Shown here piece by piece: positions 1-64,000 of a stretch of DNA of 64,000 bases. Positions within the stretch are counted from its first letter, which is position 1. Each line of letters starts with the position of its first letter. The stretch is taken from IMG/VR virus record IMGVR_UViG_3300014832_000004, positions 16,871 through 80,870 of that record. One strand, written 5' to 3'. The position numbers were made by a program, and so were the translations under genes. The notes beneath the pieces are model-generated. The model did not search any database, was not told where the DNA came from, and saw nothing but the letters and a program-made list of their open reading frames with translations. The DNA comes from a virus (lineage: Duplodnaviria; Caudoviricetes).

Positions 1-1299
1 GCCGCCGATCTGAGCAAGACGCCTCCGATTTACGACACCGTCTTTGCGTCCACCAGCAACTATCCTGCGGCGGCGTCCTACTTCGAGCAGCGCAGATGCT
101 TCGCCGGGACCGTCACCCAGCCGCAGAACATCTGGATGACGAAGAGCGGCACCGAGTCGAACGTTTCGTACTCGCTGCCGATTCGCGATGACGACCGAAT
201 CGCTTTCAGGGTTGCTGCCCGAGAAGCGAACACGATCCGCCACATCGTTCCGCTGACGCAACTGCTGCTGCTCACAAGCGCTGCGGAATGGAGGGTAACG
301 TCGGTAAATTCCGATGCCATCACGCCAAGCACGATCAGCGTTCGCCCGCAGTCATACGTTGGTGCGTCGAACGTGCAGCCGGTGATCATCAACAACACGC
401 TGATATACGGCGCCGCGCGCGGCGGGCATGTTCGCGAGCTGGCGTACTCGTGGCAAGCGAACGGATTCGTTACCGGCGATCTGTCCTTGCGCGCTGCGCA
501 CTTGTTCGACACCTTCGACATCGTCGACATGGCGTACAGCAAGGCGCCGCAGCCTGTCGTGTGGTTCGTGTCGTCGTCTGGCAACCTGCTCGGCTTGACT
601 TACGTGCCAGAGCAGCAGATAGGGGCTTGGCACTGGCATGACTCGGCTGGCGGCGTGTTCGAGTCCTGTTGCGTCGTTGCCGAGGGAGGCGAGGATGTGC
701 TGTACGTCATCGTTCGGCGCACGATCAACGGCGGCAGCGTGCGCTACGTTGAGAGGCTGTCGTCGCGTGATTTTGCAACGCCTGCTGACTCGTTCTTCGT
801 CGATTGCGGGCTTACCTATTCCGGTTCTCCGGCAACGGTCATCAGCGGCCTGGATCACCTTGAGGGTGAAGAGGTCAGCATCCTTGCCGATGCCTGCGTG
901 CACCCTCGGCGCGTCGTTGACGGCGGTGCAATCACGCTCGACCAGGAAGCCAGCAAGGTGCATGTTGGGCTGCCGATTACCGCCGACATCAAGACTCTGC
1001 CCGTCGCAATGCAGGTTGACGGCAGCTTCGGGCAAGGACGGTTTAAGAACGTGAACAAGGTGTGGATGCGCGTCCATGGGTCATCCGGGATCTTCGTCGG
1101 GCCGAGCGAGGATCGACTTGTCGAAGCGAAGCAGCGGACAACTGAATCGCCAGGTTCACCACCAGACCTCAAGACGCAGGAAATTCAGGTCATGCCGAGC
1201 AACGCATGGGGCGACAGCGGGCAAGTCTTCGTGCGCCAAGCCGATCCGCTGCCGCTGTCGGTCCTGTCGATGACCGCTGAAGTGGCGATGGGCGGATAG
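1..1299 (+). CDS. Tail tubular protein B / T7 gp12-like stabilisation protein (5' end outside window)
   Basis: Frame open from base 1 (YPAAASYFEQRRCFAG..PQNIWM); sits immediately before internal virion genes as in T7/BPP-1-type podoviruses. Confidence 0.8.
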   Translation, partial: AADLSKTPPIYDTVFASTSNYPAAASYFEQRRCFAGTVTQPQNIWMTKSGTESNVSYSLPIRDDDRIAFRVAAREANTIRHIVPLTQLLLLTSAAEWRVTSVNSDAITPSTISVRPQSYVGASNVQPVIINNTLIYGAARGGHVRELAYSWQANGFVTGDLSLRAAHLFDTFDIVDMAYSKAPQPVVWFVSSSGNLLGLTYVPEQQIGAWHWHDSAGGVFESCCVVAEGGEDVLYVIVRRTINGGSVRYVERLSSRDFATPADSFFVDCGLTYSGSPATVISGLDHLEGEEVSILADACVHPRRVVDGGAITLDQEASKVHVGLPITADIKTLPVAMQVDGSFGQGRFKNVNKVWMRVHGSSGIFVGPSEDRLVEAKQRTTESPGSPPDLKTQEIQVMPSNAWGDSGQVFVRQADPLPLSVLSMTAEVAMGG

Positions 1300-1358
1300 C
1301 CTGCGCGTAACAGGCAGGCGGACGCCTATTCTTCGGGCACACATTCGGAGCGATCGGC

Positions 1359-1979
1359 ATGGGATTTTCGGCGTCAAACATCGGCAGCCTGTCGCTGATC
1401 GGCCAGGCCGGCGGCGCGATCACCTCGGCCATCGGCAGCAAATTCGAAGCGGCCAGCAAGAAGTCGTCGCTGAACGCTCAGGCAGGGCTGGCGAACACGT
1501 CGGCGCGCATCGCTGAAACGAATGCGCGAATCGCCGAGCTTGGCGCGCAGACCGCGCTTCAGCAAGGCGAATCACAGGTTGCCAAGCTCACGCTTCAGGC
1601 TGGAAACCTCAAGGCGTCGCAGCGCACCACGATGGCCGCTAACGGAATCGACATCGGGCAAGGCAGCGCTGCCGAGTTGCAGGCTTCGACCGACATCATG
1701 AAAGAGATCGACGCCAACACGTTGACCGCCAACGCTATCCGGCACGCCTTCGGCTACCAAACGCAAGCGACAAATGCCCGGACGCAAGGCGTGAATGCCA
1801 GAAACGCAGCCTTGGCGCAGCAGGCTGCGGCAAGCGGAATATCGCCCGGAATGGCCGGCGCAACTTCGCTTCTCGGCAGCGCAACCAAGGTTGCGGCATC
1901 GTGGTACGGGATGAACAAGGCCGGGGTGTTCGACAAGCCGCCGAAGGTTGATGATGAAGACATCGGGATGAGCTACTGA
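1359..1979 (+). CDS. Internal virion (ejection) protein, small
   Basis: Ala/Gln/Gly-rich 206 aa; position after tail tube B; stop overlaps next start. Confidence 0.65.
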   Translation: MGFSASNIGSLSLIGQAGGAITSAIGSKFEAASKKSSLNAQAGLANTSARIAETNARIAELGAQTALQQGESQVAKLTLQAGNLKASQRTTMAANGIDIGQGSAAELQASTDIMKEIDANTLTANAIRHAFGYQTQATNARTQGVNARNAALAQQAAASGISPGMAGATSLLGSATKVAASWYGMNKAGVFDKPPKVDDEDIGMSY

Positions 1980-4162
1980 TGGCTCGCGTTCCGACATACG
2001 ACAGCCAACAGGTTACGGCGAGCGCATTGCCGGCGTCTCAGTTCGGCGCTGTGACATCGCCAACCGTCCCGAACTTCGCGGCAGAGCAAGCGCAGCAGGC
2101 TGGCCAGGCCATGCAACAGGCTGGCGCCGTTGGCGGGCAGATCGCGCTCGACATGCAGACCGAGGCGAACCATCTGCGCGTTGTCGACGCTGCCAATCAG
2201 GCCAAGGAAGCGTCTTTCGATCTTCTGTACCACAAGGAAACTGGCGCGCTCAACCAGCGCGGATGGTCTGCACTGAGCCGTGAAAGCGGGAAAGACCTTG
2301 CCTCCGAATACGCCGAGAGGTTCCGGGAAGTCACTGACAAGATTGCCGCCGGGCTCGGCAACGACGCGCAGCGAAAAGTTTTCGCGCAGCAGGCGGCGAA
2401 CATGCGCACAAGCCTGTACGGGCAGACACGCAGCCATCTGAGCAGTGAATTTCAGCGGTACAAGGTCAGCACGTTCGACGCGACGGCAGCTACCGCGAGC
2501 CGGGAAATCGCGCTTGTCGGAGCGAGCGGAAAGATACCCGTCGATCAAGAGACTGGGCGCAGCCAGATCGACGACGCTGCCGACCGCATCATCGCCGTTA
2601 CCCGCGAGAAGGCACGCATGGTCGGGCTTTCTCAGGAAGAAGCGGACGTGCAAGCGCAGCGCGTGTTGAGCGGGGCGCACGTGCTGGCGATTCAGGGGGC
2701 GGTCGAGAGTGGGAACATCCAGTTCGCGGCGGCCTACGTCGACCGCTACAAGGGCCAGATGGAGGCCGGCGACCTCCTGCGTGTGCGCGGGGTCATGGAT
2801 AAACAGGTTCAGGCGCAGCGGACCATGGCAGCGGTCGACAGCGCAACCAAGGAAATGCGGCCGCGCTTCTTCGGGAGCGACATAGATCGTGCTTTCAGCG
2901 TTGCGATCATGGCCGAGTCTGGTGGGAAGCAGTTTGCCGCCGACGGCACGCCGCTGACCAGCAAGGCCGGGGCAATCGGCATCGCGCAAGTCATGCCGGC
3001 CACCGGTCCGGAAGCAGCCAAACTCGCTGGCATGCCGTGGGATGAGCACCGGTACCGGACCGATGAGAGCTACAACCGGGCGATTGGAATGGCCTACTTC
3101 AATGAGCAGGTTCGGGTGAATTCCGGCGATCTGCAAAAGGCGTGGGCGGCCTACAACGCCGGTCCTGGCGCGCTCAAGGAGGCGGTCAAGAAGGCCGATA
3201 AGTCCGCCAAGTTGGCGCAGAATGACCCGTCCATCGCTGCCGTTCCGTGGCTGCAGTTCCTCCCGAAAGAGACTCGCGAGTACGTCACCAAGAACAGCAA
3301 GGCATACGAGTCTGGCGCAGGCAGGGCCAAGGAACCGACGGCCCTTGAGTTCGTGCAGGCTTCGGTGTCAAGGCTTGGTCCAGACGCGGACGCAGAGCAG
3401 ATCAGATCGACGCGAATCAGTGCCGAGCACCAGTACAAGCTGATCACCGACGAGAAGAAGCAGCGGAACGACGACAACTTCCTGGCTGCGCAAGATGCGC
3501 TTGTGCGCAACGGAGGAAACTTCGCTGGGCTTTCTGCTTTCGTGCGCGAGGCAATACCGGCTGACAGAATGGATGACGTGCTGACATTCGCCGGGAAGCT
3601 GGCAAGTGGCGTGCCGATAGAAACCAACTGGAACACCTATTCACGGCTGGTAAGCATGGCCACCGTCGCCCCAGCAGAATTCAGTTCCACAAACCTCATG
3701 CTACATCGTGGGCAATTGGCGCCGCCACAGATCAAGCAACTGATCGACATGCAGGCAAAGGTCAACGATCCGGCGCAGCGGCCCGAAGTGGCTACGCTGG
3801 CACAGCAGCTTGCCACGGCGCACAATCAGCTTGGATTCAAAGCGAACAACCATGAACAGAAGGGGATGTTCGATTCGGCAGTCATGGCCGCCATTGCTGA
3901 CGAGACGCGCACCAAAGGGCGAGCGCTGACGTTCGAGGAACGAGACAAGATCATCAAGCGAATGATGTTGCCGACAGGTGGATTGTGGTTATCGACAGAT
4001 CGACTGTACGAGGTTGCAGGGACGGCGAAGGAAAAGTCCGCCGTGGTGAAGATGTCCAGCGATGAGCGCGCGATGATCGCCGACAGCCTTTTGAGAAGGG
4101 GCGAGAAGCCGACCGAAGAAAAAATACTTGCCTTGTTCAAGCGGCGCTACGGGATCAACTGA
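1979..4162 (+). CDS. Internal virion protein with lytic transglycosylase (SLT) domain
   Basis: AESGG, GAIGIAQVMPAT, AAYNAGPG and PKETREYV SLT motifs. Confidence 0.8.
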   Translation: MARVPTYDSQQVTASALPASQFGAVTSPTVPNFAAEQAQQAGQAMQQAGAVGGQIALDMQTEANHLRVVDAANQAKEASFDLLYHKETGALNQRGWSALSRESGKDLASEYAERFREVTDKIAAGLGNDAQRKVFAQQAANMRTSLYGQTRSHLSSEFQRYKVSTFDATAATASREIALVGASGKIPVDQETGRSQIDDAADRIIAVTREKARMVGLSQEEADVQAQRVLSGAHVLAIQGAVESGNIQFAAAYVDRYKGQMEAGDLLRVRGVMDKQVQAQRTMAAVDSATKEMRPRFFGSDIDRAFSVAIMAESGGKQFAADGTPLTSKAGAIGIAQVMPATGPEAAKLAGMPWDEHRYRTDESYNRAIGMAYFNEQVRVNSGDLQKAWAAYNAGPGALKEAVKKADKSAKLAQNDPSIAAVPWLQFLPKETREYVTKNSKAYESGAGRAKEPTALEFVQASVSRLGPDADAEQIRSTRISAEHQYKLITDEKKQRNDDNFLAAQDALVRNGGNFAGLSAFVREAIPADRMDDVLTFAGKLASGVPIETNWNTYSRLVSMATVAPAEFSSTNLMLHRGQLAPPQIKQLIDMQAKVNDPAQRPEVATLAQQLATAHNQLGFKANNHEQKGMFDSAVMAAIADETRTKGRALTFEERDKIIKRMMLPTGGLWLSTDRLYEVAGTAKEKSAVVKMSSDERAMIADSLLRRGEKPTEEKILALFKRRYGIN

Positions 4163-7100
4163 TGGCCAACCCATACGACGACATTTCACTGACAGGGGCT
4201 GCAGCGAAGCCTTCCGGGAACCCCTACGACGCGATCCCGTTGCGCGATCCGTCAGATGTTCGCGGAGCCCTCGTCAGTGCCATGAATGCCAACCCGGATG
4301 CGGCGGGGCGAGCAGCACGGCTGGCCCGACAGATTGGATCGCCGGCTGCCGCAGTCGAGGCGCACTTGCCCGAAGTCGAATCGATCGTCAAGGTCGACTA
4401 CTACGCCAAGATGATTGAGCGCGCGCCGCGCACCGAAGATTTTCTGCGCAACCCAGACAAGGCCAGGATGGCGCATGACGATGTTGAAAATCTGTCAGCG
4501 TGGGAGTCTGCCGGGCAGTTCCTGAAGAACAGTGGAAAGGCCCTGGCATCCGGCGTCCCGGCATTCAACGAAGGATTCTGGGGTGTCGGCCAGGCCGGTG
4601 GCGAAGTGCTATCGAAACTGACTAAGCCGCTTGTCGGCATAGGGCTTCCTGATGTCGGCGACAGCGCAGCGCAGTTCTTCGGCGATCAACGAAAGATATC
4701 TCAGGCGATCAAGCAGTCGCTCATGACTGTTCCAGAGGGAAACATTTCAGCCGGGTGGTACTCTGGCCTTCAGTCTCTCACGATGAACATGCTGACGCTT
4801 CCTGCTGCGTTCATGTCAGGGAATCCTGTGCTGTCACTCGTGCCGATGGCCGCAACAACTGGCGGTCAGGCATACGGGCAAGCGCGGGACAAGGGAGTAG
4901 GCGTTGGTTCTTCTTTGGCGTTCGGCGCATCGCAGGCGGCAATTGAATACGCTACCGAGAAGCTGCCCGTCGCGTGGTTGTTGAAAGACATCAAAGCCGG
5001 GGCTGGGTTTGGCAAGATGCTTGGAAGGCAGATGCTGGCGGAAGTGCCTGGCGAGCAGGCAGCAACAGCATTACAGGATCTGAACGAGTGGGCAGTTCTC
5101 AACCCTCAAAAGCCGTTCGCTGACTACATCAAGGAACGCCCAGGCGCATTTGTCCAGACTCTTGTTGCAACCATGGTCGGAGCGGGCGGGCAGGTCGGAA
5201 CGATCAAGTTGGCTGATATGGCTATCCAGGCCGCGCAGGCGAAAGAGCAGCAAGCCGTTGAAGCAGGTAAAGCAGGCCAACTACTTGCCGAAATGAACAA
5301 ACTTGCTGCGGCGTCGAAGGTCCGCGAGCGAGATCCTGAAACGGCACGCGAGTTCTTCCAAAGCATCCTCGATGACGGCAACGACTCTGTCTGGATCACG
5401 CCGGACGCCCTGGCGCAGTCCGGCATGGCCGAACAAATGGCACAGGCTATCCCGGCAGTTGCCGAGCAGCTTGGATCCGCCTCGCAGACTGGTCACGACA
5501 TCCGTATCCCGGTGGCAGACCTCATGGCGACAATGGCCGGGCCAGATCTTGCGCAATCGATCCTTCAGCACGTGGCAACAGAGCCTGGTGGCTTCACTAC
5601 GACCACTGCCGAAGAGTACATGCAGAGCGGCAAGGCCGAAGAACTGAAGGCAGAAATTGATCGCGTACTTGGCGAAAAGGATGGCGACGACTCCTTCGCA
5701 GCCAGTTCGCAGGAAGTTGAGGACGCCGTCTTCGCCGAGTTGCAGAGCGCAGGTCGGCATGCGGAATCGGTGAATAGAACGGATGCGATACTGCACCGGC
5801 ACTTCTTCAGCGTCATGGCAGCCAAACTTGGCGAAATGCCGAAGGCTTTGTTTGACCGGTATGCTATCCGGGTGGTGGCAAAGGCTGGCGGAGATGATGG
5901 TAGTCTGGACCAAACGGCCTGGCATGGAACGCCGCACGTGTGGGAGCCAGAGCCTGGCTTCCCTCACGGGAGGCCACGGCTGGACAAGATGGGAACTGGC
6001 GAGGGAGCGCAGGCTTACGGGTGGGGGTGGTACTCGGCGGAAGCGGATGGAGTGGCGAACGAATATGCCGCGAAACTGGCAAAACCTGTCGTCTTGTTCA
6101 ACGGCGTTCGTGCGAAAGATTTGAAGGTGTCTGAAAGGGCGAAGCAGCTTGCGGAGTGGATAGAAAGCCGGTCCGGAGCAATGCAGTACGGCCACCAAGG
6201 AGATTCAGCAAGGGCAGACTTCGCAAGGCTCCCGCAAGACGTCAAGGAAGAGCTTGGCAACGTAGATGTTTACGACGGAGGGACGCTGTACAAACTCGAC
6301 ATCCCGGACGATGTGCTGCCGCACTTACTGGACTGGGACCGTCCGCTGAGCGAGCAGCCTGAAGTTCTTGCCGCCCTGGAAACAGACCCGCAAATGGGCA
6401 AGTCCTCCATCGGCTGGCGCGGCGCCCCCAGCGGGGCATGGGAGCGCGCGATGGGCGGCAAGTCGCGAAACGGCGAATGGCTCTACCGTGAAATAACGAA
6501 CAACGACCAGAAGGCTGCAAGCGCTGCCTTGCGTGCTCTCGGCATCCCCGGCCTGCGCTACCTCGATGGCAACAGCCGTGCCGACGGCAAAGGAACCTAC
6601 AACTATGTGATATGGGACCAGCCGACGCTCGACCGCATTGCGCTGTTGGAGCGCAACGGGGAGAAACTGGACGCGATTCGAGAGGCGAACATTCTGCGCC
6701 AATCCGACCAGTCGCCACGCGGCACATTCAGCCCTTCGAAGAACACCATAGCGCTTCTCAAGGACGCGAACCTATCGACCTTCCTGCACGAGTCTGGGCA
6801 TTTCTTCCTGGAGGTTATGGCCGATCTCGCATCTCAGCCGATGGCGCCAGCCGCCGTGCAGCAAGACATGCATGCCATCCTCGACTGGTTCGGCGTCGCT
6901 GACATGCCAACGTGGGCGAATCTCGAATTCGAGGAGCGTCGGTCATATCACGAGAAGTTCGCGCGCGGGTTCGAGTTGTACTTGGCCGAGGGCAAGGCGC
7001 CATCGATCGAGCTGCATGGCGTGTTTCAGAGGTTCCGCGCTTGGCTGCTGAAGGTCTACACGTCGCTCAAGTCGCTGAACGTTTCCCTGACACCAGAAGT

Positions 7101-10100
7101 GCGCGGCGTTTTCGACCGGATGCTGGCAACAACCGAAGACATCAAGCAGGCGGAACAGGCCCGAAGCATGATCAATCTGTTTTCGACGGCAGAACAAGCG
7201 GGCATGAGCCAAGAAGACTTCGCCGCCTATCACGCGCTTGGTACGGATGCGACGAACGTCGCAATCGAGGAACTTCAGGCGCGAGGCATGCGCGACATGC
7301 AATGGATAAAGAATGCTCGCGTCCGCGTGCTGAAGAAGTTGCAACAGGAGTCGAAGGCCAAGCGTGCAGAGGTCAAGATGACTGCCCGCCGTGATGTGAT
7401 GAGCCAGCCTGTATATCGCGCGTGGCAGTTCCTGACGGCCAAGATCGGTGCGGATGATGTGGTCGACGTGGCGGCGAAGCCAAAGAGCGATCCTCGCGAA
7501 CTGAATCCTGAAACCGATTCGCTGTTCAAGGCAATTGCCAAGCTCGGCGGTATCAACAAGGCTGAAGCCGTCAGCACGTGGGGGACCGATCCGGCCGACA
7601 AGCCAACCAGCGGCGTGTTCGGTATGCCGGTGTGGCGCGTCGAAGGCGGACTATCTATCGACGGCATGGCAGAGGCACTTGCACAGCACGGATACCTGAC
7701 GCAAGACGAAAACGGCAGGGTCGACGTGCGCGAGCTGGAACAGTTGTTCGCCGATGAGCTTAGAGGGAGCCCGCAGTATTCCAACGCCGTCGACGCGTCG
7801 TCGATGATGGACCAGCCGCCGAAAGCTGGCGAAGACATGGCCAACCATGGCGGGCTGCGTGCTGGCCGTCTGAACCTCGACGGATTGCGTGACACGTCGC
7901 TATCGAGCGACCAGATAGAGGTCTTGAAGGCCCGCAGGATGACCGCTGCCGGCGGCTTGCACCCGGATGTCGTCGCCGAACTGTTCCCCGAGTTCGGGAG
8001 TGGTGATGCGCTTGTTCAGGCGCTCGTCGCAGCAGTTCCTCCGCTCGAAATGATAGATGCGCTGACCGATCAGCGAATGCTTGAGCAATTCGGCGAACTG
8101 TCTTCGCCGGAAGCAATCGCGCAAGCCGCCGATATGGCGATCCACAATGAAGTCAGGGCCAGGGCCATTGCGACCGAGCTTGCGACGCTCGAAAAGGCGC
8201 TCAATGTGCGCGGGGATGCCGGGAATGATCGGAACGGCAGGAGGCGGACGTTCGCCGTTCTGCCGGCGGCCGCTCGGGAGTTTTCGAATGCGATGATCAG
8301 CCGCCTGAAAATCCGCGACATCAAGCCTGCGCAATACTCCGGATCTGCGGCGCGTGCTGGTCGTGCGGCAGCAAAGGCTGAGAAGTCCGGCGACATCGAA
8401 ACGGCGGCATCGGAGAAGAGGACTCAACTGCTGAACATCTATGCCACCCGTGCGGCGCATGAAGCCATCGAGGAAGCGAGGAAGATCGATGAGTTCTTCC
8501 GCCGGGTAATCGGCGGCAAGGATGCGACGGTAGGGAAGTCTCGCGACATGGATTTGGTGAATGCCGCGCGGGCGGTGCTGGCAGCGTATGGCTACGGCGG
8601 CAAGGCAAAGTCCGCCGTCGCGTATGTGGAGGTCGTTCAGAAGAATGATCCCACATGGATGGCCGACGTGATCCGCAAAGCAGTTGAAGAAGCGGAAGCC
8701 AACGGCAAGCCGATCAAGGATCTGACGCTCGATGAGTTGCGGGCACTGAAGGAAGATGTTGATGCTCTATGGCACTTGGCTGAGCGCAGCCGGACGATGG
8801 AGATCGACGGCGTGCTGATGGACCGAAAGACCGTTGCGGATGCGCTGTTCAGGCGCATGCAAGAGCTTGGGATTACGCAGCATGCCCCAGGAGAATCAAG
8901 CGCAATCACTGACGACGAAATGCGCGCGATGAATTTCTCATCCATCAAGGCCATTCTGCGGCGCGTCGAATCGTGGGTCGATCAGCAGGACGGCGGGGAG
9001 AGGTTCGGGCCGTTCCGGCGATACCTTTGGACACCGATCAAGGATGCCGCTGACGCCTACCGAGCAGCGAAGGCCGAAAGGCTGCGCGCTTTCCGGGATG
9101 CGTTCTTGGCGATCGCTCCGTCCATGACTCGTTGTCTGGTCGCTGCGCCAGAGCTTGGCTACACCTTCGGCAAAGAATCCGGCGGGGTGGCCATGAACGA
9201 GATCCTGCATGCGATCCTGCACACCGGAAACGAAAGCAATAAGCGCAAGCTGTTGGTCGGCAGAGGATGGGCATCCGTATTGCCCGGCGGGGCCATCGAC
9301 ACCGGCCGGTGGGATGCGTTCGTCGCTCGCATGATCGACTCAGGCAAGCTCACAAAGGCGCACTACGACTTTGCCCAGAAGGTTTGGGACCAGATGGAGG
9401 CGATGAAGCCTGCGGCGCAGCAGGCGCACCGAGACGCTACAGGCAAGTACTTCGAAGAGGTTACAGCTACTCCGTTCGTTACTCCGTTTGGCGCCTACCG
9501 TGGAGGCTACGTTCCTGCGATGGTGGACAGCCGAATCGTCAAGGACATGGAGTTGAAAAAGCTGGTCGAAGAAGGGAATGATGGCATGTCCTACGTGTTC
9601 CCGAGCACCAGCAAGGGGTTCACGAAATCGCGCGTCGAATACAACAGACCTTTGTTGCTCGACATGCGATCCTTGCCGCAGCATATCGACAGGGTGCTGC
9701 TCTTCTCGCATCTTGAGGTTCCGATACGCGACGCCGCCCGGCTGATCGGATTCGAACCTGTTGCCGACGCGATTAACCGACGCGATCATGGGGCGATCAC
9801 TGGCATGTTGCGCCCGTGGCTGAACCGCACGGCACGGCAACAGGTAACGACGCCAATAGCCGGCGCCGGATTCATGACGGGAATGGTCAACACGATTCGA
9901 AACCGTACCAGCATGGCATATATGTTCGCCAACGTCAGCAACGCGGCGCAGCAGATCACTGGAGTGCTTCTGGCCGGGCTGAAGGTCAGGCCGTCAAGCC
10001 TTGCGTCTGCCACGGCGCGCTACATCAATGCGCCGCGCGAAACTGCCGCCGAAGTGTCTAGGCTGTCGCCCTACATGGCGCACCGGATGGATGGCGAGGT

Positions 10101-10995
10101 GCATGCGATGCTTGGCGAGATCGAAAGCATCATGATCGATCCGACGCTGTACGAACGGGCTCAGGAATGGACGAAACGGCATTCGTTCTTCCTTCAGCAA
10201 GCGGTTGATAACGTCATGGGGCCGATCATCTGGATGGGGGCATACAACGAGGCGATGGAGGAAAAGTTCAACCCGAAGGATGCAGCCAGGCTGGCAGATT
10301 CTGTCATCCGGCAGACACAAGGAAGCTCGCTGCCGGAGGACATCAGCAGAATCGAATCCGGTCCGGCCTATGCCAGGCTGTTCACGCAGTTCGCCGGCTA
10401 TTTCAACATGCAGGCGAACCTGCTCGGCAGCGAGATCGGGAAGGTAATGCAAGAGGCCGGGCTGAAGAAGGGTGCTGGACGTATGGCTTATATCCTGCTG
10501 CTCGGCTTTTACGCCCCGGCCTTGGTTGCCGAGGCCGTCGCGCAGATGTTCAAGGGAGGCCCTGGCGACGACGACAAGGACGGTGAATACCTGGATGACT
10601 GGCTGATGGCGCTGTTCGTCTATGGCCCGATGCGGAACATTACGGCCATGGTCCCTGTCGTTGGGGCGGCCGCAAACAGTGCCATCGCCCGGTTCAACGG
10701 CAACCCGGTTGATGACCGGATGAGCGTTGCGCCGGCTGTTGGTGCTATGGAAGCCGGCGCAGGCGTGCCGTTCGATCTCTACAAGGCGGTGAAGGGGGAG
10801 GGCGATGCACAGCGCGCGGTGCGCGACGTTTCGACGCTGATCTCCATCGCTACCGGGCTGCCGGCGCATGCCTTGGCCCGCCCGGTTGGATACGTGTCCG
10901 GTGTTGCGCAAGGAAAAACAGATCCCACCGGGGCTATCGATTTCACTCGTGGCGTTGTCACTGGCGCAGCGAGCCCGGAGAGTCGTGGGCGATAA
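4162..10995 (+). CDS. Large polyvalent ejection protein (2277 aa) with ART-like and HExxH domains
   Basis: Size and position; WHGT..GTGEGAQAYGWGWY segment; TFLHESGH motif. Confidence 0.75.
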   Translation: MANPYDDISLTGAAAKPSGNPYDAIPLRDPSDVRGALVSAMNANPDAAGRAARLARQIGSPAAAVEAHLPEVESIVKVDYYAKMIERAPRTEDFLRNPDKARMAHDDVENLSAWESAGQFLKNSGKALASGVPAFNEGFWGVGQAGGEVLSKLTKPLVGIGLPDVGDSAAQFFGDQRKISQAIKQSLMTVPEGNISAGWYSGLQSLTMNMLTLPAAFMSGNPVLSLVPMAATTGGQAYGQARDKGVGVGSSLAFGASQAAIEYATEKLPVAWLLKDIKAGAGFGKMLGRQMLAEVPGEQAATALQDLNEWAVLNPQKPFADYIKERPGAFVQTLVATMVGAGGQVGTIKLADMAIQAAQAKEQQAVEAGKAGQLLAEMNKLAAASKVRERDPETAREFFQSILDDGNDSVWITPDALAQSGMAEQMAQAIPAVAEQLGSASQTGHDIRIPVADLMATMAGPDLAQSILQHVATEPGGFTTTTAEEYMQSGKAEELKAEIDRVLGEKDGDDSFAASSQEVEDAVFAELQSAGRHAESVNRTDAILHRHFFSVMAAKLGEMPKALFDRYAIRVVAKAGGDDGSLDQTAWHGTPHVWEPEPGFPHGRPRLDKMGTGEGAQAYGWGWYSAEADGVANEYAAKLAKPVVLFNGVRAKDLKVSERAKQLAEWIESRSGAMQYGHQGDSARADFARLPQDVKEELGNVDVYDGGTLYKLDIPDDVLPHLLDWDRPLSEQPEVLAALETDPQMGKSSIGWRGAPSGAWERAMGGKSRNGEWLYREITNNDQKAASAALRALGIPGLRYLDGNSRADGKGTYNYVIWDQPTLDRIALLERNGEKLDAIREANILRQSDQSPRGTFSPSKNTIALLKDANLSTFLHESGHFFLEVMADLASQPMAPAAVQQDMHAILDWFGVADMPTWANLEFEERRSYHEKFARGFELYLAEGKAPSIELHGVFQRFRAWLLKVYTSLKSLNVSLTPEVRGVFDRMLATTEDIKQAEQARSMINLFSTAEQAGMSQEDFAAYHALGTDATNVAIEELQARGMRDMQWIKNARVRVLKKLQQESKAKRAEVKMTARRDVMSQPVYRAWQFLTAKIGADDVVDVAAKPKSDPRELNPETDSLFKAIAKLGGINKAEAVSTWGTDPADKPTSGVFGMPVWRVEGGLSIDGMAEALAQHGYLTQDENGRVDVRELEQLFADELRGSPQYSNAVDASSMMDQPPKAGEDMANHGGLRAGRLNLDGLRDTSLSSDQIEVLKARRMTAAGGLHPDVVAELFPEFGSGDALVQALVAAVPPLEMIDALTDQRMLEQFGELSSPEAIAQAADMAIHNEVRARAIATELATLEKALNVRGDAGNDRNGRRRTFAVLPAAAREFSNAMISRLKIRDIKPAQYSGSAARAGRAAAKAEKSGDIETAASEKRTQLLNIYATRAAHEAIEEARKIDEFFRRVIGGKDATVGKSRDMDLVNAARAVLAAYGYGGKAKSAVAYVEVVQKNDPTWMADVIRKAVEEAEANGKPIKDLTLDELRALKEDVDALWHLAERSRTMEIDGVLMDRKTVADALFRRMQELGITQHAPGESSAITDDEMRAMNFSSIKAILRRVESWVDQQDGGERFGPFRRYLWTPIKDAADAYRAAKAERLRAFRDAFLAIAPSMTRCLVAAPELGYTFGKESGGVAMNEILHAILHTGNESNKRKLLVGRGWASVLPGGAIDTGRWDAFVARMIDSGKLTKAHYDFAQKVWDQMEAMKPAAQQAHRDATGKYFEEVTATPFVTPFGAYRGGYVPAMVDSRIVKDMELKKLVEEGNDGMSYVFPSTSKGFTKSRVEYNRPLLLDMRSLPQHIDRVLLFSHLEVPIRDAARLIGFEPVADAINRRDHGAITGMLRPWLNRTARQQVTTPIAGAGFMTGMVNTIRNRTSMAYMFANVSNAAQQITGVLLAGLKVRPSSLASATARYINAPRETAAEVSRLSPYMAHRMDGEVHAMLGEIESIMIDPTLYERAQEWTKRHSFFLQQAVDNVMGPIIWMGAYNEAMEEKFNPKDAARLADSVIRQTQGSSLPEDISRIESGPAYARLFTQFAGYFNMQANLLGSEIGKVMQEAGLKKGAGRMAYILLLGFYAPALVAEAVAQMFKGGPGDDDKDGEYLDDWLMALFVYGPMRNITAMVPVVGAAANSAIARFNGNPVDDRMSVAPAVGAMEAGAGVPFDLYKAVKGEGDAQRAVRDVSTLISIATGLPAHALARPVGYVSGVAQGKTDPTGAIDFTRGVVTGAASPESRGR

Positions 10996-11055
10996 CGCTG
11001 CGCGTATCGCCATGGCAAAACAATACCCTGTCGGCTACTCATCAGGAGGCCGCGC

Positions 11056-13821
11056 ATGACCATTTCAAGCACCAGCCGAAAGGCCGGGCCATATGCCGGG
11101 AACGGTGTCACGGTTTCCTTCCCGTTCTCGTTCAAGGTGTTTTCGACATCTGATCTGCTTGTCACAGAAATCGATTCCGATGACAACGAAGAAACGCTGG
11201 CGCTGACGACGAATTACACGGTCGCGCTGAATGCCGACCAGAATGCAACGCCAGGCGGAACGATCACGCTGCCAGATGCGCTGCCAGTGGGGAACTCGCT
11301 GACGATCCGCACCAACATCCCGATCACGCAAACCATGGACTTGACCAACCAAGGGGGGTTTTACCCGACGGTAATCAACAACGCCATGGACCGGGCGACA
11401 ATCCAGATCCAGCAACTTGCCGAGATCGTCGGGCGATCCCCGGCGGTGTCGATCGGGTCCGGTCTGTCTGGCATCACAATCGAATCGCCAGGAGCCGGGG
11501 AATACCTGCGATGGAACCTTGCCGGCACGGCAATCGAAGCGACGGCCGCCGTCTACGACCTTGGCACGTTCATGCAGTCCGGGACTGGCTCCGTCGAGCG
11601 TTCGGCCATGAGCAAGATGGGCGAGCGTGTCAGCGTCAAGGACTTCGGAGCCGAAGGCAACGGCGTTGCCGACGACAGCGCGGCCTTCGCGCTGCTTGAG
11701 GCGGCGTACCCTGGACACCATGTCGACCTTGATGGGTTCGCCTATTCGGTCGCGGCGATCCCGACTGGCGCCAGGTATCACAACGGTAGTTTCGTCGTCG
11801 GTTCGGTCAAGACGGCGATGCGCGCCAAGCGACTGGACAACCCGATGGACGGGTCATCTCGGGTGGCTATCGGCGACGGGGCCATGCATTATTGGAGCGC
11901 AAGCGCCGTCTACAACCCAGCCGACGGGGTCATGATCGCGTTCCTTGATGCCGGATACAGGCATGACACGTCGGAATCTTCACCTCTGAACATCATGTTC
12001 TCGGAAGATCGCGGGGCATCATGGGTTGGGGAAAAAACGATTTACTCCGTCGACGGATGCGATGTGGCTGATGCAAAGGCTGGGGTCATGGGCAGCGGCA
12101 GGATTGGCGCGCTGGTGTCCATGCGCGGCGGGGCCATCAGCACCTACCGTAACGATTTTGTTTATTCCGACGATGACGGCGCCACATGGGATGCGATTGT
12201 CGGAGTCATTGCCGATGGCAGCGGGTCATTCGTTTACGGCGATATGCTTCCGTATCCAGCGGCGGTCGGCGGGCACGATACGACGGGGTTTGTGGTCTAC
12301 AGCTACACCGGCGGGATCATCTATGCCCTTACCACGATAAACAACGGGGCAACATGGTCGTCTTCAGCAGTTACCTCGTCTGCATCGTACACCGAGGCGT
12401 CCGTTGTCAGGGTCAACAACGAGAACAAGTGGCTGATGTTCATCCGCACAGGAGCCAACCTGTTTGTTTCCACGTCGGTGAACATGACGACATGGACAAC
12501 TCCGGTTGACTCCGGTATCGCGATCCTGTCAAACCCGGTCTACGCGTATATAACCGGCGGGCGGCTTTTCGTCTACGTCTTCTTGCGTGATTTCGCCCCA
12601 ACTGCGCTTGGTGTCGAGAATGAAATCATCCTGTTCGAAGACGATCCGGCTGCCGTTTATGCCGCTAGCGACCTTGTAAGCAAGGCATATCGCGTAGTTG
12701 TTGATGGCGTCGACCGCGCATTGGGGTACCTGAAAATCATGCCGGTCGGCAATGATCACGTTTGGATTTACACCGCTGGCGAATACGATGGATCGACGCT
12801 ATTTCCAGCGGCCACATCAATCGTTACAGGATCGACTAGGCGATCTCCTGGAGTCGGGAAAACATATGCCGATGCCCTGGCGTCAAACACGAATATTGTC
12901 CGAAACGGGACGTTCGATTTCTGGTCAAGGGGGACCAGTTTCACAGGGTTCACGGCGAACACGAACACGGCAGACGGATGGAAATTTCAGCCGTCCGGGG
13001 CCACTGTCACCGTTACGCAACGCGCCCTGACGCCCGCAGAATCTCTGCTATTTCCTTTTCATCCGCAGTTCGGCATGGAAATATCAGCCACGGCTGACAA
13101 CTCATCAGCGCTTGTTCAGCAGTGGTTCGGCACGTCGGAAATGACCATGATTGCCGACTCCTATGTATCCATCCAGGTTTGGGGAATAGGCGACGTGCCA
13201 AGCGCCGGGCTGCGCGCAGGCATCCAGTTCGATTATGGCGGCGGCGGCAGCGCGCTTGCCCAAACTGCCGCGCTCATGGAGTTTGCCGAAAGCGCGGATA
13301 ACGTTTGGAAAACTACCGCAGTTCTTCGCGCTCCAACGATGGTAGGGAAAACCATCGGGACAGATCCGAAGACGATATTTGTGCTTGGGAATTCGTCTGA
13401 GACAGAGGCTTGGGACGCAACGATCGTTGGCGTCAAATACGAGCTATCAAGCGCTCCGTCGCGTTTCCGTCCTATCGACTTGAGCGCCGAAAAGATGCGC
13501 TGCCAGAGGTATGTGCAAGCCATTCCATACGACTCAATCGATGCGGTTGGCGTGGCCTGTGCCGCTTCAACAGTTGCCGCATTCGCGACAATCGAATACC
13601 CGGCGATGGTTTCCGCTCCGTCTGTGTCGCTTCTGTCAGGCGCGGCTGGATCGTTCGAGGTCTACCCTCTCGGGTCGACGATTACAGCCGTGTCAGCGAG
13701 CAGTGTTGGCGTCAAGGCTACGGCAATTTCGATCACCACTACCGGCATGACGGCCGGTGACAGCTACCTCTTCAGGACCAAGGCGGCGTCCCCGGTAGTT
13801 TTCCTGCTGGACGCCGAGTAA
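11056..13821 (+). CDS. Tail spike/fibre with endosialidase-like N-extension and Asp-box (BNR) propeller
   Basis: T7-like N-terminal anchor; VKDFGAEGNGVADDSAAF; Asp-boxes SEDRGASW, SDDDGATW, TINNGATW. Confidence 0.75.
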   Translation: MTISSTSRKAGPYAGNGVTVSFPFSFKVFSTSDLLVTEIDSDDNEETLALTTNYTVALNADQNATPGGTITLPDALPVGNSLTIRTNIPITQTMDLTNQGGFYPTVINNAMDRATIQIQQLAEIVGRSPAVSIGSGLSGITIESPGAGEYLRWNLAGTAIEATAAVYDLGTFMQSGTGSVERSAMSKMGERVSVKDFGAEGNGVADDSAAFALLEAAYPGHHVDLDGFAYSVAAIPTGARYHNGSFVVGSVKTAMRAKRLDNPMDGSSRVAIGDGAMHYWSASAVYNPADGVMIAFLDAGYRHDTSESSPLNIMFSEDRGASWVGEKTIYSVDGCDVADAKAGVMGSGRIGALVSMRGGAISTYRNDFVYSDDDGATWDAIVGVIADGSGSFVYGDMLPYPAAVGGHDTTGFVVYSYTGGIIYALTTINNGATWSSSAVTSSASYTEASVVRVNNENKWLMFIRTGANLFVSTSVNMTTWTTPVDSGIAILSNPVYAYITGGRLFVYVFLRDFAPTALGVENEIILFEDDPAAVYAASDLVSKAYRVVVDGVDRALGYLKIMPVGNDHVWIYTAGEYDGSTLFPAATSIVTGSTRRSPGVGKTYADALASNTNIVRNGTFDFWSRGTSFTGFTANTNTADGWKFQPSGATVTVTQRALTPAESLLFPFHPQFGMEISATADNSSALVQQWFGTSEMTMIADSYVSIQVWGIGDVPSAGLRAGIQFDYGGGGSALAQTAALMEFAESADNVWKTTAVLRAPTMVGKTIGTDPKTIFVLGNSSETEAWDATIVGVKYELSSAPSRFRPIDLSAEKMRCQRYVQAIPYDSIDAVGVACAASTVAAFATIEYPAMVSAPSVSLLSGAAGSFEVYPLGSTITAVSASSVGVKATAISITTTGMTAGDSYLFRTKAASPVVFLLDAE

Positions 13822-14102
13822 TGACAGAGCGCGCGTATGGAGGCGAAGAGCGCCGGTCGTGGCAGTCAGAGGCAGCCGTGCTGCACGGGAAGCTTGAGAA
13901 TATCGAGACCTTGTCGAGAGAGACGCACGATTTGATAATCGGGCACTTAGCGGCTGAGATCGAAACCAAGGCGGCCATCGCTGAGCTGGTAATTCTGTGG
14001 CGTGGCAGCAAGATGATGGTGACTGCGTTCAAGGTCATCATCCCGATTGTTGCCGCCGCATTCGGCGCTGCGATGTGGGCGAAGGATCACTTCAAATGGT
14101 AG
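13821..14102 (+). CDS. Small membrane protein, probable lysis-cassette component
   Basis: Coiled N-terminus plus C-terminal hydrophobic helix; follows tail spike. Confidence 0.55.
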   Translation: MTERAYGGEERRSWQSEAAVLHGKLENIETLSRETHDLIIGHLAAEIETKAAIAELVILWRGSKMMVTAFKVIIPIVAAAFGAAMWAKDHFKW

Positions 14103-14278
14103 TCGAATACCTTATCGCCAGAGCGAAGGAGGCGTCTACCTGGCGCGGGATTGTTCTGATCGCCACCGCCTGCGGCGCGGTGCTGTCTCCTGAACAGCAG
14201 GATGCGATTGTGACCGTTGGGTTGCTGGTGGTTGGTCTGATCGGGGCTGCGATCTCCGACGAAAAAAGCCGCCCGTAG
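14096..14278 (+). CDS. Probable holin (2 TM, 60 aa)
   Basis: EASTWRG followed by two hydrophobic segments and a charged C-terminus. Confidence 0.6.
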   Translation: MVVEYLIARAKEASTWRGIVLIATACGAVLSPEQQDAIVTVGLLVVGLIGAAISDEKSRP

Positions 14279-14284
14279 GCGGCT
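14261..14284 (-). terminator. Intrinsic terminator of the leftward operon
   Basis: AGCCGCC-CGTA-GGCGGCT hairpin preceded by an A6 run on +. Confidence 0.75.
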
Positions 14285-14442
14285 TGGCGTGCGTGACTCG
14301 TTGGCATTGACGCAGTTGTCAGAATTTTTAGTGAACGCGCACATGCTCTAGCTTCCTGTTTCTGTTCGAAATCCAGCCGCGTAGGCACATGCATACAGAA
14401 TAATGACGCAAAGCTCTGCGTCAAATAGGATTGCTACATCAC

Positions 14443-14449
14443 GTTATAC
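14443..14449 (+). repeat. Leading R-type core box GTTATAC (attI-like or decayed attC)
   Basis: Exact complement of R'' GTATAAC of attC1 at 15214. Confidence 0.6.
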
Positions 14450-14453
14450 GTCT

Positions 14454-15197
14454 TCATGCGGTCAGTACCATTTGCACGGCCTGCCGCTCCCAATGTTGCA
14501 AACTCTGTTGCGCTTCAATCCGTTCGCGCATCACCAACGCACGAACGTCTTTTCCCTTCGGGGGGTATGTTCCGCGCCAGGCCGAATCAATGCCTATGTT
14601 CTGAGCAATATTCGTGCTGTCTGCGCTACTCAGCGGCAACCGCGTAAAAACCTCTGGATTAAGCATCCGAAGGCCATGCAGTTTCGTGATCGGCAGTCCA
14701 TCTTTTCCCGTCACAGCGTTCATGGCTTCGGCCATTCGGTTCCACCATTTGTCTGTTCCAACAGTGGCAAACTCTCCGCTGCTACCGAGGCATATCCGAG
14801 GCCAAGCATGTGCAAGCCTTTGTAGGCGTCCAATTGATTCGTGCATGTGCCAAACGGGTGCGCCAATGTGGGCATGTCTTGCCTTCCAAGGCCATTCGGA
14901 AACGAGGGCATCATTTGCTTGTTCATCGCCATCAATCACGTCCGGTATTACTGCAAAGTCAAACGATGGGGCGCGACAAATCTCATCAACCCATGCGTAG
15001 TAGCCGCCCCAATCCGTTATTGGTTGTCCGCTTTTCCATGCCGAGAAAGCGCCGTTGTCCACTGCAAAACTCTGGCAAATCTCAAGGGCCAAGCCGAGTT
15101 GGTCGGCGTACCGGAAGGAAACAAAGGCGTGCCCACCCCCAACGGCCGCGCAAGCTGCTGTCGCAGGCGTTATTGGTAGTCCGTGGTAATGAATCAT
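14454..15197 (-). CDS. TGT/DpdA-like (queuine tRNA-ribosyltransferase fold) protein, cassette A
   Basis: VDNGAF, IPDV, LHGLR, SADS motifs in TGT order; SD GGAGAGGA before ATG 15197. Confidence 0.65.
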   Translation of the reverse strand: MIHYHGLPITPATAACAAVGGGHAFVSFRYADQLGLALEICQSFAVDNGAFSAWKSGQPITDWGGYYAWVDEICRAPSFDFAVIPDVIDGDEQANDALVSEWPWKARHAHIGAPVWHMHESIGRLQRLAHAWPRICLGSSGEFATVGTDKWWNRMAEAMNAVTGKDGLPITKLHGLRMLNPEVFTRLPLSSADSTNIAQNIGIDSAWRGTYPPKGKDVRALVMRERIEAQQSLQHWERQAVQMVLTA

Positions 15198-15213
15198 TTC
15201 CTCTCCAAAATAC

Positions 15214-15276
15214 GTATAACCCATCGCTCCAGCGGGACGCGGCTAATCGCCGCGCCCCTGAGCTAGTGCGTTATGC
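15214..15276 (+). repeat. attC site 1 (63 bp)
   Basis: GTATAAC-CCATC-GCTCCAGC-(CGCGGC hairpin)-CCTGAGC-TAGTGC-GTTATGC; canonical 5 nt/8 nt/7 nt/6 nt layout. Confidence 0.9.
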
Positions 15277-15555
15277 CGCAGCAAAATTACTCATCACTAC
15301 GCCAGCCTCGCCTTCTGCCAGCAGTTCGGTGCAGGTTGAATACTTCGCGTCCTTCCACGGCTGGTTTGTGTCCGCCGTTTTGGTTGAAAGGAACTCGCCT
15401 AGGTTTTCATCGCCAGCTTCAGCGTGTGCGAGTGCGCGGGCCTCGTCTTCCGTTTCGGCGCGCACCACAAAGCCGAACGATTTGTCGTACCACGGTTCCC
15501 ACGGGTTGTCTTTCTTGTCCAACCCCTCCACGGGGCGCAGTATCCAAAGTTTCAT
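15271..15555 (-). CDS. Hypothetical protein, cassette B (94 aa)
   Basis: SD upstream; TAA stop coincides with the TTA of attC1 R'. Confidence 0.75.
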   Translation of the reverse strand: MKLWILRPVEGLDKKDNPWEPWYDKSFGFVVRAETEDEARALAHAEAGDENLGEFLSTKTADTNQPWKDAKYSTCTELLAEGEAGVVMSNFAAA

Positions 15556-15582
15556 TTCTTCTCCTTTCTCGCCGCCGCAGCG

Positions 15583-15651
15583 GCATAACCCTGCGTTCCA
15601 GCGGAGGCTGCGCCATGAAGCGGCGCATCCCCGCTGAACTCCACGTTAGGC
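15583..15651 (+). repeat. attC site 2 (69 bp)
   Basis: GCATAAC-CCTGC-GTTCCAGC-...-GCTGAAC-TCCAC-GTTAGGC. Confidence 0.9.
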
Positions 15652-16011
15652 AACGTGAGGCCCGCCGTGCTTTGCAATCGCCTCGTGCACGATCCGGCAT
15701 ACCTCTGGCATCTCACCGGCCAGCGAATACACGGCGCGCAGCGCCTCCACCAGTGCAATTACGTCGTCGCACTTGTCAGCCCACATGCCTTCACACACAC
15801 TGCGCGCATAGTGGTCGTTCTGGCACTCGGCGTCGTGCGGCTGGCGAAACACCGGAAACGCGCCCTCTGCGTCGCTGTCGCACAGGACAATTCGAGTCGG
15901 CCTCTCGTGCTTCGTCACATAGCGGCACCAAGCCACATGCGCGCTTGGAGCACGTTCCCTAACTATCGCTTCGAGCGGACCCGCAACAGCGGGCGCCGTT
16001 GTCTCACTCAT
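15646..16011 (-). CDS. Hypothetical protein, cassette C (121 aa)
   Basis: GGAG SD and ATG lie inside the attC3 loop; stop in attC2 R'. Confidence 0.65.
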   Translation of the reverse strand: MSETTAPAVAGPLEAIVRERAPSAHVAWCRYVTKHERPTRIVLCDSDAEGAFPVFRQPHDAECQNDHYARSVCEGMWADKCDDVIALVEALRAVYSLAGEMPEVCRIVHEAIAKHGGPHVA

Positions 16012-16058
16012 GGTCGTCTCCTGCCCGCTGTTGCGGGCCGTTCAAGCTAGCGTTCGGC
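15957..16058 (+). repeat. attC site 3 (102 bp)
   Basis: CCCTAAC-TATCG-CTTCGAGC-GGACCCGCAACAGCGGGC...GCCCGCTGTTGCGGGCC-GTTCAAG-CTAGC-GTTCGGC. Confidence 0.85.
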
Positions 16059-16354
16059 CCCATCCTTGCCAGGGCCACTCTTGCCGTCCAAGCGTCGCCG
16101 TTGTCTGTCCAGCTTGCGGCCATCGCCTCGCAGCACTTCTCGCACCAGCGATAGTTCCGCATGGCACCGTCAAAGGTCGCAGCCAGTGTTCTTACGCGCT
16201 CGCCTGGCTGAATCTCTTGCAGGCACATGCCGCAGGTTCCACCCTTTCGCGCCGTGACAATCTTGTCCTTCAGCACCTTGTCGCCTGGGCGGCCAAAGTC
16301 GCCCTCGAAAGGGTTGCATTTGAGGCAGTCGGTTTCTTGCGTCTCGGTCATCAT
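16004..16354 (-). CDS. Cys-rich phage hypothetical protein, cassette D
   Basis: VTARK..CxxC..IQPGE...CxxC pattern; similar to 57196-57471. Confidence 0.7.
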   Translation of the reverse strand: MMTETQETDCLKCNPFEGDFGRPGDKVLKDKIVTARKGGTCGMCLQEIQPGERVRTLAATFDGAMRNYRWCEKCCEAMAASWTDNGDAWTARVALARMGPNASLNGPQQRAGDDHE

Positions 16355-16593
16355 TCACCTCCTGGGGCCGAACCATGCGCTCGAAGGGATCTGCGCGATA
16401 AGGCGTGCGCAGCCCGGACACGATATTGAAGCGTGATCGGGAAGTCCCACTCGTTCAGTTCTGGTTCGATCTCGCGCAGGAGCAGTTCAAACGCCTCGCG
16501 CTTGCGGCGCTCAAGATCCAGATCGTCATTTAGCCGAACAATCTCCGCCACGCACTCTCCGTGCTGGTCTCCGTCTGGTTATTCGTCAAACAT
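16351..16593 (-). pseudogene. Accessory gene with in-frame TAA at codon 5
   Basis: MFDE*PDGDQHGECVAEI versus MSFDEQPDGDPHGECAAEI at 57157; SD AAGGA upstream. Confidence 0.65.
16367..16441 (+). repeat. attC site 4, right half degenerate
   Basis: GCCGAAC-CATGC-GCTCGAAG plus TGCGC hairpin; R'' complements attC3 R'; no intact GTT box. Confidence 0.6.
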
Positions 16594-16665
16594 CGTTTTT
16601 CCTTTTGTAGTTGAAATAATCGACACCATTTTGTTGGCGCCGCCTAAATGGTTTCCTTCTGGTCA

Positions 16666-17022
16666 TCAAATCACCCCCACAATTCCAGGGTTGAACGGGC
16701 TGTCAAAACTCTCGGCACGTCTGTTGCACGGAACGCATCGCCGGTTGTTGGCGCTCGACGATCCGAACTCATGGCCGCACATCAGGCACCGTCGAACAGC
16801 CGGGCCGCGAGCAATATCGGACGCTGACCTTGACTCTAAGTTGCCCGTCGACGATGCCGCCGACAATGCGCGAAGCTCGCGGACGCGCGACGCCACCTGC
16901 GTGCCTCGCAGGCCAATCATCTCGCCGACTTGATTGTTTGTCATGCCGGCCTCTCGCAACTCAAGAACCCTGGCGTCCATTCCTGGAGTCCATCGCATCG
17001 CGCCCGGTCTGTGAGTGCTCAT
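16666..17022 (-). CDS. GcrA/Myb-like HTH protein with C-terminal Zn finger
   Basis: RWT..MDARVLEL..G...Q.G..IG; CLMC..CVPC. Confidence 0.6.
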   Translation of the reverse strand: MSTHRPGAMRWTPGMDARVLELREAGMTNNQVGEMIGLRGTQVASRVRELRALSAASSTGNLESRSASDIARGPAVRRCLMCGHEFGSSSANNRRCVPCNRRAESFDSPFNPGIVGVI

Positions 17023-17197
17023 GTACTGAGCCGCTGTCGTCTGTTTTCTTAAGACGACCAAAGCACGATGACAGATCCCTACCTAGACGCCTTGCTATCT
17101 CCGATAGCTGAACGCCTTCGCACTTCAGGCGCCACAGATCTGCGTGCTCGTCGGCGGTCCATTGGCGGCGGCCGGTAGTGACCCTTGTCTTTTTCAT
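16961..17197 (-). CDS. Myb/GcrA-like HTH protein
   Basis: QWTADEHADLWRL..EG..LSEIARRLGR. Confidence 0.6.
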   Translation of the reverse strand: MKKTRVTTGRRQWTADEHADLWRLKCEGVQLSEIARRLGRDLSSCFGRLKKTDDSGSVHEHSQTGRDAMDSRNGRQGS

Positions 17198-17553
17198 CGC
17201 ATCACGTGCACGGTGACTACACCATTGCTGTAGGCGGTGCCGTGTGCTGTCTTTCTGGATTCTCCGGCAGGGGTTGCCTGGATGCGCATGGCGATAGCCG
17301 TGTCCTTTGCCGACATGGCCAGCCTGCGCTGCGCCGCGGCTCGCTTGTCGGCAGATAGTCTGGCCATTGTCTTGGCCTTCTCAGCCTCTTTGTACGTATC
17401 CGACTTGTAGAGCTTTCTCCCCTTGGCGTAGTTCGAGACTTGGTCTGTGGTCAGACCCATTTCGGCTGCCAGTACTTTCGTGCTGGTGTTCGGGTAGCGC
17501 AGGCGAAGCAAGGCATCTTCTGCTTTCGTCAGGAATCGAGGTTCAGCTTGCAT
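17194..17553 (-). CDS. HTH-type DNA-binding protein (paralog of 58733-59092)
   Basis: EDALLRLRYPNTST..LAAEMG. Confidence 0.65.
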   Translation of the reverse strand: MQAEPRFLTKAEDALLRLRYPNTSTKVLAAEMGLTTDQVSNYAKGRKLYKSDTYKEAEKAKTMARLSADKRAAAQRRLAMSAKDTAIAMRIQATPAGESRKTAHGTAYSNGVVTVHVMR

Positions 17554-18433
17554 TTTCAAGCTCCGCTAACAAGTCGCCGGTCATCCGGAGAGCGTTCTCA
17601 AGATTTCGAACTGCCTGTTGGTAGTAGCTTGACTTCAGCTCGATGCCGACGAACTTCCTCCCCATCTGCACCGCCACATGCCCTTCGCTCCCGATTCCTG
17701 CGAACGGGGACAGAACGACATCGCCAGGGTTGGTCCATAGCTCGATGCCGCGCCTGATGACCTCAAGCTGCAGCGGGCAGATGTGCCTCTCGTCGGCATG
17801 CTCGCGAGCAGACTGATACTGCAGCGTGTCTGATGGGTTGATGTCCATCCATACAGGGCTTGCGATCTTCTGCCAGTAGCTCACCGGGTAGTTGTCTGGC
17901 GTATGCGTCACGCGCTCATCTTGCTGGCCTGGTGCGCGCACGGTGATCAGGTAGTCCGGCAGACCTTGCCGGCACATCGACGCATTATCGCGCACCGACT
18001 TGTGCAGCAGCCCGATGGCCTTGGTGCGCTGCATCTGAGTGACAGGATCTTTCCAGATGACCACTTCGGAGTGGAAGATAAACCCTTGTGCCTGAAACGC
18101 TCGGATCATGTCGCCTCGGAAATCTTTCAGACCGACGTAGCCGTCCCGTTCCTTGCTCGCAGGGAACTGCATGCAGTGGAACGAAACGTTCCGGCCGGGT
18201 TTCATGACGCGCAGCAGCTCACGGACCATGAACCCGAAGTGCTCGAAAAATTCTTCTGTCGTTCGGCAGTTGCCCATGTCTCTAGGGCTGTTGCTGTACG
18301 TGTACAGGCTGGCGAATGGCGGGCTGAAGATGCTGTAATCAATCGATCTGGCCGGCAGCCCGGCGAGCGTCTCGACGCAATCGCCGTTGATGATGGTCCA
18401 TCCTTCGCCGGATGCTTGGTCAATGCAGTTCAT
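17543..18433 (-). CDS. Amino (N4-C/N6-A) DNA methyltransferase, beta class
   Basis: NGDC, SPPF catalytic motif, HICPLQL, VLSPFAGIGS motif I. Confidence 0.9.
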   Translation of the reverse strand: MNCIDQASGEGWTIINGDCVETLAGLPARSIDYSIFSPPFASLYTYSNSPRDMGNCRTTEEFFEHFGFMVRELLRVMKPGRNVSFHCMQFPASKERDGYVGLKDFRGDMIRAFQAQGFIFHSEVVIWKDPVTQMQRTKAIGLLHKSVRDNASMCRQGLPDYLITVRAPGQQDERVTHTPDNYPVSYWQKIASPVWMDINPSDTLQYQSAREHADERHICPLQLEVIRRGIELWTNPGDVVLSPFAGIGSEGHVAVQMGRKFVGIELKSSYYQQAVRNLENALRMTGDLLAELENAS

Positions 18434-18649
18434 GCGATTTTCTCCATTGGATGCTGTTGAAGGCGCGCCGCACGCAATAGCTGCGGGCGATGCTGATTGC
18501 CGTGTAAATTGCGCCAATCGCCATGTTGTCGGACAGGCTTATGGCGATGCCGAAGGCCGGCATTATCGCCGCGTTGGCAATAAGCGATACTAACCGATCG
18601 CCACATTTGCCGCCGACTCAACGGCGCTCTGTGTTCTGGTCTGGCTCAT
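18420..18649 (-). pseudogene. Small 2-TM phage membrane protein with a 1-nt frameshift
   Basis: MSQTRTQSAVESAANVAIG stops at 18590; adjacent frame continues LVSLIANAAIMPAFG..SIARSYCVRRAFN; ATGA overlap with helicase stop. Confidence 0.6.
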
Positions 18650-20025
18650 GCTGATGTCGCCAAGAATGCAGGGATGGATACGCGATTGCCGGCGGCGTAC
18701 TCGTTTGTGTTCTTGCGCGCTCCAAGAACCGAATCACGGACGGCGGCAAGTGTTTCAGAAGCCATCTTGGCTGCCATGTCCTGCGCCGCATCCTGCTTGC
18801 GCTTGATGTTGGCGACGACGGATCCATCCTGGTTGCTGGCGAATACATGGATATGAACCGGGCGCTTTTGGCCGAATCGCCATGATCGGCGGATGGCCTG
18901 GTAGAAGCCCTCGTAGCTGTCGTTGACGCCGACGAATGCTTGATTGGCGCAGTGCTGGAAATTCAGCCCCCATCCGCAGATCTTCTGCTTGCTGATGAGG
19001 ACGCGATGTTGTCCAGCCGAGAACCCGACCATTCTCGCCTCCTTGATGTCGTTATCGTCGGAGCCGGCTACTTGCACAGACCCTGGAATTGCTTTTTCGA
19101 GCATGTCGCCTTCGTCGTTAAGGTCACACCAGACGATCCACGGGGCGCTGTCTGAATTGACCAGATCTGCGCACGCCTTGACACGCTGCGCCATGCTGTC
19201 GCGCCTTGCCTGCCGGCGCTCGGTGAGCGTCTGTGCTTCCATGGCGAACAAGCCATGCGCAGAGTTGTGCTCGATTTCGACCGTGTGCTGATGGATATTG
19301 AGCGGCGGGAGGTCGTAGGCTCTGGCGTCGTAGCCAAGATCCGCCGGGCTGCGAATCATGGCTCCCCACGATGCAACCCACCGCCAGAACACTTGCCTGG
19401 CATGGCCCTTCAGCCGCCAAACGCTTGTATCCCCGCCGTCGTGGACGAAGAATTCGGCCAGCATTTCAGCACGGCTGCGCACCCCGAGGAATTCCGCATG
19501 CGTTCCCAACTCCGTCCAGTCGTTCGGGCTCGGCGTCGCCGTGCAGCAGAGCTTGTACGGCGTGTGTCGGAATGCGGCTATGAGCAGCGCCAGCGTGCGG
19601 CTGGCGTGCGATTTGATGATGCTCGACTCGTCAAGAGCAACGCCTGAGAACTGCGACATATTGAACCTGTGCATGCGGTCGTAGTTGGTAATGTTGATGC
19701 CGGCCACCACGTCTTGAGCTTCGCGGCAGTGCGTTACTTTGGTTCCCATAATCCGGGCCTCTGAAACGAACTGCTGAGCGACGGCCAGCGGACACAGGAT
19801 GATGACCGGCCTACCTGAGTGCGCCGTGACGGCATCTGCCCACGCGATGGCCATGCGCATCTTGCCCAGCCCGGTGTCGGCAAAAATTGCGGCTCGACCG
19901 CGGCGCAGAGCCCATGCGGTTAGGTCCCGCTGGTGCGGGAACAAATCGTAACCGCGCAATGGCGTGTCAATGCCAGCGGACGCGACGACGCCGATCTTGT
20001 TTCGGATGAACTTGGAGTAGGTCAT
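18646..20025 (-). CDS. SNF2-like SF2 helicase
   Basis: ADTGLGK, LDESS, CTATP, GLNFQ, QAIRRSWRFGQ. Confidence 0.88.
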   Translation of the reverse strand: MTYSKFIRNKIGVVASAGIDTPLRGYDLFPHQRDLTAWALRRGRAAIFADTGLGKMRMAIAWADAVTAHSGRPVIILCPLAVAQQFVSEARIMGTKVTHCREAQDVVAGINITNYDRMHRFNMSQFSGVALDESSIIKSHASRTLALLIAAFRHTPYKLCCTATPSPNDWTELGTHAEFLGVRSRAEMLAEFFVHDGGDTSVWRLKGHARQVFWRWVASWGAMIRSPADLGYDARAYDLPPLNIHQHTVEIEHNSAHGLFAMEAQTLTERRQARRDSMAQRVKACADLVNSDSAPWIVWCDLNDEGDMLEKAIPGSVQVAGSDDNDIKEARMVGFSAGQHRVLISKQKICGWGLNFQHCANQAFVGVNDSYEGFYQAIRRSWRFGQKRPVHIHVFASNQDGSVVANIKRKQDAAQDMAAKMASETLAAVRDSVLGARKNTNEYAAGNRVSIPAFLATSA

Positions 20026-21749
20026 GCCTGGTGGTTCCGTATCACGCCGTTTTCGATCCAGAACGCACCGACGGTATCCGGCAACTTGGTCGGCACCGCC
20101 TTGAGGGTGGCGAACAGCAGTGCGGTTTCGATCTCGCCATCTTCGGCAAGGCCATCAAGCCAGAACAGGATGTCTTCGCGGCCGGTCACGTCGAGCACAT
20201 CCATGCGGTCAAGGACCAGCAGCTTGACGCCTGATATGTGGCTGATCGCTTCGGCAATCATCGCGTCTGCGCGCCACTTCTCTGACTCTGACAGTAGGTT
20301 GTAGGGCCGGCCGCCTCCGGTTATGGTCATGTCAGCATCGATGTCGACGCGCAGCCACTCGGTCATGTGCGACGACGACGCCAGTCGCTGGTTGATCGGT
20401 CCAAGCGCATCGGCGAGCATCTCGCCAGGTATCCCATTCGGCGCCAGGGCATCGGCTACCGCCTCCCACTTGGTGACGTCGACGTGATAGGCGCGGGCGG
20501 TGTCAGTGCGGCTGTCGGCAAGCAGCGCTGTTCGCTCGTCGTCTTCAAGCGTCTTGATGGCTTCCTTCAGCGCCACGCGCGACTTCTTCGCCTCGTCGAC
20601 CTTCGCCCGGGCGGCGGCGATTTCCTCGGTCGTTGGCGCCGGGGCGGATTTCTGGTCGTCGATCTCGGCCAGGGCTTTTGCTGCTGCGTCGGCGTCTGCC
20701 AGGTCGCGCTTGTCGTTCGCGACCGATCTGGCGAGCAAGTCGCGAGCACTCTGATACTCGGCGAGCTTTCCGGGATCGGCCGGGGAGTCGACGACTGGCG
20801 GCGGCGTGAATTCGATCAGCGCGCCGTTGGCGTGGTCGTGCCGCAGCAGAGCGGAGCATGCCGGGCATTTGTAGGTTGGCTCGGTCGGAAGCTGCTTGCC
20901 TCCCTTGCTCATCTCGGCGTCGACTTTGTCCTGCAACTCCTTCAGTGCCGACTCGTCATGGCGCAGCTTGGCCTCGATGCGGGCGAACTTGCCGGCGCTC
21001 TCGCGAAGCCCTGACAGCCGCGCGCCTTGATCTGCCTGCGCCTTGGCCCGGCCCTGCATGTCGCCGATCTGGCGCACGCCGTCTTCGATCTTCTGCGCCA
21101 GCGTATCAACCTCGGCTCGGCGGGCCTTCAGATTCTCGGGATTGAATCCTGGCTTCGGCGCCACCCATGACGAGGCCTTGACGCTGCCGTAGGTTTCTCC
21201 GGTGACAGTGCGCCATGAGGCCTTGTTGTCACGTGCCTTGGCCTGCGCCTCCTTGTGCGCGGCGTCGAAGCCGGCCCGCAGGTGCGGGGAGATCATCTTG
21301 ACCATCTCATGGTCGCAGCCCTTGTCGAGCAGGCGTTGCGTGACGGCGTCTCCGTCTGTGCGCAGGCCCATCAGGCCGAAGAGGAACGTGCGGCGCTCGT
21401 TGGCCGGAAGGCTGCTAAAGCGCTGTGCGTCGAGGACGTAGGGCAGGATGGCCGGCGGTCGCTCGTCGGTGTGTTCGTGGGCGCCGTTCGGCACGGTGAT
21501 AGCGCTGCGGCCCCTGTCGTGATCGACCACGACATAGCCAACGGTCTGGCCTTCGGTGATGAGGGCCGGGTAATCCTTCTTCATGCTGACGCGCGACGCA
21601 TCGCCGGTGAGCGCCATGCGAACCGCTTCGGCGATACTGCTCTTGCCGCTGTGGTTGCGCCCACAGATGAGCGTGACAGGTCGCGTCAGGCGGATGTCGA
21701 CGTCGACGGCGCCGATGAAATTCTTGGCTTGGATGGCGGTGATTTTCAT
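20022..21749 (-). CDS. Rad50/SbcC-like ABC ATPase
   Basis: Walker A GRNHSGKS, CPAC hook, LLSESE signature, LVLDRMD Walker B. Confidence 0.8.
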   Translation of the reverse strand: MKITAIQAKNFIGAVDVDIRLTRPVTLICGRNHSGKSSIAEAVRMALTGDASRVSMKKDYPALITEGQTVGYVVVDHDRGRSAITVPNGAHEHTDERPPAILPYVLDAQRFSSLPANERRTFLFGLMGLRTDGDAVTQRLLDKGCDHEMVKMISPHLRAGFDAAHKEAQAKARDNKASWRTVTGETYGSVKASSWVAPKPGFNPENLKARRAEVDTLAQKIEDGVRQIGDMQGRAKAQADQGARLSGLRESAGKFARIEAKLRHDESALKELQDKVDAEMSKGGKQLPTEPTYKCPACSALLRHDHANGALIEFTPPPVVDSPADPGKLAEYQSARDLLARSVANDKRDLADADAAAKALAEIDDQKSAPAPTTEEIAAARAKVDEAKKSRVALKEAIKTLEDDERTALLADSRTDTARAYHVDVTKWEAVADALAPNGIPGEMLADALGPINQRLASSSHMTEWLRVDIDADMTITGGGRPYNLLSESEKWRADAMIAEAISHISGVKLLVLDRMDVLDVTGREDILFWLDGLAEDGEIETALLFATLKAVPTKLPDTVGAFWIENGVIRNHQA

Positions 21750-22578
21750 GGCGTCATGTCCTTGATGGCGAAATAGACGGCCATGCACGCCTTCACATCA
21801 GCCATGGCGCTGTGCGCGTTTTCCAGTTCAAGGCCAGTGAAGTGGCTGTAGGCTTCGGTCAGGTTGGCCGTCTTGTGGTGCGTTCTGCCGACCGCCAGCA
21901 TGCGTTCAGTCGGAGGAAGCTTGCAGATCGGAGTTGCGAGCCTGGCTGTGCATTCGGCTTTCCCGGCTTTCCACTCGTCAGCCGCCAGGTCGCCGTAGCG
22001 CATCATGGCGATGCGGACAATTCGGGCGTCGAAGCTCTCGTTGTGGCCCACGCGCAGGTTGACGCCGCGCCACATTTCCAGGAACGCGCTCAGGGCGATG
22101 TCTTCCGGTATTCCGATATCGCCGGCCATCTCGGTGGTGATGCCGTGGATGGCAGATACCTCATCGGGGATCGTCCAGCCGTTCGGGCGAATCATCAGGT
22201 CCAGGCTCGACAGCACCTGGCGCGTTTCAGCGTCGACGACAGCTGCGGCGATCTGCACGATGTGCGGCTGGTGCGCCGCTTCCGATGGAGCTTTGAAATC
22301 CGGCAGGCCGGTCGTCTCGGTGTCGTAGAACAGAATGGGGTTCATGGCGGTTACTCGATGCCCATGCCGCCGCGCTCGCGGCGCTGTCGGGCGGGAGTCG
22401 CGCTCTGCATCGCTTCCTGCCTTTCAGCGGCGCGGATCGCGGCTTCTTCTTCGGGGTCTGGGCGCCAGTCGCCGGCCGGCGCGGCTTTCTTGATTTCCTG
22501 CGGCACGGTCTGCGGTTGCTTCTGATCGAGCTGCGGCGCGTCGTGGATTTCGCCGGGGTCCTGGTCGACGGTCTGTGG
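21708..22578. repeat. ~870 bp direct repeat, copy 1 (copy 2 at 61071-61941)
   Basis: Identical translated exonuclease; matches at both ends and spot checks; first mismatch seen at 22475/61838. Confidence 0.92.
21746..22345 (-). CDS. DEDDh 3'-5' exonuclease (DnaQ-like)
   Basis: FYDTETTG, GHNESFD, AHSAMADV. Confidence 0.9.
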   Translation of the reverse strand: MNPILFYDTETTGLPDFKAPSEAAHQPHIVQIAAAVVDAETRQVLSSLDLMIRPNGWTIPDEVSAIHGITTEMAGDIGIPEDIALSAFLEMWRGVNLRVGHNESFDARIVRIAMMRYGDLAADEWKAGKAECTARLATPICKLPPTERMLAVGRTHHKTANLTEAYSHFTGLELENAHSAMADVKACMAVYFAIKDMTP

Positions 22579-23322
22579 CTCGTTTTCCTCAACCACGAAC
22601 CCGCCTTCGATTACAGCTCCTCGACCTCGGTCTGCGGCATCCGACAGCGCAACCGCGTTGGCTACTTCGATGCTGCACGGCATGTATTTGATCACCTGCA
22701 GCAGTGGCACCTTGCGGGCGTACATTTCCCAATCGCGGAAGCTGTAATGCTTTTGGCCTTGCTTGTTGTACTTGTCGCGATGTTTCTTGATTTTGCTGAC
22801 TCGCCAAAGCTCGATGATCGGCATCGTCGCGTCCTTTACCCATCCGATCGCGTAGGCGTGGGTAATGTCGGCCGGGTCATCCAGGTCGGTTTCGTTGTGG
22901 ATGATCAGGTCGCGCTTGGCGCCGTCGATGAAGGTGTATTCCTGGTCCTTGAATATCACGCCGGTGAATACCGTTCCGCGTCCGCTGCGCGACACAAGAT
23001 CGACCAACCCCTTCCAGCCCGGAACAAATGTGCATGTCGTTCCGTAGGGGACCAGAAACCCGGCGCCGTTTACTCCGGGCTCAAGGCCAAGCTGGCCGGC
23101 GGTCATGATGCTGGCTGCAATGCTCTTGGTGGTGCATCGCTGCAGCGCCTCGCTGGTGCTGAACGCAGTCAGCGCAAGGCGCGTCATGCGGTCGGCGGTC
23201 AGATGCTTCGGCAGCGCCAAAGCCATTTGCGGCTTCAGTTTGTCCATGAAGCTGCTGAATGCCGCAACCGGGGATTGGCGTTTTTCTCCGGTAACGACTG
23301 ACTTTAGGTCTGCTGTGGTCAT
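22351..23322 (-). CDS. recT: RecT-family single-strand annealing protein
   Basis: LPKHLTADRM, GLEP, GWKGLVDL, MYARK..LLQVIKYMP; next to YqaJ nuclease. Confidence 0.85.
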   Translation of the reverse strand: MTTADLKSVVTGEKRQSPVAAFSSFMDKLKPQMALALPKHLTADRMTRLALTAFSTSEALQRCTTKSIAASIMTAGQLGLEPGVNGAGFLVPYGTTCTFVPGWKGLVDLVSRSGRGTVFTGVIFKDQEYTFIDGAKRDLIIHNETDLDDPADITHAYAIGWVKDATMPIIELWRVSKIKKHRDKYNKQGQKHYSFRDWEMYARKVPLLQVIKYMPCSIEVANAVALSDAADRGRGAVIEGGFVVEENEPQTVDQDPGEIHDAPQLDQKQPQTVPQEIKKAAPAGDWRPDPEEEAAIRAAERQEAMQSATPARQRRERGGMGIE

Positions 23323-23331
23323 GCTGGACTC

Positions 23332-24276
23332 CTATTCAATGAGCAGCGGGCGGGAGCCTGCTACTGTCTTGGTGAACTCGTTGATGTGGCCGGCGAGAGG
23401 CTGCATGTCGAGGTATGCAGCCTGCCAGTCGGTTTTCTGGCTTGGCTTGTTGTTCTTCCATGTCGCAATTCTCTGGCCGTTGTAGATCACGGTGGCGGCG
23501 CTTCCGATGCGCAGCTTGATCTGCGTTGCGAGCAGTTCGGCGCGTTCCTCGCCATCCTTGTTGGCTGCCTTGGCGTCTTTCAGCGATCGACACATGGCGA
23601 ACAGTTCGTCGTCGGCCTCGATCGTCTCACCGTCGTCCTTGGCGTACAGCCATCGCACGTCGTCGGCGGTTTCCGGCGGCGGCGGGTTGCGGTCTTGGAC
23701 GCGCTGCCAGAACTCGATTTCGCGTGCCCGGATTGCGGCAATCGTTTCGTCGTCGCGCTCGATCCAGTGCACGCGCGGCCTGTCGTCGAATCCCGTCAAC
23801 GCAGCGATGACGGCTCGGCGACGCGGGCGCAGCATCAGCCCGTGCATCACTTGGGCGGCGTAATAGATCGGCACGTCGTCCGTCTCTTCTTCGCCCCAAA
23901 GCTTGGCCGCGAACGGGCTGACGGTCTTGGCTTCGCAGTTAACCGGCTCCCCGTCGATGATCAGCTCAAGGTCAATTTCGGCCGCCAGAAATGGATACTC
24001 AGGGTCTTGGTAGCGCCTGTTCTGCGCGACCAGTTCAACGTCGTGGCCGCGGTCAGTCAGCTCGTCGAGCAGCATTTCGACGACGATCGGCTCCCACCGG
24101 TGGCCACGGTCGAAAAGCCTCTGCTTTGCTGGCGCCACTTCTTCGGCAAAGGCCCCGATCTTTTCCTGATAGAGCTTGAAAGCGGATTTCCATGGGCTGA
24201 CGCCCAGGATGGCGGCGACATCGCTGCCGCCGATGTATGTCGACCGGTCTAGTGGGATGACTTCTGGTGCGTTCAT
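23332..24276 (-). CDS. YqaJ-like viral recombinase exonuclease
   Basis: IGGSDVAAILGVSPWKS, EIDL, EAKT, YAAQVMH. Confidence 0.9.
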   Translation of the reverse strand: MNAPEVIPLDRSTYIGGSDVAAILGVSPWKSAFKLYQEKIGAFAEEVAPAKQRLFDRGHRWEPIVVEMLLDELTDRGHDVELVAQNRRYQDPEYPFLAAEIDLELIIDGEPVNCEAKTVSPFAAKLWGEEETDDVPIYYAAQVMHGLMLRPRRRAVIAALTGFDDRPRVHWIERDDETIAAIRAREIEFWQRVQDRNPPPPETADDVRWLYAKDDGETIEADDELFAMCRSLKDAKAANKDGEERAELLATQIKLRIGSAATVIYNGQRIATWKNNKPSQKTDWQAAYLDMQPLAGHINEFTKTVAGSRPLLIE

Positions 24277-24578
24277 TCCTTTGCCCTCCGTTCGGCTTCC
24301 GCATACGCCATGCGCCGGCAGTACGCATCGGTCTCGGCGCGGGCGAGCACACAGAATTCGTGCTCATGGCCGAGAAAAAGAAGCGCTCCGGCGTGCTGGA
24401 ACTGGCCTTCGGTAAGCGCCCCGATCGCGGCGGCAACGTTGTCGCCGTCGTGAGGGTCGAATTCCCCGCCTGGGGCCATCAACTGTTCGACGTAGAGATC
24501 GTGATCGAACAGTTCCGGCGCCTCGAAATCGCCGGTGCCGATCTGGCAATCGCGGCGGCCCATTACAGGAGGCTCCAC
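24273..24578 (-). CDS. Hypothetical protein
   Basis: Overlapping start/stop chain in leftward operon. Confidence 0.55.
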   Translation of the reverse strand: MEPPVMGRRDCQIGTGDFEAPELFDHDLYVEQLMAPGGEFDPHDGDNVAAAIGALTEGQFQHAGALLFLGHEHEFCVLARAETDAYCRRMAYAEAERRAKE

Positions 24579-24829
24579 GCGCTATCGACGAGAAGCCACG
24601 CAATAACCAGGGCAGACACTGCGACGACTGCTGCGTCGCCCCACGTAGGCCCGTCCTTCGGCGCTACTAAATCGCACTCCGCGGTGATCTGCTGTTCGCG
24701 CAGCAGGTCGATGGCCGTTTCCAGCCACGCCTTGGCGGCTGTGTGCAGGCCGAGATCCAAGCAGAACCGAGCGGAATCCCCGGCGCTGCGGGTGCTGGAG
24801 GTGTCCAGCGAAGCGGCGGCGTGGTTCAT
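24563..24829 (-). CDS. Hypothetical protein with C-terminal TM helix
   Basis: Hydrophobic C-terminus; analogous to 63718-63951. Confidence 0.55.
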   Translation of the reverse strand: MNHAAASLDTSSTRSAGDSARFCLDLGLHTAAKAWLETAIDLLREQQITAECDLVAPKDGPTWGDAAVVAVSALVIAWLLVDSAWSLL

Positions 24830-25251
24830 TCGGAGTCGACCTCGGCAAGCGATTCGATCGAGCGGGCCGACCGCGCTTCCACCTCCGCTAGCCTGCGTTG
24901 TGCTTCGTCGCCGTGCGCCTTGATGACGCCATGCAGGTAGTTGATGCGGCTCTGTGCCATCCGCATTGTTTTGAGCGTGTACCGATGAGCGCTTTCTGAC
25001 CGTTCAATTGCGGCGACCAAGGCCGGCTCGCGCTCCATCAGCTCCGCCAGGCGCAGCGCGGTGGCGTGCTGGCCCTGGATGGACTCGGACAGCGAGCGCT
25101 TCAGGTCGGCGATTTCGGCGCGCAGCATGCCGTTCTCGTCTTCGACGCGCTGACGCTCCAACGTGTCGTGCGCCATATCGGCGATCTTGCATTCAGTCCC
25201 GAAGAACCGAACGGTTGGGCGCTTTCGCGCCAGGTGCTGGATGTGTGCCAT
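24826..25251 (-). CDS. Coiled-coil hypothetical protein
   Basis: SD AAGGAG before ATG 25251; heptad pattern. Confidence 0.55.
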   Translation of the reverse strand: MAHIQHLARKRPTVRFFGTECKIADMAHDTLERQRVEDENGMLRAEIADLKRSLSESIQGQHATALRLAELMEREPALVAAIERSESAHRYTLKTMRMAQSRINYLHGVIKAHGDEAQRRLAEVEARSARSIESLAEVDSE

Positions 25252-25262
25252 TGCGGCTCTCC

Positions 25263-25850
25263 TTATTTGATGGACGACTGAACAGCGCACGCGGAAAGCA
25301 AAACTCCTTTCCATTGATGCCAGAATTCGAGCCCATTAATGTGCATTGAATTTATTTTCTCGTCGTCAAATTCATGCCAATCGTTGTGCTTGTGGGTTTT
25401 GCAACCGATGGTCAAAAACTCGTTCGTGATGGTTACGAACCATGGCAGCCCATAAATAAAAACCGGCGTCGATTTCAATTTTTCGCCGCGCAGGTTGGCG
25501 CCGCGCAGGTTGGCGCCCAACAGATTGGCGCCGTACAGATTGGCGCCGCACAGGTCGGCGTCGCGCAGGTCGGCGTCGCGCAGGTCGGCGCCGTACAGAT
25601 TGGCGCCGCACAGGTCGGCGCCGTACAGGTCGGCGCCGTACAGATTGGCGCCGCACAGGTCGGCGTCGCGCAGGTCGGCGCGGTACAGATTGGCGTCGCG
25701 CAGGTCGGCGTCGCGCAGGTCGGCGCGGTACAGATTGGCGCCGCGCAGGTAGGCGCGGTACAGATTGGCGCCGCGCAGGTAGGCGTCGGTCAGGTTGGCG
25801 GCATCAACCGTAAAAATAACATCGCCTATCCTGTTCTTGATTTCGATCAT
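25263..25850 (-). CDS. Pentapeptide-repeat protein
   Basis: About 20 A(N/D)LxG/x repeats from 15-bp tandem units at 25487-25801. Confidence 0.9.
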
Positions 25851-25967
25851 CTTTCACTCCCTGTTGGTCTATTAAAGATCCCGCTGGTGGTATCGCTGTC
25901 GCCTAATCTGCACGCATGCAGCGTCTTGGCTCTGCTGATTGGCCGCGTTGCGTTGCGGCATGGGTGT

Positions 25968-25996
25968 AATGTACGGAAGTCCGAATCGTGTGTCAA
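25968..25996 (-). promoter_or_regulatory. Leftward sigma70 promoter with operator in spacer
   Basis: TTGACA-17 bp-TACATT; spacer contains CGGAAGTCCGAA. Confidence 0.8.
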
Positions 25997-26008
25997 CAAT
26001 TGTGCGTG

Positions 26009-26020
26009 CGGAAATCCGAA
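26009..26020. promoter_or_regulatory. Central operator CGGAAATCCGAA
   Basis: Third copy of the CGGA-N2-TCCG palindrome. Confidence 0.7.
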
Positions 26021-26041
26021 CTTTCGTCCGGCATGTTCGTG

Positions 26042-26070
26042 TTGACATGCGGTTCGGGATTCCGCACAAT
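26042..26070 (+). promoter_or_regulatory. Rightward sigma70 promoter with operator in spacer
   Basis: TTGACA-17 bp-CACAAT; spacer contains TTCGGGATTCCG; ATG 7 nt after the -10. Confidence 0.8.
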
Positions 26071-26077
26071 ATCGACC

Positions 26078-26272
26078 ATGACACGAAAAGACATCATTGA
26101 ACACTTCGGATCGCAGGCAGAGGCCGCGCGGCGCCTGGGTGTTTCGCCTCAAACCATTTTCGAGTGGGAATCTGTTGGGGTGCCAGAAGGCAGACAATAC
26201 CAGGTAGAGCTGGCGACGAACGGAGCGCTTCGCGCCTCGCGTCCAGCCGACCGCAAGGCGGTACCCGCATGA
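26078..26272 (+). CDS. Cro-like HTH repressor
   Basis: IIEHFGSQAEAARRLGVSPQTIFEW...VPEGRQYQVE. Confidence 0.85.
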   Translation: MTRKDIIEHFGSQAEAARRLGVSPQTIFEWESVGVPEGRQYQVELATNGALRASRPADRKAVPA

Positions 26273-26310
26273 TGTATCTGTCCGCGTGCTTCTTGGTCCG
26301 ACGCGCGGTT

Positions 26311-26337
26311 GCCGGCCCTTCGGGGCTGGCTTTTTTA
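26311..26337 (+). terminator. tR1-like intrinsic terminator
   Basis: GCCGGCCC-TTCG-GGGCTGGC-TTTTTT. Confidence 0.85.
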
Positions 26338-26452
26338 TTCCTGTAGTTGGCGTGCCTGTCGAAATGAGCGAGGCAATTTTGCTCTGTCGAGTGGCAGGCG
26401 TAAATCCGGCCGCTCCGGATAGGCGGAGGAACGCAGATCCGGGGGTATCGGA

Positions 26453-26653
26453 ATGAGCAGCAACGTAATGCACATGCACCCGCTGCGCGCCGGCAAATAT
26501 CGCGCAGCGACGGCCACCGACACCATGCCTAGCGTCACAGCTTATTCCTGGACGTGCCGAGTATGCGGACAGCGGCGGCACGGAACATCCGGCAGAAAGA
26601 GGCTGGCTGGTGAAGGATGGAAGTGCGCCATTTGCGCAGGGGATGGGAAATGA
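26453..26653 (+). CDS. Small Zn-finger protein
   Basis: CRVC...CAIC. Confidence 0.5.
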   Translation: MSSNVMHMHPLRAGKYRAATATDTMPSVTAYSWTCRVCGQRRHGTSGRKRLAGEGWKCAICAGDGK

Positions 26654-26832
26654 CCGTATCGAAAACTGCGCCGCGCAGCACATGGGCCGACCTGGTTCGG
26701 TTCGTTGCGCTCGTACTGCGCTGCGTGCTTTCTGTGCCGATCGCCGTGATTTTCACGGCCGGCGTTTTGCTCATGGCCGGATCAAAGCTGGCCTTGGCTT
26801 TTCTTCAGTCAATAGGCGGGGTAGATGAATGA
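26650..26832 (+). CDS. Small membrane protein
   Basis: Long hydrophobic stretch; ATGA overlaps. Confidence 0.55.
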   Translation: MTVSKTAPRSTWADLVRFVALVLRCVLSVPIAVIFTAGVLLMAGSKLALAFLQSIGGVDE

Positions 26833-27113
26833 GCTGCACTCTTGAAGTTTCGGAACGCTTCATAAACGGCCTCGCGTCGCACATCGAGACCAGCGGCAAC
26901 GTGTCGTCGATCGTCGCTGAAAACTTACGCCTGCAGGGGGAGTTGGACGTGGCAAGGCGAAAGCTTTCGACGGGGACCTGGATCGACATGGCCAATGAAA
27001 TCGAGGCGCTTCGCGAGCAGAACGAAGCACTGCAGTCTGCGCTCAAGTCGGTGCATGGCGCGCTCGAAGCGATCAGTGGAACGATCGCGATCTATCGGGC
27101 GCATCAGCCGTGA
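26829..27113 (+). CDS. Coiled-coil hypothetical protein
   Basis: ATGA coupling. Confidence 0.6.
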   Translation: MSCTLEVSERFINGLASHIETSGNVSSIVAENLRLQGELDVARRKLSTGTWIDMANEIEALREQNEALQSALKSVHGALEAISGTIAIYRAHQP

Positions 27114-27295
27114 AGAAGATGACGGCGACGCTTTCGGTGGCTAATCGAAAGGTGGATTGGAGGGGTGGCGTTGTCGTTTCGAAGGAGACTTTCGATGTTG
27201 AATTGATGGCCGTCGCTGGAGGATATGCGATGGTCCGACGTTCAGGAGCAGCGCCATTTATTGTCGACTTCAAAGATTTGAGTGGCATCAAATGA
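27110..27295 (+). CDS. Hypothetical protein
   Basis: GTGA/ATGA coupling. Confidence 0.55.
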   Translation: MKKMTATLSVANRKVDWRGGVVVSKETFDVELMAVAGGYAMVRRSGAAPFIVDFKDLSGIK

Positions 27296-27519
27296 GCAAA
27301 CAATATGAAAACAAGGCGACCCAAGGGTATAAGAAGGTCGGTCCGTCGTGCGGAAATTGTGATCACTTTGATTCGGCGATCGTCGTTGAGAATTCGTATG
27401 ACGGGCTGAAAAAATTCACGCTTGAAACAAGCATGAGGTGTGCCGTCGGAGGATTCAAGGTCTTGAAGGGCGGATGGTGTGCGTGGCACAGTCGTAACGA
27501 CTTGGAGAACAAGCCATGA
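27292..27519 (+). CDS. 4-Cys small protein with HiPIP-like spacing
   Basis: CGNCDHF...RC..GGF.V..GGWC.W. Confidence 0.6.
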   Translation: MSKQYENKATQGYKKVGPSCGNCDHFDSAIVVENSYDGLKKFTLETSMRCAVGGFKVLKGGWCAWHSRNDLENKP

Positions 27520-27692
27520 CTCCCCAACAGAAACGCCTAATCCGCCCGCTGACGCGCCAGCACCCCGCCGCACAAGTCGTTCTCACGGCAGGAGCGATCG
27601 CCATCGGACCGCTGCTGGTCGTGTGCGACTGGCTGTGCGAGTACGGCGAGACGTTCGCTGAAGTGATGCGGCCAACTGGACTGCGGCCGTGA
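27516..27692 (+). CDS. Hypothetical protein (58 aa, not in ORF track)
   Basis: ATGA overlap upstream, GTGA overlap with helicase start. Confidence 0.5.
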   Translation: MTPQQKRLIRPLTRQHPAAQVVLTAGAIAIGPLLVVCDWLCEYGETFAEVMRPTGLRP

Positions 27693-29068
27693 ATTACTCT
27701 GAATTCGTGTCTCGAAAACTCGGGATTGTCGAGTCGGCAGGTATCGACGATCCAATGCTCGACTATGGCATGTTCCCGCACCAGGTGGATCTTGCAAAGT
27801 GGGCGCTTCGTCGCGGACGCGCAGCCATTTTTGCCGACACCGGACTCGGCAAAAGCCGCATGCAGTTGGCGTGGGCAGATACGGTACGAAGAGTAACCGG
27901 CCGCGATGTTCTGATTCTGGCCCCTCTTGCAGTGGCACAGCAGACCGTCGAAGAGGGCGCGAAAATAGGCGTGTCTGTGACTCATGCGAGGGAATCGTCA
28001 GACGTGCATCCGGGAGTCAACATTACGAACTACGACCGAGTTCACAAGTTCGACCCGTCGCGGTTCGGCGCCGTGGTTCTCGATGAGAGCAGCATAATCA
28101 AACATCACGCGGCAAAGACACTGCAAACGCTGCTTGAAATGTTTCGATATACGCCATTCAAGCTGGCATGCACTGCCACCCCTTCGCCGAATGACTGGAC
28201 GGAGCTAGGGAACCACGCAGAATTCCTTGGCGTCCGGTCGAGAGCAGAAATGCTCGCTGAGTTTTTTATTCACGACGGAGGAGACACACAAACCTGGCGT
28301 CTAAAGGGGCATGCTCGCCATATTTTTTGGCAATGGGTATCGTCATGGGGCGCAATGTTGCGCAGCCCTGCTGATCTAGGTCACGACGCGTCAGCATACG
28401 TACTGCCGAAACTGCACGTCCATCAGCACATCATTGAGATTGCTCACAAGCCAGAGAACGGCCTGATTCCTATGGAGGCGCAGACGCTGACCGAGAGAAG
28501 AAATGCTCGACGGGAGAGTCTTGTCGATCGTGTTCGGGCGTGCGCTGAAATCGTAAATTCTTCTGCCGGCACGTGGATTGTATGGTGCGACTTGAACGAC
28601 GAGGGAAACGCTCTTGAGTCGGCTATTCCAGATTCTGTGCAGGTTGCTGGATGCGATACCGAAGAATTCAAGGAGAAAACGATGCTCGAGTTTGCGCATG
28701 GCAAGATCCGTGTTCTGGTCAGCAAACCAAGCATCTGCGGGTTCGGGCTTAATTTTCAGGCGGCCACCAATCAGGCATTCGTCGGAGTTACCGACTCGTT
28801 CGAGAAGTATTACCAGGCCGTTAGGCGATCTTGGCGATTCGGGCAAAAGAACGAGGTCAACGTGCATGTTTTCGCCAGCAATATTGAGGGCGCCGTAGTG
28901 GCCAACCTTCGGCGAAAAGAGATTGACGCGAAAGCAATGGCCGATGCGATGGCCGCCGAAACTCTTGACGCAGTGCGGTCATCTGTTGTCGGAGCGAGAA
29001 AGGACACGAACATCTACACACCAACCCGGCAGATAAAGCTGCCATCATTTTTGACGGGGGCGGCATGA
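27689..29068 (+). CDS. SNF2-like SF2 helicase (paralog of 18646-20025)
   Basis: ADTGLGKS, LDESS, CTATP, QAVRRSWRFGQ. Confidence 0.88.
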   Translation: MNYSEFVSRKLGIVESAGIDDPMLDYGMFPHQVDLAKWALRRGRAAIFADTGLGKSRMQLAWADTVRRVTGRDVLILAPLAVAQQTVEEGAKIGVSVTHARESSDVHPGVNITNYDRVHKFDPSRFGAVVLDESSIIKHHAAKTLQTLLEMFRYTPFKLACTATPSPNDWTELGNHAEFLGVRSRAEMLAEFFIHDGGDTQTWRLKGHARHIFWQWVSSWGAMLRSPADLGHDASAYVLPKLHVHQHIIEIAHKPENGLIPMEAQTLTERRNARRESLVDRVRACAEIVNSSAGTWIVWCDLNDEGNALESAIPDSVQVAGCDTEEFKEKTMLEFAHGKIRVLVSKPSICGFGLNFQAATNQAFVGVTDSFEKYYQAVRRSWRFGQKNEVNVHVFASNIEGAVVANLRRKEIDAKAMADAMAAETLDAVRSSVVGARKDTNIYTPTRQIKLPSFLTGAA

Positions 29069-29934
29069 ACTGCATTGCGCAAGATTCTGGAGAGAGCTTT
29101 ACTATTTACAACGGGGATTGCGTCGAAGTTCTTCGCGGCCTGCCGGATAACTCGATTCACTACAGTATTTTTTCGCCTCCATTTGCGAGCCTCTACACGT
29201 ACAGCAATAGCCCGAGAGACATGGGCAACTGCCGCACGAATGAGGAATTCTTCGAGCACTTCGCCTTCCTCGTCGAAGAGTTGAAACGCGTCATGCGCCC
29301 AGGTCGAAACGTGTCGTTTCACTGCATGCTTTTCCCGGCCAGCAAGGAGCGTGACGGGTTCATCGGCCTGAAAGACTTTCGTGGGGACCTGATTCGTGCA
29401 TTCCAGGCGCAAGGGTTCATTTTTCATGCCGAAACGGTAATTTGGAAAGACCCGGTTACTCAGATGCAGCGGACAAAAGCGCTCGGGTTGCTCCACAAGT
29501 CGGTGCGTGAGAATTCGGCAATGTGTCGCATGGGGATACCTGACTACCTCGTTACGATGCGCGCCCCAGGTGAGCAGCTTGACCGCGTGACGCACACCAG
29601 AGAGGACTATCCCGTAGATCGCTGGCAGAAGGTCGCCAGCCCGGTCTGGATGGACATCAACCCATCGGACACCCTGCAATACCAGTCGGCACGAGAGAGC
29701 GACGACGAAAAGCACATCTGCCCGCTACAGCTTGAGGTAATCCGGCGAGGCGTTGAGCTTTGGACCAATCCGGGAGACATTGTTTTGTCGCCATTCGCCG
29801 GGATTGGCAGCGAGGGATACGTCAGCGTGCAGATGGGGCGCCGGTTTATCGGGGTGGAACTCAAGGAGTCGTATTACCGCCAGGCGGCTGCGAATCTCAA
29901 GAACGCGATCAGGGTTAATGGTGAATTGTTCTGA
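29065..29934 (+). CDS. Amino DNA methyltransferase, beta class (paralog of 17543-18433)
   Basis: SPPF, HICPLQL, VLSPFAGIGS. Confidence 0.9.
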   Translation: MNCIAQDSGESFTIYNGDCVEVLRGLPDNSIHYSIFSPPFASLYTYSNSPRDMGNCRTNEEFFEHFAFLVEELKRVMRPGRNVSFHCMLFPASKERDGFIGLKDFRGDLIRAFQAQGFIFHAETVIWKDPVTQMQRTKALGLLHKSVRENSAMCRMGIPDYLVTMRAPGEQLDRVTHTREDYPVDRWQKVASPVWMDINPSDTLQYQSARESDDEKHICPLQLEVIRRGVELWTNPGDIVLSPFAGIGSEGYVSVQMGRRFIGVELKESYYRQAAANLKNAIRVNGELF

Positions 29935-29937
29935 CCA

Positions 29938-30393
29938 ATGAAGCGCCGGCCAGCCATTTCTGACTACGCTGCGACCCCTTCCGTGCAGCCCGCTCTATTC
30001 CAACCAGAGGCGCAGCCGAAGCGCCGCAGGCCAGGCACAGTGCGCCGGCCAGATCCGCCAGAGACGGCTATTCAGCGCGTCATCCTGGACGCTCTGCGGC
30101 TGCATCCGCTCGTCAAGCGAGCTGACCGCATCAACGTCGGGGCTGGCCGATTTCTGCGCAAGGACGGCAGCGCAGGGCGCTTCGTGAGGTACGGAATGAG
30201 GGGCCAGTCAGACATCTGCGGGCGCATGACAGATGGTCGAGAGTTGGCTATCGAGGTCAAGCGGCCGTCGAATAAAAACGGGGCTACACCGGATCAACTG
30301 GCGTATCTCGCAGAGGTCAGAGATTCCGGCGGGGTGGCCGGCGTGGCGTGGTCTGTCGAAACGGCGTTTGCGATTGTCGAGGGGCGAGATTGA
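29938..30393 (+). CDS. VRR-NUC domain nuclease
   Basis: E..IQ, G.SD, IEVKRP, Q..YL. Confidence 0.8.
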   Translation: MKRRPAISDYAATPSVQPALFQPEAQPKRRRPGTVRRPDPPETAIQRVILDALRLHPLVKRADRINVGAGRFLRKDGSAGRFVRYGMRGQSDICGRMTDGRELAIEVKRPSNKNGATPDQLAYLAEVRDSGGVAGVAWSVETAFAIVEGRD

Positions 30394-31250
30394 GCATTGA
30401 GGCGATAAATTGGGCGTTTTCGCAGACGGTCGAAAGATCGTCCTCAAAGTTCGTCTTGGTGGCGATGGCAATGCGCTGTAATGACGCCAATCTTGTAGGC
30501 GGGAAGTGGGCATGCTGGCCATCTATTTCGGCGCTCGCTGAGGACACCTGCATGGACAGAAAAACGGTGTTCGACTCCCTCGCAAGGCTACAGGAATCCG
30601 GCCTGATTAGTGACGCTGGCATACGCAAAGGGGGTACCGGGCGCGTCACGGTATACGTTTTAAACAGTACCGAAAGAGGGACGATTAAACAGTCCCAAAA
30701 ACGGGACGATTCGGAAGACGAAATAGTACCGAAAACGGGACCATTGCAAAGTCTAATAGTACCGTTTTCGGACACTAATAGTCCCGAAAACGGTACTGAA
30801 ATAGTCCCGAAAACGGGACACGGAACAAGTAAGGAACAGAAAGGAACAGGTAAACCTAAAAACATTACACCTCGTCGCCGATCGCCGTCGTTCGATTTCA
30901 TCGGCCAGTTGATCGCCAACGGGGTGTCCGAAACGGCGGCAAAAGACTGGTCAGAAATTCGCAAGGCGAAAAAATTACCGCCTACCCAAACAGCATTTGA
31001 GGGAACGCTGCGAGAGGCCGGGAAAGCGAAACTCTCGATGCACGCCGCCATTACCGAATGCTGCGAACGAGGGTGGGGAGGATTCAAGGCGGAATGGATC
31101 GAAAACAGCAGAGCAAGGGCCGGCCCGCCAGTGCAACGTCCAGAGAAGTTCGATCCCATCGCCCACATAAACCGAAACAGGACTAGACCGACGCAAAATG
31201 AAGCCACAGGCCGCAACATTATCGACATCACCCCTGAGCGTGTGGCTTGA
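30390..31250 (+). CDS. Replication initiator (lambda O-like, N-terminal HTH)
   Basis: KFVLVAMA..CWPSISALAEDTCM.RKTV; internal iterons. Confidence 0.8.
   Translation: MSIEAINWAFSQTVERSSSKFVLVAMAMRCNDANLVGGKWACWPSISALAEDTCMDRKTVFDSLARLQESGLISDAGIRKGGTGRVTVYVLNSTERGTIKQSQKRDDSEDEIVPKTGPLQSLIVPFSDTNSPENGTEIVPKTGHGTSKEQKGTGKPKNITPRRRSPSFDFIGQLIANGVSETAAKDWSEIRKAKKLPPTQTAFEGTLREAGKAKLSMHAAITECCERGWGGFKAEWIENSRARAGPPVQRPEKFDPIAHINRNRTRPTQNEATGRNIIDITPERVA
30664..30821. other. Replication origin iterons (6 copies)
   Basis: A(T/C)AGT(A/C)CCGAAAACGG(G/T)AC-like units at 30664, 30689, 30723, 30756, 30778, 30801. Confidence 0.75.
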
Positions 31251-31821
31251 GCCGCACCCGAAGCTTGACGGGCTGGCGCTCATCGATCACCTATTTAACC
31301 GGCTGGACGGAATGTACCCGCACAAGTGGCGATCGGCATTTGCAAACGACCATGCGGTGGCGAACTGGCGCATGGCATGGGCAGAGGGATTTGCAGACGA
31401 GGGCATCACGCTTGAGGAGGTCCGATGCGGGCTGAGGGCTTGTCGCAGTCAGGATTGGCCGCCGTCGTTTGCCGAGTTTTTCAAATCCTGCCGTCCGCCG
31501 ATCGACTCCGGTGCAGCACTCATCGAGGCAGTCGAACAGATGCGGCGACGGGACACGAACGACGACGCTTGGAGCCATCCGGCGATTTATTGGGCTGCAG
31601 CGAAAATCGGATCGTTCGACCTGCTGAGCCGGACGACAAAAGACCTTGAGCCGATCTGGCGGCGCGAGCTGCAGGATCAAATGTCCAAGGGCGAATGGTC
31701 GGATATTCCGCGACGAGTGCCGGCGCTCCCCGCTCCGGGTCAGCAGCACACCGAGGCGCACGCCAAGGCGGTTATGGCCGAAATGATGGCTAAACTGCGC
31801 GGCAGGGAGTCGGCAGAATGA
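31198..31821 (+). CDS. Replication protein P-like helicase loader
   Basis: IDHLFNRLDGMYPHKW..WPPSFAEF; follows O-like gene. Confidence 0.65.
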   Translation: MKPQAATLSTSPLSVWLEPHPKLDGLALIDHLFNRLDGMYPHKWRSAFANDHAVANWRMAWAEGFADEGITLEEVRCGLRACRSQDWPPSFAEFFKSCRPPIDSGAALIEAVEQMRRRDTNDDAWSHPAIYWAAAKIGSFDLLSRTTKDLEPIWRRELQDQMSKGEWSDIPRRVPALPAPGQQHTEAHAKAVMAEMMAKLRGRESAE

Positions 31822-32075
31822 GCGCGCAAATTATCGACAATTCAGGCCTTGATCCGATGCTGTGGGCCAAGCGTCCGCGATCGCAAAACGCAATCGACGC
31901 GCTGTTCGACGGCGCGAAGACGAGCGCGGCGCTCGCCGAGATACGCGACCAGCACATTGCCGGAGGGGTTTGCACTGCCGATGGCGGTGTCGAATATCTT
32001 TGGAGTCAGGTGGCGCAGAAGTTCGTTCGGCCGCCGTGGTACGTGCGGGTTAATCATGAGATGGATTATGCGTGA
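31818..32075 (+). CDS. Hypothetical protein
   Basis: ATGA coupling. Confidence 0.55.
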   Translation: MSAQIIDNSGLDPMLWAKRPRSQNAIDALFDGAKTSAALAEIRDQHIAGGVCTADGGVEYLWSQVAQKFVRPPWYVRVNHEMDYA

Positions 32076-32910
32076 GCTGGCACTTTTTGCAGGGGCAGGC
32101 GGTGGAATCCTGGGAGGACTCTTGCTTGGATGGCGCACCGTCTGCGCTGTCGAGATTGATCCCTACGCCCGGAGCATACTGCTTGCACGGCAGCGAGACG
32201 GAATCCTGCAGCGCTTCCCGGTGTGGGACGACGTGCGAACTTTCGACGGGCTGCCCTGGCGCGGACACGTTGACGTTATCAGCGGTGGGTTCCCTTGCCA
32301 GGACATCAGTTGTGCCGGAAAAGGCGCCGGCCTCGATGGCGAGCGATCCGGCCTTTGGTCGGAGTTCGCCCGCATCATTAGCGAGGTACGACCCCGATAC
32401 GCATTCATTGAAAACAGCCCAATGCTCGTTGTTCGAGGGCTTGATCGAGTCCTCGCCGACCTTGCCGCGATGGGGCTCGATGCGGAATGGGGAATTGTTT
32501 CAGCGGCCGACGTGGGAGCGCCACACTTGCGAGAGCGACTCTGGATTGTTGCCGACGCCGACAGCCACGGATGCGTGCGGCCGGACTTACTACTACAGCC
32601 AGGGCACCAAAGACAGCGCTGTCGTGTCGCTGCTCGGCGTGGCAAAACTCCTGCCGACGCCAGCAGCAACGGACTGGAAGGGCCGCTACACATGGGAGAC
32701 GGTGCGCCGCCGAATGGACATGACGCGAGGCGTGCGCTTGCCGGAGGAGCTGTGCCGAGCGGCTGGCAAGGCGATCACCCCGAACCCGGAATATTGGGAA
32801 TGGATGATGGGCTGGCCGATTGGCGTAACCGCATTAAAGCCCTTGGCAATGGCCAGGTTCCACGAGTGGCAGCAACAGCATGGCGGATTCTGAGCGAGAG
32901 GGCAGCGTGA
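32068..32910 (+). CDS. C5 cytosine methyltransferase, alpha chain (motifs I-VIII and X)
   Basis: LFAGAGG, GGFPCQD, IENSP, RERLWIV, RIKALGNG. Confidence 0.88.
   Translation: MRELALFAGAGGGILGGLLLGWRTVCAVEIDPYARSILLARQRDGILQRFPVWDDVRTFDGLPWRGHVDVISGGFPCQDISCAGKGAGLDGERSGLWSEFARIISEVRPRYAFIENSPMLVVRGLDRVLADLAAMGLDAEWGIVSAADVGAPHLRERLWIVADADSHGCVRPDLLLQPGHQRQRCRVAARRGKTPADASSNGLEGPLHMGDGAPPNGHDARRALAGGAVPSGWQGDHPEPGILGMDDGLADWRNRIKALGNGQVPRVAATAWRILSERAA
32072..32893 (+). CDS. C5 methyltransferase beta chain in overlapping frame (motif IX, TRD-like repeats)
   Basis: LLPTP x2, NPEYWEWMMGWP; GTG start coupled to the upstream TGA. Confidence 0.7.
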   Translation: MSWHFLQGQAVESWEDSCLDGAPSALSRLIPTPGAYCLHGSETESCSASRCGTTCELSTGCPGADTLTLSAVGSLARTSVVPEKAPASMASDPAFGRSSPASLARYDPDTHSLKTAQCSLFEGLIESSPTLPRWGSMRNGELFQRPTWERHTCESDSGLLPTPTATDACGRTYYYSQGTKDSAVVSLLGVAKLLPTPAATDWKGRYTWETVRRRMDMTRGVRLPEELCRAAGKAITPNPEYWEWMMGWPIGVTALKPLAMARFHEWQQQHGGF

Positions 32911-33146
32911 TGCGCAAAACGAGTAATTCGAACCTGTCCGGCGCAATGCGGTTATTGGCGGCATCAATCAAAAGCGACGACGGCGTGGCCAATGCGGCGA
33001 TTTACGAGGCGGCGCAGCGGCTTGATGATCTGGCGGCGATCGCGCTCGAAATGCTGTCCATGCTGCCGCACCGGACGGCCATGCCAGAGGGCTGCCCGAC
33101 GTGCGCAATCAAGGCGCGGCTGGCCGAAATGGGGATTGAGGCGTAA
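32910..33146 (+). CDS. Hypothetical protein
   Basis: TGATG coupling. Confidence 0.55.
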   Translation: MRKTSNSNLSGAMRLLAASIKSDDGVANAAIYEAAQRLDDLAAIALEMLSMLPHRTAMPEGCPTCAIKARLAEMGIEA

Positions 33147-33190
33147 TTAAACCGGCCGCGCGATCGCGGAACCACACAGGAGACTACAGC

Positions 33191-33418
33191 ATGGAAAATT
33201 TCATCCAACCCAAAATAACCGGCTATCGTCAGTTGAACGAAGCAGAGGCGGCTCTGATGAACGAAATAAAAGCGAAGGGTATTGAGCTTGGCGATCTTGT
33301 CGAGAAGCTGCGGGGAACAGATGGTATTGATCAGAGGTGGACGAGCATCGGATCGACCGACCTGCAAACCGGCTTGATGGCTCTCTCGCGCGCAGTTGCC
33401 AGGCCGACGACGTTCTAA
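33191..33418 (+). CDS. acb2: Acb2-family anti-CBASS cyclic oligonucleotide sponge
   Basis: KITGYRQL..MNEIK..RW.SIG.TDLQTGLMAL.RAVARPTTF closely follows Acb2 as recalled; SD AGGAG. Confidence 0.85.
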   Translation: MENFIQPKITGYRQLNEAEAALMNEIKAKGIELGDLVEKLRGTDGIDQRWTSIGSTDLQTGLMALSRAVARPTTF

Positions 33419-33423
33419 AAGTG

Positions 33424-33624
33424 ATGTGCGGCGAATTTCCGTGCAGCAATTCCTCCTGCACGTACAGCGAGGGGCATAGAAGGCGATGCGAGGCGCGAAC
33501 CGTTGGGCGGTGGCCAAAGCACGAAAGAAACGCCTTCTACGCGCTTGTACGCAAGGCGCGCGGCGATGCGGCGGCATTGCAGTTGGTGGCGGACGTTTCT
33601 GATGAGTGGAAGAAATCGCAATGA
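33424..33624 (+). CDS. Hypothetical protein
   Basis: TYSEGHRRRCEAR; ATGA coupling downstream. Confidence 0.5.
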   Translation: MCGEFPCSNSSCTYSEGHRRRCEARTVGRWPKHERNAFYALVRKARGDAAALQLVADVSDEWKKSQ

Positions 33625-33785
33625 CACAAGATCAGATCGAAGAATTTGTCGAGCGGGCGGCGATTATCGAAGAAGGATGCCAACTCGACAAAGAAAAAGC
33701 CGAGCGCCTGGCGGCGATTTATATGGGCCTCGATTACGACGACGTTGCCGAGTTTTTGCAGGGAACGAAAAATGCAGAATCTTGA
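33621..33785 (+). CDS. Hypothetical protein (54 aa, not in ORF track)
   Basis: EEFVERAAIIEE motif. Confidence 0.55.
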   Translation: MTQDQIEEFVERAAIIEEGCQLDKEKAERLAAIYMGLDYDDVAEFLQGTKNAES

Positions 33786-33966
33786 GCGGTGGGAATTCGG
33801 CGACCCCAAGAAGGTCGCTATGCGAAGGGAAGAAAAATCATGCAAGGGATGCCAGTCAATCGAAACGGTCAATCTGTTCGGGGAGACTCAAACGATATGC
33901 GACGATGGCCAGCCGAAAGAGCGCCGATGCCGGAAATACAAATTGGCAGTGGTCAGCATCCTATGA
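33772..33966 (+). CDS. Small Cys-rich protein
   Basis: CKGC..C..C. Confidence 0.5.
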   Translation: MQNLERWEFGDPKKVAMRREEKSCKGCQSIETVNLFGETQTICDDGQPKERRCRKYKLAVVSIL

Positions 33967-34313
33967 CCGAGCAGCAGGCAGATGCCATCGACGGAATGTT
34001 GATCGAGTGGGCGAACTGGTCGCGAGGTTATCGGATGCGCATCGGATACCCGCAGAAGTCGCCAGGATTTGAGCCTGGCGGCGGCGCGGTCACCGCGGAG
34101 TCTTCGGAGCATCAGTACTACGACGTGCTGGCAGATCGTTGCAAGATTGTCGATCGCTGCATTGACGACCTGCCTACGCCGGAGCAGCGGGCTGCGATTC
34201 ACCGGCGCTATCTGTCGGCTGTGTATAGGATGCGAGACTACGAGCTGGCTCTGGCCGAGGCGATGGAAGCTCTGCTGGTGGCGTTTCGCCGGAAGGGGGT
34301 ACTGTGGGGGTGA
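33963..34313 (+). CDS. Late antiterminator Q-like protein
   Basis: L.EWANW..GYP..S..VDRCIDDL..EQRAAIHRRY; end of early-right operon. Confidence 0.65.
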   Translation: MTEQQADAIDGMLIEWANWSRGYRMRIGYPQKSPGFEPGGGAVTAESSEHQYYDVLADRCKIVDRCIDDLPTPEQRAAIHRRYLSAVYRMRDYELALAEAMEALLVAFRRKGVLWG

Positions 34314-34552
34314 GCGTAGAAGTAATGCGACTGCTGCGCAAGATCGACAGCCGTGACAGGAAAATAGCCGGTCTTCGGCGACGAGTGGAACAGCTTGAAA
34401 CGGCTATTGCGAATCACGAAATCAACGTGCGTCGTATGCCTATCGATGTCACTAGGGCGGTGCAAGAAGCTCTGTGCAACGTGCGGATGATCCCGGTTCT
34501 TGGCGTCGGATCGTCGGCAAGAATCGTTGAGATTAAGGCGTCAGATGCTTAG
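34310..34552 (+). CDS. Coiled-coil hypothetical protein
   Basis: GTGA coupling. Confidence 0.55.
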   Translation: MSVEVMRLLRKIDSRDRKIAGLRRRVEQLETAIANHEINVRRMPIDVTRAVQEALCNVRMIPVLGVGSSARIVEIKASDA

Positions 34553-34577
34553 TTGTGGTTTTGGCGATGAAACGAAA

Positions 34578-34597
34578 CAGCCGCCCGTAGGCGGCTG
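34578..34597. terminator. Terminator between converging operons
   Basis: CAGCCGCC-CGTA-GGCGGCTG; same core hairpin as 14267-14284. Confidence 0.7.
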
Positions 34598-34617
34598 ATT
34601 GTGCTCGGAGACAGCGG

Positions 34618-34950
34618 TTATTCGCGGAACGCCACCCACGCGAACTCCCAATCGTCTGGGCTTTCGCTCACCGGAGAGCCCTTTGTCGCCGGGTTTGCGA
34701 CGCGCTTTTTAAGGCGCATGACGATCGCCTGGTCGCCGTCGGCGAAGGTCGTCTCGACGCGGGACATGGGGATTCTGACGCCGGTCCATGTCTCGATAAG
34801 GTCGACGTTCTGCGGATACCCGATGCACGAGCACCAGCCGGACGCGTCGCCCTGGACGACGGTAGCGAGATCGCCGACCGTCGCCGGCGAGTAGGTGTAG
34901 GTGCCGAAATTTCCCGCAGGCATTACGGCACTGTTCATGAGGAAGATCAT
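34618..34950 (-). CDS. DUF1874/STIV B116-like protein (AcrIII-1 ring-nuclease family), GY variant
   Basis: IFLMNS..SCIGYPQNVDLI..TGV.IPMSR....GDQAIV.RL..R aligns by eye with SIRV1 gp29. Confidence 0.75.
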   Translation of the reverse strand: MIFLMNSAVMPAGNFGTYTYSPATVGDLATVVQGDASGWCSCIGYPQNVDLIETWTGVRIPMSRVETTFADGDQAIVMRLKKRVANPATKGSPVSESPDDWEFAWVAFRE

Positions 34951-34954
34951 CGTC

Positions 34955-35335
34955 TCAATCTCCGTAGATAATGCTGCTTGCGACCGTGCGCGCGGCGTCG
35001 GTCAGGAATTGACCGACCGGCCGGCCGGTCATCTTCGCGCAGTCCATCGCGCACCTGGTGGCGCGATCGAGCGCCGCCGCCGGAGCCGTCCCGGCCATGA
35101 TGGCGTCGAACAGATCGCCGAAGGCTTGCGCCTTGGCGGCATTTTCGGCTGCCGGCGAATAGTCGCCGTCCGCGTCCGGATTGGCGTCCGGATCGACCGT
35201 GTTTTCTCCGGCTGCGGCCGAGCCCCAGCCGGACTGGCCGACGAAGCCGGCGTCGTCGTCGCGGACGCGCGACTGCTGGTCGCGCAGTTGTTGCTGTCGC
35301 TCCAGTTCGAGCTGGTACATGCTGCTCAGTCCCAT
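34955..35335 (-). CDS. Acidic hypothetical protein (126 aa)
   Basis: SD AAGGGGG; D/E-rich middle. Confidence 0.65.
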   Translation of the reverse strand: MGLSSMYQLELERQQQLRDQQSRVRDDDAGFVGQSGWGSAAAGENTVDPDANPDADGDYSPAAENAAKAQAFGDLFDAIMAGTAPAAALDRATRCAMDCAKMTGRPVGQFLTDAARTVASSIIYGD

Positions 35336-35336
35336 T

Positions 35337-35567
35337 TCAATCCCCCTTCTCTGTATCCGATGACGCATCATGCGCCACCGGCGTTGCTTTGTCGGCTGCG
35401 GCAAGCTTGCCGTCCAGCCAGTCACGCAGGGCCTTTGACGCACCGCGGCGGATGTACTCGGCGCGCTGCGTCGCGCTGACCCTGGCGCTGATGGTGGCCA
35501 CCTGGCCAGATGGCGCGATGGTCGGCTGGCGCCCCTGGCCGGGGCGATTGCCTGTGCGCTTGGCCAT
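35337..35567 (-). CDS. Small ribbon-helix-helix-like DNA-binding protein
   Basis: RPGQGRQP..ATISARVSATQRAEY..GASKALRDWLD. Confidence 0.55.
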   Translation of the reverse strand: MAKRTGNRPGQGRQPTIAPSGQVATISARVSATQRAEYIRRGASKALRDWLDGKLAAADKATPVAHDASSDTEKGD

Positions 35568-35568
35568 G

Positions 35569-35892
35569 CTATCGACCGTCATCGAAACGGTCGTTGTCCG
35601 CAATCTCGCGGAAAAGACTCGCGAGCACTTCGCGGCTTTGTGCCGCGACCCACCTTGGATCCTTCGCTTGCTCACGGGCAGCCTCTTCGGCTATCTCGTA
35701 CCCTTCGCTGAGGACAGCGAAGGTTATAGCCGCTTCCGCTAGACCGCACGCGGCAGCGTATAGCGCGACCTGCTTCGGGTCGCGCGGAGAAGCATTAGCA
35801 TTAAACAGAGCCGGTTTAGCCGGGACATAGCCGGCCAAAATTTCTCTGAGCATTTCAGAGCAAGCCTGATATTTGTCCATGTCCATTTCCAT
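35569..35892 (-). CDS. Hypothetical protein (107 aa)
   Basis: SD AAGGAGG; first gene after promoter. Confidence 0.7.
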   Translation of the reverse strand: MEMDMDKYQACSEMLREILAGYVPAKPALFNANASPRDPKQVALYAAACGLAEAAITFAVLSEGYEIAEEAAREQAKDPRWVAAQSREVLASLFREIADNDRFDDGR

Positions 35893-35921
35893 TCCCTCCT
35901 TGGTTGTTGTGTGTCGGCATC

Positions 35922-35952
35922 TGTATTGTACGACAATACAAAAGGAAGTCAA
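35922..35952 (-). promoter_or_regulatory. Leftward sigma70 promoter overlapped by a perfect inverted repeat
   Basis: TTGACT-16 bp-TACAAT; TGTATTGT-ACG-ACAATACA at 35922-35940. Confidence 0.75.
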
Positions 35953-35978
35953 CAAGAATTTTCGCTATGCATTTCGTC

Positions 35979-36006
35979 TTGACAATAGCCTGGCGGATCT
36001 CGTAAT
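35979..36006 (+). promoter_or_regulatory. Possible late (pR'-like) promoter
   Basis: TTGACA-16 bp-CGTAAT upstream of terminase genes. Confidence 0.45.
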
Positions 36007-36079
36007 CTCGCGGGTGGTGGGCGAGTTGCGCCCAAAGACAGCCGGCCAGTGGTCGGCTTTTTTGCGTTTACGGAAATCA

Positions 36080-36361
36080 ATGGAAGTACAGCGGGAAAAA
36101 ACGGGACGATTCGGTGTTGGGAATCCAGGAAAGCCGAAAGGAGCCACGCGCAAGGTGACTCGCACCGCGCTTGAGGCTATTGCTCTCGCGGCAGACAAGC
36201 TTGGCGGCGCAGAGCGCCTTGTCGAGTGGGCGCAAGAAGACCCCGAGAACGAGCGTGCATTTTGGGTGCATATCTATCCCAAGCTTTTGCCGCTGCAGCT
36301 CACTGGCGCGGACGCGGGTCCGATCGAGTTTTCATGGTTGGAACACGCAGACAGGTCTTGA
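36080..36361 (+). CDS. Terminase small subunit
   Basis: GRF..GNPGKPKG; precedes large terminase. Confidence 0.7.
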   Translation: MEVQREKTGRFGVGNPGKPKGATRKVTRTALEAIALAADKLGGAERLVEWAQEDPENERAFWVHIYPKLLPLQLTGADAGPIEFSWLEHADRS

Positions 36362-37620
36362 TCCCCTACGCGCCGCGGCCGGCATTTGTGCCGTACCACA
36401 ATGCGCGATCAAGGTACGCGCTGACCGTGGCGCATCGTAGGGCAGGCAAGACCGTTGCGAGGATCAACCAGCTGATTCGGTCGGCCGCGTGCTGCAAGCT
36501 CAAGAGCCCGCGGTACGGGTATCTAGCGCCCTACTACATACAGGCCAAGGACATCGCATGGTCGTATCTCAAGCACTACTCGGCGCCAATCCTGGCATGC
36601 GGCGGGAAGATCAACGAATCTGAGCTGTCGGTCGTTTTCGGCCACAACGGCGCGCAGATCAGGCTCTACGGCGCCGAAAACGCAGAGCGTCTGCGCGGCC
36701 TGTACTTCGACGGGCTTGCCGCAGACGAGGCGCAGGATATCGCGCCATCGGTGCTGACGCAGATCATCCTTCCGGCGCTTGCAGACCGGCAGGGGTGGCT
36801 AGACCTGAGCGGCACGCCAAAGGGATGGGGAAACTTGCTCGGGGCGACTTACAAGCGAGCGGTGGACGACCAGGAGTGGTTTGTGCAGGTGCTTAAGGCC
36901 AGCGACACCGGGATCATCCCGCAGGACGAGTTGGATCGGATGCGCAAGGCGATGCCAGAGAACGAATATCAGCAAGAGTTCGAGTGCTCGTTTGATGCGG
37001 CTATCACCGGCGCTTACTACGCGCAGGAATTGCGCAAAGCTGACGATGATGGCCGCGTGGCTTCGGTCCCGGTTGATCGGATGCTCAAAGTCCACACCGC
37101 GTGGGACTTGGGCATGGCCGACTCAACGGCGATCTGGTTCTGGCAGCAGACCGGTCGAGAGATCCGATTTGTCGACTACTACGAGTCCAACGGTTTCGGA
37201 CTAGACCACTACGCCAGGGTGCTGCAGGAGCGTGGCTACCTGTATGGCACGCATTGGGCGCCACACGACATCCAGGTGCGAGAGATGGGCACCGGCAAGA
37301 GCCGGCTTGAGGTCGCCGAGGGCCTTGGTATTGCTTTCGAGATCGTGCCTCAGATCGGCATCAAGGATGGCATCGACGCGGCCCGGCTGATGGTGGATCG
37401 ATGCTGGTTTGACCGTACTCGGTGCGCCACAGGCCTGGATGCGATCCGACAGTACCGGGAAAAGATCGACGACAAGCGAGCGATCAGCATGGGGCCGCTG
37501 CACGACTGGACCAGCCACGCAGCGGATTCGTTCCGCTACGCGTGCGTCGCGATTCAGGAAAAAACGATCACTGCGCGGCCGGCTTTCGCAGGCGGATATG
37601 CAGGCGGATGGATGGGTTAA
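36334..37620 (+). CDS. Terminase large subunit
   Basis: HRRAGKT Walker A, DEAQD Walker B, TAWDLG, SHAADSFRY. Confidence 0.92.
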   Translation: MVGTRRQVLIPYAPRPAFVPYHNARSRYALTVAHRRAGKTVARINQLIRSAACCKLKSPRYGYLAPYYIQAKDIAWSYLKHYSAPILACGGKINESELSVVFGHNGAQIRLYGAENAERLRGLYFDGLAADEAQDIAPSVLTQIILPALADRQGWLDLSGTPKGWGNLLGATYKRAVDDQEWFVQVLKASDTGIIPQDELDRMRKAMPENEYQQEFECSFDAAITGAYYAQELRKADDDGRVASVPVDRMLKVHTAWDLGMADSTAIWFWQQTGREIRFVDYYESNGFGLDHYARVLQERGYLYGTHWAPHDIQVREMGTGKSRLEVAEGLGIAFEIVPQIGIKDGIDAARLMVDRCWFDRTRCATGLDAIRQYREKIDDKRAISMGPLHDWTSHAADSFRYACVAIQEKTITARPAFAGGYAGGWMG

Positions 37621-37958
37621 TGAGCACAACGCATATGCAGGATGGCCCGGCATCGCTGACGGTCGGGCCGTCGTCTGCTGTCCCGCCGCATATGCGCGGG
37701 CGAGTAATGGAGGTGTCAGCGGTGCACGTAGAACCAGAGTCGAGGCGCCATGGACACGCCACGGCGTTGCTGCGCATGGTGTGCGCAGATGCCGATCTGT
37801 CCGGGTTTGTGCTGCTTCTGTCGCCAGAACCTGAGGATGATGGGATGCCCATTGATGCGCTTGCAGCGTGGTATTCGCGGCTCGGGTTTGTGACGATCCA
37901 GGATGAGCCGATGCTGATGGCGCGCGCTCCCCGCCAGGCCTCGCGGGGGATGCATTGA
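37620..37958 (+). CDS. GNAT-like acetyltransferase
   Basis: VHVEPESRRHGHATALL..AWYSRLGF. Confidence 0.7.
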   Translation: MSTTHMQDGPASLTVGPSSAVPPHMRGRVMEVSAVHVEPESRRHGHATALLRMVCADADLSGFVLLLSPEPEDDGMPIDALAAWYSRLGFVTIQDEPMLMARAPRQASRGMH

Positions 37959-37960
37959 GC

Positions 37961-40072
37961 ATGGATGCAAACAAGGACGCGCCGGCTGACGGTTCTGACG
38001 ATGACGCCATCTTGGCAGAGGTGCAGAAGCGATTTCAGCTTTGCGAGGACTCGGAGCAGCAGAACCGGGCCGACGCGCTCAGCGATCTGAAATTCCTGTC
38101 AGGAGATCAGTGGCCTGAGCAGGCTAGGCGCAATCGCACGGCAGACCGCCAGCCGTGCCTGACGATCAACAAGACGTTGGCGTTCCTGCACCAGATCACA
38201 AACGACCAGCGGCAGAACAGGCCGAGCATCAAGGTGCACCCGGTCGATGACGACGCGGACGTGGACACGGCCGAGGTCATGCAGGGCCTGATTCGGCATA
38301 TCGAATATGCCAGCAACGCGGACGTGGCATATGACACCGCGGTGAACAGCGCTGCGGCGATCGGTTTCGGCTATTTCCGCATCGTCACTGACTATGCCGA
38401 CGACGACAGTTTTGACCAGGACATAAGGTTCCAACGCATCCGCAACGCGTTCACTGTCTACCTAGACCCGCACAGCCAGGAGCCGGACGGCAGCGACGCC
38501 GAGTTCGCCATCATCTATGACGACGTGTCTCGTGCTGAATTCCAGCGGCTATACCCTGACGCGGACGCGTCAAGTATCAGCGAGTTCGGACCTGGATGCG
38601 GCGCATCTCCGTGGATCAGCGAAGACTCGGTGCGCATCGCGGAGTATTACCGTGTTGAGCACGAGTCCGCCACGCTGGTGCGACTGTCAAACGGCGAAAG
38701 CGGCTGGAAAGACCATCTGCTCGGGCTTCCGCCGGGCGTGTCCATCGTCAAAACGCGCCAGAGCAGCCGGCGAAAGGTGTGCTGGTACAAAGTCACGGCT
38801 ACCGACGTGCTGGAGCGGAAAGACATCCCGTGCAAGTGGATTCCAGTTTTCCCGGTCTACGGTGAGGAAATAGACATCGATGGGCGCGTGATCCGCTCCG
38901 GGCTCGTCCGTCCAGCCAAAGACCCGGCGCAGATGTACAACTTTTGGATGACTGCGGCTACCGAAGAGGTTAGCCTGCGGCCAAAGGCGCCCTATATCGG
39001 CGCGGTCGGGCAGTTCGAGGGGCGCGAGAACGAGTGGGCGCAGGCCAACGTGCGCAGCATGCCGTACCTCGAATACGTGCCGAAGTCTGTAGGCGGCCAT
39101 CCGGCCCCGCCGCCAAGCCGGCAACCGATGGCCGATGTGCCGGTCGGGGTGCTGCAGATGGCCATGCATGCCAGCGACGACATCAAGGCATGCACCGGCA
39201 TCTTTGATGCATCCCTTGGCGCCCGTAGTAACGAAACCAGCGGGAGAGCAATCGTCGCGCGGCAGCGGCAGGGCGATGTCAGTAATTTCCACTTTGCTGA
39301 CAACCTCAACCGCACCATACGGCACGCCGGTCGCTGCCTGATGCAGATGATCCCGCGCATTTACGACACAGAGCGCGTCGTCCGAATTATGGGCGAAGAC
39401 CAGAGCCTGAGCCACGCACCGGTTAACAAGCCAATGGAGTCTCCCGAGGCCGACGAAAAAACGGGAACCATCAAGCGCGTGCTGAATGACCTGACGGTCG
39501 GCACCTACGACGTGACCGTTTCCGCTGGCCCGAGCTACAGCACGCTGCGCCAGGAAGCGGCCGACGCGATGATCCAATTCGGACAGTCGTGGCCGAAGCT
39601 GATGGACATTGCCGGCGACAAGGTGGTCCAGTCGATGGACTGGCCCGGCGCCGAAGAGATTGCCGAGCGCATCGCGCGCACAATCCCGCCCGAGATTCGA
39701 GACGACCCGGAAGATGGACAGCAGCAACAGCCGCTGCCGCCGCAGGTACAGCAGTTCATACAGCAGGCACAGGCGCATATCCAGCAGCTCGAACATGCGC
39801 TGCAGGAGTCGCAGAGCGGCATCGACAAAGAGCGCGTCAAGGCGCAGTCCGCAGAAAACGTCGCGCGCATCAATGCCGAAAGCCGGCAAGACGTGGAAGA
39901 AATCAAAGGCTGGATTGCGATGCTGGTGCAGCACATGCAACCGCCGCCAATGCTCGACGCAGCCGTCGCTTCAGACCAAGGCCCTCAAGACGAGGGCCTT
40001 TCTGTTTCTGGATCACCGAATACCGCACCGACGCCAGGCCCGGCGCCGGAACAAGCGCAGATGGGCCAGTAA
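37961..40072 (+). CDS. P22-like portal protein
   Basis: D..F.SGDQW, PCLTIN, ETSGRAI.ARQ.QG. Confidence 0.9.
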   Translation: MDANKDAPADGSDDDAILAEVQKRFQLCEDSEQQNRADALSDLKFLSGDQWPEQARRNRTADRQPCLTINKTLAFLHQITNDQRQNRPSIKVHPVDDDADVDTAEVMQGLIRHIEYASNADVAYDTAVNSAAAIGFGYFRIVTDYADDDSFDQDIRFQRIRNAFTVYLDPHSQEPDGSDAEFAIIYDDVSRAEFQRLYPDADASSISEFGPGCGASPWISEDSVRIAEYYRVEHESATLVRLSNGESGWKDHLLGLPPGVSIVKTRQSSRRKVCWYKVTATDVLERKDIPCKWIPVFPVYGEEIDIDGRVIRSGLVRPAKDPAQMYNFWMTAATEEVSLRPKAPYIGAVGQFEGRENEWAQANVRSMPYLEYVPKSVGGHPAPPPSRQPMADVPVGVLQMAMHASDDIKACTGIFDASLGARSNETSGRAIVARQRQGDVSNFHFADNLNRTIRHAGRCLMQMIPRIYDTERVVRIMGEDQSLSHAPVNKPMESPEADEKTGTIKRVLNDLTVGTYDVTVSAGPSYSTLRQEAADAMIQFGQSWPKLMDIAGDKVVQSMDWPGAEEIAERIARTIPPEIRDDPEDGQQQQPLPPQVQQFIQQAQAHIQQLEHALQESQSGIDKERVKAQSAENVARINAESRQDVEEIKGWIAMLVQHMQPPPMLDAAVASDQGPQDEGLSVSGSPNTAPTPGPAPEQAQMGQ

Positions 40073-40090
40073 TGACTCGTGGAGCACTCC

Positions 40091-40888
40091 ATGCCTGACG
40101 CAACAGAGCAGCAGCCAGTAATCACGCCCCCGGACGGCGCCGAAGCAAGCCCGGAAACCATTGCCGAAGATCCCGCATTCGACCCCTCCGAAGGGCATGA
40201 GGAGCCGGTCCAGGAAGAGAAGCCGAAGCCCAGGCGAAGCGCGCAGGAGCGCATCGACGAGATTACGCGCGCGCGTCACGACGCGGAGCGCGAGGCTGAA
40301 TTCTGGCGTCAGAAAGCGCTCGCCAAGCCTGAGCCGCCAGCGAACAAGCCGTCCGCTGACCAGTACAAGGACTATGGCGAGTATGTCGAGGCCCTTGCGG
40401 ACTGGAAGGCGGATCAGCGAGTCAACGCGGCGCTAGCAAAGCGCGACGCGGAGCGTGCCAGCGAGGCCGATGGCCGCGCGAAGACCGCTGGAACGCAGGC
40501 ATGGAACGAACGGCAGGCCGCCGCCCGCGAAACGATCAAGGACTATGACGATGTTATCGGCAAGTCATCGATCGAAGTCGCGCCGCACGTGATTCAGGCC
40601 CTGCTCGACAGCGAGCGAGGCCCCGAGGTGGCGTATCACCTCGCGAAGAACCCCGAACAAGCAGCACGGCTAAACGGGCTTTCGCCGCTATCAGCGGCGC
40701 GTGAAATTGGGCGTCTCGAAGCGTCCGTTTCGGGGTCGCCATCGCCAGTTGTCAAGCCCGTCAGCAACGCCCCGGAGCCGATTACGCCAATCCGTGGGGG
40801 AGTTACCAATTCCGCCGATCCAGCAGACATGAGCATGGCGCAGTACAGGGCCATGCGCGCCAAACAGGGCGCCCGTTGGGCTCGGTAA
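40091..40888 (+). CDS. Scaffolding protein
   Basis: AQERIDEIT, GPEVAYHLAKNP; between portal and capsid. Confidence 0.8.
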   Translation: MPDATEQQPVITPPDGAEASPETIAEDPAFDPSEGHEEPVQEEKPKPRRSAQERIDEITRARHDAEREAEFWRQKALAKPEPPANKPSADQYKDYGEYVEALADWKADQRVNAALAKRDAERASEADGRAKTAGTQAWNERQAAARETIKDYDDVIGKSSIEVAPHVIQALLDSERGPEVAYHLAKNPEQAARLNGLSPLSAAREIGRLEASVSGSPSPVVKPVSNAPEPITPIRGGVTNSADPADMSMAQYRAMRAKQGARWAR

Positions 40889-40919
40889 TCAACTCGCATT
40901 TACAAGGAAATTTTGAAAA

Positions 40920-42125
40920 ATGAGCAATACGCTTATCACCTGTAGCATCGTCGCCAAGGAAGCATTGGCGATCCTCGAAAACATGCTGTCGTTTTCCGGC
41001 ATGGTCAATCGTGACTGGCAGGACGAGTTCACGGGCAACCAGTCGCGCGGCTATTCGCCGGGCCAAACGATCAACATCAAGCGCCCGCCGCGCTACACGT
41101 ATCGTGCCGGCCGTGTTGCCGCCCCGCAATCGACCGTCGAAACGACCGTTCCGCTGACGCTCTCCCAGGGCGGATGCGATCTGAATTTCACTTCGCTGGA
41201 GCGCACCGTCAGCATTCAGCAAATGGAGAGTAAGCTGCAAGCTGCCGTTGCCGCTGTGTGCAACGAGATCGACCGGCAAGGGCTGCAGCTCGCGCACTAT
41301 TCGACCTATAACTGCATCGGCACTCCCGGCACGCTGCCGACAACGCAGGCTCTGGCCATGGCCGCCATTACCGGCGCCAATCAGCGTCTTGACGAAATGG
41401 GCGCTCCCCGCGACAAGCAGCGCGGACTGGTCATGAACCCGGCTCTAAACGGCGCTATCGTCCAGGGCTTCGCTGGCATGTTCAACAGTCAGGACAGGCT
41501 ATCAAAGCAGTTCGGTTCTGGCATGGTGGTTGACTCGCTCGGCTTGACCTACGCGATGGACCAGAACGTCGACGTTCACACCAACGGCGCTCAAGCCGTC
41601 ACAGGTACGGCGTGCTCTGCCGGACTTTCTGGCGCTTCGATTGCCTGCGGCGCACTGGCAAACCCGATCACGCGCGGCACCATCGTGCAGTTCCCAGGCG
41701 TCTATGCGGTTAATCCGCAGTCGCGGGTATCGACCGGCGTGCTGGCGCAGTTCGTCATTACGGCCGACCTGGCAGGCGGCGCTACAGCGCTTCCGATCAG
41801 CCCCGCTCTGACTCCTACTGGCGCTTTCCAGAACGTCAGCAACGCCACCACGGCGGCGAACTTCACCATTTTCGGCACAGCCTCGGGCGCATACTCGACC
41901 AACGTCGCGTTCCATAAGGACGCATTTACGCTGGCCATGGTGCCGATGTGGTCGCCACCTGGCGGCAAGGGCGTCATCGATGTCAAGCAGGTGTCGGACC
42001 AGGGGCTGACGGTCAAGGTAACCGAGTTCTACGACGGAGTGAACGACAACAGCATCATGCGCCTGGACGTGCTTTTCGGGTGGGCTGCGACCTATCCCGA
42101 GCTGTCCGTCAAGTACGCGACCTGA
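40920..42125 (+). CDS. P22-like major capsid protein
   Basis: 401 aa after scaffold; RLDVLFGW near C-terminus. Confidence 0.88.
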   Translation: MSNTLITCSIVAKEALAILENMLSFSGMVNRDWQDEFTGNQSRGYSPGQTINIKRPPRYTYRAGRVAAPQSTVETTVPLTLSQGGCDLNFTSLERTVSIQQMESKLQAAVAAVCNEIDRQGLQLAHYSTYNCIGTPGTLPTTQALAMAAITGANQRLDEMGAPRDKQRGLVMNPALNGAIVQGFAGMFNSQDRLSKQFGSGMVVDSLGLTYAMDQNVDVHTNGAQAVTGTACSAGLSGASIACGALANPITRGTIVQFPGVYAVNPQSRVSTGVLAQFVITADLAGGATALPISPALTPTGAFQNVSNATTAANFTIFGTASGAYSTNVAFHKDAFTLAMVPMWSPPGGKGVIDVKQVSDQGLTVKVTEFYDGVNDNSIMRLDVLFGWAATYPELSVKYAT

Positions 42126-42156
42126 TTCGCATTTCTGATCATCAAGGAGCTACAAC

Positions 42157-42552
42157 ATGATTTTGCTTGCCAAAAGTTACGCCGGTTACGCGGCCGGAAC
42201 CATCGTCCAACTGTCGACGCAGGAAGAGGCGGCGCTGATTGCGCAAGGGCTTGCGTCCACTTCTGCTGGACCAGTCACGGCGGGAGCTGTGACGACATCG
42301 AAGACGCAAGGACGTGCCGGCATCGCTGCGGCAGGTACGTCGGTGGTCGTTAGCAACCCGGCTTTTACGGCAGAGTCGCGGTTCGCCGCGTACCTGTCAA
42401 ACTCCAGTGCGGATGCGACGGCTCTGTATATAACCCGCATCGTCCCCGCTGCCGGGCAGGTGACTTTCGTCGTCAACGCCGCTGCAACGGCCGCAGTGGC
42501 GATCGATTGGGCGCAACTGAGCGTTAGCGGACTTCTGACTCCGCAGGCATAA
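42157..42552 (+). CDS. Probable head decoration protein
   Basis: Position and beta-rich composition. Confidence 0.5.
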   Translation: MILLAKSYAGYAAGTIVQLSTQEEAALIAQGLASTSAGPVTAGAVTTSKTQGRAGIAAAGTSVVVSNPAFTAESRFAAYLSNSSADATALYITRIVPAAGQVTFVVNAAATAAVAIDWAQLSVSGLLTPQA

Positions 42553-42555
42553 CAA

Positions 42556-43260
42556 ATGACAACGGCGCTCGACCTGATCACGTCGTCAATGCGCTTGATC
42601 GGTGCCATAGCGTCCGGGGAAACGCCAACCGCCGACGAGGCAAATGACGCACTAGCAACGCTCAACGATATGATTTCGTCGTGGGCGTTGCGCAACCTGC
42701 TGGCCTATCAAAAGGTCAACAGCGCGCTAAGCCTCGTTGGCGGGACGCAGAGCTACACCATCGGAACCGGCGGCGCCTTCAACGTCGACCGGCCGATCAG
42801 CATCAATGGCGCGTTCGTCACGTCCAGCGGGGTTGATTTCCCGCTGCGCGTTCTGACGACGGAAGAATGGAATTCTATCGAGCTTAAAAGCTTCGCTGCC
42901 CCCATCCCAAATGCGGTTTACTACGTGCCAGCTTTCCCGCTCGGCACGGTCTGGATTTGGCCGTCGCCATCGCTGGCCATCCCTCTTACGCTATCGGTCA
43001 ATCTGCAGTTCGCGACGCTGTCCTCATTGGCGCAGACCATCAACTATCCTCCGGGTTACGCCAAGGCGATGCGCTATTGCCTCGCTGTTGAGCTGGCGCC
43101 GGAGTACGGCATAGAGCCAAGCCCCGCAGTTGTGAAGATCGCAGGCGACGAAATCGGAGCGATCAAGACAGCCAATGCGCAGCGCCCGGTATCGCGGTTC
43201 GATCCGGCGCTGGTCGGAGGCGCAGGAACCGGGCTTGCCGGCTTCATTGGCGGGTACTGA
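42556..43260 (+). CDS. Head-tail adaptor (P22 gp4 position)
   Basis: TALDLI..MRLIG..GETP..DAL..LN.M. Confidence 0.75.
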   Translation: MTTALDLITSSMRLIGAIASGETPTADEANDALATLNDMISSWALRNLLAYQKVNSALSLVGGTQSYTIGTGGAFNVDRPISINGAFVTSSGVDFPLRVLTTEEWNSIELKSFAAPIPNAVYYVPAFPLGTVWIWPSPSLAIPLTLSVNLQFATLSSLAQTINYPPGYAKAMRYCLAVELAPEYGIEPSPAVVKIAGDEIGAIKTANAQRPVSRFDPALVGGAGTGLAGFIGGY

Positions 43261-43262
43261 GC

Positions 43263-44696
43263 ATGCAAATCCCGTTCGTCGGCGCAGCTTACGAATCCCG
43301 CAGCGCCAACTTCGACGCGCAGCGCTGCGTCAACCTGTACCCTGAGCTGGCGCCCGCGCAGCCTCCGATTGGCGCGCCAACGGCCAAAAGCGTGTCGATG
43401 CTGGTCGGCACGCCAGGGCTTGCGCTGTGGGCCACCATGGGCGCCGCCGGCGGCATCCGGGCGCTTTACAGAACGACCAACAACCTGCTGATTGCCGTCC
43501 AGGGCAGCAGCGTATTCCTGATCGATGCCAACGGCACTGCGACGGCTGCCGGACAGCTTGGCACTGGATCCGGGCCGGTGTCGATCGTTGATAACGGAAG
43601 CACGGCGGCGCTCGCTGACGGCTATGCTTGGTCGCTATCGCTGTCAGTTGGTAGTCAGGTCGTCTCGCTTGGCGCGACGGCCAGCAGGGTGACATTCATC
43701 GACGGCTACTTCATCTTCCTGCGTCCGGGAACCGGGCAATTCTTCCTGTCCTCGATCAACTCTACCGTTCTGCCAGGCGCCGATTACGCCTCTGCCGAGG
43801 GCTGGCCAGACAACCTTGTTTCACTCATCGCCGATCACCGCGAGCTGTGGCTATTCGGCGAGGCGACGACCGAAGTATGGTTCAACTCTGGCGACGTCAA
43901 CTTCCCGTTCTCGCGCATCGAGGGCGCGTTTATGGAGGTTGGGTGCTCTGCCCCGTCGTCGGTCGCCAAGATCGACAACAGCATCTACTGGATGGGCAAG
44001 GACGAGCGAGGGCAGGGAACCATCTGGCGGGCGAACGGATACACCCCGCTGCGCATTTCTACGCACGCCATCGAGCACCAGATTTCCACGTACGCGCGCA
44101 TCGACGACGCGCAGGCTTTCGCCTACCAGCAGGCCGGCCATCCGTTCTACGTGCTGACACTCCCGACTGCCAACCGGACATGGGTTTATGACGTAGCAAC
44201 CGGGCTTTGGCACGAGCGCGCATGGCACGACGCAGACGGCATCGCGCACCGGCACCGCGCCTGCTGCTTCGCTTCGTTCGCCGGCCGCCCGCTGGTCGGC
44301 GACTGGCAGAACGGCAAGATTTACGCGTTCGACCTGGACACCTACACCGACAACGGCGACGCGATCCACAGGATCCGCACCTCCCCGCACGCCAGCAACC
44401 CGGATTACAACTGGATGTTTTGGTCGTCTTTGCAGATCGACCTAGAGCCCGGAACGGGCATTGACTCCGGACAGGGATCGGACCCGCAAGCGATGCTGCA
44501 GTGGTCCGACGACGGCGGCCACGTGTGGAGCAGCGAGCGCTGGTCGCCGATGGGAAAGACCGGACAATACCGAAACAGGGCGATCTGGAGCAGGCTCGGC
44601 AAGAGCCGTGACAGGGTGTTCAGGCTGACCATCACCGACCCGGTAAAAGTCGCCATATTGGGCGCATCGGCAACCGTAACAATCGGCAAAAACTGA
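43263..44696 (+). CDS. Tail hub / DNA stabilisation protein (P22 gp10-like)
   Basis: QRCVNLYPE, WSDDGGH.W, R.IW.RLG..RDRVF. Confidence 0.85.
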   Translation: MQIPFVGAAYESRSANFDAQRCVNLYPELAPAQPPIGAPTAKSVSMLVGTPGLALWATMGAAGGIRALYRTTNNLLIAVQGSSVFLIDANGTATAAGQLGTGSGPVSIVDNGSTAALADGYAWSLSLSVGSQVVSLGATASRVTFIDGYFIFLRPGTGQFFLSSINSTVLPGADYASAEGWPDNLVSLIADHRELWLFGEATTEVWFNSGDVNFPFSRIEGAFMEVGCSAPSSVAKIDNSIYWMGKDERGQGTIWRANGYTPLRISTHAIEHQISTYARIDDAQAFAYQQAGHPFYVLTLPTANRTWVYDVATGLWHERAWHDADGIAHRHRACCFASFAGRPLVGDWQNGKIYAFDLDTYTDNGDAIHRIRTSPHASNPDYNWMFWSSLQIDLEPGTGIDSGQGSDPQAMLQWSDDGGHVWSSERWSPMGKTGQYRNRAIWSRLGKSRDRVFRLTITDPVKVAILGASATVTIGKN

Positions 44697-44708
44697 GGAC
44701 TTCATCAC

Positions 44709-45164
44709 ATGGCAGCAGGCACTTTCACCATCTATTCCAAGAACAAGGACGACCTACGCATAAACGACTTGACCGGCGCGACCGTCAAGGCGGCGCTGGT
44801 GTCGTCGTCCTATACGCCAGACGTGTCGACTTCGGGGCACAGCGTTTGGGCCGACGTTTCAGCCAACGAGGTGTCCGGCAACGGCTGGACGGCAGGCGGC
44901 GAAACGCTGGCGTCGCTGGCGGCCACTGCCATTTCTGGCGGGTTCAAGTTCTCATCGGCAAGCCCGAGCAAGACGGCATCGGGAGGAAGCATCCCCGCTT
45001 TCCGCTACGCCGTGCTCTACGTGTCTGGCTCGATGTGGGGGATGACAAACCCACTGGTCGGATATTTCGTCGGCGACTCGACGCCAGCCGATATCCCGGC
45101 GACGACGGTAGGCAACACGCTGACGCTGACCTGCCCGTCAGGCGGGTGGTTCGATCTGGTCTAA
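44709..45164 (+). CDS. Minor tail/structural protein
   Basis: VKAALV...ANEVSG.G.TAGG pattern; late operon. Confidence 0.55.
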   Translation: MAAGTFTIYSKNKDDLRINDLTGATVKAALVSSSYTPDVSTSGHSVWADVSANEVSGNGWTAGGETLASLAATAISGGFKFSSASPSKTASGGSIPAFRYAVLYVSGSMWGMTNPLVGYFVGDSTPADIPATTVGNTLTLTCPSGGWFDLV

Positions 45165-45172
45165 GGGCGCAG

Positions 45173-45529
45173 ATGAGCACCCTGATGGACAGCGATCTGC
45201 TCAATGGGCGCCATTGGGCGATGTGGGAAGAGTGCGGCATCCAGTTTCGGTCGAACATGGTCGATGCTGTAGGCGGCTGCATCCCGCTGCACGTTCACAG
45301 CTATGCCAACGTGGCGCTGGTAACGCACGGCGTATTTCAGTGCTCGACCGTCGCCCAGGATGGCAGGCAAGAAAGTTTCCTTGTCTCCAGTAAGGGGTTC
45401 GACGTGCCCGATTCGCGTGGGTATCGGCTGGTTATTCCGGCTTGTTGTCAGCACACGTTCGTGCTTCTTGAGTCTGGCGGGAAGCCTGGAGAGGTACTGT
45501 GCTTCTGGCCTGCCGGGGGGGAGAAATAA
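45173..45529 (+). CDS. Cupin-like protein
   Basis: PLHVHSY..G..IPA..QHTF. Confidence 0.55.
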   Translation: MSTLMDSDLLNGRHWAMWEECGIQFRSNMVDAVGGCIPLHVHSYANVALVTHGVFQCSTVAQDGRQESFLVSSKGFDVPDSRGYRLVIPACCQHTFVLLESGGKPGEVLCFWPAGGEK

Positions 45530-45948
45530 TGGCTGTGCCATACACGCGACTGCAGGCGCTGAAGCTGCTGCTGCAGATCGAGCGCAACCTAAACGGCTTG
45601 CAGTTCGATTTCCGGGCGAACGCTACGACATGGAAAGCCGCCGCGCAGGCGCAAAGCATTCCCCGCGCAACGCTCGAATCCCAGATGAATTCAGCCGCCG
45701 CAGCATATCAGGAACGACTTGGCTGGCTTGGCACGCTGCAGGCGAATGGCGCCGTGTGGTCGGTCGTCGCCGACCTGTGGACGACGATCGGCGGCACCGG
45801 TGCCGAGTTCAACGACCTGATGACGCCATTCAACGCGGTGGCCAAAGGGCTCGGCCCTGCCGACAAAAGCACCTATTCCAAGATCATCACCGTCTGCAAC
45901 CAGATCCTGGCGACGATTGACGTGCCGCCGAGCCTCTGGCCCGAGTAA
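45529..45948 (+). CDS. Hypothetical protein
   Basis: TAATG coupling. Confidence 0.6.
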   Translation: MAVPYTRLQALKLLLQIERNLNGLQFDFRANATTWKAAAQAQSIPRATLESQMNSAAAAYQERLGWLGTLQANGAVWSVVADLWTTIGGTGAEFNDLMTPFNAVAKGLGPADKSTYSKIITVCNQILATIDVPPSLWPE

Positions 45949-45957
45949 CCGCGCGCC

Positions 45958-47340
45958 ATGTCTTTCCCGCAAGGCATCGACTTCCGGGCCACGTCCGGCT
46001 ACGTCACCGACCCGGCAGACCACACCTATGAGATAGGAATTGCTGCGAATTACCCGCGCACGACTGCGCAGGGTAATAACGTCGGATGGGAAACCAGCAG
46101 CGACAGCAGAAACAGAAGCACATCACCTGATGCCCGTTTGGCCGGCATCCACCGGACGACCGGCACAACAGTAACGACGTACCGCATTGACCTGCCGGCG
46201 ACAGGCGACTACACGGTACGGCTTGCGGCGGGGGATTACTCCTACTCTGCTGGCATCAAGGTCGAGCTATTCGACACAACGACATCGCTTGGCGTTCTCG
46301 CGTCGACATCGACCACGGCTGCGGCCAGGTACAGGGACGCCACAGACGCAGAGCACACGGCCGCAAACTGGCCGGCGAACAATAACCCGGTCACAAAGAC
46401 ATTCTCGACCACGATTCTTCGGGCCAAGGTCGGCAGCACGGGCGGCGGCGGCGGGGTCATCGCTTGCTTGTATGTTGAAGCTGTTGCTGGCGGGAATACC
46501 GTCAACCCAAGCACCGGCCATGTGGTCGCAACCGGCTACCAGCCGACAGTCACACAGACAGACAACCATGCAGTAGCGCCTGCTGTCGGACACGTTGTAG
46601 CCACTGGCTACCAGCCGACCGTATCAAGCACTGACCATCACACCGTTGGCGCAAGCTCAGGTCATCTTGTTGCGACGGGCTACCAGCCGACCGTAAGCCA
46701 GTCGTCAGGTAACGTCGTCAATCCTGCGGCTGGCCATGCGCTGCTGACGGGCTACCAGCCGACTGTCACGAGGACAGCCAACCAGACGATAGCGGCGGCA
46801 ACAGGACACCTTGTCGCCAGCGGCAAGCAGCCGACCGTAGTACAGACCTCTCCGGGAACCATTTTCCCGCTAACCGGGCATGCTGTTCTGACCGGCTACC
46901 AGCCGATCATCATCAGGACCGACAACCCGGCGGCGGTTGTCGACTCTGCCGGCGCCCGCTCTGCGATGTCTCCGGCGCCGATCAGGATCCCGGTGGTCGA
47001 CAGCGCGGGGATGATGACGCAGGCGTGGAAAAAGTGGGCCACGTCAATCTACAACCGCGTTGGCGGACCGATAGCGGCGACCAACAACGAGCTATCGGAA
47101 AGCCTGCCGGAAGACGCAGGCATCGAGGAACTGAAGGCGCTGCTGTTCTCGCTCGCAGACAGCAGCGGGCAGGCCGCCCAAAGCGCGGCGCCGATTCCGC
47201 CAGATGACTGGATGCTGGCGCCAACGTCCTACGTGCAGTCGCTCGACACGGAAATTGAAACCCGTATGGCCGCGATGGCCGAAGAAATCGCGCTACTACG
47301 CACGCAGATCAACGACATGCAACAAGGACTGACGCTATGA
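45958..47340 (+). CDS. Structural protein with six ~24-aa repeats and C-terminal coiled coil (gp26 position)
   Basis: GH.V.TGYQPTV repeats; PIRIPVVD.G.MT.AW..W...RVGG. Confidence 0.6.
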   Translation: MSFPQGIDFRATSGYVTDPADHTYEIGIAANYPRTTAQGNNVGWETSSDSRNRSTSPDARLAGIHRTTGTTVTTYRIDLPATGDYTVRLAAGDYSYSAGIKVELFDTTTSLGVLASTSTTAAARYRDATDAEHTAANWPANNNPVTKTFSTTILRAKVGSTGGGGGVIACLYVEAVAGGNTVNPSTGHVVATGYQPTVTQTDNHAVAPAVGHVVATGYQPTVSSTDHHTVGASSGHLVATGYQPTVSQSSGNVVNPAAGHALLTGYQPTVTRTANQTIAAATGHLVASGKQPTVVQTSPGTIFPLTGHAVLTGYQPIIIRTDNPAAVVDSAGARSAMSPAPIRIPVVDSAGMMTQAWKKWATSIYNRVGGPIAATNNELSESLPEDAGIEELKALLFSLADSSGQAAQSAAPIPPDDWMLAPTSYVQSLDTEIETRMAAMAEEIALLRTQINDMQQGLTL

Positions 47341-47675
47341 GCATCACCGCCAAGACCCTGATCGCGGCCAAGCAGGCCGAGTCATCGCAGACCACGCAAT
47401 ACACCGTATCGGCATCGACGCGGACGATCATCGACAAATTCACCGCGACCAACACGAGCGCCGGCGCGGTCACGCTGTCGGTGAACTTGGTCACGGCAGC
47501 CGACACCGCCGGAAACCAGAACCTGATCGTGAAGACCAAGAGCCTGGCGGCCGGCGAGACATACACGTTCCCCGAGGTCGTCGGGCACGTGCTGGACGCC
47601 AGCGGGTTCATCTCGACGATTGCCGGCGCGGCGACATCGATCACCATCCGGGCGAGCGGTCGCGAGATCAACTAG
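47337..47675 (+). CDS. Conserved structural hypothetical protein
   Basis: IIDKFTATNTS..TLSVNLV; ATGA coupling. Confidence 0.6.
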   Translation: MSITAKTLIAAKQAESSQTTQYTVSASTRTIIDKFTATNTSAGAVTLSVNLVTAADTAGNQNLIVKTKSLAAGETYTFPEVVGHVLDASGFISTIAGAATSITIRASGREIN

Positions 47676-48043
47676 TGCCAGACGTTCGCCGGATCGTCTT
47701 CGATGTCATCGAGGGCCGGCTTTTCGGGATGTCGTTCGAGGATTTCGATCGGGCGATGGCCGGCTTTGAGTTTATCCCGGTCGTGGTCAGTGGCGAGGAA
47801 GTCGGGGCGATCATGCGGCGCGGTACTGAACTGCACGTCGCGGTGATGCCAAAGGCGCGCGGGAAGTGGCTTGGCCGGGCGCTTTTCAGAAGCCTGCAGG
47901 AAATGATCGAGCAGCACGGCGAAGTAACTACTGCCGTCATGGACAGCCACAAGAGCGGGCACGAGTTTGTTCGGCGGCTCGGGTTTGTCCAAACCGGCCA
48001 GTCCGATGGAGTTACGCATTACAGCAAGGGGGCATCATGCTAA
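47675..48043 (+). CDS. GNAT-like protein (P22 gp14 position)
   Basis: ELHVAVMPKARGKW..FVRRLGF. Confidence 0.65.
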   Translation: MPDVRRIVFDVIEGRLFGMSFEDFDRAMAGFEFIPVVVSGEEVGAIMRRGTELHVAVMPKARGKWLGRALFRSLQEMIEQHGEVTTAVMDSHKSGHEFVRRLGFVQTGQSDGVTHYSKGASC

Positions 48044-49233
48044 ACCAGTGGTGGGCAAGAGCAGCATCAGGGTACATGGACGCTGCGACGGCGGTAATGG
48101 GTGGCGGATCGCTGCTCGGTGGCGTCATGTCATCCGGCGCGGCCAAGGATGCGGCCAGCACGCAGGCAGACGCAGCCAACCAGGCGGCAGCGGCGCAACT
48201 GCAGGCAACGCGCGAAACGAATGCCATGCAGCAATCCATGTACGACCAGGCGCGCGCCGATCAGTCGCCATGGCGCACGGCCGGCACCGGGGCATTGTCG
48301 AAGCTCTCGCAACTGCTTGGTGTCGACACGCCGTCAAACCCCAATGCTGCCAGCAATTTACCGGCCCTGCAGCGGCAATACAATGACTCGCTGACGACCT
48401 ACAACAACCTCCTTAACAGCAGCGCTGGCGGCGGCGGCTCGCAGCTTCCGCCCGCATACCAGTCTGCCCTTGCGTCCTATGGGGCACAGCCTGCCGGGTG
48501 GGACGGGGATTACCTCACCCTGATCATGGCACAGCAGGCGCAACAGGCGAAGCAAGGGCAGGGCGGATACGGAGGCGGGCAATACAACCAGGCGGCGATC
48601 AACGCAGCCAAGGCCAACTTAGACTCGCTCAAGGCGCAGATCGACGCCATGCAGGGGCAGTCGCAGGACATGGCGCCGCGCGGCAGCGACTTCGGCTCGT
48701 TCAATCACCAGTTTGGCGCGTCCGACTTTCAGGCCGACCCCGGATACCAATTCACCAGGAAGCAAGGGGAGCTTGCGCTTGACCGGGCGAACGCATCGAA
48801 AGGGCGCTACGCATCCGGCGCCGCTCTGAAAGACCTTCTCAGCTTCAACACCGGGCTTGCAAATCAGACCTACGACAACGCCTTCAACCGCTACCAGACT
48901 GATCTAGGCAACCGCTTCGGGCGCCTGTCGTCGCTGGCCGGCATTGGCCAGGCGGCAACCAACCAGGTAAGTCAGTTGGGCGCCAACACGGCAAACAACA
49001 TCGCATCCAACACGATGTCCGGCACCGCATCGGCGAACAACTCGCTTCTTTCCGGCGCAGCGGCGCGCGCATCCGGTTACGTCGGCAGCGCCAACGCCAT
49101 CGGAGGCGGCATCGGCAACGCTTCGAGCATGTACATGATGAGCAAGCTCCCGATGTTCAACACGGCGAGCGGCGGCGGTAGCCCATACGGCAATTCGTAT
49201 AGCGGATTCGACAACCCGGCCAACTACGGATAA
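48037..49233 (+). CDS. Ejection/DNA transfer protein (P22 gp7-like)
   Basis: DPGYQF..G..ALDR..ASKG..SGAALK; Gly/Ala/Gln-rich. Confidence 0.7.
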   Translation: MLNQWWARAASGYMDAATAVMGGGSLLGGVMSSGAAKDAASTQADAANQAAAAQLQATRETNAMQQSMYDQARADQSPWRTAGTGALSKLSQLLGVDTPSNPNAASNLPALQRQYNDSLTTYNNLLNSSAGGGGSQLPPAYQSALASYGAQPAGWDGDYLTLIMAQQAQQAKQGQGGYGGGQYNQAAINAAKANLDSLKAQIDAMQGQSQDMAPRGSDFGSFNHQFGASDFQADPGYQFTRKQGELALDRANASKGRYASGAALKDLLSFNTGLANQTYDNAFNRYQTDLGNRFGRLSSLAGIGQAATNQVSQLGANTANNIASNTMSGTASANNSLLSGAAARASGYVGSANAIGGGIGNASSMYMMSKLPMFNTASGGGSPYGNSYSGFDNPANYG

Positions 49234-49237
49234 GACG

Positions 49238-50617
49238 ATGCCACTAGATCCCGCAATCTCCCTTGGCGCCAAGGCGCCGAGCATGGCCGAGTCGATGCAG
49301 CCTATCGCGTCCATGCTGTCGATGAACGGCGCCATGCAGCAGCAGCAAATGCAACAGGCGGCGCTGCAAAACTATCGGCAGCAGCAGGCCGATAGCAACG
49401 CTCTGCGCTCGGTATTTTCGAATCAGGAGAACTTTAACGACGGCCGACCAAATATCGACCGGATCACGCCCGAGCTTTTCAAAGCGGCTCCGAACAGTGC
49501 CAGCGGCGTGCTCGACCAGTTGCAGAAGGGCCAGACGCACGGCGTTGAACTGCAGCAAAAGCAGTTTGACTTGGCAAAAGCCCGGATCGGCGCCATGCAC
49601 GGCGCGCTGTCTGCTCTGGCGCAGAAGCCAGACCTGAACCAGACCGACGTGATTTCAGTCGCCAGGCAGCTTGTCGATGCGCAGATGGCCGACCCGAAAG
49701 GCATCGCCACGGCGCTGCAGACGATGCCAGCCGATCCGAACGGGCTGCGCCAGTGGATCAATCAAGGGCTGATGTCTGTACAGACGGCAAAGGACCAGTT
49801 GGAGGCGACCACTCCAAAGGTGCAGATGCAGGATACCGGCGGCCAGATCGTACCTTATAACACCAACCCGCGAGCGGGATCCGTCGGGCCGGTTGCCGGC
49901 GGCGGAGCGCTGTCCAAGCAGATGACTCCAGAGCAGCAATTCGCGGCCACAAAGCCCGAGTGGAAGGACGGCGCATGGGTCGCGCCACCTGCCGCTGGCG
50001 CCGTTGCTCCGGGGGGGGCGTTCACCCCTCAGGGAATGGCCCCGCCGAAAGGGTCGCAGGCCGAGAAGGCGCAGAAGGCTGGGGCTATCCTGCCGATGCT
50101 GGACGACGCGGAAGCGCTGCTGAAAAAGGCGACCGGGAGCTATTCTGGTGCTGGCTATGATCTGGTTGCGCGCACCTTTGGGATGACCACTGAAGGCAGT
50201 CGATCGATTGCCCAACTAAAGGCGCTCGAAGGCGCGCTGATGATGCAAATGCCGAGGATGGAGGGGCCGCAGTCGGATCGTGATGTGGCCATGTACAAGG
50301 CATCCGCAGGAAACCTTGGTGACCCGACCATCCCCGCCGAACAGAAGCTCGACGCGATCAAGACCATCCGGCAGATTCAAGAGCGGTACGCGGGCGGGGC
50401 GTCGCCAGGCGGCTCGCCTATGGCGCGAAAGGGATCGGGGGCTTCTGGAAGCTGGGGCGGCGCGCAAAACAACAGTATGGAAGTCAAGAGCCTGAATGAC
50501 GGCGGATCGTTCCTGGAGGTCGATGGCGCCAAATATCCGGTTGTGGCGCGCAACGCAGATGGGTCGATCACCGTCAAAGACTCGAAGACCGGCCGCACCG
50601 GAACCGTGAGGCCCTGA
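49238..50617 (+). CDS. Ejection protein (gp20 position)
   Basis: MPLDPAISL, Q-rich; operon order. Confidence 0.6.
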   Translation: MPLDPAISLGAKAPSMAESMQPIASMLSMNGAMQQQQMQQAALQNYRQQQADSNALRSVFSNQENFNDGRPNIDRITPELFKAAPNSASGVLDQLQKGQTHGVELQQKQFDLAKARIGAMHGALSALAQKPDLNQTDVISVARQLVDAQMADPKGIATALQTMPADPNGLRQWINQGLMSVQTAKDQLEATTPKVQMQDTGGQIVPYNTNPRAGSVGPVAGGGALSKQMTPEQQFAATKPEWKDGAWVAPPAAGAVAPGGAFTPQGMAPPKGSQAEKAQKAGAILPMLDDAEALLKKATGSYSGAGYDLVARTFGMTTEGSRSIAQLKALEGALMMQMPRMEGPQSDRDVAMYKASAGNLGDPTIPAEQKLDAIKTIRQIQERYAGGASPGGSPMARKGSGASGSWGGAQNNSMEVKSLNDGGSFLEVDGAKYPVVARNADGSITVKDSKTGRTGTVRP

Positions 50618-50619
50618 CC

Positions 50620-53133
50620 ATGGCCACCATCGAATGGAGTGCTCCGGCTGGAATCGACGACGGCACCCTGGACGCTGTTCGCCGCGTAGAGAGCGGCGGG
50701 AACCCAAACGCCGTTTCCCCGGCTGGCGCAGTCGGAGCCTATCAGTTCATGCCCAAAACGGCGGCGCAGTTCGGCATCGATCCGAGAGACGAGAGGCAGA
50801 GCCGGATAGCCGCCGGCAAATACCTGTCGCAGTTGCAAGACCAGTTCGGCGGCGACCGCAATCTTGCGCTGCTGGCTTACAACTGGGGGCCGGGCAATGT
50901 CGACGCCTGGATGCGTACCGGAAAAGGCGCTAAGGGGCAAGAAATGCCGCCACAGGCGCAACAGTATGCAGACCGAGTGAACCGGGCGCGAGACATGGCG
51001 GCGGCGCCGCAGCCGTCTTTTCTAGCGCGCATGGGCGATGCTGCAGCAACTGCGATCAGCGGGACCGCGCAGGCGGCAGAGTCGCCAAGGAGGGCACCTA
51101 CGATCACATGGGACGATGCGCCAGGCGCCAGCCAGCCGGCGCCCACATCGCTGCGCGACCGATCAACGCTGAAGATAAACCCCACCGCAGCCATCGGCAT
51201 CGACACCACTTTCGACACCGGCGTGCCGCTGTCTGGGGGCGTGAACGACAAACTATCGCGCATCGGCAAGGGTATGATGGACGTTGGCCAGGGGCTGAAT
51301 CAATTATGGCTGATGGGCACCGGCAGGCCAGGCGAGGCGCAGGCATACACCGATCAGGTGAGGGCCGAGAATGACAGGTATGAGGCATCGCGAAAGCTAG
51401 ACACCGGCAGTCAGAACCCAGGTGTTGACTGGATGCGCATCGGTGGCAATATCGCGGCGACTTCTCCGGCCATTCTGATCCCCGGCGGCAACTCGGCGAC
51501 GCTCGGCACCAGGGCTCTTTCCGGTGGCGTGGGCGGCGCTCTGGCGGGGGCCTCGATGTTCTCCGACCAGGCCACGCCAGCAGCGAAAACAGGACAGGCG
51601 GCGATTGGAGGATTGCTTGGATCTGCGGCTCCGGTGGCGCTCAGCAAGATGGTCGACATCGGTTCTGGCCTGCTGAACAAGGGCAACGTGGTAACGACCA
51701 GGGCTGGCCAGGTTTTGTCTGGCGCTTCTAGCCCCGCACAGGTGAACCTGACAATCCAGCAGACGCTTGGCGCCAGAGGGATTGATTTCTCAAGGCTCTC
51801 TGCAGAGGCGCAGGCAGCGCTGTCGGATGATGTTCGGGCGACGCTGCGAGCAGGGGCTGCCGTTTCCGCCGATGATATCGAACGTAAGGCCGCGATGCTC
51901 GCATTCGACCTGCGGCCTACGGCGGCGCAGGTGACGAGGGACCCGAAACGGTGGGCGTTCGAGCGCAACACCGCAGACATCGAAGGGGCCGGCGACCGGC
52001 TGAAAGCGAGGTTCGTGCAACAAAACCAGCAGCTTTACGGCGCGGCAGAAAAGATCAAGGGCGCTACTGGCGGCGTTTCGCCAGACGCTCATGAAGCGTC
52101 TGGCACCGCGCTGTCGTCGCTGCTCAAGATGGACGCTGGTAAACGGGCGGCGGTAGATTCTGCCTACGATGCTGCGCGTAACGAGGCGGGGCGATATGTG
52201 GCTCTTGATCACGTCGCTTTCGTCAAGCAAGCCAATGACGCGCTGGACGCCGGCATGCTTGGGCATTACCTGCCGGAGCAGGTGAAAAACATCCTGAACG
52301 ACGTTGCAACCGGGAAAACGCCGCTTAATGTCAACGTGGCCGCGCAAATTGACACCGTTCTGTCTGCTGCGCAGCGCGGGGCCATGCCGGCAGAACAGAA
52401 GGCCATCGGAGTGGTGCGTACTGCGCTTGCCGACGCTCCCGCTGCCGACGCCATGGGCGACGCTGCCAGAGCCGCTTTCGATTCAGCTCGCGGCATGGCC
52501 CGGCAGCGATTTGCGCAGATCGAAAACACCCCCTCCCTGAAAGCCGCTCTCGACGGGGCGGCGCCCGATCAGTTCTTCGGGAAGTTCGTTTTGCGCGGCA
52601 ACGCCAGCGACCTGCAGGCGCTGAAGCAATCCCTGTCTTCCGACCCGCAGGCATGGAACAACCTGCGTGGCCAAACGGTGGAATGGCTGACCGATAGGGC
52701 GACGCTTGGCAAGGGTGCTGACGGCGTGTTTTCTGGCGCGCAACTACGCAAGGCAATGGCCACGCTTGGTGATCAGCGAATGCGAGTGCTGTTCTCGCCG
52801 GAAGAGTTTGCCAACCTGAAAACGCTATCTAAGGCGGCTAGCGCAGCAACCGAAACGCCGGCTTTCACCAGGGCCGGAGTCGGCTCGAACACGGCAGAAA
52901 AGCTTTCAAACCTGCTCTCGAAGGGCGCTAACCTGCCGTATCTGCGAGAGTTGGTCGTCAAGCCGCTGCAATCTACGGCGAGAGACATCCAGGTAAGCAG
53001 TTCGCTTGCCGGCAGGACTCCGGCTCCGTCAGTCCCACCACTTGTGGGTGAGGACGCGAAGAACGCGCTGGCCAGCCGTCTCGGCCGGTCCAGCGTGCCG
53101 CTGTCGGTACTCGTCCAGGGCCTTGCACACTGA
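50620..53133 (+). CDS. Ejection protein with SLT domain (gp16 position)
   Basis: VESGGNPNAVSPAGAVGAYQFMP..LAYNWGPGNV. Confidence 0.75.
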   Translation: MATIEWSAPAGIDDGTLDAVRRVESGGNPNAVSPAGAVGAYQFMPKTAAQFGIDPRDERQSRIAAGKYLSQLQDQFGGDRNLALLAYNWGPGNVDAWMRTGKGAKGQEMPPQAQQYADRVNRARDMAAAPQPSFLARMGDAAATAISGTAQAAESPRRAPTITWDDAPGASQPAPTSLRDRSTLKINPTAAIGIDTTFDTGVPLSGGVNDKLSRIGKGMMDVGQGLNQLWLMGTGRPGEAQAYTDQVRAENDRYEASRKLDTGSQNPGVDWMRIGGNIAATSPAILIPGGNSATLGTRALSGGVGGALAGASMFSDQATPAAKTGQAAIGGLLGSAAPVALSKMVDIGSGLLNKGNVVTTRAGQVLSGASSPAQVNLTIQQTLGARGIDFSRLSAEAQAALSDDVRATLRAGAAVSADDIERKAAMLAFDLRPTAAQVTRDPKRWAFERNTADIEGAGDRLKARFVQQNQQLYGAAEKIKGATGGVSPDAHEASGTALSSLLKMDAGKRAAVDSAYDAARNEAGRYVALDHVAFVKQANDALDAGMLGHYLPEQVKNILNDVATGKTPLNVNVAAQIDTVLSAAQRGAMPAEQKAIGVVRTALADAPAADAMGDAARAAFDSARGMARQRFAQIENTPSLKAALDGAAPDQFFGKFVLRGNASDLQALKQSLSSDPQAWNNLRGQTVEWLTDRATLGKGADGVFSGAQLRKAMATLGDQRMRVLFSPEEFANLKTLSKAASAATETPAFTRAGVGSNTAEKLSNLLSKGANLPYLRELVVKPLQSTARDIQVSSSLAGRTPAPSVPPLVGEDAKNALASRLGRSSVPLSVLVQGLAH

Positions 53134-53211
53134 CCGCGCCAGCCAGCGCAGAAACTCCCAATAGAGCGGCGCGAGAATAGCCGCAATCCACGCATCTTTA
53201 TGCATCGCAAG

Positions 53212-53239
53212 AGCCCGCCGAAAGCGGGCTTTTTCTTTT
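53212..53239 (+). terminator. Intrinsic terminator
   Basis: AGCCCGC-CGAAA-GCGGGCT then T-rich tail. Confidence 0.8.
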
Positions 53240-53252
53240 CAGGATCTGCATT

Positions 53253-55454
53253 ATGGCTACGATTCTACCGACCGGTAAACAAAGTTTCATCAGCAACTCA
53301 GGGGCACCCCTTGCCGGCGGGAAGCTCTACACCTATGCGGCCGGTACGAGCACGCCGAAGCGCACCTATGCTGACGCCGGGGCCACGACCCCAAACGCCA
53401 ACCCGATCATCCTGGACTCGCGCGGCGAGGCAGCCGTGTTCTGGTCTGGCGCCTACAAGGCAACGCTCAAGGACGCAAACGACTCGCTGATCTGGACCGT
53501 CGACAACATCCGCGACCAGGCATTCCCAGGCGTCAGCGCGGCCGACTTTGGCGCCACGGGCGACGGGACGACGGACGACACGGCGGCGTTTCAGGCGTTC
53601 CTGAACCACGGTGGGGATCTCTACGTCGGTCCAGGAACCTACAAGATCAGCGGCGCGGGGGTGACAGGGGTAGCGAATACGTCGCTGAACTTCGCGCCTG
53701 GGGTGGTCTTCGACTTTCGCACGGCGGTTACTCCGGGCCTGCCAAACTCGCCATGGTCGAATACCGCATTCGGGCTCTCGTTTCATGGGTCGATCGGTTC
53801 TGCTGTACTGCTGACTGCCAACGCCCTTGCCGACCAGAATACGGCCGTAGTTGCAGACGCGTCCGGGTTCGCGGTCGATGACTGGATCGTCATTCAATCA
53901 AGCGCGCTGTTCGAGACGGACACCAATACAAAAATAGGCGAGTTCAAGCAGATCATCGGCATTGCCGGCAACACGCTGACGTTTGCCGAGAACCTGTACC
54001 TGACCTACAACACGTCGGATACGGCCAAGGTCAAGAAGATGTCGTTCTGTGAAAACATCAGGATTCGTGGCAATGCCACCTTCCTTGGTAACTACGCTGG
54101 CACCAGGTCGCAGGCGGCGATCCTGTTCCAGTATTGCCGAAACTTTGTAGTTGAGGACATCACGACGCTGAAGACCGATTATGTCGGCATCCAGACCTAC
54201 AAATGCCTGGACGGGGCGTTCACCAGGGTTCGGTGCATCAAGGACAGCTATACCGGCGGGAACATCGGCATTGCGCACGTTTACGGCAGCTCGAACATGG
54301 CGCACACCGATTGCGTCGGGTATGACTTGTGCCATTTCATCGACGTTTCCGGCGACACGTCAAACGGCGGAATTTCGATGAACATCATCGCGCGCGGGTG
54401 CCGGACGTACCAGATGGGAGGGGCGTCGTTCAACACGCACCCAGGCGCCGGCGGAGTGGTCGATTTCTCGCACAACATCGTGCAGATGAAGAACGGTCTG
54501 ACGAGCGCCACGCCTACCGGCATGGTGGCGATTCGCTGTCAGGCGCCACAGTTTATCGCCGTAGGAAATTATTGCTACAACGTGACCGGACACGGAATAT
54601 TCCACCAGATAGAAACCACGCAGCCAGTACAGCGAGAGACAACCATCATCGGCAACAAGATGTTCGCGTCACCAACAAACCAGACGGACTTCCCCGGCAA
54701 TATCGGCGTTGTCGTACAGGGCTACGTATCCGCAGGGGATGTCGGAGGGGTAGTCATCCAGGGCAACGAGGCGTATGGATTCCTCTCCGGGATCTCGGTC
54801 TATGGCAACGTAATGAATTTGTACCGGTGCAACATATCGGCCAACATCTATGACTGCCTTGCATCAGCGAGCAATTATGGTATCTACGTGCGGACGTTCA
54901 CCGGATACGTGGTCAGCGGGCTAACGATCAATGGAAACAACATCAAAGCCACCGGTGCCGGGCAGGGAATCTACCTGCAAGGCGTCGACGTCGGGTCCAT
55001 TAACACGGTGTCGATGGCCGGTAACGTCGTCGACGGATCGACCTACGCGATACGCATGAACAACTGCGACAACGTGCTCGAAACAAGCACCGCAATCAAG
55101 AACGTCACGACAAAATACTATTTGCCGGGTAGCACCAACGTGACCCTTGACCGTCGCAACACACCTGCAGCGTCACTTACCACGGCCGGCACTTACACAG
55201 TCCAGCCGCACGACGAATTCATGTCTGCAAACTACGCCGGAACGACCGTTATCGCTCTGCCGACCGCAAGCGCATGGACGGCACGAGAACTGCGATTTGG
55301 GACAAGGCAAGCACAACTGACCATATCGAATGCATCGAACGTCGTGCCGATCACCGGCGGCGCGGCCGGCACGGCGATTCTGCCGGCGACCGCTGGCGCA
55401 TGGGCGGTTCTCAAGTCGGACGGGACCAACTGGAATGTTGTGCAGAAAGGGTAG
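53253..55454 (+). CDS. Tail spike, beta-helix depolymerase
   Basis: PLAGGKLYTY head-binding region; ADFGATGDGTTDDTAAF; repeated IxGN rungs. Confidence 0.85.
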   Translation: MATILPTGKQSFISNSGAPLAGGKLYTYAAGTSTPKRTYADAGATTPNANPIILDSRGEAAVFWSGAYKATLKDANDSLIWTVDNIRDQAFPGVSAADFGATGDGTTDDTAAFQAFLNHGGDLYVGPGTYKISGAGVTGVANTSLNFAPGVVFDFRTAVTPGLPNSPWSNTAFGLSFHGSIGSAVLLTANALADQNTAVVADASGFAVDDWIVIQSSALFETDTNTKIGEFKQIIGIAGNTLTFAENLYLTYNTSDTAKVKKMSFCENIRIRGNATFLGNYAGTRSQAAILFQYCRNFVVEDITTLKTDYVGIQTYKCLDGAFTRVRCIKDSYTGGNIGIAHVYGSSNMAHTDCVGYDLCHFIDVSGDTSNGGISMNIIARGCRTYQMGGASFNTHPGAGGVVDFSHNIVQMKNGLTSATPTGMVAIRCQAPQFIAVGNYCYNVTGHGIFHQIETTQPVQRETTIIGNKMFASPTNQTDFPGNIGVVVQGYVSAGDVGGVVIQGNEAYGFLSGISVYGNVMNLYRCNISANIYDCLASASNYGIYVRTFTGYVVSGLTINGNNIKATGAGQGIYLQGVDVGSINTVSMAGNVVDGSTYAIRMNNCDNVLETSTAIKNVTTKYYLPGSTNVTLDRRNTPAASLTTAGTYTVQPHDEFMSANYAGTTVIALPTASAWTARELRFGTRQAQLTISNASNVVPITGGAAGTAILPATAGAWAVLKSDGTNWNVVQKG

Positions 55455-55457
55455 CGC

Positions 55458-55841
55458 GTGCCAATACTCTCCAATCCGTCCGGCGACTCTGCCGCCGCCG
55501 CCGTTGCCTCTGCAGGTCTCGCGCTGTTCGGCGTCAATACAGGTCTCGATCCGGTACTGCTGATTGCGGGCCTAGCCGGAGCGCTGATGGAACTGTCCTA
55601 TGGTGAGCCGCGACCGGCGTGGAGAAGGCTTACTGGCGTCGTGTCTGCGGCGCTCCTGGCAGGGTACGTGACGCCCGCCGCTATGGCCATAGGACACGTC
55701 AAGAGCCTTCTCCCGGAAGGCATCACCGAAGATGCGATGATGCCAGCCGCTGCGGCGTCAATCGGCTTTCTGTCCTATCGCGTGATCGGTCCGGCGATTC
55801 TGAGAGTGGCCAACAAGTTCTCACTGGAGCAGACAAAATAA
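55458..55841 (+). CDS. Probable holin
   Basis: Multiple TM helices; lysis cassette. Confidence 0.6.
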   Translation: MPILSNPSGDSAAAAVASAGLALFGVNTGLDPVLLIAGLAGALMELSYGEPRPAWRRLTGVVSAALLAGYVTPAAMAIGHVKSLLPEGITEDAMMPAAAASIGFLSYRVIGPAILRVANKFSLEQTK

Positions 55842-56179
55842 TGGAAGGCTTCGCCGCCCGCACAGCCTGCCTGCTGGCCTCGATGGTTATCGCCATCCTC
55901 GCCGAGCGGAGGTTAAACCTGATGTCTGCCCGCGCAGGGGATGGTGTTCGTATAGCATTTCTGGTGCTGGCAGTCGGAAGCATTTGGCAGATCCTAGACT
56001 TGCTTTCCGGAGACGCGCCTTTATGGTCTGCAGTCGCGGTGCGGATCGGAATCGCTCTGCTGATGATCGAGGACTGGCGGCGCCACAGGGAGATTGGTCG
56101 AGATCATGGCGTCATCTATGGCAGGCGGGCATCCGACGCTCACGGAATGCCGATCCAGATGGCCGAGACTGAGGGCTGA
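55841..56179 (+). CDS. Membrane protein of lysis cassette
   Basis: Three hydrophobic segments; TAATG coupling. Confidence 0.55.
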   Translation: MEGFAARTACLLASMVIAILAERRLNLMSARAGDGVRIAFLVLAVGSIWQILDLLSGDAPLWSAVAVRIGIALLMIEDWRRHREIGRDHGVIYGRRASDAHGMPIQMAETEG

Positions 56180-56181
56180 CC

Positions 56182-56589
56182 ATGGACCTCGTGGTGCTTC
56201 GTTCGGAGCTTGTCCGAGACGAGGGAGTTCGGCTTTTTCCATACCGAGACACGGCCGGGAATATCACGATAGGCATCGGTCGCAACCTGTCCAGCGTTGG
56301 CGTCTCGTCAGCCGAAGTACAAGCCATGTGGCTGGCCGATGTCGATCGCGCCACCGCGGGTCTTGACCGGGCGCTTCCATGGTGGCGAACGCTGTCCGAA
56401 GATCGCCAGCGCGTGCTGGTGAACATGGCGTTCAACATGGGGGTTCCGAAGCTGCTTACTTTCAAGCGCATGCTGGCGGCTGTGAAGGATGGTCAGTACC
56501 AGGCCGCGGCGGACGAAATGATCGACTCGGAGTGGTCGAAGCAGGTCGTTGGGCGTGCTACCCGGCTGGCGAAGATAATGGCGGGGTAG
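56182..56589 (+). CDS. Endolysin, T4-lysozyme-like (GH24)
   Basis: RDEG.RL.PYRDT.G..TIGIGRNL; LVNMAFNMG; RA.RL. Confidence 0.9.
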   Translation: MDLVVLRSELVRDEGVRLFPYRDTAGNITIGIGRNLSSVGVSSAEVQAMWLADVDRATAGLDRALPWWRTLSEDRQRVLVNMAFNMGVPKLLTFKRMLAAVKDGQYQAAADEMIDSEWSKQVVGRATRLAKIMAG

Positions 56590-56827
56590 GTCGGCAATCG
56601 TCTATTAGCCGATCGATCGCGCCCCGGATTGCTGGCCATTCTTCCGGGTCGATTGCGATCTTTCCGCCACCGTCGCGCCCGCTTTGGCTAACCTCAACGA
56701 ACTCCCCTGCCGCTTCGTCGATGATCGTTATCTTAGTTGCGCGCTCGCTGTAGGTTTTGTCGCCTTTCGGAAGCACGGTAAACTGCGTCGGGCGGGCGAT
56801 GTATTTTGGATGTTTTGAGGTGGTCAT
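56558..56827 (-). CDS. Hypothetical protein
   Basis: Last gene of leftward operon. Confidence 0.55.
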   Translation of the reverse strand: MTTSKHPKYIARPTQFTVLPKGDKTYSERATKITIIDEAAGEFVEVSQSGRDGGGKIAIDPEEWPAIRGAIDRLIDDCRPTPPLSSPAG

Positions 56828-56833
56828 TTTTCG

Positions 56834-57157
56834 TCATCTGCGATCAGTAGGCCCGGATCGACGATCCTGTGTTGGCTGTCCGGAATGGCTGCCGGTAGCC
56901 TGTTTTGGTGGCCACTCCCCTGATGCTATGGCCAGTTGCAGTTCGCGCATACCAGCCTCTTCGAGCTTCCGCCGGATGTCCTGTGCAGAGTCGCGCACGA
57001 AATCAATCCGGCATGCCGAGCATTGCAGTTCTCCGTCATCGCCATAGATTCGATGTTTTGGCCCGTCGTGCTCAATCGCAAGCAAGCGCCGTAGATCGCG
57101 AATCTCTGCTGCGCACTCTCCGTGCGGGTCGCCGTCTGGTTGTTCGTCAAAACTCAT
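56834..57157 (-). CDS. Hypothetical accessory protein
   Basis: FDEQPDGDPHGEC N-terminus shared with 16593; YGDDGELQCSAC. Confidence 0.65.
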   Translation of the reverse strand: MSFDEQPDGDPHGECAAEIRDLRRLLAIEHDGPKHRIYGDDGELQCSACRIDFVRDSAQDIRRKLEEAGMRELQLAIASGEWPPKQATGSHSGQPTQDRRSGPTDRR

Positions 57158-57195
57158 TTCAATCCTCTCGTCATAAAAGCGTTTCATCAAAAGAA

Positions 57196-57471
57196 CTACT
57201 CGTCCCACATATTAAAGCTGTGGGTTAGCGCGTCCATGTCGATCCTTGCGCGGTAAGTGCAGAACCGACCGTCGTTAACGCCCTTGCATTTCCGATACTT
57301 CTGTCCTGGAAGAATGCGCCAGTTGTCAGCCTCGGCATTCATAACGGCGTTCCGCTGAACGTCAGTGTCGCAATCTGCAATCACATACCCGGATCGCAGC
57401 CACTGCTGACTAGCATCGCAAAGGTAGCTCTTTTTCGCTGTTACCAGTTCGTCGCTCAGTGTGCGATCCAT
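57196..57471 (-). CDS. Hypothetical protein (family of 16004-16354)
   Basis: VTAKK.Y.CD..ILPGQKY. Confidence 0.65.
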   Translation of the reverse strand: MDRTLSDELVTAKKSYLCDASQQWLRSGYVIADCDTDVQRNAVMNAEADNWRILPGQKYRKCKGVNDGRFCTYRARIDMDALTHSFNMWDE

Positions 57472-57510
57472 ACAATCCTCCGTGATAAAACAACTATTAG
57501 CAATACGCCG

Positions 57511-58116
57511 CTACCAGTAATTCGCGCTGACCAGTACCTCGGCGCTGCAATTGTGCTTTTCGCACACAGCTTTTGCCCAATCCTCTAGCGCAACCTTTTG
57601 TGCCTCAAGGTCTGCCCACTTGATAGTTTCACCGTGTCCGTAAGTCACCAGAGAGAAGACGTAGATCGTTCCTTCTGGCAGTCCGAGCTGATTGCCTTTG
57701 TCATAGTCATCCTCCATGACTCCGTGCTGGTGGTAGTATTTCCCACCAATCTTGAACGATCCGTCGCTATCAATTCCTGCGTCTGCAAGGATCGCCCGGT
57801 ACGTCTTTCTTGCCTCTCCTGTGATCATATCAATCGTCTTGGTGCATCGCGGCTCTGGCGCTGACCGTGGATGCTCGACAAACGCCGTGCATACCGGGGT
57901 CCCGTTGTCGTAGCACCACTCTTCCGGGTAGTCTGGATCGTCGACCGTCAGCCGCATAGTGTCGGCGATGATCGGGCAAAGCTCGTTGTCGTTGCATTCG
58001 TCGAAGTCGGCGCCTTCGCGCATGGCCTTGTCGCGTGAGCACCGGCAGCACCAGTCATCGTAGAACGATTGGCCTTCTGTGCCGCTCGACGGCTGGTATT
58101 TCTCGATCTTGATCAT
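57511..58116 (-). CDS. Two-domain hypothetical protein, Cys-rich N-terminus
   Basis: YQPS.GTEG..F..WCCRC..C.II..YP.EW. Confidence 0.65.
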   Translation of the reverse strand: MIKIEKYQPSSGTEGQSFYDDWCCRCSRDKAMREGADFDECNDNELCPIIADTMRLTVDDPDYPEEWCYDNGTPVCTAFVEHPRSAPEPRCTKTIDMITGEARKTYRAILADAGIDSDGSFKIGGKYYHQHGVMEDDYDKGNQLGLPEGTIYVFSLVTYGHGETIKWADLEAQKVALEDWAKAVCEKHNCSAEVLVSANYW

Positions 58117-58127
58117 CCCCGTATCCT

Positions 58128-58522
58128 CGTAAAATCAGGCGAACCCATTGTCCTGCGCTATAAGCGCCCACTCTCTAGGCCCGTGCCTTTGATACGTCCT
58201 GCCGGACAGCGGACCGTGAAGAACGATCCGCCAGTCGTGGTCAGTATCGGCTGCAGCAATCCGTTCTGCCTGCGCTCCGGTCATAAAGTCGGCGTCGTCA
58301 TCTGGATCGTTCGGCTCGGTGTAAATTGGTTCGCCATCACGCTCTAGTGCTGCGTAACCGAAGCCCACTGCAATCAAGCCGTTTGCCGGAAAGAGGCTAG
58401 GTCGCGGACCACAATTCAGGCAGCCGCCATACGTACCCTCGATAGCGGGCTCTTTTTTCCATCCATTGTTTTGGTCGTAGTCGGTCATGTCTTGTCCTAT
58501 TTGATTAACGTAAAATCAGGCG
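58128..58522. repeat. 14-bp direct repeat CGTAAAATCAGGCG flanking one gene
   Basis: Copies at 58128-58141 and 58509-58522. Confidence 0.8.
58135..58488 (-). CDS. Hypothetical protein (117 aa)
   Basis: SD AGGA; bounded by the 14-bp repeats. Confidence 0.7.
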   Translation of the reverse strand: MTDYDQNNGWKKEPAIEGTYGGCLNCGPRPSLFPANGLIAVGFGYAALERDGEPIYTEPNDPDDDADFMTGAQAERIAAADTDHDWRIVLHGPLSGRTYQRHGPREWALIAQDNGFA

Positions 58523-58736
58523 CCCAACCTTCCGCAGTAGCCGCCTGTGGCGTTATCCCTGCCAGTCTAAGCCGTGCGTACCAGCGCCCGACAATCGGCG
58601 CTACTGCGCGGCTCTTGTGATGCGGCCAGCCGTTTGCATCAATCCATTCCATCTGCCCGCGTGCGGTCCGGCTGCCGGTAATGTCGGCAAACTCGTCGGG
58701 CGCGAGGGTTTCGGACTGGATTGGAGAGGCGATCAT
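58497..58736 (-). CDS. DUF4224-like putative excisionase
   Basis: L.PDE..DITG....Q.EW...GWP....P.V.R. Confidence 0.65.
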   Translation of the reverse strand: MIASPIQSETLAPDEFADITGSRTARGQMEWIDANGWPHHKSRAVAPIVGRWYARLRLAGITPQAATAEGWAPDFTLIK

Positions 58737-59092
58737 CGCATTACGTGCGTCGTGATGTTGCCGCTGGTGTAAGCCGTGCCGTGTGCGGTTCGCTTGGCAG
58801 TTCCGTGAGGCTTCGCCTGCAGCCTGATAAGCGCAGCCTTTTTGGCGTCAGACAGCACCAGCCTTCTGCGCTCTGCATCCTGCTTTGCGGCCGCGAGCCT
58901 GGCCATCGTCCGCGCCTTTTCTGCCTCAACGTACTCGGCAGACTTGTTCAGCTTCCTGTATTTGGCGTAGTTCGCCACCTGCTGCGCCGTGAGTCCCATC
59001 TGTTGCGCGACCGACGCAGTGCTGTAACATGGGTACAGGTCGCGCAGCATCTTTTCTTCAAGAGCAGAAAGGAAACGAGGTTCGTTTGGCAT
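58733..59092 (-). CDS. HTH-type protein (paralog of 17194-17553)
   Basis: EPRFL..E...LR.LYP..ST; shared AHGTAY..H.MR tail. Confidence 0.65.
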   Translation of the reverse strand: MPNEPRFLSALEEKMLRDLYPCYSTASVAQQMGLTAQQVANYAKYRKLNKSAEYVEAEKARTMARLAAAKQDAERRRLVLSDAKKAALIRLQAKPHGTAKRTAHGTAYTSGNITTHVMR

Positions 59093-59103
59093 TGGTTCTG
59101 GCC

Positions 59104-59364
59104 TTACTCTGCAGGAACGAAAACCAGCCGCGACTCAACCCTCCCGGCTTCTACAAGGTGGTAGATCGTCGCTGCAGCATTATTGCCGATGGCGTATTCG
59201 ATGGCTTCTTGCAGCGACGCAAAATGGAGCCCATCCGAATCTCCGCTATCAGGCACTACTACGTGACACATTCCTACGGGAAAACCGGCAGGAATTTCGG
59301 CGGGAATTTCGCGGGTTGCGGTTTTTTCCGTTTCGTCGGCCGTAATGTCGAGGTCCGGAATCAT
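59104..59364 (-). CDS. Hypothetical protein
   Basis: ATGA coupling to ATPase stop. Confidence 0.55.
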   Translation of the reverse strand: MIPDLDITADETEKTATREIPAEIPAGFPVGMCHVVVPDSGDSDGLHFASLQEAIEYAIGNNAAATIYHLVEAGRVESRLVFVPAE

Positions 59365-61112
59365 TTCTGCAATTGAAAAATTCGCAAACTCGTCTTCAGT
59401 CTTTTTGCGATTCCGTTTTCGATCCAGACAGCTTCAGCGCGTTCCGGCAACTTCGCCGGAATTGCCTTGAGGGTGGCGAACAGTAGGCACGTGTCGATCT
59501 CGCCACTGCTGGCCAGGTCGTCGAGCCAGAACAGCAGGTCTTCGCGGCCGTGAAGGTCGAGCACATCGACGCGGTCAAGCACAAGGACCTTTTCTCCGGA
59601 CAGGTGCGCGATCGTCTCGGCGATCATTGCGTCGACGCGCCACCGCTCGGACTCTGAGAGCAGGGCATACGGCCGTCCGTCAGCGCAGATTTCCATGTCC
59701 GCCGTAATATGGGCATTCGGCCATCCTGTTTCGAATGCCGAGTCGACCAGCCGTCCATTTACCGGCCCTAGCGCCTCGCCGAGCATCTGACTTGGGATAC
59801 CGTCCGGCGCCAGTGCGGCGGCGATCGTTTCCCACTGCTGCACATCGGAGTGGTGGCCGCGTGCGGCTGCCGTGCGTTTGTCTGCGGCCAGCGCGGTTCG
59901 CTCATCATTATCAAGCGCCTTGATGGCCTCCTGCAGAGCTGCGAGCGCTTTCTTCGCATCTTCGACCTTTTCACGGGATGCGGCGATCTCTTCGGGCGCC
60001 GGCGCCGGTTCTGATTTCTCGTCGTCGATCTCTGCCAGCGCTTTCGCCGCGGCGTCGGCGTCGGCCAGGTCGCGCTTGTCGTTCGCGACCGAATTTTCCA
60101 ACAGGCCCAGCGCTCTCCGGTACTCGGCGAGCTTCCCAGGCTCTGCGTGAGACTCGACGACTGGCGGCGGAGTGAACTCCACCAGCGCACCGTTGGCGTG
60201 GTCGTGGCGCAGCAGGACAGAGCATACCGGGCAGGAGTATGTGGGCTCGGTCGGCAACGCCTTGGTCTTTCTCTCTTCGTGATCGACCTTGGCTTTCCAC
60301 TCCGTCATGCTTGCCTCGTCCTTGCGAAGCTTGGCCTCGATTCTGGCGAACCTTCTGGCGCGCTCGCGCAGTCCGGCCAGCCTGGCGCTTTGGGCTGCCT
60401 GAGCGGTTGCCCGGCCTTGCATGTCGCCGACGTAGCGCAATCCTTCCTCGATCTGCTGCGCCAGTTGGGCTGCGTCGGCGCGGAGGGCCGTCATCTTCTC
60501 TGGCCTGACCATGGGCTTTGGCGCCACCCATGACGCGGCTTTGATGCTGCCGTACGTCTCTCCGGTGACTGCTCGCCATGATGCTTTGGCATCCCGCGCT
60601 TTTGCCTGCGACTCCTTGTGCGCGGCGTCGCTGCCGGCGCTCAGATGCGTGGTGATGATCTCGACCTTGTCGGCATCGCAACCGCGATCGATCATGCGCC
60701 TTTTCACTTCCTGGACGGTGATCGAGACGCCGGTCAGCAGGAACAGAAATTGCCGGCGCTCGTTGGCGCCCAGGTGGGCGAACCGCTGCGCGTCGAGCAC
60801 GAACGGCAGCAGTTCGGAAGGGCGGCTGCCCGTGTGCTCGTGGGCGCCGTTTGGCAGGGCGATCGCGGATTGCCCCCCGTCATGTTCGACGACGGCATAG
60901 CCCACGTCGGCGCCATCGGACACCAACTGCTTGTAGTTCTTCTTCAGGCTGACTCGCGAAGGCTCTCCGGTCATGGCCATGCGCAATGCTTCGGCGAGGC
61001 TGGACTTGCCTGACCCGTTGGGGCCGCAAAACAGCATGACCGGGAGCGAGAGCTTCACGTCAACATCACGGGCGCCGATGAAATTCTTGGCTTGGATGGC
61101 GGTGATTTTCAT
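59361..61112 (-). CDS. Rad50/SbcC-like ABC ATPase (paralog of 20022-21749)
   Basis: GPNGSGKS, CPVC, LLSESE, VLDRVD. Confidence 0.8.
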   Translation of the reverse strand: MKITAIQAKNFIGARDVDVKLSLPVMLFCGPNGSGKSSLAEALRMAMTGEPSRVSLKKNYKQLVSDGADVGYAVVEHDGGQSAIALPNGAHEHTGSRPSELLPFVLDAQRFAHLGANERRQFLFLLTGVSITVQEVKRRMIDRGCDADKVEIITTHLSAGSDAAHKESQAKARDAKASWRAVTGETYGSIKAASWVAPKPMVRPEKMTALRADAAQLAQQIEEGLRYVGDMQGRATAQAAQSARLAGLRERARRFARIEAKLRKDEASMTEWKAKVDHEERKTKALPTEPTYSCPVCSVLLRHDHANGALVEFTPPPVVESHAEPGKLAEYRRALGLLENSVANDKRDLADADAAAKALAEIDDEKSEPAPAPEEIAASREKVEDAKKALAALQEAIKALDNDERTALAADKRTAAARGHHSDVQQWETIAAALAPDGIPSQMLGEALGPVNGRLVDSAFETGWPNAHITADMEICADGRPYALLSESERWRVDAMIAETIAHLSGEKVLVLDRVDVLDLHGREDLLFWLDDLASSGEIDTCLLFATLKAIPAKLPERAEAVWIENGIAKRLKTSLRIFQLQK

Positions 61113-61941
61113 GGCGTCATGTCCTTGATGGCGAAATAGACGGCCATGCACGCCTTCACATCAGCCATGGCGCTGTGCGCGTTTTCCAGTTCAAGGCCAG
61201 TGAAGTGGCTGTAGGCTTCGGTCAGGTTGGCCGTCTTGTGGTGCGTTCTGCCGACCGCCAGCATGCGTTCAGTCGGAGGAAGCTTGCAGATCGGAGTTGC
61301 GAGCCTGGCTGTGCATTCGGCTTTCCCGGCTTTCCACTCGTCAGCCGCCAGGTCGCCGTAGCGCATCATGGCGATGCGGACAATTCGGGCGTCGAAGCTC
61401 TCGTTGTGGCCCACGCGCAGGTTGACGCCGCGCCACATTTCCAGGAACGCGCTCAGGGCGATGTCTTCCGGTATTCCGATATCGCCGGCCATCTCGGTGG
61501 TGATGCCGTGGATGGCAGATACCTCATCGGGGATCGTCCAGCCGTTCGGGCGAATCATCAGGTCCAGGCTCGACAGCACCTGGCGCGTTTCAGCGTCGAC
61601 GACAGCTGCGGCGATCTGCACGATGTGCGGCTGGTGCGCCGCTTCCGATGGAGCTTTGAAATCCGGCAGGCCGGTCGTCTCGGTGTCGTAGAACAGAATG
61701 GGGTTCATGGCGGTTACTCGATGCCCATGCCGCCGCGCTCGCGGCGCTGTCGGGCGGGAGTCGCGCTCTGCATCGCTTCCTGCCTTTCAGCGGCGCGGAT
61801 CGCGGCTTCTTCTTCGGGGTCTGGGCGCCAGTCGCCGACCGGCGCGGCTTTCTGGATTTCCTGCGGCACGGTCTGCGGTTGCTTCTGCTCGATCTGCGGC
61901 GCGTCGTGGATTTCGCCGGTGTCCTGGTCGACGGTCTGTGG
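61071..61941. repeat. ~870 bp direct repeat, copy 2
   Basis: Offset 39,363 bp from copy 1. Confidence 0.92.
61109..61708 (-). CDS. DEDDh 3'-5' exonuclease, identical to 21746-22345
   Basis: Identical 199-aa translation. Confidence 0.9.
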   Translation of the reverse strand: MNPILFYDTETTGLPDFKAPSEAAHQPHIVQIAAAVVDAETRQVLSSLDLMIRPNGWTIPDEVSAIHGITTEMAGDIGIPEDIALSAFLEMWRGVNLRVGHNESFDARIVRIAMMRYGDLAADEWKAGKAECTARLATPICKLPPTERMLAVGRTHHKTANLTEAYSHFTGLELENAHSAMADVKACMAVYFAIKDMTP

Positions 61942-62775
61942 AGCGTCGTCCGGCAGGATCGAATAGTCTCCGTCCATAGCGTCCGTGTGCTGGTCTTGTC
62001 CGGCGGACGCCATGGCGTCAAGCGCCGATGCGGTTTGAAATTCGACGGACAGCGGCAGGAACTTCGCCAGCCGGCGAATGACAGTCTTGCGCCCCATCTC
62101 GACGAAGTGCGCCGACCACGGGTTCGCCGATTCCTTCTTGTACTTCACCGCCTGCTGAAAGCCCTGCGATCCGTCGCGGATGGTCTCGACTTGATGCCGG
62201 CTCATAAACTCGAAGCAATGGCCGCCATCCTTCAGCTTGGCCACAGCGTAAAATCCGATGACTTCGCCGCGCTCGCCCATTGCTGGGGTGTGGTTCAGCT
62301 TCTCGTCCAGGCCATAGACCAGCTCGAAACGGTCTGCATCGCACACTTCATGCGCGGCGATGCTGACGATTTGACCGGACCGGCGCGCGAGGTCGATCAG
62401 GCCTTTGTATCCAATAATGACCTGAACTGAGTTGACCCAGCGCTCGCCGCCGTTGGCGTCCTTGCGCTTGGTGTTGAACGGCACCAGGTACGCGTGACCC
62501 AGCACGGTGTTGGGCTCCAAGCCCATCTGCGCGCATTGACCGATGGCACCTACCAGGCTTGCTACATCGCATTTTGCCAATGCCGGCGTGGTGGTCGCTG
62601 CGATCTGCGCGACCTTGAGCAGCCGTTCGGCGTTCAGGTGCTTAGGCAGCATCTTGGCGATTTCGCCGGCCTTCTGTTTGAGCAGGTAAGCGATCTGCTC
62701 TTTTGGCTTCATGTCGGCCAGGCGCTGCTGCTGTACTTCGCCCGTGGCTATGGCTTTGAGTGCTGATGTGGTCAT
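61714..62775 (-). CDS. recT: RecT-family annealase (second allele)
   Basis: LPKHLNAERL, MGLEP..LGHAY, IGYKGLIDLARRSG, EMGRKTVIRRL.K.LP. Confidence 0.9.
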   Translation of the reverse strand: MTTSALKAIATGEVQQQRLADMKPKEQIAYLLKQKAGEIAKMLPKHLNAERLLKVAQIAATTTPALAKCDVASLVGAIGQCAQMGLEPNTVLGHAYLVPFNTKRKDANGGERWVNSVQVIIGYKGLIDLARRSGQIVSIAAHEVCDADRFELVYGLDEKLNHTPAMGERGEVIGFYAVAKLKDGGHCFEFMSRHQVETIRDGSQGFQQAVKYKKESANPWSAHFVEMGRKTVIRRLAKFLPLSVEFQTASALDAMASAGQDQHTDAMDGDYSILPDDAPQTVDQDTGEIHDAPQIEQKQPQTVPQEIQKAAPVGDWRPDPEEEAAIRAAERQEAMQSATPARQRRERGGMGIE

Positions 62776-62785
62776 GTCCTGTTCC

Positions 62786-63721
62786 TTACTTGATGAGCAG
62801 CGGACGTGCGCCCGGTGCGGTCTTGGTGAACTGCTTGATGTGTTCCTGCGACGGGTAAAGCGCCAGGCATGCGGCTTGCCAGTCGGTCTTGACAGAGTCC
62901 TTGTTGCTCTTCCAAGTGGCTATCCGCTGACCCTGATAGATCAGCGTCGAGGCGTGTCCCATGGCGCACTTGAGGCGGGTGGACATGAATTCGACGGCAT
63001 CTTCTGCGGCCTTCAGAGCGTGCTTGTGGCGCTTCAGGCTGTCGCACATGGAAAACAGATCGTCATCCGCTTCCATGACGATTCCGCCGTCCTTGGCATA
63101 CAGCCACTTCACATCGTCTGCCGTCTCTGGCGGTGGTGCGTCACGATCCTGAACGCGGCGCCAGAATTCGACCTCTTTCGCGCGGATGGCGGCGATAGTC
63201 TCTTCGTCGCGCTCGACAAAGTGGATGCGCAGATCGTCGATGCCGATGAGGGCTGCCACAATGGCACGGCGGCGCGGCTTGATCATTAGGCCGTGCATGA
63301 CCTGAGCGGCGTAGTGGATCGGCACTTCGTCTGTGCCTGGCTCGCCCCATTCTTTCGCGGCGAACGGGTGCACGGTCTTGATTTCGCCGTTGTGCTGCTC
63401 GCCATCGATGAGTAGCTCAAGGTCAAGCTCACAGGCCAGGAACTTGTATTCTCGGTCTTGATAGCGAGCGCGTCTCGCGATGATCTGCACGTCGTGTCCG
63501 CAGCCCTGAAGCTCATCCACAAGCATTTCAACCACAATCGGTTCCCAGCGGTGCCCTCGGTCGAACACGCGCTGCTTGGCAGGCGTGATGTCATCGACGT
63601 ACTCTCCGGTCTTTTCCTGATACAGGCGGAATTGGCTTTTCCATGGGCTGACGCCGAGGATTGCCGCAACATCGCTGCCGCCGATGAACTTTGTTCGGTC
63701 GTGCTTGTTGACGATCATCAC
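62786..63721 (-). CDS. YqaJ-like exonuclease (second allele)
   Basis: IGGSDVAAILGVSPWKS, ELDLE, EIKT, YAAQVMH. Confidence 0.9.
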   Translation of the reverse strand: MMIVNKHDRTKFIGGSDVAAILGVSPWKSQFRLYQEKTGEYVDDITPAKQRVFDRGHRWEPIVVEMLVDELQGCGHDVQIIARRARYQDREYKFLACELDLELLIDGEQHNGEIKTVHPFAAKEWGEPGTDEVPIHYAAQVMHGLMIKPRRRAIVAALIGIDDLRIHFVERDEETIAAIRAKEVEFWRRVQDRDAPPPETADDVKWLYAKDGGIVMEADDDLFSMCDSLKRHKHALKAAEDAVEFMSTRLKCAMGHASTLIYQGQRIATWKSNKDSVKTDWQAACLALYPSQEHIKQFTKTAPGARPLLIK

Positions 63722-63951
63722 AGCACCCCCAGCAGCGACCAGATCACGACTACCGCCAGGACGACGGCTATCGTCATCTCGACGATCACGTCGACGGTGT
63801 CGACGGTATCTGCGCTTTCCATGCTTTCGCCGGCTGCGTACTTGGCTGCGCAGTCGCGCCAGCGGCTTGCCTCGTCGCTGTAGCCCTGCTCTTCGCAGCG
63901 AGCGGAAACCTCCATGAGAGCATCCAGCTTTCGGTCGTTGTATTTGTTCAT
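63718..63951 (-). CDS. Hypothetical protein with C-terminal TM helix
   Basis: ATGA coupling; hydrophobic tail. Confidence 0.55.
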   Translation of the reverse strand: MNKYNDRKLDALMEVSARCEEQGYSDEASRWRDCAAKYAAGESMESADTVDTVDVIVEMTIAVVLAVVVIWSLLGVL

Positions 63952-64000
63952 TACGTGTCCTTTTCGGATGGCGTCAGCCCAGCCGGCAGCGGGTGGGCGT

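Follow-up and report, generated by a model that had tools for sequence, protein, structure and literature searches.

Organization of the cassette array

The stretch of DNA analysed here (the window: 64,000 nt, positions 16,871 to 80,870 of the 80.9-kb IMG/VR viral record IMGVR_UViG_3300014832_000004) carries, at the 3' end of a leftward phage operon with helicase, methylase, RecET-like and SbcC-like genes, a series of small genes interspersed with attC sites of the integron type (Table 1). Three complete sites lie inside 850 bp, where a sequence-only reading of this DNA had placed three canonical attCs followed by a truncated one. Boxes, folds and model scores (see below) uphold the three, and the fourth (16367 onwards) keeps only a 5' half, consisting of R'' (GCCGAAC), the spacer and L''. 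That site 4 might be a complete but unusual attC was rejected, as no model or fold supports it.

Table 1. Features of the cassette array and its flanks, with window coordinates
Feature	Position	Strand	Details
Terminator-like hairpin, then T-rich tail TTATTCTGTA	14404..14423	-	8-bp stem; just downstream of the last-transcribed cassette
Constant phage-backbone side of the first junction	14415..14443	+	Ends in G14443; four terminal cassettes join here
Cassette 1: DpdA-like gene and attC 1	14444..15270	+	Antisense ORF 14454-15197; phrog_887, E 1e-68
attC site 1	15214..15276	+	R'' GTATAAC 15214-15220, R' GTTATGC from 15270; R1 46.6 bits, R2 51.7 bits
Cassette 2: 94-aa gene and attC 2	15271..15645	+	Antisense ORF 15271-15555; codon score; phrog_5444
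attC site 2	15583..15651	+	R'' GCATAAC 15583-15589, R' GTTAGGC from 15645; R1 40.3 bits, R2 51.9 bits
Cassette 3: 121-aa gene	15646..16052	+	Antisense ORF 15646-16011; sequence, codon score; unit in run X14
attC site 3	15957..16058	+	R'' CCCTAAC 15957-15963, R' GTTCGGC from 16052; R1 28.8 bits, R2 34.7 bits
Cassette 4: 116-aa gene and truncated attC	16053..16400	+	Antisense ORF 16004-16354; phrog_19515, E 1e-16
66-aa ORF	16351..16551	-	Translation; last ~30 codons overprint the attC remnant

The TAA stop codon of the 94-aa gene falls inside the R' core, the start codon and ribosome-binding site of the 121-aa gene lie within the loop of attC 3, and the ORF of cassette 4 crosses the 16052|16053 junction into the same site. 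Homologues of cassette 4 in other contigs (L048-L053) have an attC on the 5' side of the ORF, which is truncated in L051 and L052 as well. Across the 66-aa ORF the array grades into phage backbone; in one relative (L285) positions 16354-16625 are replaced by a stretch unlike the window. Upstream of the array lies a terminator-like hairpin (16621-16642, - strand), and transcriptional read-through is unproven.

Cassette cargo

None of the four cassette proteins matched a Pfam or NCBIfam family above the curated cut-off, the sole match being a weak one between the 116-aa protein and DUF7576. Their PHROG matches (phrog_887 DpdA, phrog_5444 and phrog_19515) and their homologues in attC-free phages nevertheless mark the cargo as phage-type, as had been suggested from the letters alone. 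In prophages without attC sites (Cupriavidus, Janthinobacterium and others) the DpdA homologue sits in an operon like any other gene; these homologues came from an alignment-based scan of bacterial genomes, a scan with the single protein having returned nothing. The closest homologue of the cassette 2 gene (L121, 78%) itself lies within an attC array. A census of viral arrays returned DNA-modification genes, in the window that of the DpdA type (7-deazaguanine modification of DNA) and elsewhere those for methylases and Mom, along with others. The most plausible role for this cargo is that of an exchangeable kit for anti-restriction and counter-defence. For 75 phage cassette proteins no homologue was found in 23 bacterial integron stretches beside intI, which in so small a sample is only a hint. 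IMG/VR yielded no relative of the 131-aa flanking gene, and at the DNA level the region matched none of the deposited phage genomes.

So-called 'DpdA-only' phages reportedly encode a solitary DpdA-like transglycosylase, with preQ0 synthesis genes absent nearby, and a solitary DpdA presumably uses a host-made 7-deazaguanine precursor for modification of phage DNA. The window phage resembles them in having a solitary DpdA-like gene and no preQ0 synthesis genes nearby, and differs from them in that this gene is a mobile integron cassette.

The sites are integron-type attC sites

Each of the three complete sites has the defining layout of an attC, in which R'' (RYYYAAC) and R' (GTTRRRY) are inverted around an imperfect palindrome with L'' and L' boxes. 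Their folds comprise the R box, a 5-nt spacer and the L box, with an extrahelical C and A on the + strand R''/L'' arm; extrahelical bases on this arm define the recombinogenic bottom strand of an attC. The architecture is that of the aadA1 attC (In2, plasmid R100), a reference whose sequence was confirmed, with 100% identity, on the strand that codes for aadA1. Site 3, at 102 nt, has a long variable loop and a fold z-score of -5.3. The type of site 1 is shared with attCs of an IntI-linked integron in a Gallionellaceae MAG.

Two covariance models were applied. R1 derives from 19 sites on other viral contigs, window sequence excluded, and R2, following the IntegronFinder principle, from 89 attCs beside intI in the IntI-linked arrays of 21 bacterial genomes. 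R1 recovered sites 1-3 on the + strand (E 2e-11 to 4e-6) and found no further match in the 64-kb window, the - strand of the sites scoring at most 8 bits (8 bits for site 2). R2 likewise recognized all three, which thereby pass a model trained on IntI-linked attCs, and had no other match across the whole 80.9-kb record. The bona fide aadA1 attC was matched by both models, and the window sites score on a par with that functional site. With the attC models the scores of the two strands lie more than 30 bits apart, R1 assigned the canonical strand in 128 of 128 sites from 20 IntI-linked arrays, and the negative control, 665 kb of attC-free prophage loci, yielded a single truncated match. A scanner based on a regular expression and pairing produced many false positives at scores below 22, and 26 sites of 22 or above in 665 kb of control DNA; its use was restricted to arrays of same-strand neighbours, cross-checked with the covariance models.

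The array is confirmed as a genuine integron-type attC cassette array inside a phage, of the kind defined by at least two attCs with no intI nearby. That the sites are merely generic terminators or REP-like palindromes, or that the chromosomal integron of a bacterium was misjoined to a phage contig, is hardly conceivable. It is true that attC sites are hairpins and that the record is composite, holding two related phage genomes in one 80.9-kb contig. Phage genes nevertheless flank the array on both sides on a single contig, and identical junctions recur in independent assemblies of several studies, including one contig of 79.9 kb; the strand specificity of the models, the extrahelical bases confined to one arm and the lack of such sites in related prophage DNA, one truncated match apart, also speak against simple palindromes.

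The sequence-only reading had further remarked that each R'' complements the preceding R' better than its own. Gene-flanking R'/R'' pairs in the window match at 7/7, 7/7, 6/7 and 7/7 positions, against 6/7, 6/7 and 5/7 for the pairs within sites. The pattern extends beyond the window: across 13 viral contigs the gene-flanking pair is perfect in 53 of 62 cassettes, the pair within a site in 12 of 75 cases and a random pair in 13%. Such chain complementarity is a specific trace of circular intermediates.

Cassette genes are antisense to the attC top strand

A complete integron has its cassette ORFs on the top strand of attC, with expression from Pc at the attI end, a definition that the window does not meet. 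By codon-usage score, all four cassette ORFs of the window run antisense to the top strand of attC. So do 70 unique viral cassette ORFs, with at most four in the sense orientation, whereas the same pipeline counted 39 sense and two antisense ORFs in bacterial arrays beside intI (n=13; Fisher p = 1e-23). Mirror polarity is the rule in phage arrays, and we found no report of a polarity difference between phage and bacterial cassettes. The codon-usage score was preferred to the orientation of the longest ORF, which is unreliable in DNA of 60% GC; no annotated proteins were used, and many of the ORFs have PHROG matches. The coding strand of the single attC-to-attC interval of a Gallionellaceae contig (L103) remained ambiguous.

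The antisense orientation had not been stated in the sequence-only reading. The phage-adapted cassette pool that it had inferred gains support from the mirror polarity and from the census of cargo.

Cassettes are replaced precisely at G|TT in close relatives

Four relatives (L285, L287, L290 and L292), whose backbones are 98.6-100% identical to that of the window, keep the cassettes of the 116-aa and 121-aa genes and carry different cassettes between 15645|15646 and 14443|14444. Their divergence begins directly after GCCTAA|C at 15645|15646, and four different terminal cassettes (those of the window, L285, L290 and L292) are joined to identical backbone at AA|C, that is, at the G|TT step 14443|14444. 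This synteny comparison was based on exact-protein look-ups. Two further contigs (L286 and L288) are not the DpdA-less variants that the gene tables suggested; their sequence matches the window at 100% identity, and DpdA had merely been missed in gene calling.

At least five other contexts contain the DpdA cassette at 99.5-100% identity, always with breaks at the crossover. In L279-L282 and in runs X14 and X15 it spans 14442/3 to 15273/85 between unlike flanks, and the divergence between the window, L001 and L003 sets in exactly outside the two crossover points of cassette 1. Contigs of runs X6 and X10 match the window from 15267/8 and are unlike it before that position, and run X14 contains 15644-16056 with unlike flanks on both sides; contigs showing these cassette units with unlike flanks come from independent wastewater runs of 2022-2025. 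The limits predicted for cassettes 1 to 3 from the window alone agree with the homology breakpoints of other assemblies within 0-4 nt (once 15 nt). Junction alignments, breakpoints and chain complementarity show that cassettes are exchanged as units bounded by G|TT. Two checks named alongside the original prediction, scoring of the sites by an attC model and a search for precise G|TT replacement in relatives, were passed.

In the wastewater runs the cassettes were covered and the phage backbone had little or no cover, from which nothing is inferred. The DpdA cassette is also present in RNA-library contigs (X15), which does not prove its transcription.

A constant backbone junction next to a variable first cassette is what would be expected of an attI. 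Judged from its alignments, for there are no binding data, the junction at 14443|14444 behaves as an attI-like or attG-like insertion point; the left flank of the window and the attI region of G218, a phage integron (see below), share no similarity. The constant junction could also be the fossil of a single old insertion, with all subsequent change due to attC x attC recombination and to homologous recombination among phages. That the whole array, once mobile, is now an inert fossil, and that relatives differ through integrase-free homologous recombination between phages on conserved attC arms, strikes us as very unlikely. One attC is truncated in the window phage and its relatives, attC arms of the same type share 15-25 nt of similarity, and the phage genomes are mosaic, L287 and L292 having a structural module different from that of the window. 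Yet the breakpoints fall on the AA|C step in every comparison, including that at the backbone junction, which offers no attC arm as homology; the chain complementarity and the site scores, as good as that of a functional attC, also count against it.

Source of the integrase

As the sequence-only reading had it, no integrase is in view: neither IntI (TIGR02249) nor a tyrosine recombinase of any kind (PF00589) was detected in the complete 80.9-kb record, so the array lacks the adjacent intI of a complete integron. Among other viral records with arrays, 42 of 44 are without IntI; a subset of 39 includes nine that are at least 90% complete (CheckV) and three with terminal repeats. The array has no integrase of its own, its cassettes are replaced precisely at G|TT and the DpdA cassette occurs in several contexts; we therefore infer that the cassettes are moved by an integron integrase supplied in trans, although none has been shown to act on these sites and the identity of the IntI is itself an inference.

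The host is the most likely supplier, which is likewise inferred and not shown. In the candidate host order IntI was found in 88 of 201 genomes searched (the unpublished genome G036 is among those counted). IntI also occurs, together with attCs of the site 1 type, in a Gallionellaceae MAG into which a related DpdA/attC contig was binned. The host is unidentified, and the link to this MAG rests on metagenomic binning.

The integrase might instead come from another phage, through co-infection or from a resident prophage with a complete integron, which we regard as unlikely without dismissing it. Some phages of this community do have one. In the viral record G218 and its twin G214, genes for tail proteins, a DGR-type reverse transcriptase, a phage integrase, SSB and a ParB-like protein precede intI (479 bits), and eight attCs point away from it; the cassette ORFs of these records (C5 methylase and DHH phosphoesterase) are co-directional with intI and thus have the same inverted polarity. 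However, IntI is present in only two of the 39 viral array records, both apparently one element, whereas bacteria of the candidate host order have it far more often in their genomes. Apart from one methylase, G218 and the window phage are unrelated, and beyond its phage integrase G218 could still be host DNA, which some IMG/VR contigs may include.

A model for the phage cassette array

Taken as a whole, the locus is best explained, and we hold this with considerable confidence, as a phage-borne mobile cassette array of mirror polarity, serviced by an integrase that the phage does not encode. The model envisages an array of four cassettes, with three complete attC sites and one truncated, from which a foreign integrase would excise cassettes and into which it would insert them, recognizing each attC as a folded bottom strand and cutting at G|TT. 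The likeliest source of this IntI would be a chromosomal integron of a betaproteobacterial host; intI in chromosomal integrons is typically induced by the SOS response. Gain and loss of cassettes would take place mainly at the phage-backbone junction G14443|T14444, which would act like an attI or a secondary 'attG' site. The genes, being antisense to the top strand of attC, read with the phage operon, each gene's own attC lying upstream of it; transcription of the cassettes from this operon is probable and remains an inference. The adaptive reason for the polarity is equally inferred: it may keep the phage cassette pool functionally apart from the Pc-dependent bacterial pool.

In its general form the proposal is that phages of IntI-rich bacteria maintain a mirror-polarity cassette pool of their own, with attI-like points in the backbone and IntI acting in trans, so that two insulated pools exist and the phage pool serves as a rapidly exchanged kit for anti-restriction and counter-defence. 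We lean towards this proposal with no great assurance. If true, phage cassettes would be silent when captured by a bacterial integron, bacterial cassettes, including defence systems, would be silent when captured by a phage array, and two functionally insulated gene pools would be served by one recombinase.

Clusters of attC in phages are already published, and the window is not a first. The report by Qi, Rajabal, Ghaly, Tetu and Gillings (2023, Front Microbiol, PMC9892861) describes 17 CALINs in 21 isolated or deposited phages, and recombination of phage attCs, other than the window sites, by IntI1 in vivo in an attC x attI1 assay. Like the array in the window, those CALINs are attC clusters without intI in phage genomes, and their cassettes hold orphan DNA methylases along with further genes of phage type; the orientation of genes with respect to the attC strand, a constant insertion point in the backbone and cassette replacement between near-identical phages are not mentioned in the accessible part of that paper (PMC9892861). 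Insertion by IntI at a short, double-stranded, GTT-containing non-att site (attG) has also been described, leaving isolated cassettes or small arrays (SALINs) with no integrase nearby (Loot et al., bioRxiv 10.1101/2022.09.11.507474). The left junction of the window (backbone G|TTATAC) has exactly this form; unlike attG/SALINs, the recipient is a phage genome, and a single non-attC junction bears four alternative cassettes in sister phages. Four cassettes at one junction look like repeated, attI-like use and not a one-off insertion. With the sedentary chromosomal integrons of Betaproteobacteria the window shares attC architecture and subtype, the G|TT crossover and the chain complementarity of neighbouring sites; unlike them it has no intI, no recognizable attI and no Pc, and the opposite ORF strand.

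Integrons are regarded as an adaptation device of bacteria, and recent work indicates that cassettes store anti-phage defences. At this locus, phages apply the recombination chemistry of integrons to accessory genes of their own, and cassette exchange among near-identical wastewater phages is both recent and precise. CALINs can accordingly be active arrays and not merely decayed integrons, and the locus offers natural material for tests of how IntI chooses strands and secondary sites. If the pattern is general, phages have a second cassette pool of their own, rich in genes for DNA modification, and attC strand relative to gene strand is a simple signature by which the two pools can be separated in metagenomes. 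Arrays of this kind are widespread in IMG/VR, where one attC subtype alone is found on at least 118 contigs, and their genes are uniformly antisense.

Integron-type attC sites in the array

The sequence-only reading had proposed three canonical attC sites and a truncated fourth, and folding together with two covariance models of attC built here (R1 and R2) bore out all four calls. On the + strand, the three complete sites share the order R'', 5-nt spacer, L'', stem-loop, L', spacer and R', and folding bulges out one C and one A from each 5' arm. The same bases, in the same arm, are bulged in the aadA1 attC, which was confirmed in plasmid R100 (100% identity) on the aadA1 coding strand. Model R1, trained on 19 sites from other viral contigs, scored the aadA1 attC at 54.4 bits and the - strand of the window sites at 8 bits or less, and found no match in the window beyond the three sites; in a control of 665 kb of prophage loci with DpdA homologs, it returned one truncated match only. 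R2, trained only on attCs adjoining intI (n=89, from 21 bacterial genomes), found no match beyond the three sites in the whole record.

The 7-mers that flank each gene in the window are complementary at 7/7, 7/7, 6/7 and 7/7 positions, exceeding the pairing within sites, so that the R'/R'' offset taken earlier as a trace of cassette insertion holds. Perfect gene-flanking pairs occur in 53 of 62 cassettes across 13 viral contigs, against 12/75 within sites and 13% for random pairs.

Positions of attC sites, annotated genes and repeats (window positions, or those of L275 and L276, stretches of the viral record G218)
Feature	Position	Strand	Evidence
attC 1	15214-15276	+	R1 46.6 bits, R2 51.7 bits
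attC 2	15583-15651	+	R1 40.3 bits, R2 51.9 bits
attC 3	15957-16058	+	R1 28.8 bits, R2 34.7 bits
Fourth site			only R'', spacer and L'' left (fold and models)
Endolysin-like protein		+	PHROG match, structural gene
2277-aa protein		+	PHROG match, structural gene
Tail fibre	11056-13821	+	PHROG match
RecE/RecT-like genes, SbcC-like gene		-	PHROG matches, leftward operon
Helicase	18646-20025	-	PHROG match, leftward operon
DNA methylase	17543-18517	-	PHROG match, leftward operon
HTH gene	16666-17061
Repeat pair	20047-22578 vs 59413-61941		66-81% identity (range over all pairs)
Repeat pair, inverted	17568-18435 vs 29930-29063		as above
Repeat pair, inverted	18703-19994 vs 29011-27720		as above
G218 DGR reverse transcriptase	L275 6617-7615
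G218 intI	L275 15559-16590		full-length, 479 bits
G218 array	L275 17443 to L276 779		eight attCs

Cassette exchange among relatives

Exact-protein look-up brought together assemblies of this phage made in several studies, and five of them (L277, L278, L286, L288 and L291) are 99.9-100% identical to the window. Another, L285, is 99.7% identical down to 16626 and 100% identical over 16353-15643; beyond 15643 it carries 981 bp of different cassettes with two attCs, before similarity to the window resumes at 14446, from where 5 kb of tail genes are 98.6% identical. The pattern recurs in L287, L290 and L292, each with different cassettes. On the gene-sense strand these four assemblies and the window are identical through GCCTAAC and then diverge, and four unlike cassette ends (…GTATAAC, …GGCCTAAC, …GCACAAC and …GGCCAAC) are joined to one identical backbone, GTGATGTAGCAATCC…. 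The first reading had named the absence of precise G|TT cassette gain or loss in relatives as a refuting outcome; the junction alignments show precise cassette replacement there.

The DpdA cassette recurs in four further contigs (L279-L282) at 99.5-100% identity with other neighbours on both sides, the breaks falling at 14442/3 and 15273-85. Two more distant phages (L001 and L003), whose DpdA is 83% identical, have the same breakpoints, and their comparison shows that the attC on the gene's 5' side moves together with the gene, as it does for the 116-aa family. Independent wastewater runs from 2022-2025 contain contigs with 14443-15273, from 15267/8 onward, and 15644-16056, in unlike flanks. 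On the evidence of these alignments, the cassettes are mobile and are exchanged at G|TT. Most variation falls between the backbone junction (14443|14444) and the 121-aa cassette, as would be expected if cassettes enter at that junction.

In L290, an assembly from an NCBI metagenome, the backbone junction region is present twice (6839-6937 and 7296-7355; 96% and 85% identity with window ~14347-14460), and a 113-aa ORF separates the copies. In L279, a 345-aa gene (973-2010) with a faint AcrVA2-like Pfam match comes next after the DpdA cassette.

Cassette polarity and cargo

All four cassette ORFs in the window lie on the - strand, opposite the attC top strand. Antisense orientation was found for 34 of 35 supported ORFs on contigs retrieved via cassette proteins and for 46/49 on contigs retrieved by attC motif alone (n=80); 70 unique antisense viral ORFs remained once duplicates were removed. 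The same pipeline, applied to intI-adjacent arrays of the candidate host order, gave 39 sense and 2 antisense ORFs (viral versus bacterial, Fisher p = 1e-23), and for 128/128 sites of those bacterial arrays R1 gave the canonical strand, with the sites directed away from intI. Antisense polarity is general in phage arrays. It is not a strand-calling artefact, because junction analysis independently assigns each attC to its gene, and each gene therefore has its own attC upstream. One 33.7-kb viral contig (L147) has two arrays, 218-2163 (+) and 8640-12928 (-), with antisense ORFs in each.

Genes and sites also overlap: attC loops hold the start of one ORF and the end of another, and the R' core often contains a stop codon. 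Some families take GGAGG from the attC spacer and ATG from the R'' complement. Upstream of the 116-aa family in six contigs (L048-L053; for example L049 5990-6004), the gene-strand sequence of the spacer is GGAGG and the R'' complement, GTTAGAT, continues into the ATG, so that the recombination site also provides the ribosome-binding site and the start codon; this GGAGG spacer/GTTAGAT part is all that survives of the attC in L051 and L052.

Most of 75 phage cassette ORFs belong to no known family; those recognisable include DNA methylases, Mom-like, DpdA, PAPS-reductase-like, HNH, DHH, radical SAM and NADAR proteins. A search of 23 bacterial integron stretches found homologs for none of the 75, and homologs of the window cassettes are ordinary genes in some phages without attCs. 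In L156 (viral record G212), a small phage genome of 35.9 kb that is complete (CheckV 100%, with direct terminal repeats) and lacks IntI, at least 17 attC-bounded cassettes take up about 5 kb.

Qi et al. 2023 (PMC9892861) have already published phage attC clusters and integron fragments, together with their recombination by IntI1, and phage attC arrays as such are already known. Cassette insertion at non-att GTT sites has also been described (Loot et al., bioRxiv 10.1101/2022.09.11.507474). The literature searched yielded no paper on the mirror polarity, on repeated use of one backbone junction or on sister phages that differ by replaced cassettes.

Source of the integrase

Neither the integron integrase family nor the tyrosine recombinase family had a match in the record, which extends the initial remark that no integrase was in view to the record's full length. 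IntI was absent from 37 of 39 array-bearing viral records (9 of the 39 being at least 90% complete) and from five further such records, one 93% complete. The two exceptions, G218 and its twin G214, are one element, a temperate phage. It encodes tail proteins, a DGR reverse transcriptase, a phage integrase, SSB and a ParB-like protein; intI follows, then an attI region and an array of eight attCs directed away from intI. Its cassette ORFs (C5 methylase, DHH phosphoesterase) are co-directional with intI; the integron carried by this phage is complete, and its cassette polarity is inverted.

As this element carries IntI plus an attC array, another phage could possibly supply the integrase, but this is less likely given the rarity of IntI in array-bearing viral records and its frequency in the candidate host order. 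That order is the one containing a Gallionellaceae MAG, and 88 of 201 genomes searched in it encode IntI (87/200 without the unpublished G036). The MAG bins a related contig with DpdA and attC, and the attCs in the integron of the MAG itself share the subtype of window site 1. Overall, the observation of an attC array in a phage operon is confirmed, and its interpretation as cassettes handled by IntI borrowed in trans from a host is supported; which source supplies IntI stays an inference.

Genomic setting

The window spans bases 16871-80870 of the IMG/VR virus record, which is 80,870 bp long. The phage inhabits bioreactor sludge and wastewater, and PHROG annotation of the window places the array at the 3' end of the leftward operon. 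Between the HTH gene and the array is a hairpin that resembles a terminator and has a T-rich tail (16621-16642, - strand), so the cassettes may need read-through or another promoter; a sigma-70 scan found no promoter for them.

A second, related phage genome is visible inside the same 80.9-kb record as diverged repeats, the duplicated genes being SbcC-like, methylase and helicase paralogues. One phage may lie nested inside another, or the assembly may be chimeric; the second genome has no effect on the attC array. In a Janthinobacterium prophage (L061 5337-8729), helicase, methylase and DpdA stand in the window order without attC sites, a layout that is likely the cassette-free ancestral state of this operon end.

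Follow-up and report, generated by a model that had tools for sequence, protein, structure and literature searches.

Model-based orientation places the cassette genes of an integrase-less attC array on the attC bottom strand in a P22-like phage

The array and its genes

Four genes arranged as cassettes, with attC-type sites between them, lie at the distal 3' end of a long leftward phage operon (Table 1). The window, which is the whole stretch of 64,000 nucleotides that was analyzed, corresponds to bases 16871-80870 of the 80.9-kb record IMGVR_UViG_3300014832_000004 (IMG/VR virus, Caudoviricetes). The portal, coat and terminase of this phage are P22-like, and so are all of its closest deposited relatives, namely uncultured Manatee Spring phages, EBPR podovirus 1 and Rhodoferax phage P26218. 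From about position 25850 down to 14454 every gene is read leftward from the - strand, including those for RecT, an SbcC-like ATPase, an SNF2 helicase, a DNA methylase and small regulators, and the array forms the final 2 kb of this operon (14443-16441). The first-pass annotation of this DNA had matched the four cassette genes to the leftward transcript of the phage, and this was borne out by the position of the array inside the operon and by the terminator-like hairpins at its end. A promoter consensus scan found no promoter-like site within the array.

Another terminator-like hairpin (16621-16642, - strand), directly upstream of the array, separates a 131-aa HTH gene from the 66-aa ORF; should it work as a terminator, expression of the array would require anti-termination or a promoter overlooked by the consensus scan. 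The record carries two structural-gene blocks (window 1-14000 and 36226-55454) and two SNF2 helicase paralogues on opposite strands, 18646-20025(-) and 27689-29068(+). Although its completeness was estimated at 100%, it may therefore be an assembly chimera or a joining of two related phage genomes; the attC array is confined to the first of the two structural units.

Table 1. Array features and operon end, in window positions
Feature	Position	Strand	Remarks
terminator-like hairpin	14266-14285	-	with T run; closes the leftward operon
terminator-like hairpin	14404-14423	-	just past the array
lone R' box GTTATAC	14443-14449	+	array boundary, without attC body to its left; attI-like position in integron terms
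cassette A	14444-15270	-	DpdA-like gene 14454-15197 (to 15224 from first ATG)
attC1	15214-15276	top strand +, recombinogenic bottom strand -	R''/R' GTATAAC/GTTATGC; textbook site
cassette B	15271-15645	-	94-aa ORF 15271-15555
attC2	15583-15651	+	R''/R' GCATAAC/GTTAGGC; textbook site
cassette C	15646-16052	-	121-aa ORF 15646-16011
attC3	15957-16058	+	102 nt, long loop; R''/R' CCCTAAC/GTTCGGC; stop codon absent from R'
cassette D body	16053-16365	-	116-aa zinc-ribbon-like ORF 16004-16354, reads through R' into attC3
66-aa ORF	16351-16551	-	end overlaps attC4 remnant
attC4 remnant	16366-16441	+	L''/R'' half retained, L'/R' half decayed; R'' GCCGAAC 16366-16372

Genes were called by a codon model together with homology. 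The codon log-odds ranged from +21 to +31 in A-D and reached +14 in the 66-aa ORF, against -60 to +6 in the overlapping ORFs of the + strand. ORF A belongs to the DpdA/queuine tRNA-ribosyltransferase family (phrog_887, E 6e-69; 47 viral relatives), and ORF D matched phrog_19515 (E 1e-16; six viral homologues). A tblastn search against all related loci collected found no homologues of B, C, the 66-aa ORF or the 131-aa ORF, and a scan of genome contigs found no relatives of the DpdA protein. The start of A is most likely Met10 (15197), behind GGAGAGG and 17 nt past attC1, the first ATG (15224) being within attC1; B starts 28 nt past attC2. Along the direction of transcription, a cassette reads as an attC hairpin leader, about 20 nt with a Shine-Dalgarno (SD) sequence, and the ORF, whose stop coincides with or is close to the conserved TAA|C of the next R' box.

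GC-rich DNA such as this yields long + strand ORFs as well, for example 15273-15962, and these would fit a bacterial array fragment that was passively captured, with its true genes on the + strand and the - strand ORFs hitch-hikers or spurious. However, the codon scores of the + strand ORFs were negative or only +6, on the - strand DpdA and D match phage families strongly, and the cargo is of phage type, which makes such a capture extremely improbable. Spurious - strand ORFs were ruled out by the codon scores and the phage-family matches.

Identity and orientation of the attC sites

The top strand of three imperfect palindromes lies on the + strand and reads xxTAAC, spacer, L'' plus one extra base, loop, L', spacer and GTTRRRY. 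All three (attC1-attC3) carry inverted R'' and R' boxes with the conserved AAC...GTT (RYYYAAC/GTTRRRY) of attC sites. Folding of single strands gave attC-type hairpins for each of them, with the - strand more stable, and in attC1 and attC2 a single bulged G and a bulged T were found on the 3' arm of the - strand, which equals the extra L'' base on +. The asymmetric L'' box by which the sites had originally been placed on the + strand thus corresponds to the bulged bases of the - strand in attC1 and attC2.

Orientation was then determined with a covariance model, R2, which was purpose-built because Rfam holds no attC family; an Rfam search found no family matching the window hairpins. R2 was made from 19 sites of the window and related viral contigs, all on the bulge-bearing strand, and contains no bacterial sites. 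An earlier model, R1, based on an RNAalifold consensus, contained zero base pairs and was discarded. R2 scored attC1 at 61.5 bits on the - strand and 6.8 on the +, and attC2 at 56.9 bits on the - strand and 8.4 on the +; model E-values of 1e-12 to 1e-15, together with the absence of further R2 matches elsewhere in the 80.9-kb record, ruled out chance. The score of attC3 was marginal (15.5 bits, E 0.16), but its folding was strong (z -4.6 and -5.3), and it also fits the chain of complementary R boxes described below. The attC4 sequence reached only 3.6 bits, as a partial match, and its fold z was -0.7 and -1.4, so it was rejected as a functional site on both counts; because it is recognizable in its L''/R'' half only, it was treated as a decayed terminal site. 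Given the weak attC3 and the decayed attC4, part of the array may no longer be mobile.

Typically, though not by strict definition, the gene of a bacterial cassette precedes its attC and is carried on the top strand of that site. Class 1 integrons were used as controls. The aadA1 attC of plasmid R100, folded with the same script, had its bulged G and T opposite the aadA1 coding strand. R2 matched class 1 attC sites at E 1e-4 to 8e-10 (26-46 bits), namely the aadA1 attC (two plasmids; best match, 8e-10), the aac(6')-IIc attC (two plasmids) and the blaIMP-1 attC, and all five matches (5/5) were opposite the strand of the annotated cassette gene. The window sites, however, were matched on the gene-sense (-) strand. 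R2 matches lie opposite the gene in class 1 integrons but on the gene-sense strand here; the window sites are therefore members of the classical attC family, and the orientation of the genes with respect to them is reversed. By this model-based orientation, the cassette genes of the window are on the recombinogenic attC bottom strand, inverted in comparison with those of bacterial integrons. The first-pass annotation had put the attC top strand on + and all cassette genes on -, which the class 1 controls confirmed, and had named model-based orientation as the result that could overturn it; the model agreed with it. In Tetrasphaera phage TJE1, a published carrier of a CALIN (a cluster of attC sites lacking an integron integrase), R2 found zero matches, R2 being specific to the proteobacterial site type.

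Cassette boundaries, junctions and integrase

On the + strand, the first six bases of a cassette are those that follow the G of an R' box, and its own attC forms its end. At 14444, TTATAC complements the R'' box of attC1 at 7/7 positions, TTATGC (15271) that of attC2 at 7/7, and TTAGGC (15646) that of attC3 at 6/7, while TTCGGC (16053) complements R'' GCCGAAC of the attC4 remnant at 7/7. Judged from the sequence, this R-box complementarity is a circular-permutation signature of crossover between the G and the TT. The same signature was seen in related arrays, where R'' and the R' at the far end of its cassette matched in each of the 4 variable positions for 47/55 non-redundant cassettes. The mean R''/R' match was 3.82/4 within the same cassette, 2.51 within the same site, and 2.31 +/- 0.10 under random pairing. 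In addition, homology of the dpdA cassette to loci L001-L003 extends over window 15273-14442, in comparison with 15270-14444 for the cassette, and the flanking cassettes differ. Past cassette exchange at the canonical crossover is shown by these data.

Cassette genes overprint the sites. The stop codon of B (15271-15273) is the TTA of R' box GTTATGC and that of C (15646-15648) is the TTA of R' box GTTAGGC, each flush with the cassette end, and the ATG of C (16011-16009) lies with its upstream AGGAG inside the 28-nt loop of attC3 (arms 15980-15994 and 16023-16037); these placements had been proposed before and were all found in the sequence. The R' box that follows D lacks a TAA, and D therefore continues within attC3, which encodes its final 16 codons (16052-16004). 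When D was aligned with five homologues, the sequences were conserved as far as Asn101, encoded by the AAC of R', and beyond that had unrelated tails of 1 to 17 residues, the tail sequence depending on which attC follows. Since the tails vary with the following attC, protein ends encoded by attC are real but are context-dependent by-products. The earlier view that attC3 and attC4 are translated as protein ends therefore holds for the tail of D, and the 66-aa ORF does overlap attC4, but attC4 is a decayed half-site.

The first-pass annotation had explained the reversal as a way of keeping translational coupling intact across cassette junctions in phage operons. Such coupling was seen at the D/C junction, where the genes overlap by 8 nt (ATGAGTGA), and at the junction of the 66-aa ORF with D, with an overlap of 4 nt (ATGA); across related arrays, the longest ORF begins inside an attC in about half of the cassettes. 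However, untranslated attC hairpin gaps of 90 nt separate C from B and of 73 nt separate B from A, and B and A each have their own SD. In related arrays many starts lie 20-25 nt past R''. The stops of related arrays coincide with the R' TAA in about 1/3 of cases and lie inside the next attC in about 1/3, the remainder being earlier, so that most are at or before R'. Overlaps would be equally possible in the canonical orientation. Because coupling is found at only 2/4 window junctions and most stops and starts in the arrays are uncoupled, coupling is not the reason for the reversal; as an explanation it is improbable.

Searches for recombination and expression elements were negative. The integron-integrase profile TIGR02249 had zero matches in the 80.9-kb record, no tyrosine recombinase was found in the related array-bearing phage records G001, G002 and G004, two of which are 93-100% complete, and neither a recognized attI nor a recognized Pc was found in the window array. 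As it has no intI, attI or Pc, the array is a CALIN and not a complete integron. Beyond the last R' box of arrays (window 14380-14449; loci L018, L001, L052, L016 and L050), AAC, about 5 nt and GTAGAC or GTTAGAC often follow. This border motif, which resembles a pair of inverted R boxes in minimal form, is a possible attI-like simple site; the available text of Qi et al. (PMC9892861) also mentions inverted motifs of the type GTTRRRY at the borders of CALINs.

An integron integrase above the curated cut-off was found in 4/5 Betaproteobacteria genomes carrying this site type. Because the phage has no intI and genomes with this site type do, we infer that a host enzyme acts in trans. The lack of an integron integrase in the phage, and of a matching family in Rfam, would also fit attC look-alikes, that is, a phage-specific intergenic repeat serving as terminators or as the substrate of another recombinase. 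Yet R2, a phage-derived model, finds classical attC sites at E-values down to 8e-10, IntI chemistry agrees with the extrahelical G and T, with the crossover signature and with homology breaks located exactly at cassette ends, the same site type fills arrays in IntI-encoding genomes, and IntI1 recombines attC sites from other phages, according to the available text of Qi et al. (PMC9892861). An intergenic repeat of this kind is highly improbable. These data established the identity of the sites, their orientation and the cassette boundaries, and we put at about 0.8 the probability that the locus is an integrase-less array (CALIN) of four cassettes in the distal leftward early operon of a P22-like phage, with its genes on the attC bottom strand.

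Polarity in viral and bacterial arrays

Orientation was surveyed in two samples. The first consisted of 53 viral loci recruited by homologues of A or D; R2 matches were on the gene-sense strand in 80/81 cases, and the cassette calls were 46 bottom strand, 1 top strand and 7 unclear. The second sample was independent of the genes: viral and bacterial collections were searched with one degenerate site pattern, followed by R2 and the same ORF caller. On 36 viral contigs, 65 cassettes were inverted, none was canonical and 10 were unclear, in comparison with 43 canonical, 13 inverted and 33 unclear cassettes in the bacterial collection, mostly from Betaproteobacteria and Xanthomonadales. The difference between viral (65:0) and bacterial (13:43) cassettes was significant (Fisher's p 1.6e-21). 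The first-pass annotation had proposed this comparison of phages with chromosomes, and its result accords with the polarity seen in the window. In MW202573, a published CALIN carrier, five R2 matches were on the same strand as the deposited CDS, so that its array is inverted as well; it is a relative of P22-like type, with 44% portal identity. The reversal is thus clade-wide, and domestication, the word used in the first-pass annotation, is a fair label for it, whatever its cause.

Eight of the 13 inverted bacterial cassettes (8/13) came from two short MAG contigs that are reversed throughout, L075:2137-4253 (Roseateles) and L122 (Thiobacillus), which may be phage DNA inside MAG bins. In these two arrays stops lie in the R' TAA, and a DNA methyltransferase is encoded by one of the cassettes. 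When the ORFs on either side of the L075 array were scanned against PHROG, nothing was found outside the cassettes.

The viral contigs may largely form one broad clade, and shared ancestry may explain part of the 65:0 ratio. Carried to its end, this would be a founder effect only, in which an ancestral array entered the lineage reversed and its polarity was inherited without mechanistic or selective reason. The homologue-recruited loci come mostly from phages sharing the dpdA or D gene, the closest deposited relatives are all P22-like, and none of the tests demonstrated an advantage. However, the pattern-only sample of 36 contigs was also 65:0, MW202573 is inverted at only 44% portal identity, and cassette content turns over, yet the phage arrays are without a canonical cassette. 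A founder effect alone is therefore unlikely, though it keeps some weight.

The arrays were compared with known systems. CALINs in phage genomes were published by Qi et al. in 2023 (PMC9892861), with MW202573 among them. As described in the available text, they are likewise bounded by attC sites and integrase-less, with cargo that includes DNA methyltransferases; that text is silent on the gene strand, whereas bottom-strand genes were found here in 65/65 scorable viral cassettes. No paper stating a systematic inversion of phage arrays was found in the literature searched. The arrays of bacteria (class 1 and the sedentary arrays of Betaproteobacteria and Xanthomonadales) have the same site architecture, site type, crossover point and circular-permutation signature as the window, but the window has no intI, recognized attI or Pc, its genes are on the opposite strand, and transcription comes in at the end distal to the attI-like one and proceeds toward it, unlike in bacterial integrons.

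Single reversed cassettes occur in chromosomal integrons, where they are typically toxin-antitoxin cassettes with their own promoters. They likewise carry an opposite-strand gene within an attC-bounded cassette, but they are isolated within canonical arrays, whereas the window cassettes are all reversed and promoterless and would be transcribed from an external phage promoter. The 'ea' or moron regions of lambdoid and P22-like phages have the same position at the end of the leftward operon and similar cargo, and DpdA-like genes adjoin ea genes in BTP1, SfI and other phages. Variation of ea and moron regions is attributed to illegitimate or homologous recombination, in contrast with the window, whose units are bounded by site-specific recombination sites. 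Across the arrays, the cargo was of phage type, with many DNA-modification genes, and included N6/N4 and other DNA methyltransferases and genes of Mom-like, DpdA-like, PAPS-reductase-like, radical SAM and HNH nuclease types.

In such phages, promoterless cassettes would be expressed by read-through from a phage promoter and mobilized by a host integron integrase, and the phages would hold a cassette pool of their own, mostly of DNA-modification genes and small genes of no assigned function. Canonical host cassettes entering the array would be antisense and silent and would soon be lost. The viral arrays contained no canonical cassette and about 3/4 of the scorable bacterial cassettes were canonical, which indicates either that cassettes seldom pass from hosts into phage arrays or that silent DNA is lost rapidly; phage and host cassette pools are separate in practice.

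As to why the genes are reversed, the reading that we favour, tentatively, is one of replication polarity. With the bottom strand on the lagging-strand template, excision goes from <7e-5 to ~3e-2 (PMC13108822). If the leftward operon is replicated co-directionally, by analogy with lambdoid phages, an array inside a long operon running with replication would be unable to flip, and coding on the bottom strand would put the folding strand on the lagging, non-template side and thereby favour exchange within one infection. Insulation from host cassettes is unlikely as the cause, but is worth keeping in mind. Equally tentative is a mirror-image integron economy, with a phage-only pool of bottom-strand cassettes that the host integrase shuffles and a polarity that provides both mutual silencing and, because the strand that folds would be the sense, lagging-template strand, fast exchange during a single infection. 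If this were true, defence systems and toxins of the host would be silent in the phage, and phage cassettes would be silent in host integrons.

In integron theory, the selectivity for the bottom strand serves insertion in sense orientation behind Pc. A large set of phage arrays with the same sites and every gene reversed shows that the recombination system is separable from the logic of expression. Two cassette pools served by one enzyme are implied, which bears on trade between phage and host, including that of anti-restriction and defence genes. Integron annotation pipelines that expect co-oriented genes may mis-annotate phage arrays.

These arrays also offer material for the open questions of cassette origin and of attC folding in vivo by replication versus transcription polarity. 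At L004:4904-5650, L005:5991-6744 and L006:4456-5209, a dpdA-like gene belongs to an ordinary operon in which start and stop codons overlap, and attC is absent. The operon form and the cassette form (window 14444-15270) of dpdA share 78% nucleotide and 81% amino-acid identity. This pair is possibly a before-and-after view of cassette genesis, and, should the mirror-image economy be true, a route to the unsolved question of cassette birth. On a viral contig (L218:629-2123), 4.7 tandem copies of a 316-nt unit (91% matches) contain an attC match each and appear as an amplified cassette. Near-identical attC sites of 68 nt were found behind different cassettes and on different contigs (L002:4648-4715 and 7074-7141, L003:8750-8817 and L048:649-716), and this recurrence resembles the site homogeneity of sedentary chromosomal integrons.

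Follow-up and report, generated by a model that had tools for sequence, protein, structure and literature searches.

What does a tailed phage gain from a compact block of four small genes that runs antisense to its neighbors under a promoter of its own? The question is raised by a tightly packed operon on the minus strand (34568-35952) of the window, by which we mean the whole 64,000-nucleotide stretch of phage DNA analyzed here. A first-pass annotation had described this operon as self-contained and antisense, and every element that it named was recovered in place. Four ORFs follow one another in a single direction with intergenic gaps of 1-4 nt: P0001, the first cargo gene (35569..35892; 107 aa, or 105 aa if translation starts at the ATG at 35886); P0002, the regulator gene (35337..35567; 76 aa); P0003, the second cargo gene (34955..35335; 126 aa); and P0004, a DUF1874 gene (34618..34950; 110 aa), all on the minus strand. 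The second ATG is probably the start codon of P0001, as it is in database homologues. A long plus-strand ORF across the same region (34901-35479) was set aside as an artefact on the antisense strand, produced by the high GC content of the coding strand. The annotated position between Q and terminase held for one flank, where PHROG profiles identified the neighbor as the large subunit of terminase (E 8e-31), with a portal match at E 5e-162; the upstream "Q" gene matched no Pfam or PHROG family and owes its name to position only. Just upstream of the cassette, the phage also encodes an Acb2/Tad1-type sponge (PF24729, E 1.3e-16) and a C5 methyltransferase.

The control elements are readily delimited. 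A sigma-70-type promoter, TTGACT-16 nt-TACAAT (35925..35952, minus strand), agrees with the consensus at 10 of 12 positions and is preceded by a conserved A/T-rich stretch, AAAATTCTT (~35953-35965); two promoter-like sites were seen in 2 kb against 0.5 expected. Its spacer and -10 element are covered, as the annotation had described, by a perfect 8-N3-8 inverted repeat, the putative operator TGTATTGT-CGT-ACAATACA (35922..35940, no strand assigned). This repeat is the sole match in the window at up to two mismatches (0 expected) and the sole match in the whole 80.9-kb phage record at three. Next comes a conserved CA-rich 5' leader of the ATCGACACACAACAAC type (35893..35921, minus strand; consensus of related loci), which ends in an AAGGAGG ribosome-binding site and for which no structure is predicted, since its folding energy of -1.1 kcal/mol corresponds to z = 0.5. 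At the other end stands the operon's own intrinsic terminator (34568..34597, minus strand), a hairpin CAGCCGCC-TACG-GGCGGCTG with a T-rich tail that is common to the cassette family; the hairpin itself (34597..34578) has 8 bp, 7 of them GC, and folds at -23.3 kcal/mol (z = -2.7).

The search by guilt of association that the annotation had suggested bears out the acr-aca-like architecture: over ~40 viral and metagenomic loci, the promoter, operator, leader, 76-aa regulator gene and terminator hairpin are kept, and the genes between them are replaced. Because these non-coding modules persist in many diverged loci, the layout is no chance pattern. Scans with the regulator yielded 38 further loci (36 metagenome, 2 genome), and a scan of IMG/VR with the bare palindrome yielded three further loci with adjoining P0002 homologues (49-70% identity). 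Most of the 46 viral contigs that carry the palindrome are chance matches, and L010 was rejected as a relative, the palindrome there being an unrelated repeat. Against 50,697 GenBank phages, neither blastn of the cassette nor tblastn of P0002 returned a match.

Conservation within this set follows the control modules closely. In most regulator-scan loci with enough upstream DNA, the promoter/operator module lies no more than ~1.1 kb upstream, and where the regulator is 58% identical or more and the upstream DNA long enough, most loci have a copy of the repeat that shows 0-2 mismatches. The TTGAC-N17-TACAAT module is present in 30 distinct promoter fragments. The left operator arm occupies what is normally unconstrained spacer; it is identical in 12 of the 14 distinct group-A promoters and differs by one base in each of the other two, and the 6 nt that adjoin it vary. 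It is degenerate, TGTTNNGT, in a distant regulator group (~49% identity). A second operator-promoter lies directly 3' of the regulator in many loci, the operator also precedes neighboring operons in L008, L059, L060 and L075, and the terminator core GCCGCCTACGGGCGGC, followed by a T-run, stands behind unrelated cargo in ~20 loci.

What lies between these modules is strikingly changeable. The 90 cassette ORFs fall into 43 clusters, one being the regulator (at least 17 loci) and 42 others; the ~35 cargo families are nearly all orphans. Pfam recognized a single one of 20 cargo representatives, an HNH endonuclease, and left the other 19 without a match, and comparison of the ~35 families with known anti-defence families returned nothing besides two ring-nuclease-type genes. 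In L075 and L088 a Csx20-like gene (E 9e-8) closes the cassette, ahead of the same terminator. The regulator gene is first, second or third in the cassette depending on the locus, and both of its neighbors differ among loci. DNA identity between the window and its closest relative, L001, is correspondingly mosaic and breaks at gene borders: three blocks at 82-87% comprise the promoter and leader, the regulator, and the DUF1874 gene with the terminator, and the P0001 and P0003 genes fall exactly in the two gaps. The identical promoter/operator and terminator modules at the borders are probably recombination joints for cargo exchange among related phages. PeSL cassettes of T4-type phages offer a precedent, as there too dispensable orphan genes stand between repeated, strong sigma-70 promoters and terminator hairpins, and the cargo is reshuffled by recombination between the modules (Arbiol et al. 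2010, PMC2839356). PeSL units, however, have no dedicated repressor or operator, whereas here each unit family has its own regulator gene.

That regulator, P0002, is a basic protein (pI 10.3). Its homologues (n = 39) share an invariant PGQGRQPT inside the N-terminal arm GN[RA]PGQGRQPT; R29-V30-S31 is likewise invariant, A28 nearly so, and G42 lies at a G-x-S turn. The annotation had taken it for a candidate autorepressor with an RHH-like fold, and the two halves of that claim fared differently. That ~40 loci preserve regulator, terminator and a promoter with its operator, though their cargo has been exchanged, speaks strongly for the first, and P0002 is probably an autorepressor of Aca type; in most related loci the operator accompanies the regulator, a co-conservation that suggests DNA binding. 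Strand residues of the regulator and operator half-sites displayed no clear co-variation.

The proposed fold did not find comparable support. At E thresholds as loose as 1, Pfam offered no family for P0002, and a search of the phage with the RHH_1 and Arc HMMs came back empty even with the limit at E 10. An hhalign comparison of the P0002 profile with seven RHH_1 domains reached a probability of 5.8% and covered helix B alone, and the profile drew weak KorB and designed-repeat matches alone from PDB sequences. The AF2 monomer model, of low confidence (pLDDT 60), has an extended stretch followed by helices at 32-40 and 45-61; on this model Foldseek and VIA-align gave no RHH match (best Z 2.5), a negative that at this model confidence does not count against the fold. 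P0002 can be called RHH-like by sequence pattern only: residues 23-30 alternate between hydrophobic and polar, and G42-A43-S44 fits the RHH turn motif. A classic HTH motif at residues 34-53 was considered by eye and discarded, as the pattern does not fit.

The closest described counterpart is Aca14 (WP_005725436.1 of Pasteurella multocida), an RHH regulator that is co-encoded with csx20, has an inverted repeat over the -10 element, and controls neighboring operons (bioRxiv 10.64898/2026.07.27.740549). The cassette shares with Aca14-csx20 and other acr-rhh operons a small non-HTH regulator within the operon, an AT-rich inverted repeat over the -10, ring-nuclease-type cargo, exchangeability of the cargo, and the presence of the same operator before neighboring operons. 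The two differ in that Aca14 is recognized as an RHH domain, whereas P0002 matches no RHH HMM (a comparison by description); in cargo, which is a Tyr-type DUF1874 protein in the window and Csx20-like in sister cassettes only; in hosts, here uncultured wastewater bacteria; and in gene order, the window's regulator being the second gene of four. Classical acr-aca loci (acrIF-aca1 of Pseudomonas phage JBD30; Aca1-Aca13) likewise combine a strong early promoter, early timing being presumed for the cassette, with an internal operator, and set a conserved regulator next to variable small acidic cargo; both lend themselves to guilt-by-association searches. In contrast to them, the cassette has a regulator that is not HTH, cargo genes none of which is a validated Acr, and a terminator that is a conserved module too.

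Two of the cargo proteins have no known family, as the annotation had stated; it had called one of them strongly acidic, but both are acidic (pI 4.54 for P0001 and 4.24 for P0003). A search of 5.8 billion proteins gave 6 homologues of P0001, with identities of 64-100% and 52 invariant columns; P0001 itself matched nothing in Pfam, NCBIfam or PADLOC, and PHROGs gave weak matches to families of unknown function alone (E 0.013 and 0.051). P0003 has 12 homologues at 58-97% identity, and its AF2 model consists of an N-terminal helix, an acidic disordered linker and a C-terminal three-helix bundle (pLDDT ~91 over residues 70-120), for which Foldseek found no match in BFVD or the PDB at E <= 0.001. 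IMG/VR scans with either protein, singly or as alignments, recovered no relatives, and the ESM Atlas gave nothing usable for either. By association alone, P0001 and P0003 are good candidates for anti-defence factors. That they inhibit host immunity by protein binding or nucleic-acid mimicry is a more specific suggestion, to which we assign, for each protein, somewhat less than an even chance.

P0004 is the sole family-matched cargo protein of the window. The DUF1874 assignment is upheld by PF08960 (DUF1874/STIV_B116-like; E 1.3e-11, 45 bits, cut-off 26), and DUF1874 is the AcrIII-1 anti-CRISPR family (bioRxiv 10.1101/778746), a fact on which the annotation had not drawn. We compared P0004 with an AcrIII-1/Crn2 set comprising SIRV1 gp29 (6SCF), AFV3-109 (2J6B), STIV B116 (2J85) and a Csx1-Crn2 fusion (8Y6Z/8Y7F). 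It matches all solved DUF1874 structures and aligns end to end with AFV3-109; a profile of its own branch reaches 2J6B at 1.6e-16 and 6SCF at 4e-6. The PADLOC Csx16 profile also matches residues 1-87 (E 9.7e-9), more weakly than PF08960; since Csx16 is structurally close to AFV3-109 (PMC12409355), the two profiles overlap. P0004 is 91% identical to the DUF1874 gene product of L001-L003 and L053, and among the 50,697 GenBank phages it found only archaeal-virus AcrIII-1 genes, at 28% identity, so that its branch has no close relative there. A locus scan for this branch added little: the 40-protein alignment was too diverse, and a closer set added two unrelated viral loci alone.

P0004 retains the PF08960 profile and the S-x-I-G-[H/Y] motif of AcrIII-1/Crn2, along with equivalents of N8, T50, R66 and R85. 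By sequence alignment, its cA4-contact equivalents are N6, S41, T/N48, R64 and R83; for N6, T/N48, R64 and R83, conservation within the branch exceeds 90% at each position. The exception is the catalytic residue. Where AcrIII-1/Crn2 have the general acid His47, P0004 has Tyr45, aligned to the His of AFV3-109, STIV B116 and Csx1-Crn2, and Tyr occupies this position in 143 of the 148 nearest cluster representatives, a large environmental branch. His47 has been called "absolutely conserved" in AcrIII-1, and H47A cuts cleavage more than 2500-fold (10.1101/778746). P0004 may therefore not work as AcrIII-1 does. In the literature that we searched, we found no experiment on a DUF1874 protein with a Tyr catalytic site and no report of AcrIII-1 with a tyrosine variant. 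A natural fusion of an RHH_1 domain with a Tyr-type DUF1874 domain does occur in the metagenomic protein P0124, which brings regulator and cargo functions together in one chain and recalls the regulator-Acr fusions (AcrIIA1 with HTH; AcrIF25 with RHH); in the window, by contrast, another gene separates the regulator gene from that of the DUF1874 protein.

Most likely, P0004 captures cyclic tetra-adenylate (cA4), the type III CRISPR messenger, at its dimer interface. Whether it still cleaves cA4, with Tyr45 as the proton donor, appears evenly balanced; sequestration only, as a sponge, is the less probable outcome, and another ligand or role we regard as fairly doubtful. That the Tyr is almost invariant suggests that it has a part in the chemistry, and not that a function was lost, and tyrosine participates in metal-independent RNA cleavage by several Cas6-type RNases, both of which weigh against a pure sponge. 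The same operon logic with a non-hydrolyzing P0004 that buries cA4 in a closed dimer, alongside the phage's Acb2-type sponge, is nonetheless a tentative alternative that we would place well short of even. It draws on the replacement of the general acid across the branch while the binding residues are kept, on the Acb2/Tad1-fold gene in the same phage, on a strong promoter and unstructured leader suited to the large protein amounts that a sponge needs, and on the H47A mutant of SIRV1 gp29, which still binds cA4 and was crystallized with cA4 buried in its dimer (10.1101/778746).

The phage source is wastewater, and one contig with a sister cassette has been binned to a MAG of Accumulibacter. From the binning of this one contig, Accumulibacter, a phosphate-removing genus, is the probable host of these phages. 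Type III CRISPR occurs often in its genomes: at scores above cut-off, Cmr2 is present in 12 of 40 species genomes and Csm1 in 14 of 40. Some of the genomes also have long ORFs (482 aa) with a His-type, Crn2-like DUF1874 domain a few kb from Cmr2, which suggests that cA4 signaling operates in them.

Taken together, we hold with moderate confidence that the cassette works as an acr-aca-type counter-defence operon, self-contained and self-repressed, a reading in which we infer the protein activities, binding, repression and timing. As DNA enters the cell, host sigma-70 RNA polymerase would fire the strong promoter, and the unstructured CA-rich leader and tight gene coupling would deliver a burst of four small proteins. 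P0002, probably as a dimer, would then bind TGTATTGT-N3-ACAATACA, across spacer and -10, and close the promoter, as the co-conservation of the two suggests, and late rightward transcription off the opposite strand may add interference. The anti-defence part is strengthened by the membership of DUF1874 in the AcrIII-1 family and by the Csx20-like gene that fills this slot in sister cassettes, both Csx20 and AcrIII-1 being proven cA4 ring nucleases (PMC12409355; 10.1101/778746). A bolder version, in which the cassette family is a dedicated anti-cyclic-oligoadenylate toolkit on an undescribed regulator family, the Tyr-type DUF1874 sequesters cA4 or cuts cA4 or another messenger by tyrosine chemistry, and P0001 and P0003 add new inhibitors, directed at type III CRISPR or other signaling defences, strikes us as speculative and rather unlikely as a whole.

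The same architecture would also suit a generic autoregulated accessory ("moron") cassette that serves host takeover, superinfection exclusion or prophage fitness, with the Tyr-type DUF1874 acting outside immune signaling. An own promoter and terminator are the classic moron layout, the cargo families are orphans with few exceptions and include a selfish HNH homing endonuclease, P0004 has no catalytic His and its type found no experiment in our literature search, and a bioRxiv preprint questions the anti-CRISPR action of AcrIII-1 in the native host (10.1101/2023.01.10.523387). Against this, two unrelated ring-nuclease folds share one slot of sister cassettes, the cA4-contact residues of P0004 are conserved, the layout agrees with Aca14-csx20 operons, and the likely host genus commonly has type III CRISPR; we therefore consider a moron cassette unlikely. 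More improbable by far is a type II toxin-antitoxin module with P0002 as antitoxin and repressor and a neighboring gene as toxin. Such modules, too, typically combine translational coupling with a palindromic operator over the promoter and a small, basic protein that binds DNA, but P0001, P0003 and P0004 match no toxin family, the regulator's place in the cassette varies, and this reading is rejected because the regulator has no partner gene conserved along with it.

The general design of the counter-defence operon proposed here is already known from Aca1-14, so that the gain lies in new parts and no new principle. If the proposal is true, P0002 and its operator would establish a new family of Aca-type regulators, one without a match among known DNA-binding profiles. 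Further cassettes have already been retrieved with nothing but the palindrome, which is thus usable as bait for ~35 candidate anti-defence families in wastewater phages. Finally, the operon would give the large Tyr branch of AcrIII-1 a counter-defence setting, with a Csx20-like equivalent next to it, which makes the choice between nuclease and sponge directly testable.

The source record of the window is an 80.9-kb IMG/VR genome that CheckV rates as complete. The cassette lies on the minus strand, flanked by an unnamed 174-aa gene and a terminase/portal block that matches the PHROG terminase large subunit (E 8e-31) and portal (E 5e-162), and the extent given in the first-pass annotation (34578-35952) fits exactly. 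The near-consensus promoter described there was recovered by promoter scan as TTGACT-16-TACAAT (35952..35925, minus strand). The inverted repeat said to overlap it is a perfect palindrome, TGTATTGT-CGT-ACAATACA (35922-35940), which covers the spacer and -10 and occurs once in the window and in the entire phage. A 30-nt, CA-rich 5' leader, unstructured on folding and ending in AAGGAGG, precedes four minus-strand ORFs separated by gaps of 1-4 nt: P0001 (107 aa), P0002 (76 aa), P0003 (126 aa) and P0004 (110 aa). The operon closes, as annotated, with a terminator composed of a GC-rich hairpin and T-rich tail (34597..34578, minus strand). One strongly acidic unknown protein had been reported; the acidity holds, but it is shared by P0001 (computed pI 4.5) and P0003 (4.2), and P0002 is basic (10.3).

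The cassette genes are real. Among 5.8 billion proteins, P0001 has 6 homologues (64-100% identity), P0003 has 12 (58-97%) and P0002 has 39; these are exclusively metagenomic, and none contains a Pfam domain. Alignments of all three families feature invariant columns interspersed with variable ones. P0004 matches PF08960 (DUF1874, STIV_B116-like) well above the cut-off, in agreement with the DUF1874 gene originally assigned to the operon.

The 174-aa gene (33789-34313, plus strand), first annotated as Q, has no match in Pfam or PHROG. Its homologues in two related loci, L041 and L008, occupy the same place, immediately before the cassette and terminase, and it may encode a late regulator that has yet to be described. 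A promoter-like site, TTGACA-18-TAATCT (35979-36008, plus strand), stands back to back with that of the cassette and is followed by an intrinsic terminator (36040-36058 plus T6, plus strand) and an ATG at 36080 (plus strand) that starts the first gene preceding the large terminase. This arrangement (35979-36082) resembles the lambda PR'-tR' layout, where a Q-type antiterminator acts, and L041 and L008 conserve the equivalent stretch. Between large terminase and portal, an ORF (37422-37958, plus strand) matches GNAT acetyltransferases weakly and below the cut-off (E 1.4e-4).

Comparison with related loci indicates a fixed frame with exchangeable contents. In the three IMG/VR contigs that carry P0004 (91% identical) and P0002 (85% identical), P0001 and P0003 are replaced by entirely different genes. 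DNA identity between the window and one related locus, L001, is confined to three minus-strand blocks: promoter/leader (35959..35887, 82%), regulator (35560..35333, 87%) and DUF1874 plus terminator (34957..34575, 87%); P0001 and P0003 exactly occupy the two gaps. Different cassettes (L041/L058, L008/L060, L056 and L061) sit in one common genomic place, bordered by a homologue of the 174-aa gene on one side and the small terminase gene on the other. Excluding the regulator, 42 ORF clusters lie between the fixed modules, about 35 of which look like real genes; 19 of 20 cargo representatives lack a Pfam match, the exception being an HNH endonuclease. In L041, the gene after the regulator (2494-2922, minus strand) encodes an HNH_3 homing-endonuclease-like protein (E 2e-8), so cassette slots take up selfish genes too.

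A blind scan of IMG/VR with the palindrome alone recovered the three P0004-bearing contigs together with L041, L008 and L022, each of which encodes a P0002 homologue (49-70% identity) beside the palindrome. A regulator profile search returned 36 metagenome loci and 2 genome loci. Most of those with enough upstream DNA harbor a TTGAC-N17-TACAAT promoter no more than about 1.1 kb ahead of the regulator gene; among loci whose regulator reaches or exceeds 58% identity, most have the palindrome with 0-2 mismatches. Guilt by association, the check initially suggested, recovers sister cassettes with both regulator and operator. Promoter spacers are normally not constrained, yet the left palindrome arm, which falls within the spacer, is unchanged in 12 of 14 distinct group A promoters and differs by one base in the other 2, while the six adjoining spacer bases vary freely. 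This constancy is the best evidence available short of experiments that the palindrome is an operator, and its co-occurrence with the regulator supports the proposed autorepressor role of P0002. The left arm has degenerated to TGTTNNGT in a more distant group of regulators (about 49% identity), and the operator half-sites show no clear co-variation with the regulator strand residues. Many loci have a second promoter/operator copy immediately 3' of the regulator gene, heading another small cassette, and a terminator hairpin (GCCGCCTACGGGCGGC plus T-run) is common to about 20 loci, behind unrelated last genes. The acr-aca-like architecture is therefore borne out: regulator, promoter/operator and terminator are kept while cargo differs.

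The fold of P0002 is best graded "RHH-like, unproven". Residues 23-30 alternate and close with R-V-S, which is invariant and comes after an almost invariant Ala; by alignment and AF2 model, two helices follow, the first short and the second longer, with a G-A-S turn between them. This pattern is compatible with an RHH strand-helix-helix, its G-x-S/T/N turn and a palindromic operator. However, RHH HMMs gave no match, hhalign against seven RHH_1 domains reached 5.8%, and the weak AF2 monomer (pLDDT 60) found no fold match, hence the grading. Conservation is higher in the N-terminal arm GN[RA]PGQGRQPT (residues 7-20; 35507-35549) than in the predicted DNA-binding core, with PGQGRQPT invariant across 24 sequences (alignment A1); the arm may contact the AT-rich operator in the minor groove.

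The DUF1874 family is that of AcrIII-1/Crn2, whose members are ring nucleases acting on cA4 (10.1101/778746; PMC12409355). P0004 aligns with AFV3-109 across its full length, and the profile of its branch matches all solved family members. Its Tyr45 aligns with the general-acid His47, which is "absolutely conserved" in AcrIII-1 and whose H47A substitution lowers the rate >2500-fold with cA4 binding retained (10.1101/778746). Tyr45 is not a local mutation, since Tyr is present in 143 of the 148 nearest representatives of clusters built at 50% identity; N6, S41, G44, R64, R83 and K90 are each conserved in at least 90% of the 148. This Tyr branch is environmental, with no close relative among 50,697 GenBank phage records. 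A natural fusion, the 226-aa metagenomic protein P0124, unites a bona fide RHH_1 domain (Pfam, E 8e-10), which may comprise two RHH repeats, with a DUF1874 domain of the Tyr type (E 4e-17) and links small repressor and Tyr-DUF1874 functionally. Separately, a 215-aa viral protein (L101:2680-3327) combines an unknown N-terminal domain with a Tyr-type DUF1874 domain, and a TnpB-like 472-aa gene adjoins it.

In two loci (L075:4242-4622 and L088:2127-2498), the last cassette gene, ahead of the shared terminator and behind a second operator-promoter, is a 127-aa Csx20-like gene (PADLOC Csx20 profile, E 9e-8). Csx20 is a proven cA4 ring nuclease (PMC12409355) with a fold unlike DUF1874. That two unrelated ring-nuclease-type genes substitute for each other there is the strongest argument that the last slot would serve cyclic-oligoadenylate removal.

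The host genus is probably Accumulibacter, to which one sister contig was binned as part of a MAG. Of 40 species genomes of the genus, 12 score above the cut-off for Cmr2 and 14 for Csm1, and in several of these, long ORFs containing a Crn2-like DUF1874 domain lie a few kb away from Cmr2. In the regions G026:C44:112427-118545 and G007:C92:56362-62489, 482-aa ORFs with a His-type domain about 5 kb from Cmr2/Cas10 may be Csx1-Crn2-like fusions. These cellular domains retain the canonical S-A-I-G-H motif and are of the His type, unlike the Tyr-type copy in the phage. Because Crn2-type domains adjoin Cas10, they suggest that cA4 signalling is in use in the genus. A 75-aa protein encoded some 1.2 kb from the cassette (33191-33418, plus strand) contains an Acb2/Tad1 hairpin domain (PF24729, E 1.3e-16, above cut-off) and is likely a cyclic-nucleotide sponge; a DUF7696 protein (E 1e-14) directly follows. 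With this gene and a C5 DNA methyltransferase just upstream, the cassette region is, by gene content, rich in counter-defence genes.

P0001 and P0003 are plausible candidate inhibitors, judging by their size and charge, by their orphan distribution and by their place in the exchangeable slots. In the predicted structure of P0003, an N-terminal helix is followed by an acidic, disordered linker of 35 residues; the C-terminal part is a three-helix bundle, modelled with confidence, in which a C-x-x-x-C motif is conserved. A fold search with this model returned no structural relative. The ESM Atlas model of P0001 is poor (pLDDT 0.48).

Overall, the design is that of an acr-aca operon. The closest case is Aca14 (July 2026), an RHH regulator whose AT-rich inverted repeat covers the -10; it is encoded together with csx20 and also controls a neighbouring operon (bioRxiv 10.64898/2026.07.27.740549). 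The fixed promoter and terminator modules are further reminiscent of the PeSL cassettes by which T4-type phages shuffle modules (PMC2839356). The regulator family, operator and cargo are new; the kind of system is already known. The cassette provides a usable bait for finding anti-defence genes and places the Tyr branch of AcrIII-1 in a clean context.

Follow-up and report, generated by a model that had tools for sequence, protein, structure and literature searches.

Genetic organization of the antisense cassette

The window analysed here is a stretch of 64,000 nucleotides that forms part of an 80,870-bp IMG/VR virus record. Between its rightward early genes, which end at 34552, and a rightward terminase and portal module that begins at about 35873, it carries a cassette of four tightly packed genes on the minus strand, designated g1 to g4 in order of transcription (Table 1). 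The last of these, g4, encodes a protein of the DUF1874 family in which a tyrosine takes the place of the catalytic histidine, and it is the subject of this report. Its start codon lies 4 nt past the stop of the upstream gene g3 and is preceded by a GGAG ribosome-binding site (RBS) 9 nt 5′ of the ATG. Beyond g4, a terminator-like hairpin separates the cassette from the convergent plus-strand gene that ends at 34552, and upstream of g1 a sigma-70-like promoter is predicted with a candidate operator palindrome over its -10 element.

Table 1 Features of the cassette and its surroundings, in window coordinates
Feature	Position	Strand	Basis
Sigma-70-like promoter (predicted), TTGACT-16 nt-TACAAT	35952-35925	-	Consensus match, 10/12
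Candidate operator, perfect 8+8 palindrome TGTATTGT cgt ACAATACA over the -10 element	35922-35940	-	Pattern match
RBS of g1, AGGAGGG	35900-35894	-	Sequence
g1, 107 aa, first cassette gene, no known family	35569..35892	-	ORF
g2, 76 aa, small conserved protein, cassette anchor	35337..35567	-	39 homologues, 24 invariant columns
g3, 126 aa, no known family, variable cargo	34955..35335	-	ORF; internal start 1 nt past the g2 stop
g4, Tyr-type DUF1874 (AcrIII-1/Crn2-fold) gene	34618..34950	-	110-aa ORF, PF08960, PDB and fold matches, 86 homologues
Tyr45 codon TAT	34816..34818	-	Sequence (ata on the plus strand), alignments, conservation
Terminator-like hairpin, 8 pairs (7 G-C), 20 nt past the g4 stop	34578..34597	-	Consensus scan
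Acb2-family homologue, 75 aa, rightward early operon, 1.2 kb from the cassette	33191..33418	+	PF24729, phrog_717

The g2 product shows a strand-helix-helix pattern and is a candidate ribbon-helix-helix (RHH) autoregulator of the Aca-like kind. We did not retain it as a proven RHH protein, given that searches of Pfam, PHROG and PDB sequences returned no match and that its AF2 model reaches a pLDDT of only 59; the model places two helices after an extended segment, and BLASTP of g2 against the RHH repeats of P0170, a fusion protein described below, gives an E-value of about 0.1. The promoter, operator and RHH assignments are thus pattern matches from which we infer function. Neither g1 nor g3 has a Pfam or PHROG match, and their place in the cassette makes both of them candidates, by association, for an anti-defence function. 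In a metatranscriptome run (X15) whose library may hold DNA, short contigs cover 34310-34608 and 35729-35995, and none covers g4.

The content of the cassette differs between near-identical phages. In one relative (L034), whose terminase is 99.6% and whose portal is 99% identical, the same site holds g2 and a 72-aa gene without g1, g3 and g4, and in another (L036) g2 occupies the corresponding antisense position ahead of the terminase, behind two other small genes. Both cassette forms occur on the contigs of a single sludge run (X5), where one form agrees with that of L034 at the joints 34608>35354 (209 nt in place of 745) and 35580>35888; at the second joint g1 is missing, and g3 is missing from this variant as it is from L034. 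Contigs from two further studies carry g4 together with g3 and show 10-15 differences in a span of about 900 nt. The cassette consists of a conserved g2 anchor with swappable cargo at a fixed site just before the terminase, an architecture like that of acr-aca operons, with g2 as the putative regulator.

The g4 protein belongs to the DUF1874 family

The g4 protein matches Pfam PF08960 (STIV_B116-like, formerly DUF1874) with 45 bits (E 1.3e-11; cut-off 26 bits), its residues 2-85 aligning with profile positions 1-84 of 101, and it also matches phrog_5063, a PHROG family of unknown function. NCBIfam holds no model that matches the g4 protein, the His-type Crn2 P0235 or the Acb2 homologue of the same phage. 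Among PDB sequences, phmmer recovers AFV3-109 (2J6B, E 1e-6) and STIV B116, and a profile of the close relatives of g4 extends to Crn2 (Marinitoga Csx1-Crn2, 8Y6Z/8Y7F/8Y7G), B116 (2J85) and SIRV1 gp29 (2X4I, 6SCF). An AF2 model built with 52 relatives has a pLDDT of 89.2 and a pTM of 0.81, and residues 81-90 are its sole low-confidence stretch (pLDDT 68); they fall in the lid, which in AcrIII-1 (loop 82-94) is a moving part. All 16 Foldseek matches of this model at E ≤ 0.001 are DUF1874 chains (TM 0.68-0.81): the top match is the cA4-bound Crn2 domain (TMq 0.81), AcrIII-1 structures match at E 4e-8 to 7e-7 (TM 0.73-0.75), and the next match after the 16 has an E-value of 0.36. A sequence-only reading of this DNA had called the protein AcrIII-1-like by eye and had named an HMM search as one way to check it. 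The Pfam match above the cut-off, the model and the exclusively DUF1874 fold matches bear out that assignment by a margin that chance cannot account for, and the further motifs on which the reading relied (an N-terminal N, NR/SR, D and R) correspond to the conserved N6, R64, D73 and R83.

A homodimer is predicted for the g4 protein, with an ipSAE of 0.73 against 0.01 for the best control, where the mark for a pass is one reached by 20/30 solved homo-pairs and 1/23 solved single chains. Contacts agree to 100% over three runs, with a partner pLDDT of 86. The predicted interface comprises residues 7-22, 79, 81-82, 102, 104 and 106, that is, beta2 and the pocket rim, and matches that of solved DUF1874 dimers, although the pass may reflect the predictor's memory of those very structures.

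Tyrosine marks a large clade

In every alignment, Tyr45 falls on the column of the catalytic histidine, H47 of AcrIII-1 (SIRV1 gp29) and H495 of Crn2. The g4 motif S-C-I-G-Y-P-Q-N sits over S-A-I-G-H of the solved proteins, and the engineered alanine of the Crn2 H495A crystal construct falls on the same column; GY at the GH position, as noticed in the sequence-only reading, is thereby established. A single transition, TAT to CAT, would give histidine at this position. In a word-indexed search we found 86 close relatives, 84 of them 55-97% identical and two of them short fragments, and every one of them that reaches position 45 has Tyr there. The other invariant or near-invariant positions among these relatives are N6 to P11, S41, G44, W55, R64, D73, R79, R83, K90/G91 and W101/E102.

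A profile search of 1.84 billion representatives at 50% identity yielded 833 matches at E ≤ 1e-3, 286 of them at E ≤ 1e-10. Among the 150 best domain matches, position 45 is Tyr in 145, His in three, Cys in one and Phe in one, which answers the question, raised in the earlier reading, of how common GY variants are. Two of the three histidines come from one tandem protein, P0190, which is genuinely of the His type (137 bits to Pfam) and contributes one from each of its two domains, and the remaining exceptions, P0120 (His), P0092 (Cys) and P0229 (Phe), are degenerate-looking proteins. In a set of 87 diverse stand-alone Tyr-type proteins, whose columns average 27% identity, no column other than that of Tyr45 is invariant. 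When these were placed in a tree with 48 His-type proteins (bacterial Crn2-like proteins, ATV ORF117, AFV3-109 and P0190), the two types split across one branch (SH-aLRT 98) with one state change; the tree, computed from 114 columns by a quick method, resolves the Tyr/His split and not the deeper order. By alignment and phylogeny, tyrosine is the character of a large coherent clade and not a one-off substitution. Numerous Tyr-type proteins score 20-25 bits, under the Pfam cut-off (26), so that routine annotation misses them and counts of "AcrIII-1 in phages" obtained with His-type models probably miss the Tyr branch.

One Tyr-type protein, P0170, is fused to an RHH_1 domain (38.8 bits), and weak N-terminal HTH matches occur in P0204 and P0181. 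We considered domain fusions as a clue to function and set them aside, as only the RHH_1 fusion is solid and the C-terminal extensions of P0100, P0105, P0123 and P0125 belong to no Pfam family. A search of the literature found no paper on Tyr-type DUF1874 members.

Pocket residues are switched around a conserved phosphate-binding frame

Residue roles were taken from published studies of AcrIII-1 (10.1101/778746) and Crn2 (PMC11317161). The catalytic histidine of AcrIII-1 is termed "absolutely conserved", and the H47A variant loses more than 2500-fold in activity and keeps tight cA4 binding, as captured in a co-crystal; loop 82-94 of the protein is mobile (10.1101/778746). In Crn2, the activity of E536A is markedly diminished, and H495A keeps high-affinity cA4 binding with a KD of about 32-62 nM (PMC11317161). 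The equivalences to g4 are N8/N451 to N6, S452 to S7, R66/R514 to R64, K529 to R79 and R85/R533 to R83.

The phosphate and ribose contacts N6, R64 and R83, the last being the equivalent of the lid "lock" arginine R85/R533, are conserved in the Tyr and His clades alike. The S-x-I-G turn and L80 are likewise common to both, and position 79 is Arg or Lys in both (K529 in Crn2). At position 7, most Tyr-type rows have Ser, as does Marinitoga Crn2, and the His set has Thr. Within the Tyr clade, the binding residues N6, R64, R83 and K90 are at least 90% conserved, not invariant.

The two clades part at the catalytic dyad and in the lid. Position 45 is Tyr in 87/87 proteins of the Tyr clade and His in 48/48 of the His clade. 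Positions 86-87 read Asp/Asn-Pro in the former (D in 40 rows, N in 21) and Glu-Gly in the latter (Glu in 47/48), the g4 protein itself having Asn86-Pro87 at the site of the His-orienting glutamate (E88/E536). At lid position 90, Lys (83/87) stands against Leu (47/48); position 82 is mostly Tyr against mostly Gly, and position 100 is Asp against Gly. Relative to SIRV1 gp29, the pocket changes are S49 to Q47, T50 to N48 and Q81 to R79, and the lid is rebuilt, being 3-4 residues longer in the Tyr clade. On these comparisons, both members of the catalytic dyad have been exchanged together and the lid has acquired a basic residue, with the phosphate-binding frame kept. Such a coordinated change, in which the loss of the His-orienting Glu and the arrival of a lid Lys accompany the His-to-Tyr replacement, argues for a rebuilt site and against a simple dead enzyme. 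Because His and Glu are both absent, the g4 protein falls outside the catalytically defined AcrIII-1/Crn2 group, and it plausibly works like that group.

Genomic neighbourhoods, distribution and host-family type III CRISPR

An Acb2 in the same phage, mentioned in the sequence-only reading, is confirmed by its matches to PF24729 (Acb2_Tad1_hairpin; 60.9 bits, E 1.3e-16, cut-off 27) and phrog_717 (E 4e-16). With Acb2 and g4, the phage would aim at two cyclic-nucleotide defences.

A narrow Tyr-type profile run over metagenome contigs gave 23 loci. At 18 distinct close-clade loci, the Pfam-matched neighbours are phage or general families (lambda-type portal and terminase, phage-type RNA polymerase, baseplate, integrases, M15 peptidases, ThyX, primase and helicases), the majority of neighbours match no family, and no cas, CARF or CBASS family occurs among those that were matched. 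At one locus (L011), an AcrVA2-like gene neighbours the Tyr-type gene. We looked for a conserved partner gene and rejected it: the upstream 148-179 aa genes of four loci are mutually unrelated (BLASTP E 0.055 to 4.9). The distant Tyr-type representatives P0102, P0139 and P0100 lie on contigs of 1.1-1.6 kb that are uninformative on context.

The stretch was found in bioreactor sludge, wastewater and riverine metagenome runs from several studies. Two Tyr-type queries against 50,697 GenBank phage records and 72,556 plasmids returned no Tyr-type copy, only His-type DUF1874 proteins from archaeal viruses, Fusobacterium phages, Vibrio phage Rostov 7 and a Vibrio aerogenes plasmid, where the gene lies beside cas1. 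Early annotations of archaeal DUF1874 members read "DNA binding protein". The nearest copies of g4 in cellular assemblies are those of an Accumulibacter MAG (91%) and a Rhodocyclaceae MAG (70%). Among 150 other genomes sampled from that family, the likely host family, we found one further Tyr-type copy (G002) and one His-type copy (G113), and the sole DUF1874 match in 400 other genomes sampled from the phylum is His-type. With DUF1874 matches in only three host-family genomes (two Tyr-type, one His-type), the numbers are too small for statistics on co-occurrence with Cas10.

A strong Cas10 match is present in about 22/151 sampled host-family genomes. PF22335 exceeds its cut-off in 51/151, a tally inflated by GGDEF-like cross-matches, as the E. 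coli control also scores, and only the approximately 22 strong matches were counted. The incomplete Accumulibacter MAG with the 91% copy has no Cas10 match. One host-family contig (G113) carries a type III-B (Cmr) locus with Cas6, Cmr1, Cas10/Cmr2, Cmr3 and two more RAMP-family proteins, and ends in a His-type DUF1874 gene, that is, Crn2. Because a type III-B locus there carries this regulator, signalling of the sort controlled by His-type Crn2, by analogy cA4, is likely in use in the host family, where the cellular regulator is thus His-type whereas the phage gene is Tyr-type.

Proposed function and alternative explanations

We tentatively propose, with less than even confidence, that g4 encodes a phage counter-defence protein: a dimer that neutralises a cyclic oligoadenylate, most likely cA4, with cleavage by Tyr and Lys slightly favoured. 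What we infer of its ligand, catalysis and target defence is as follows. The protein would be expressed from the antisense cassette's own promoter and operator, repressed by g2 as in acr-aca operons. Its homodimer would enclose a pocket with two-fold symmetry under a mobile lid (residues about 81-100). A cyclic oligoadenylate would be taken up there, most probably the cA4 that Cas10 of type III CRISPR produces, and removal of this signal would keep cA4-activated effectors off. Cleavage would proceed by in-line attack of a ribose 2′-OH, aided by Tyr45 in place of the histidine general acid, and the pKa of Tyr45 would be lowered by the clade-specific lid Lys90 together with Arg64, Arg79 and Arg83. 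Metal-free RNA 2′-O-transesterification with Tyr, Lys and Arg residues is known from Cas6, tRNA-splicing endonuclease and RelE.

An anti-defence role is suggested by the promoter/operator/terminator cassette, by the conserved g2 with its varying cargo and by the RHH_1 fusion in P0170, as well as by the AcrVA2-like neighbour in L011, the Acb2 in the same phage and the phage-type neighbourhoods. Cleavage appears slightly more likely than pure binding, because Tyr45 is the most conserved residue, Phe is almost never tolerated in its place and the change goes hand in hand with the acquisition of Lys90; that His lies one transition away yet never appears (bar P0190 and the degenerate P0120) likewise favours a catalytic role. 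Against cleavage stands the loss of both His and Glu, which define catalysis in the characterised enzymes. A form of cleavage that we consider highly improbable would make Tyr45 the nucleophile, which would open the ring by attacking a phosphodiester of cA4, with a covalent phosphotyrosyl-oligoadenylate as the intermediate. The Arg/Lys/Arg pocket (R64, R79, R83, K90) would then resemble the metal-free site of type IB topoisomerases and tyrosine recombinases, and the neighbouring 2′-OH would either resolve the intermediate to a 2′,3′-cyclic phosphate, giving turnover, or leave a covalent trap that persists. If true, this would be new chemistry for ring nucleases and anti-CRISPRs.

The missing His and Glu would suit a non-catalytic sponge, a strong rival if somewhat less likely, in which the dimer buries cA4 or a related cyclic oligoadenylate uncut and Tyr45 and Lys90 serve as extra phosphate contacts. 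AcrIII-1 and Crn2 with His changed to Ala still bind cA4 tightly and barely cleave it (10.1101/778746, PMC11317161), so that a protein without the histidine can be a pure binder. The extra lid Lys fits a higher affinity, sponges are in common use among bacterial phages, with Acb2 as the one in this phage, and the strong operator-controlled promoter that is predicted would suit a stoichiometric inhibitor. A residue that serves binding only is, however, rarely the sole invariant column at 27% mean column identity, and Phe occupies position 45 only once in the 150 best domain matches; moreover, type III systems can produce cA4 in large amounts, which favours an enzyme. It is unlikely, though consistent with several features of the pocket, that the same fold takes another signal (cA6, cA3 or a cyclic dinucleotide) and counters a non-cA4 defence by cleavage or binding. 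The ligand may not be cA4, since pocket positions of SIRV1 gp29 differ here (Q47, N48, R79 and the lid, longer by 3-4 residues), and the clade-specific changes at or near its contacts also include Y82, D/N86-P87 and K90. No type III genes were found in the 18 close-clade neighbourhoods, and the phages are of Pseudomonadota type, in whose hosts CBASS is commoner than type III CRISPR. Set against this, the core phosphate and ribose contacts are retained along with a two-fold dimer geometry that fits cA4, and cA4-type systems with Crn2 occur in the host family. A second protein would also be redundant beside Acb2, which covers many cyclic di- and trinucleotides (PMC10312549).

We consider it distinctly improbable that the g4 protein binds no nucleotide and that evolution has turned the fold to a protein-protein or DNA-related function, such as inhibition of a host enzyme or service as a regulator's sensor or partner. 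A precedent comes from the His-type SIRV2 gp37, which is reported to have no Acr action in native infection and to inhibit a host lysine methyltransferase (preprint, 10.1101/2023.01.10.523387). The N-terminal DNA-binding domains of other Tyr-type proteins (RHH_1 in P0170, weak HTH in P0204 and P0181) and the "DNA binding protein" of early archaeal annotations point the same way, but such fusions read equally well as Acr-Aca fusions, and the g4 protein is a stand-alone chain of 110 aa without a DNA-binding domain. Furthermore, conservation across the two clades is highest at the residues that contact phosphates in solved cA4 structures. If the g4 protein cleaves, as we tentatively favour, it would represent a second catalytic solution on the DUF1874 scaffold; pure binding would make it the first DUF1874-fold sponge of type III CRISPR signals, and another ligand would point to a further defence signal that phages neutralise.

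Comparison with known systems

The organization around g4 resembles that of acr-aca operons in its strong predicted promoter, the inverted repeat over the -10 element, a conserved small gene and varying cargo, and differs from it in that g2 could be assigned to none of the known Aca families or Pfam RHH/HTH models and that the cargo is only candidate Acr. With the sponges Acb2, Tad1, Tad2 and Acb4, the g4 protein shares small size, an oligomeric state (predicted for g4), phage origin and a place in accessory regions, whereas its fold is unrelated to theirs; our literature search found no sponge with a DUF1874 fold. In common with Marinitoga Crn2, it has the N-terminal motif N-S-x-x-M-P and the equivalents of R514 and R533, but Crn2 has His495 and Glu536 and is encoded in or beside cas loci, whereas g4 has Tyr and D/N-P and lies in a phage accessory cassette.

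Like AcrIII-1 (SIRV1 gp29, STIV B116 and AFV3-109), g4 is a small stand-alone viral gene whose product belongs to PF08960 and shares the fold, the N/R/R cA4 contacts, the lid and, by prediction, the beta2 homodimer. It departs from AcrIII-1 in the changes of His47 to Tyr, of Glu88 to Asp or Asn followed by Pro, of the lid Leu to Lys and of G82 mostly to Tyr in the clade, and in hosts that for its clade are Pseudomonadota-type bacteria and not archaea. The coordinated-swap analysis, the contrast of His- and Tyr-type proteins within one host family and the cassette polymorphism are new here. AcrIII-1 and Crn2 are the textbook viral answer to cyclic-oligoadenylate signalling, and the Tyr branch is a large sister branch of both, with at least 145 clusters at 50% identity, that lies in tailed-phage DNA where the context is readable (18 close-clade loci).

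Two phages probably joined in one record

At 80.9 kb, the virus record appears to be a head-to-tail join of two related phages, each ~40 kb long. The recombination module (SbcC-like, RecT and YqaJ) and some early genes are duplicated, with 40–100% amino-acid identity between copies, and they include ~700 bp of 100% identical sequence that could have led to an assembly join. Self-comparison of the record found no similarity between its two structural modules, and the DUF1874 cassette is confined to the second phage. The first phage encodes a 2277-aa protein whose sole domain is an N-terminal LPD22. Its gene is flanked by those for an SLT-domain protein and for a tailspike that has BNR/endosialidase-like repeats, and the protein is probably carried inside the virion and ejected.

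Features of the virus record and of related loci
Feature	Location	Strand	Remark
Duplicated regions, pair 1	window 17200-24300 vs window 58700-64000
Duplicated regions, pair 2	window 29900-31800 vs whole record (G000) 1554-3875
2277-aa protein	window 4162-10995	+	LPD22 "large polyvalent protein" domain
DNA methyltransferase	window 17543-18517	-
DNA methyltransferase	window 29065-29934	+
DNA methyltransferase	window 31849-32910	+
Pentapeptide-repeat protein, 195 aa	window 25263-25850	-	leftward early operon
Cassette orphan g3	window 34955-35335	-
Cassette orphan g1	window 35569-35892	-
AcrVA2-like (PF26125) gene	L011 4485-5348	+	two genes upstream of Tyr-type DUF1874 gene
Type III-B (Cmr) locus	L027 (G113 contig C1058) 1-18185		host-family genome

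Putative anti-defence genes and a host-family type III-B locus

Three phage DNA methyltransferases (two N6/N4, one C5), which probably serve evasion of restriction, form with Acb2 and the cassette a heavy anti-defence load. Because g1 and g3 are gained and lost together with the DUF1874 gene among near-identical phages, both are, by association, candidate anti-defence genes. A Tyr-type DUF1874 gene that is 72% identical lies on an unrelated phage contig (L011), where the AcrVA2-like gene marks another anti-defence neighbourhood.

In the host family, the type III-B locus encodes Cas6, a RAMP-family protein, Cas10/Cmr2, Cmr3 and two more RAMP-family proteins, followed by proteins of 427 and 441 aa that matched no Pfam family and are possible effectors. 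Its His-type DUF1874 gene (Crn2) is truncated by the contig end.

Within the pentapeptide-repeat gene, positions 25484-25800 form a tandem array in which a 15-nt unit, reading A-[DN]-L-x-x, occurs ~21 times. The similarity of its product to DNA mimics of the Qnr/MfpA type makes the protein a candidate for counteracting restriction or for targeting gyrase.
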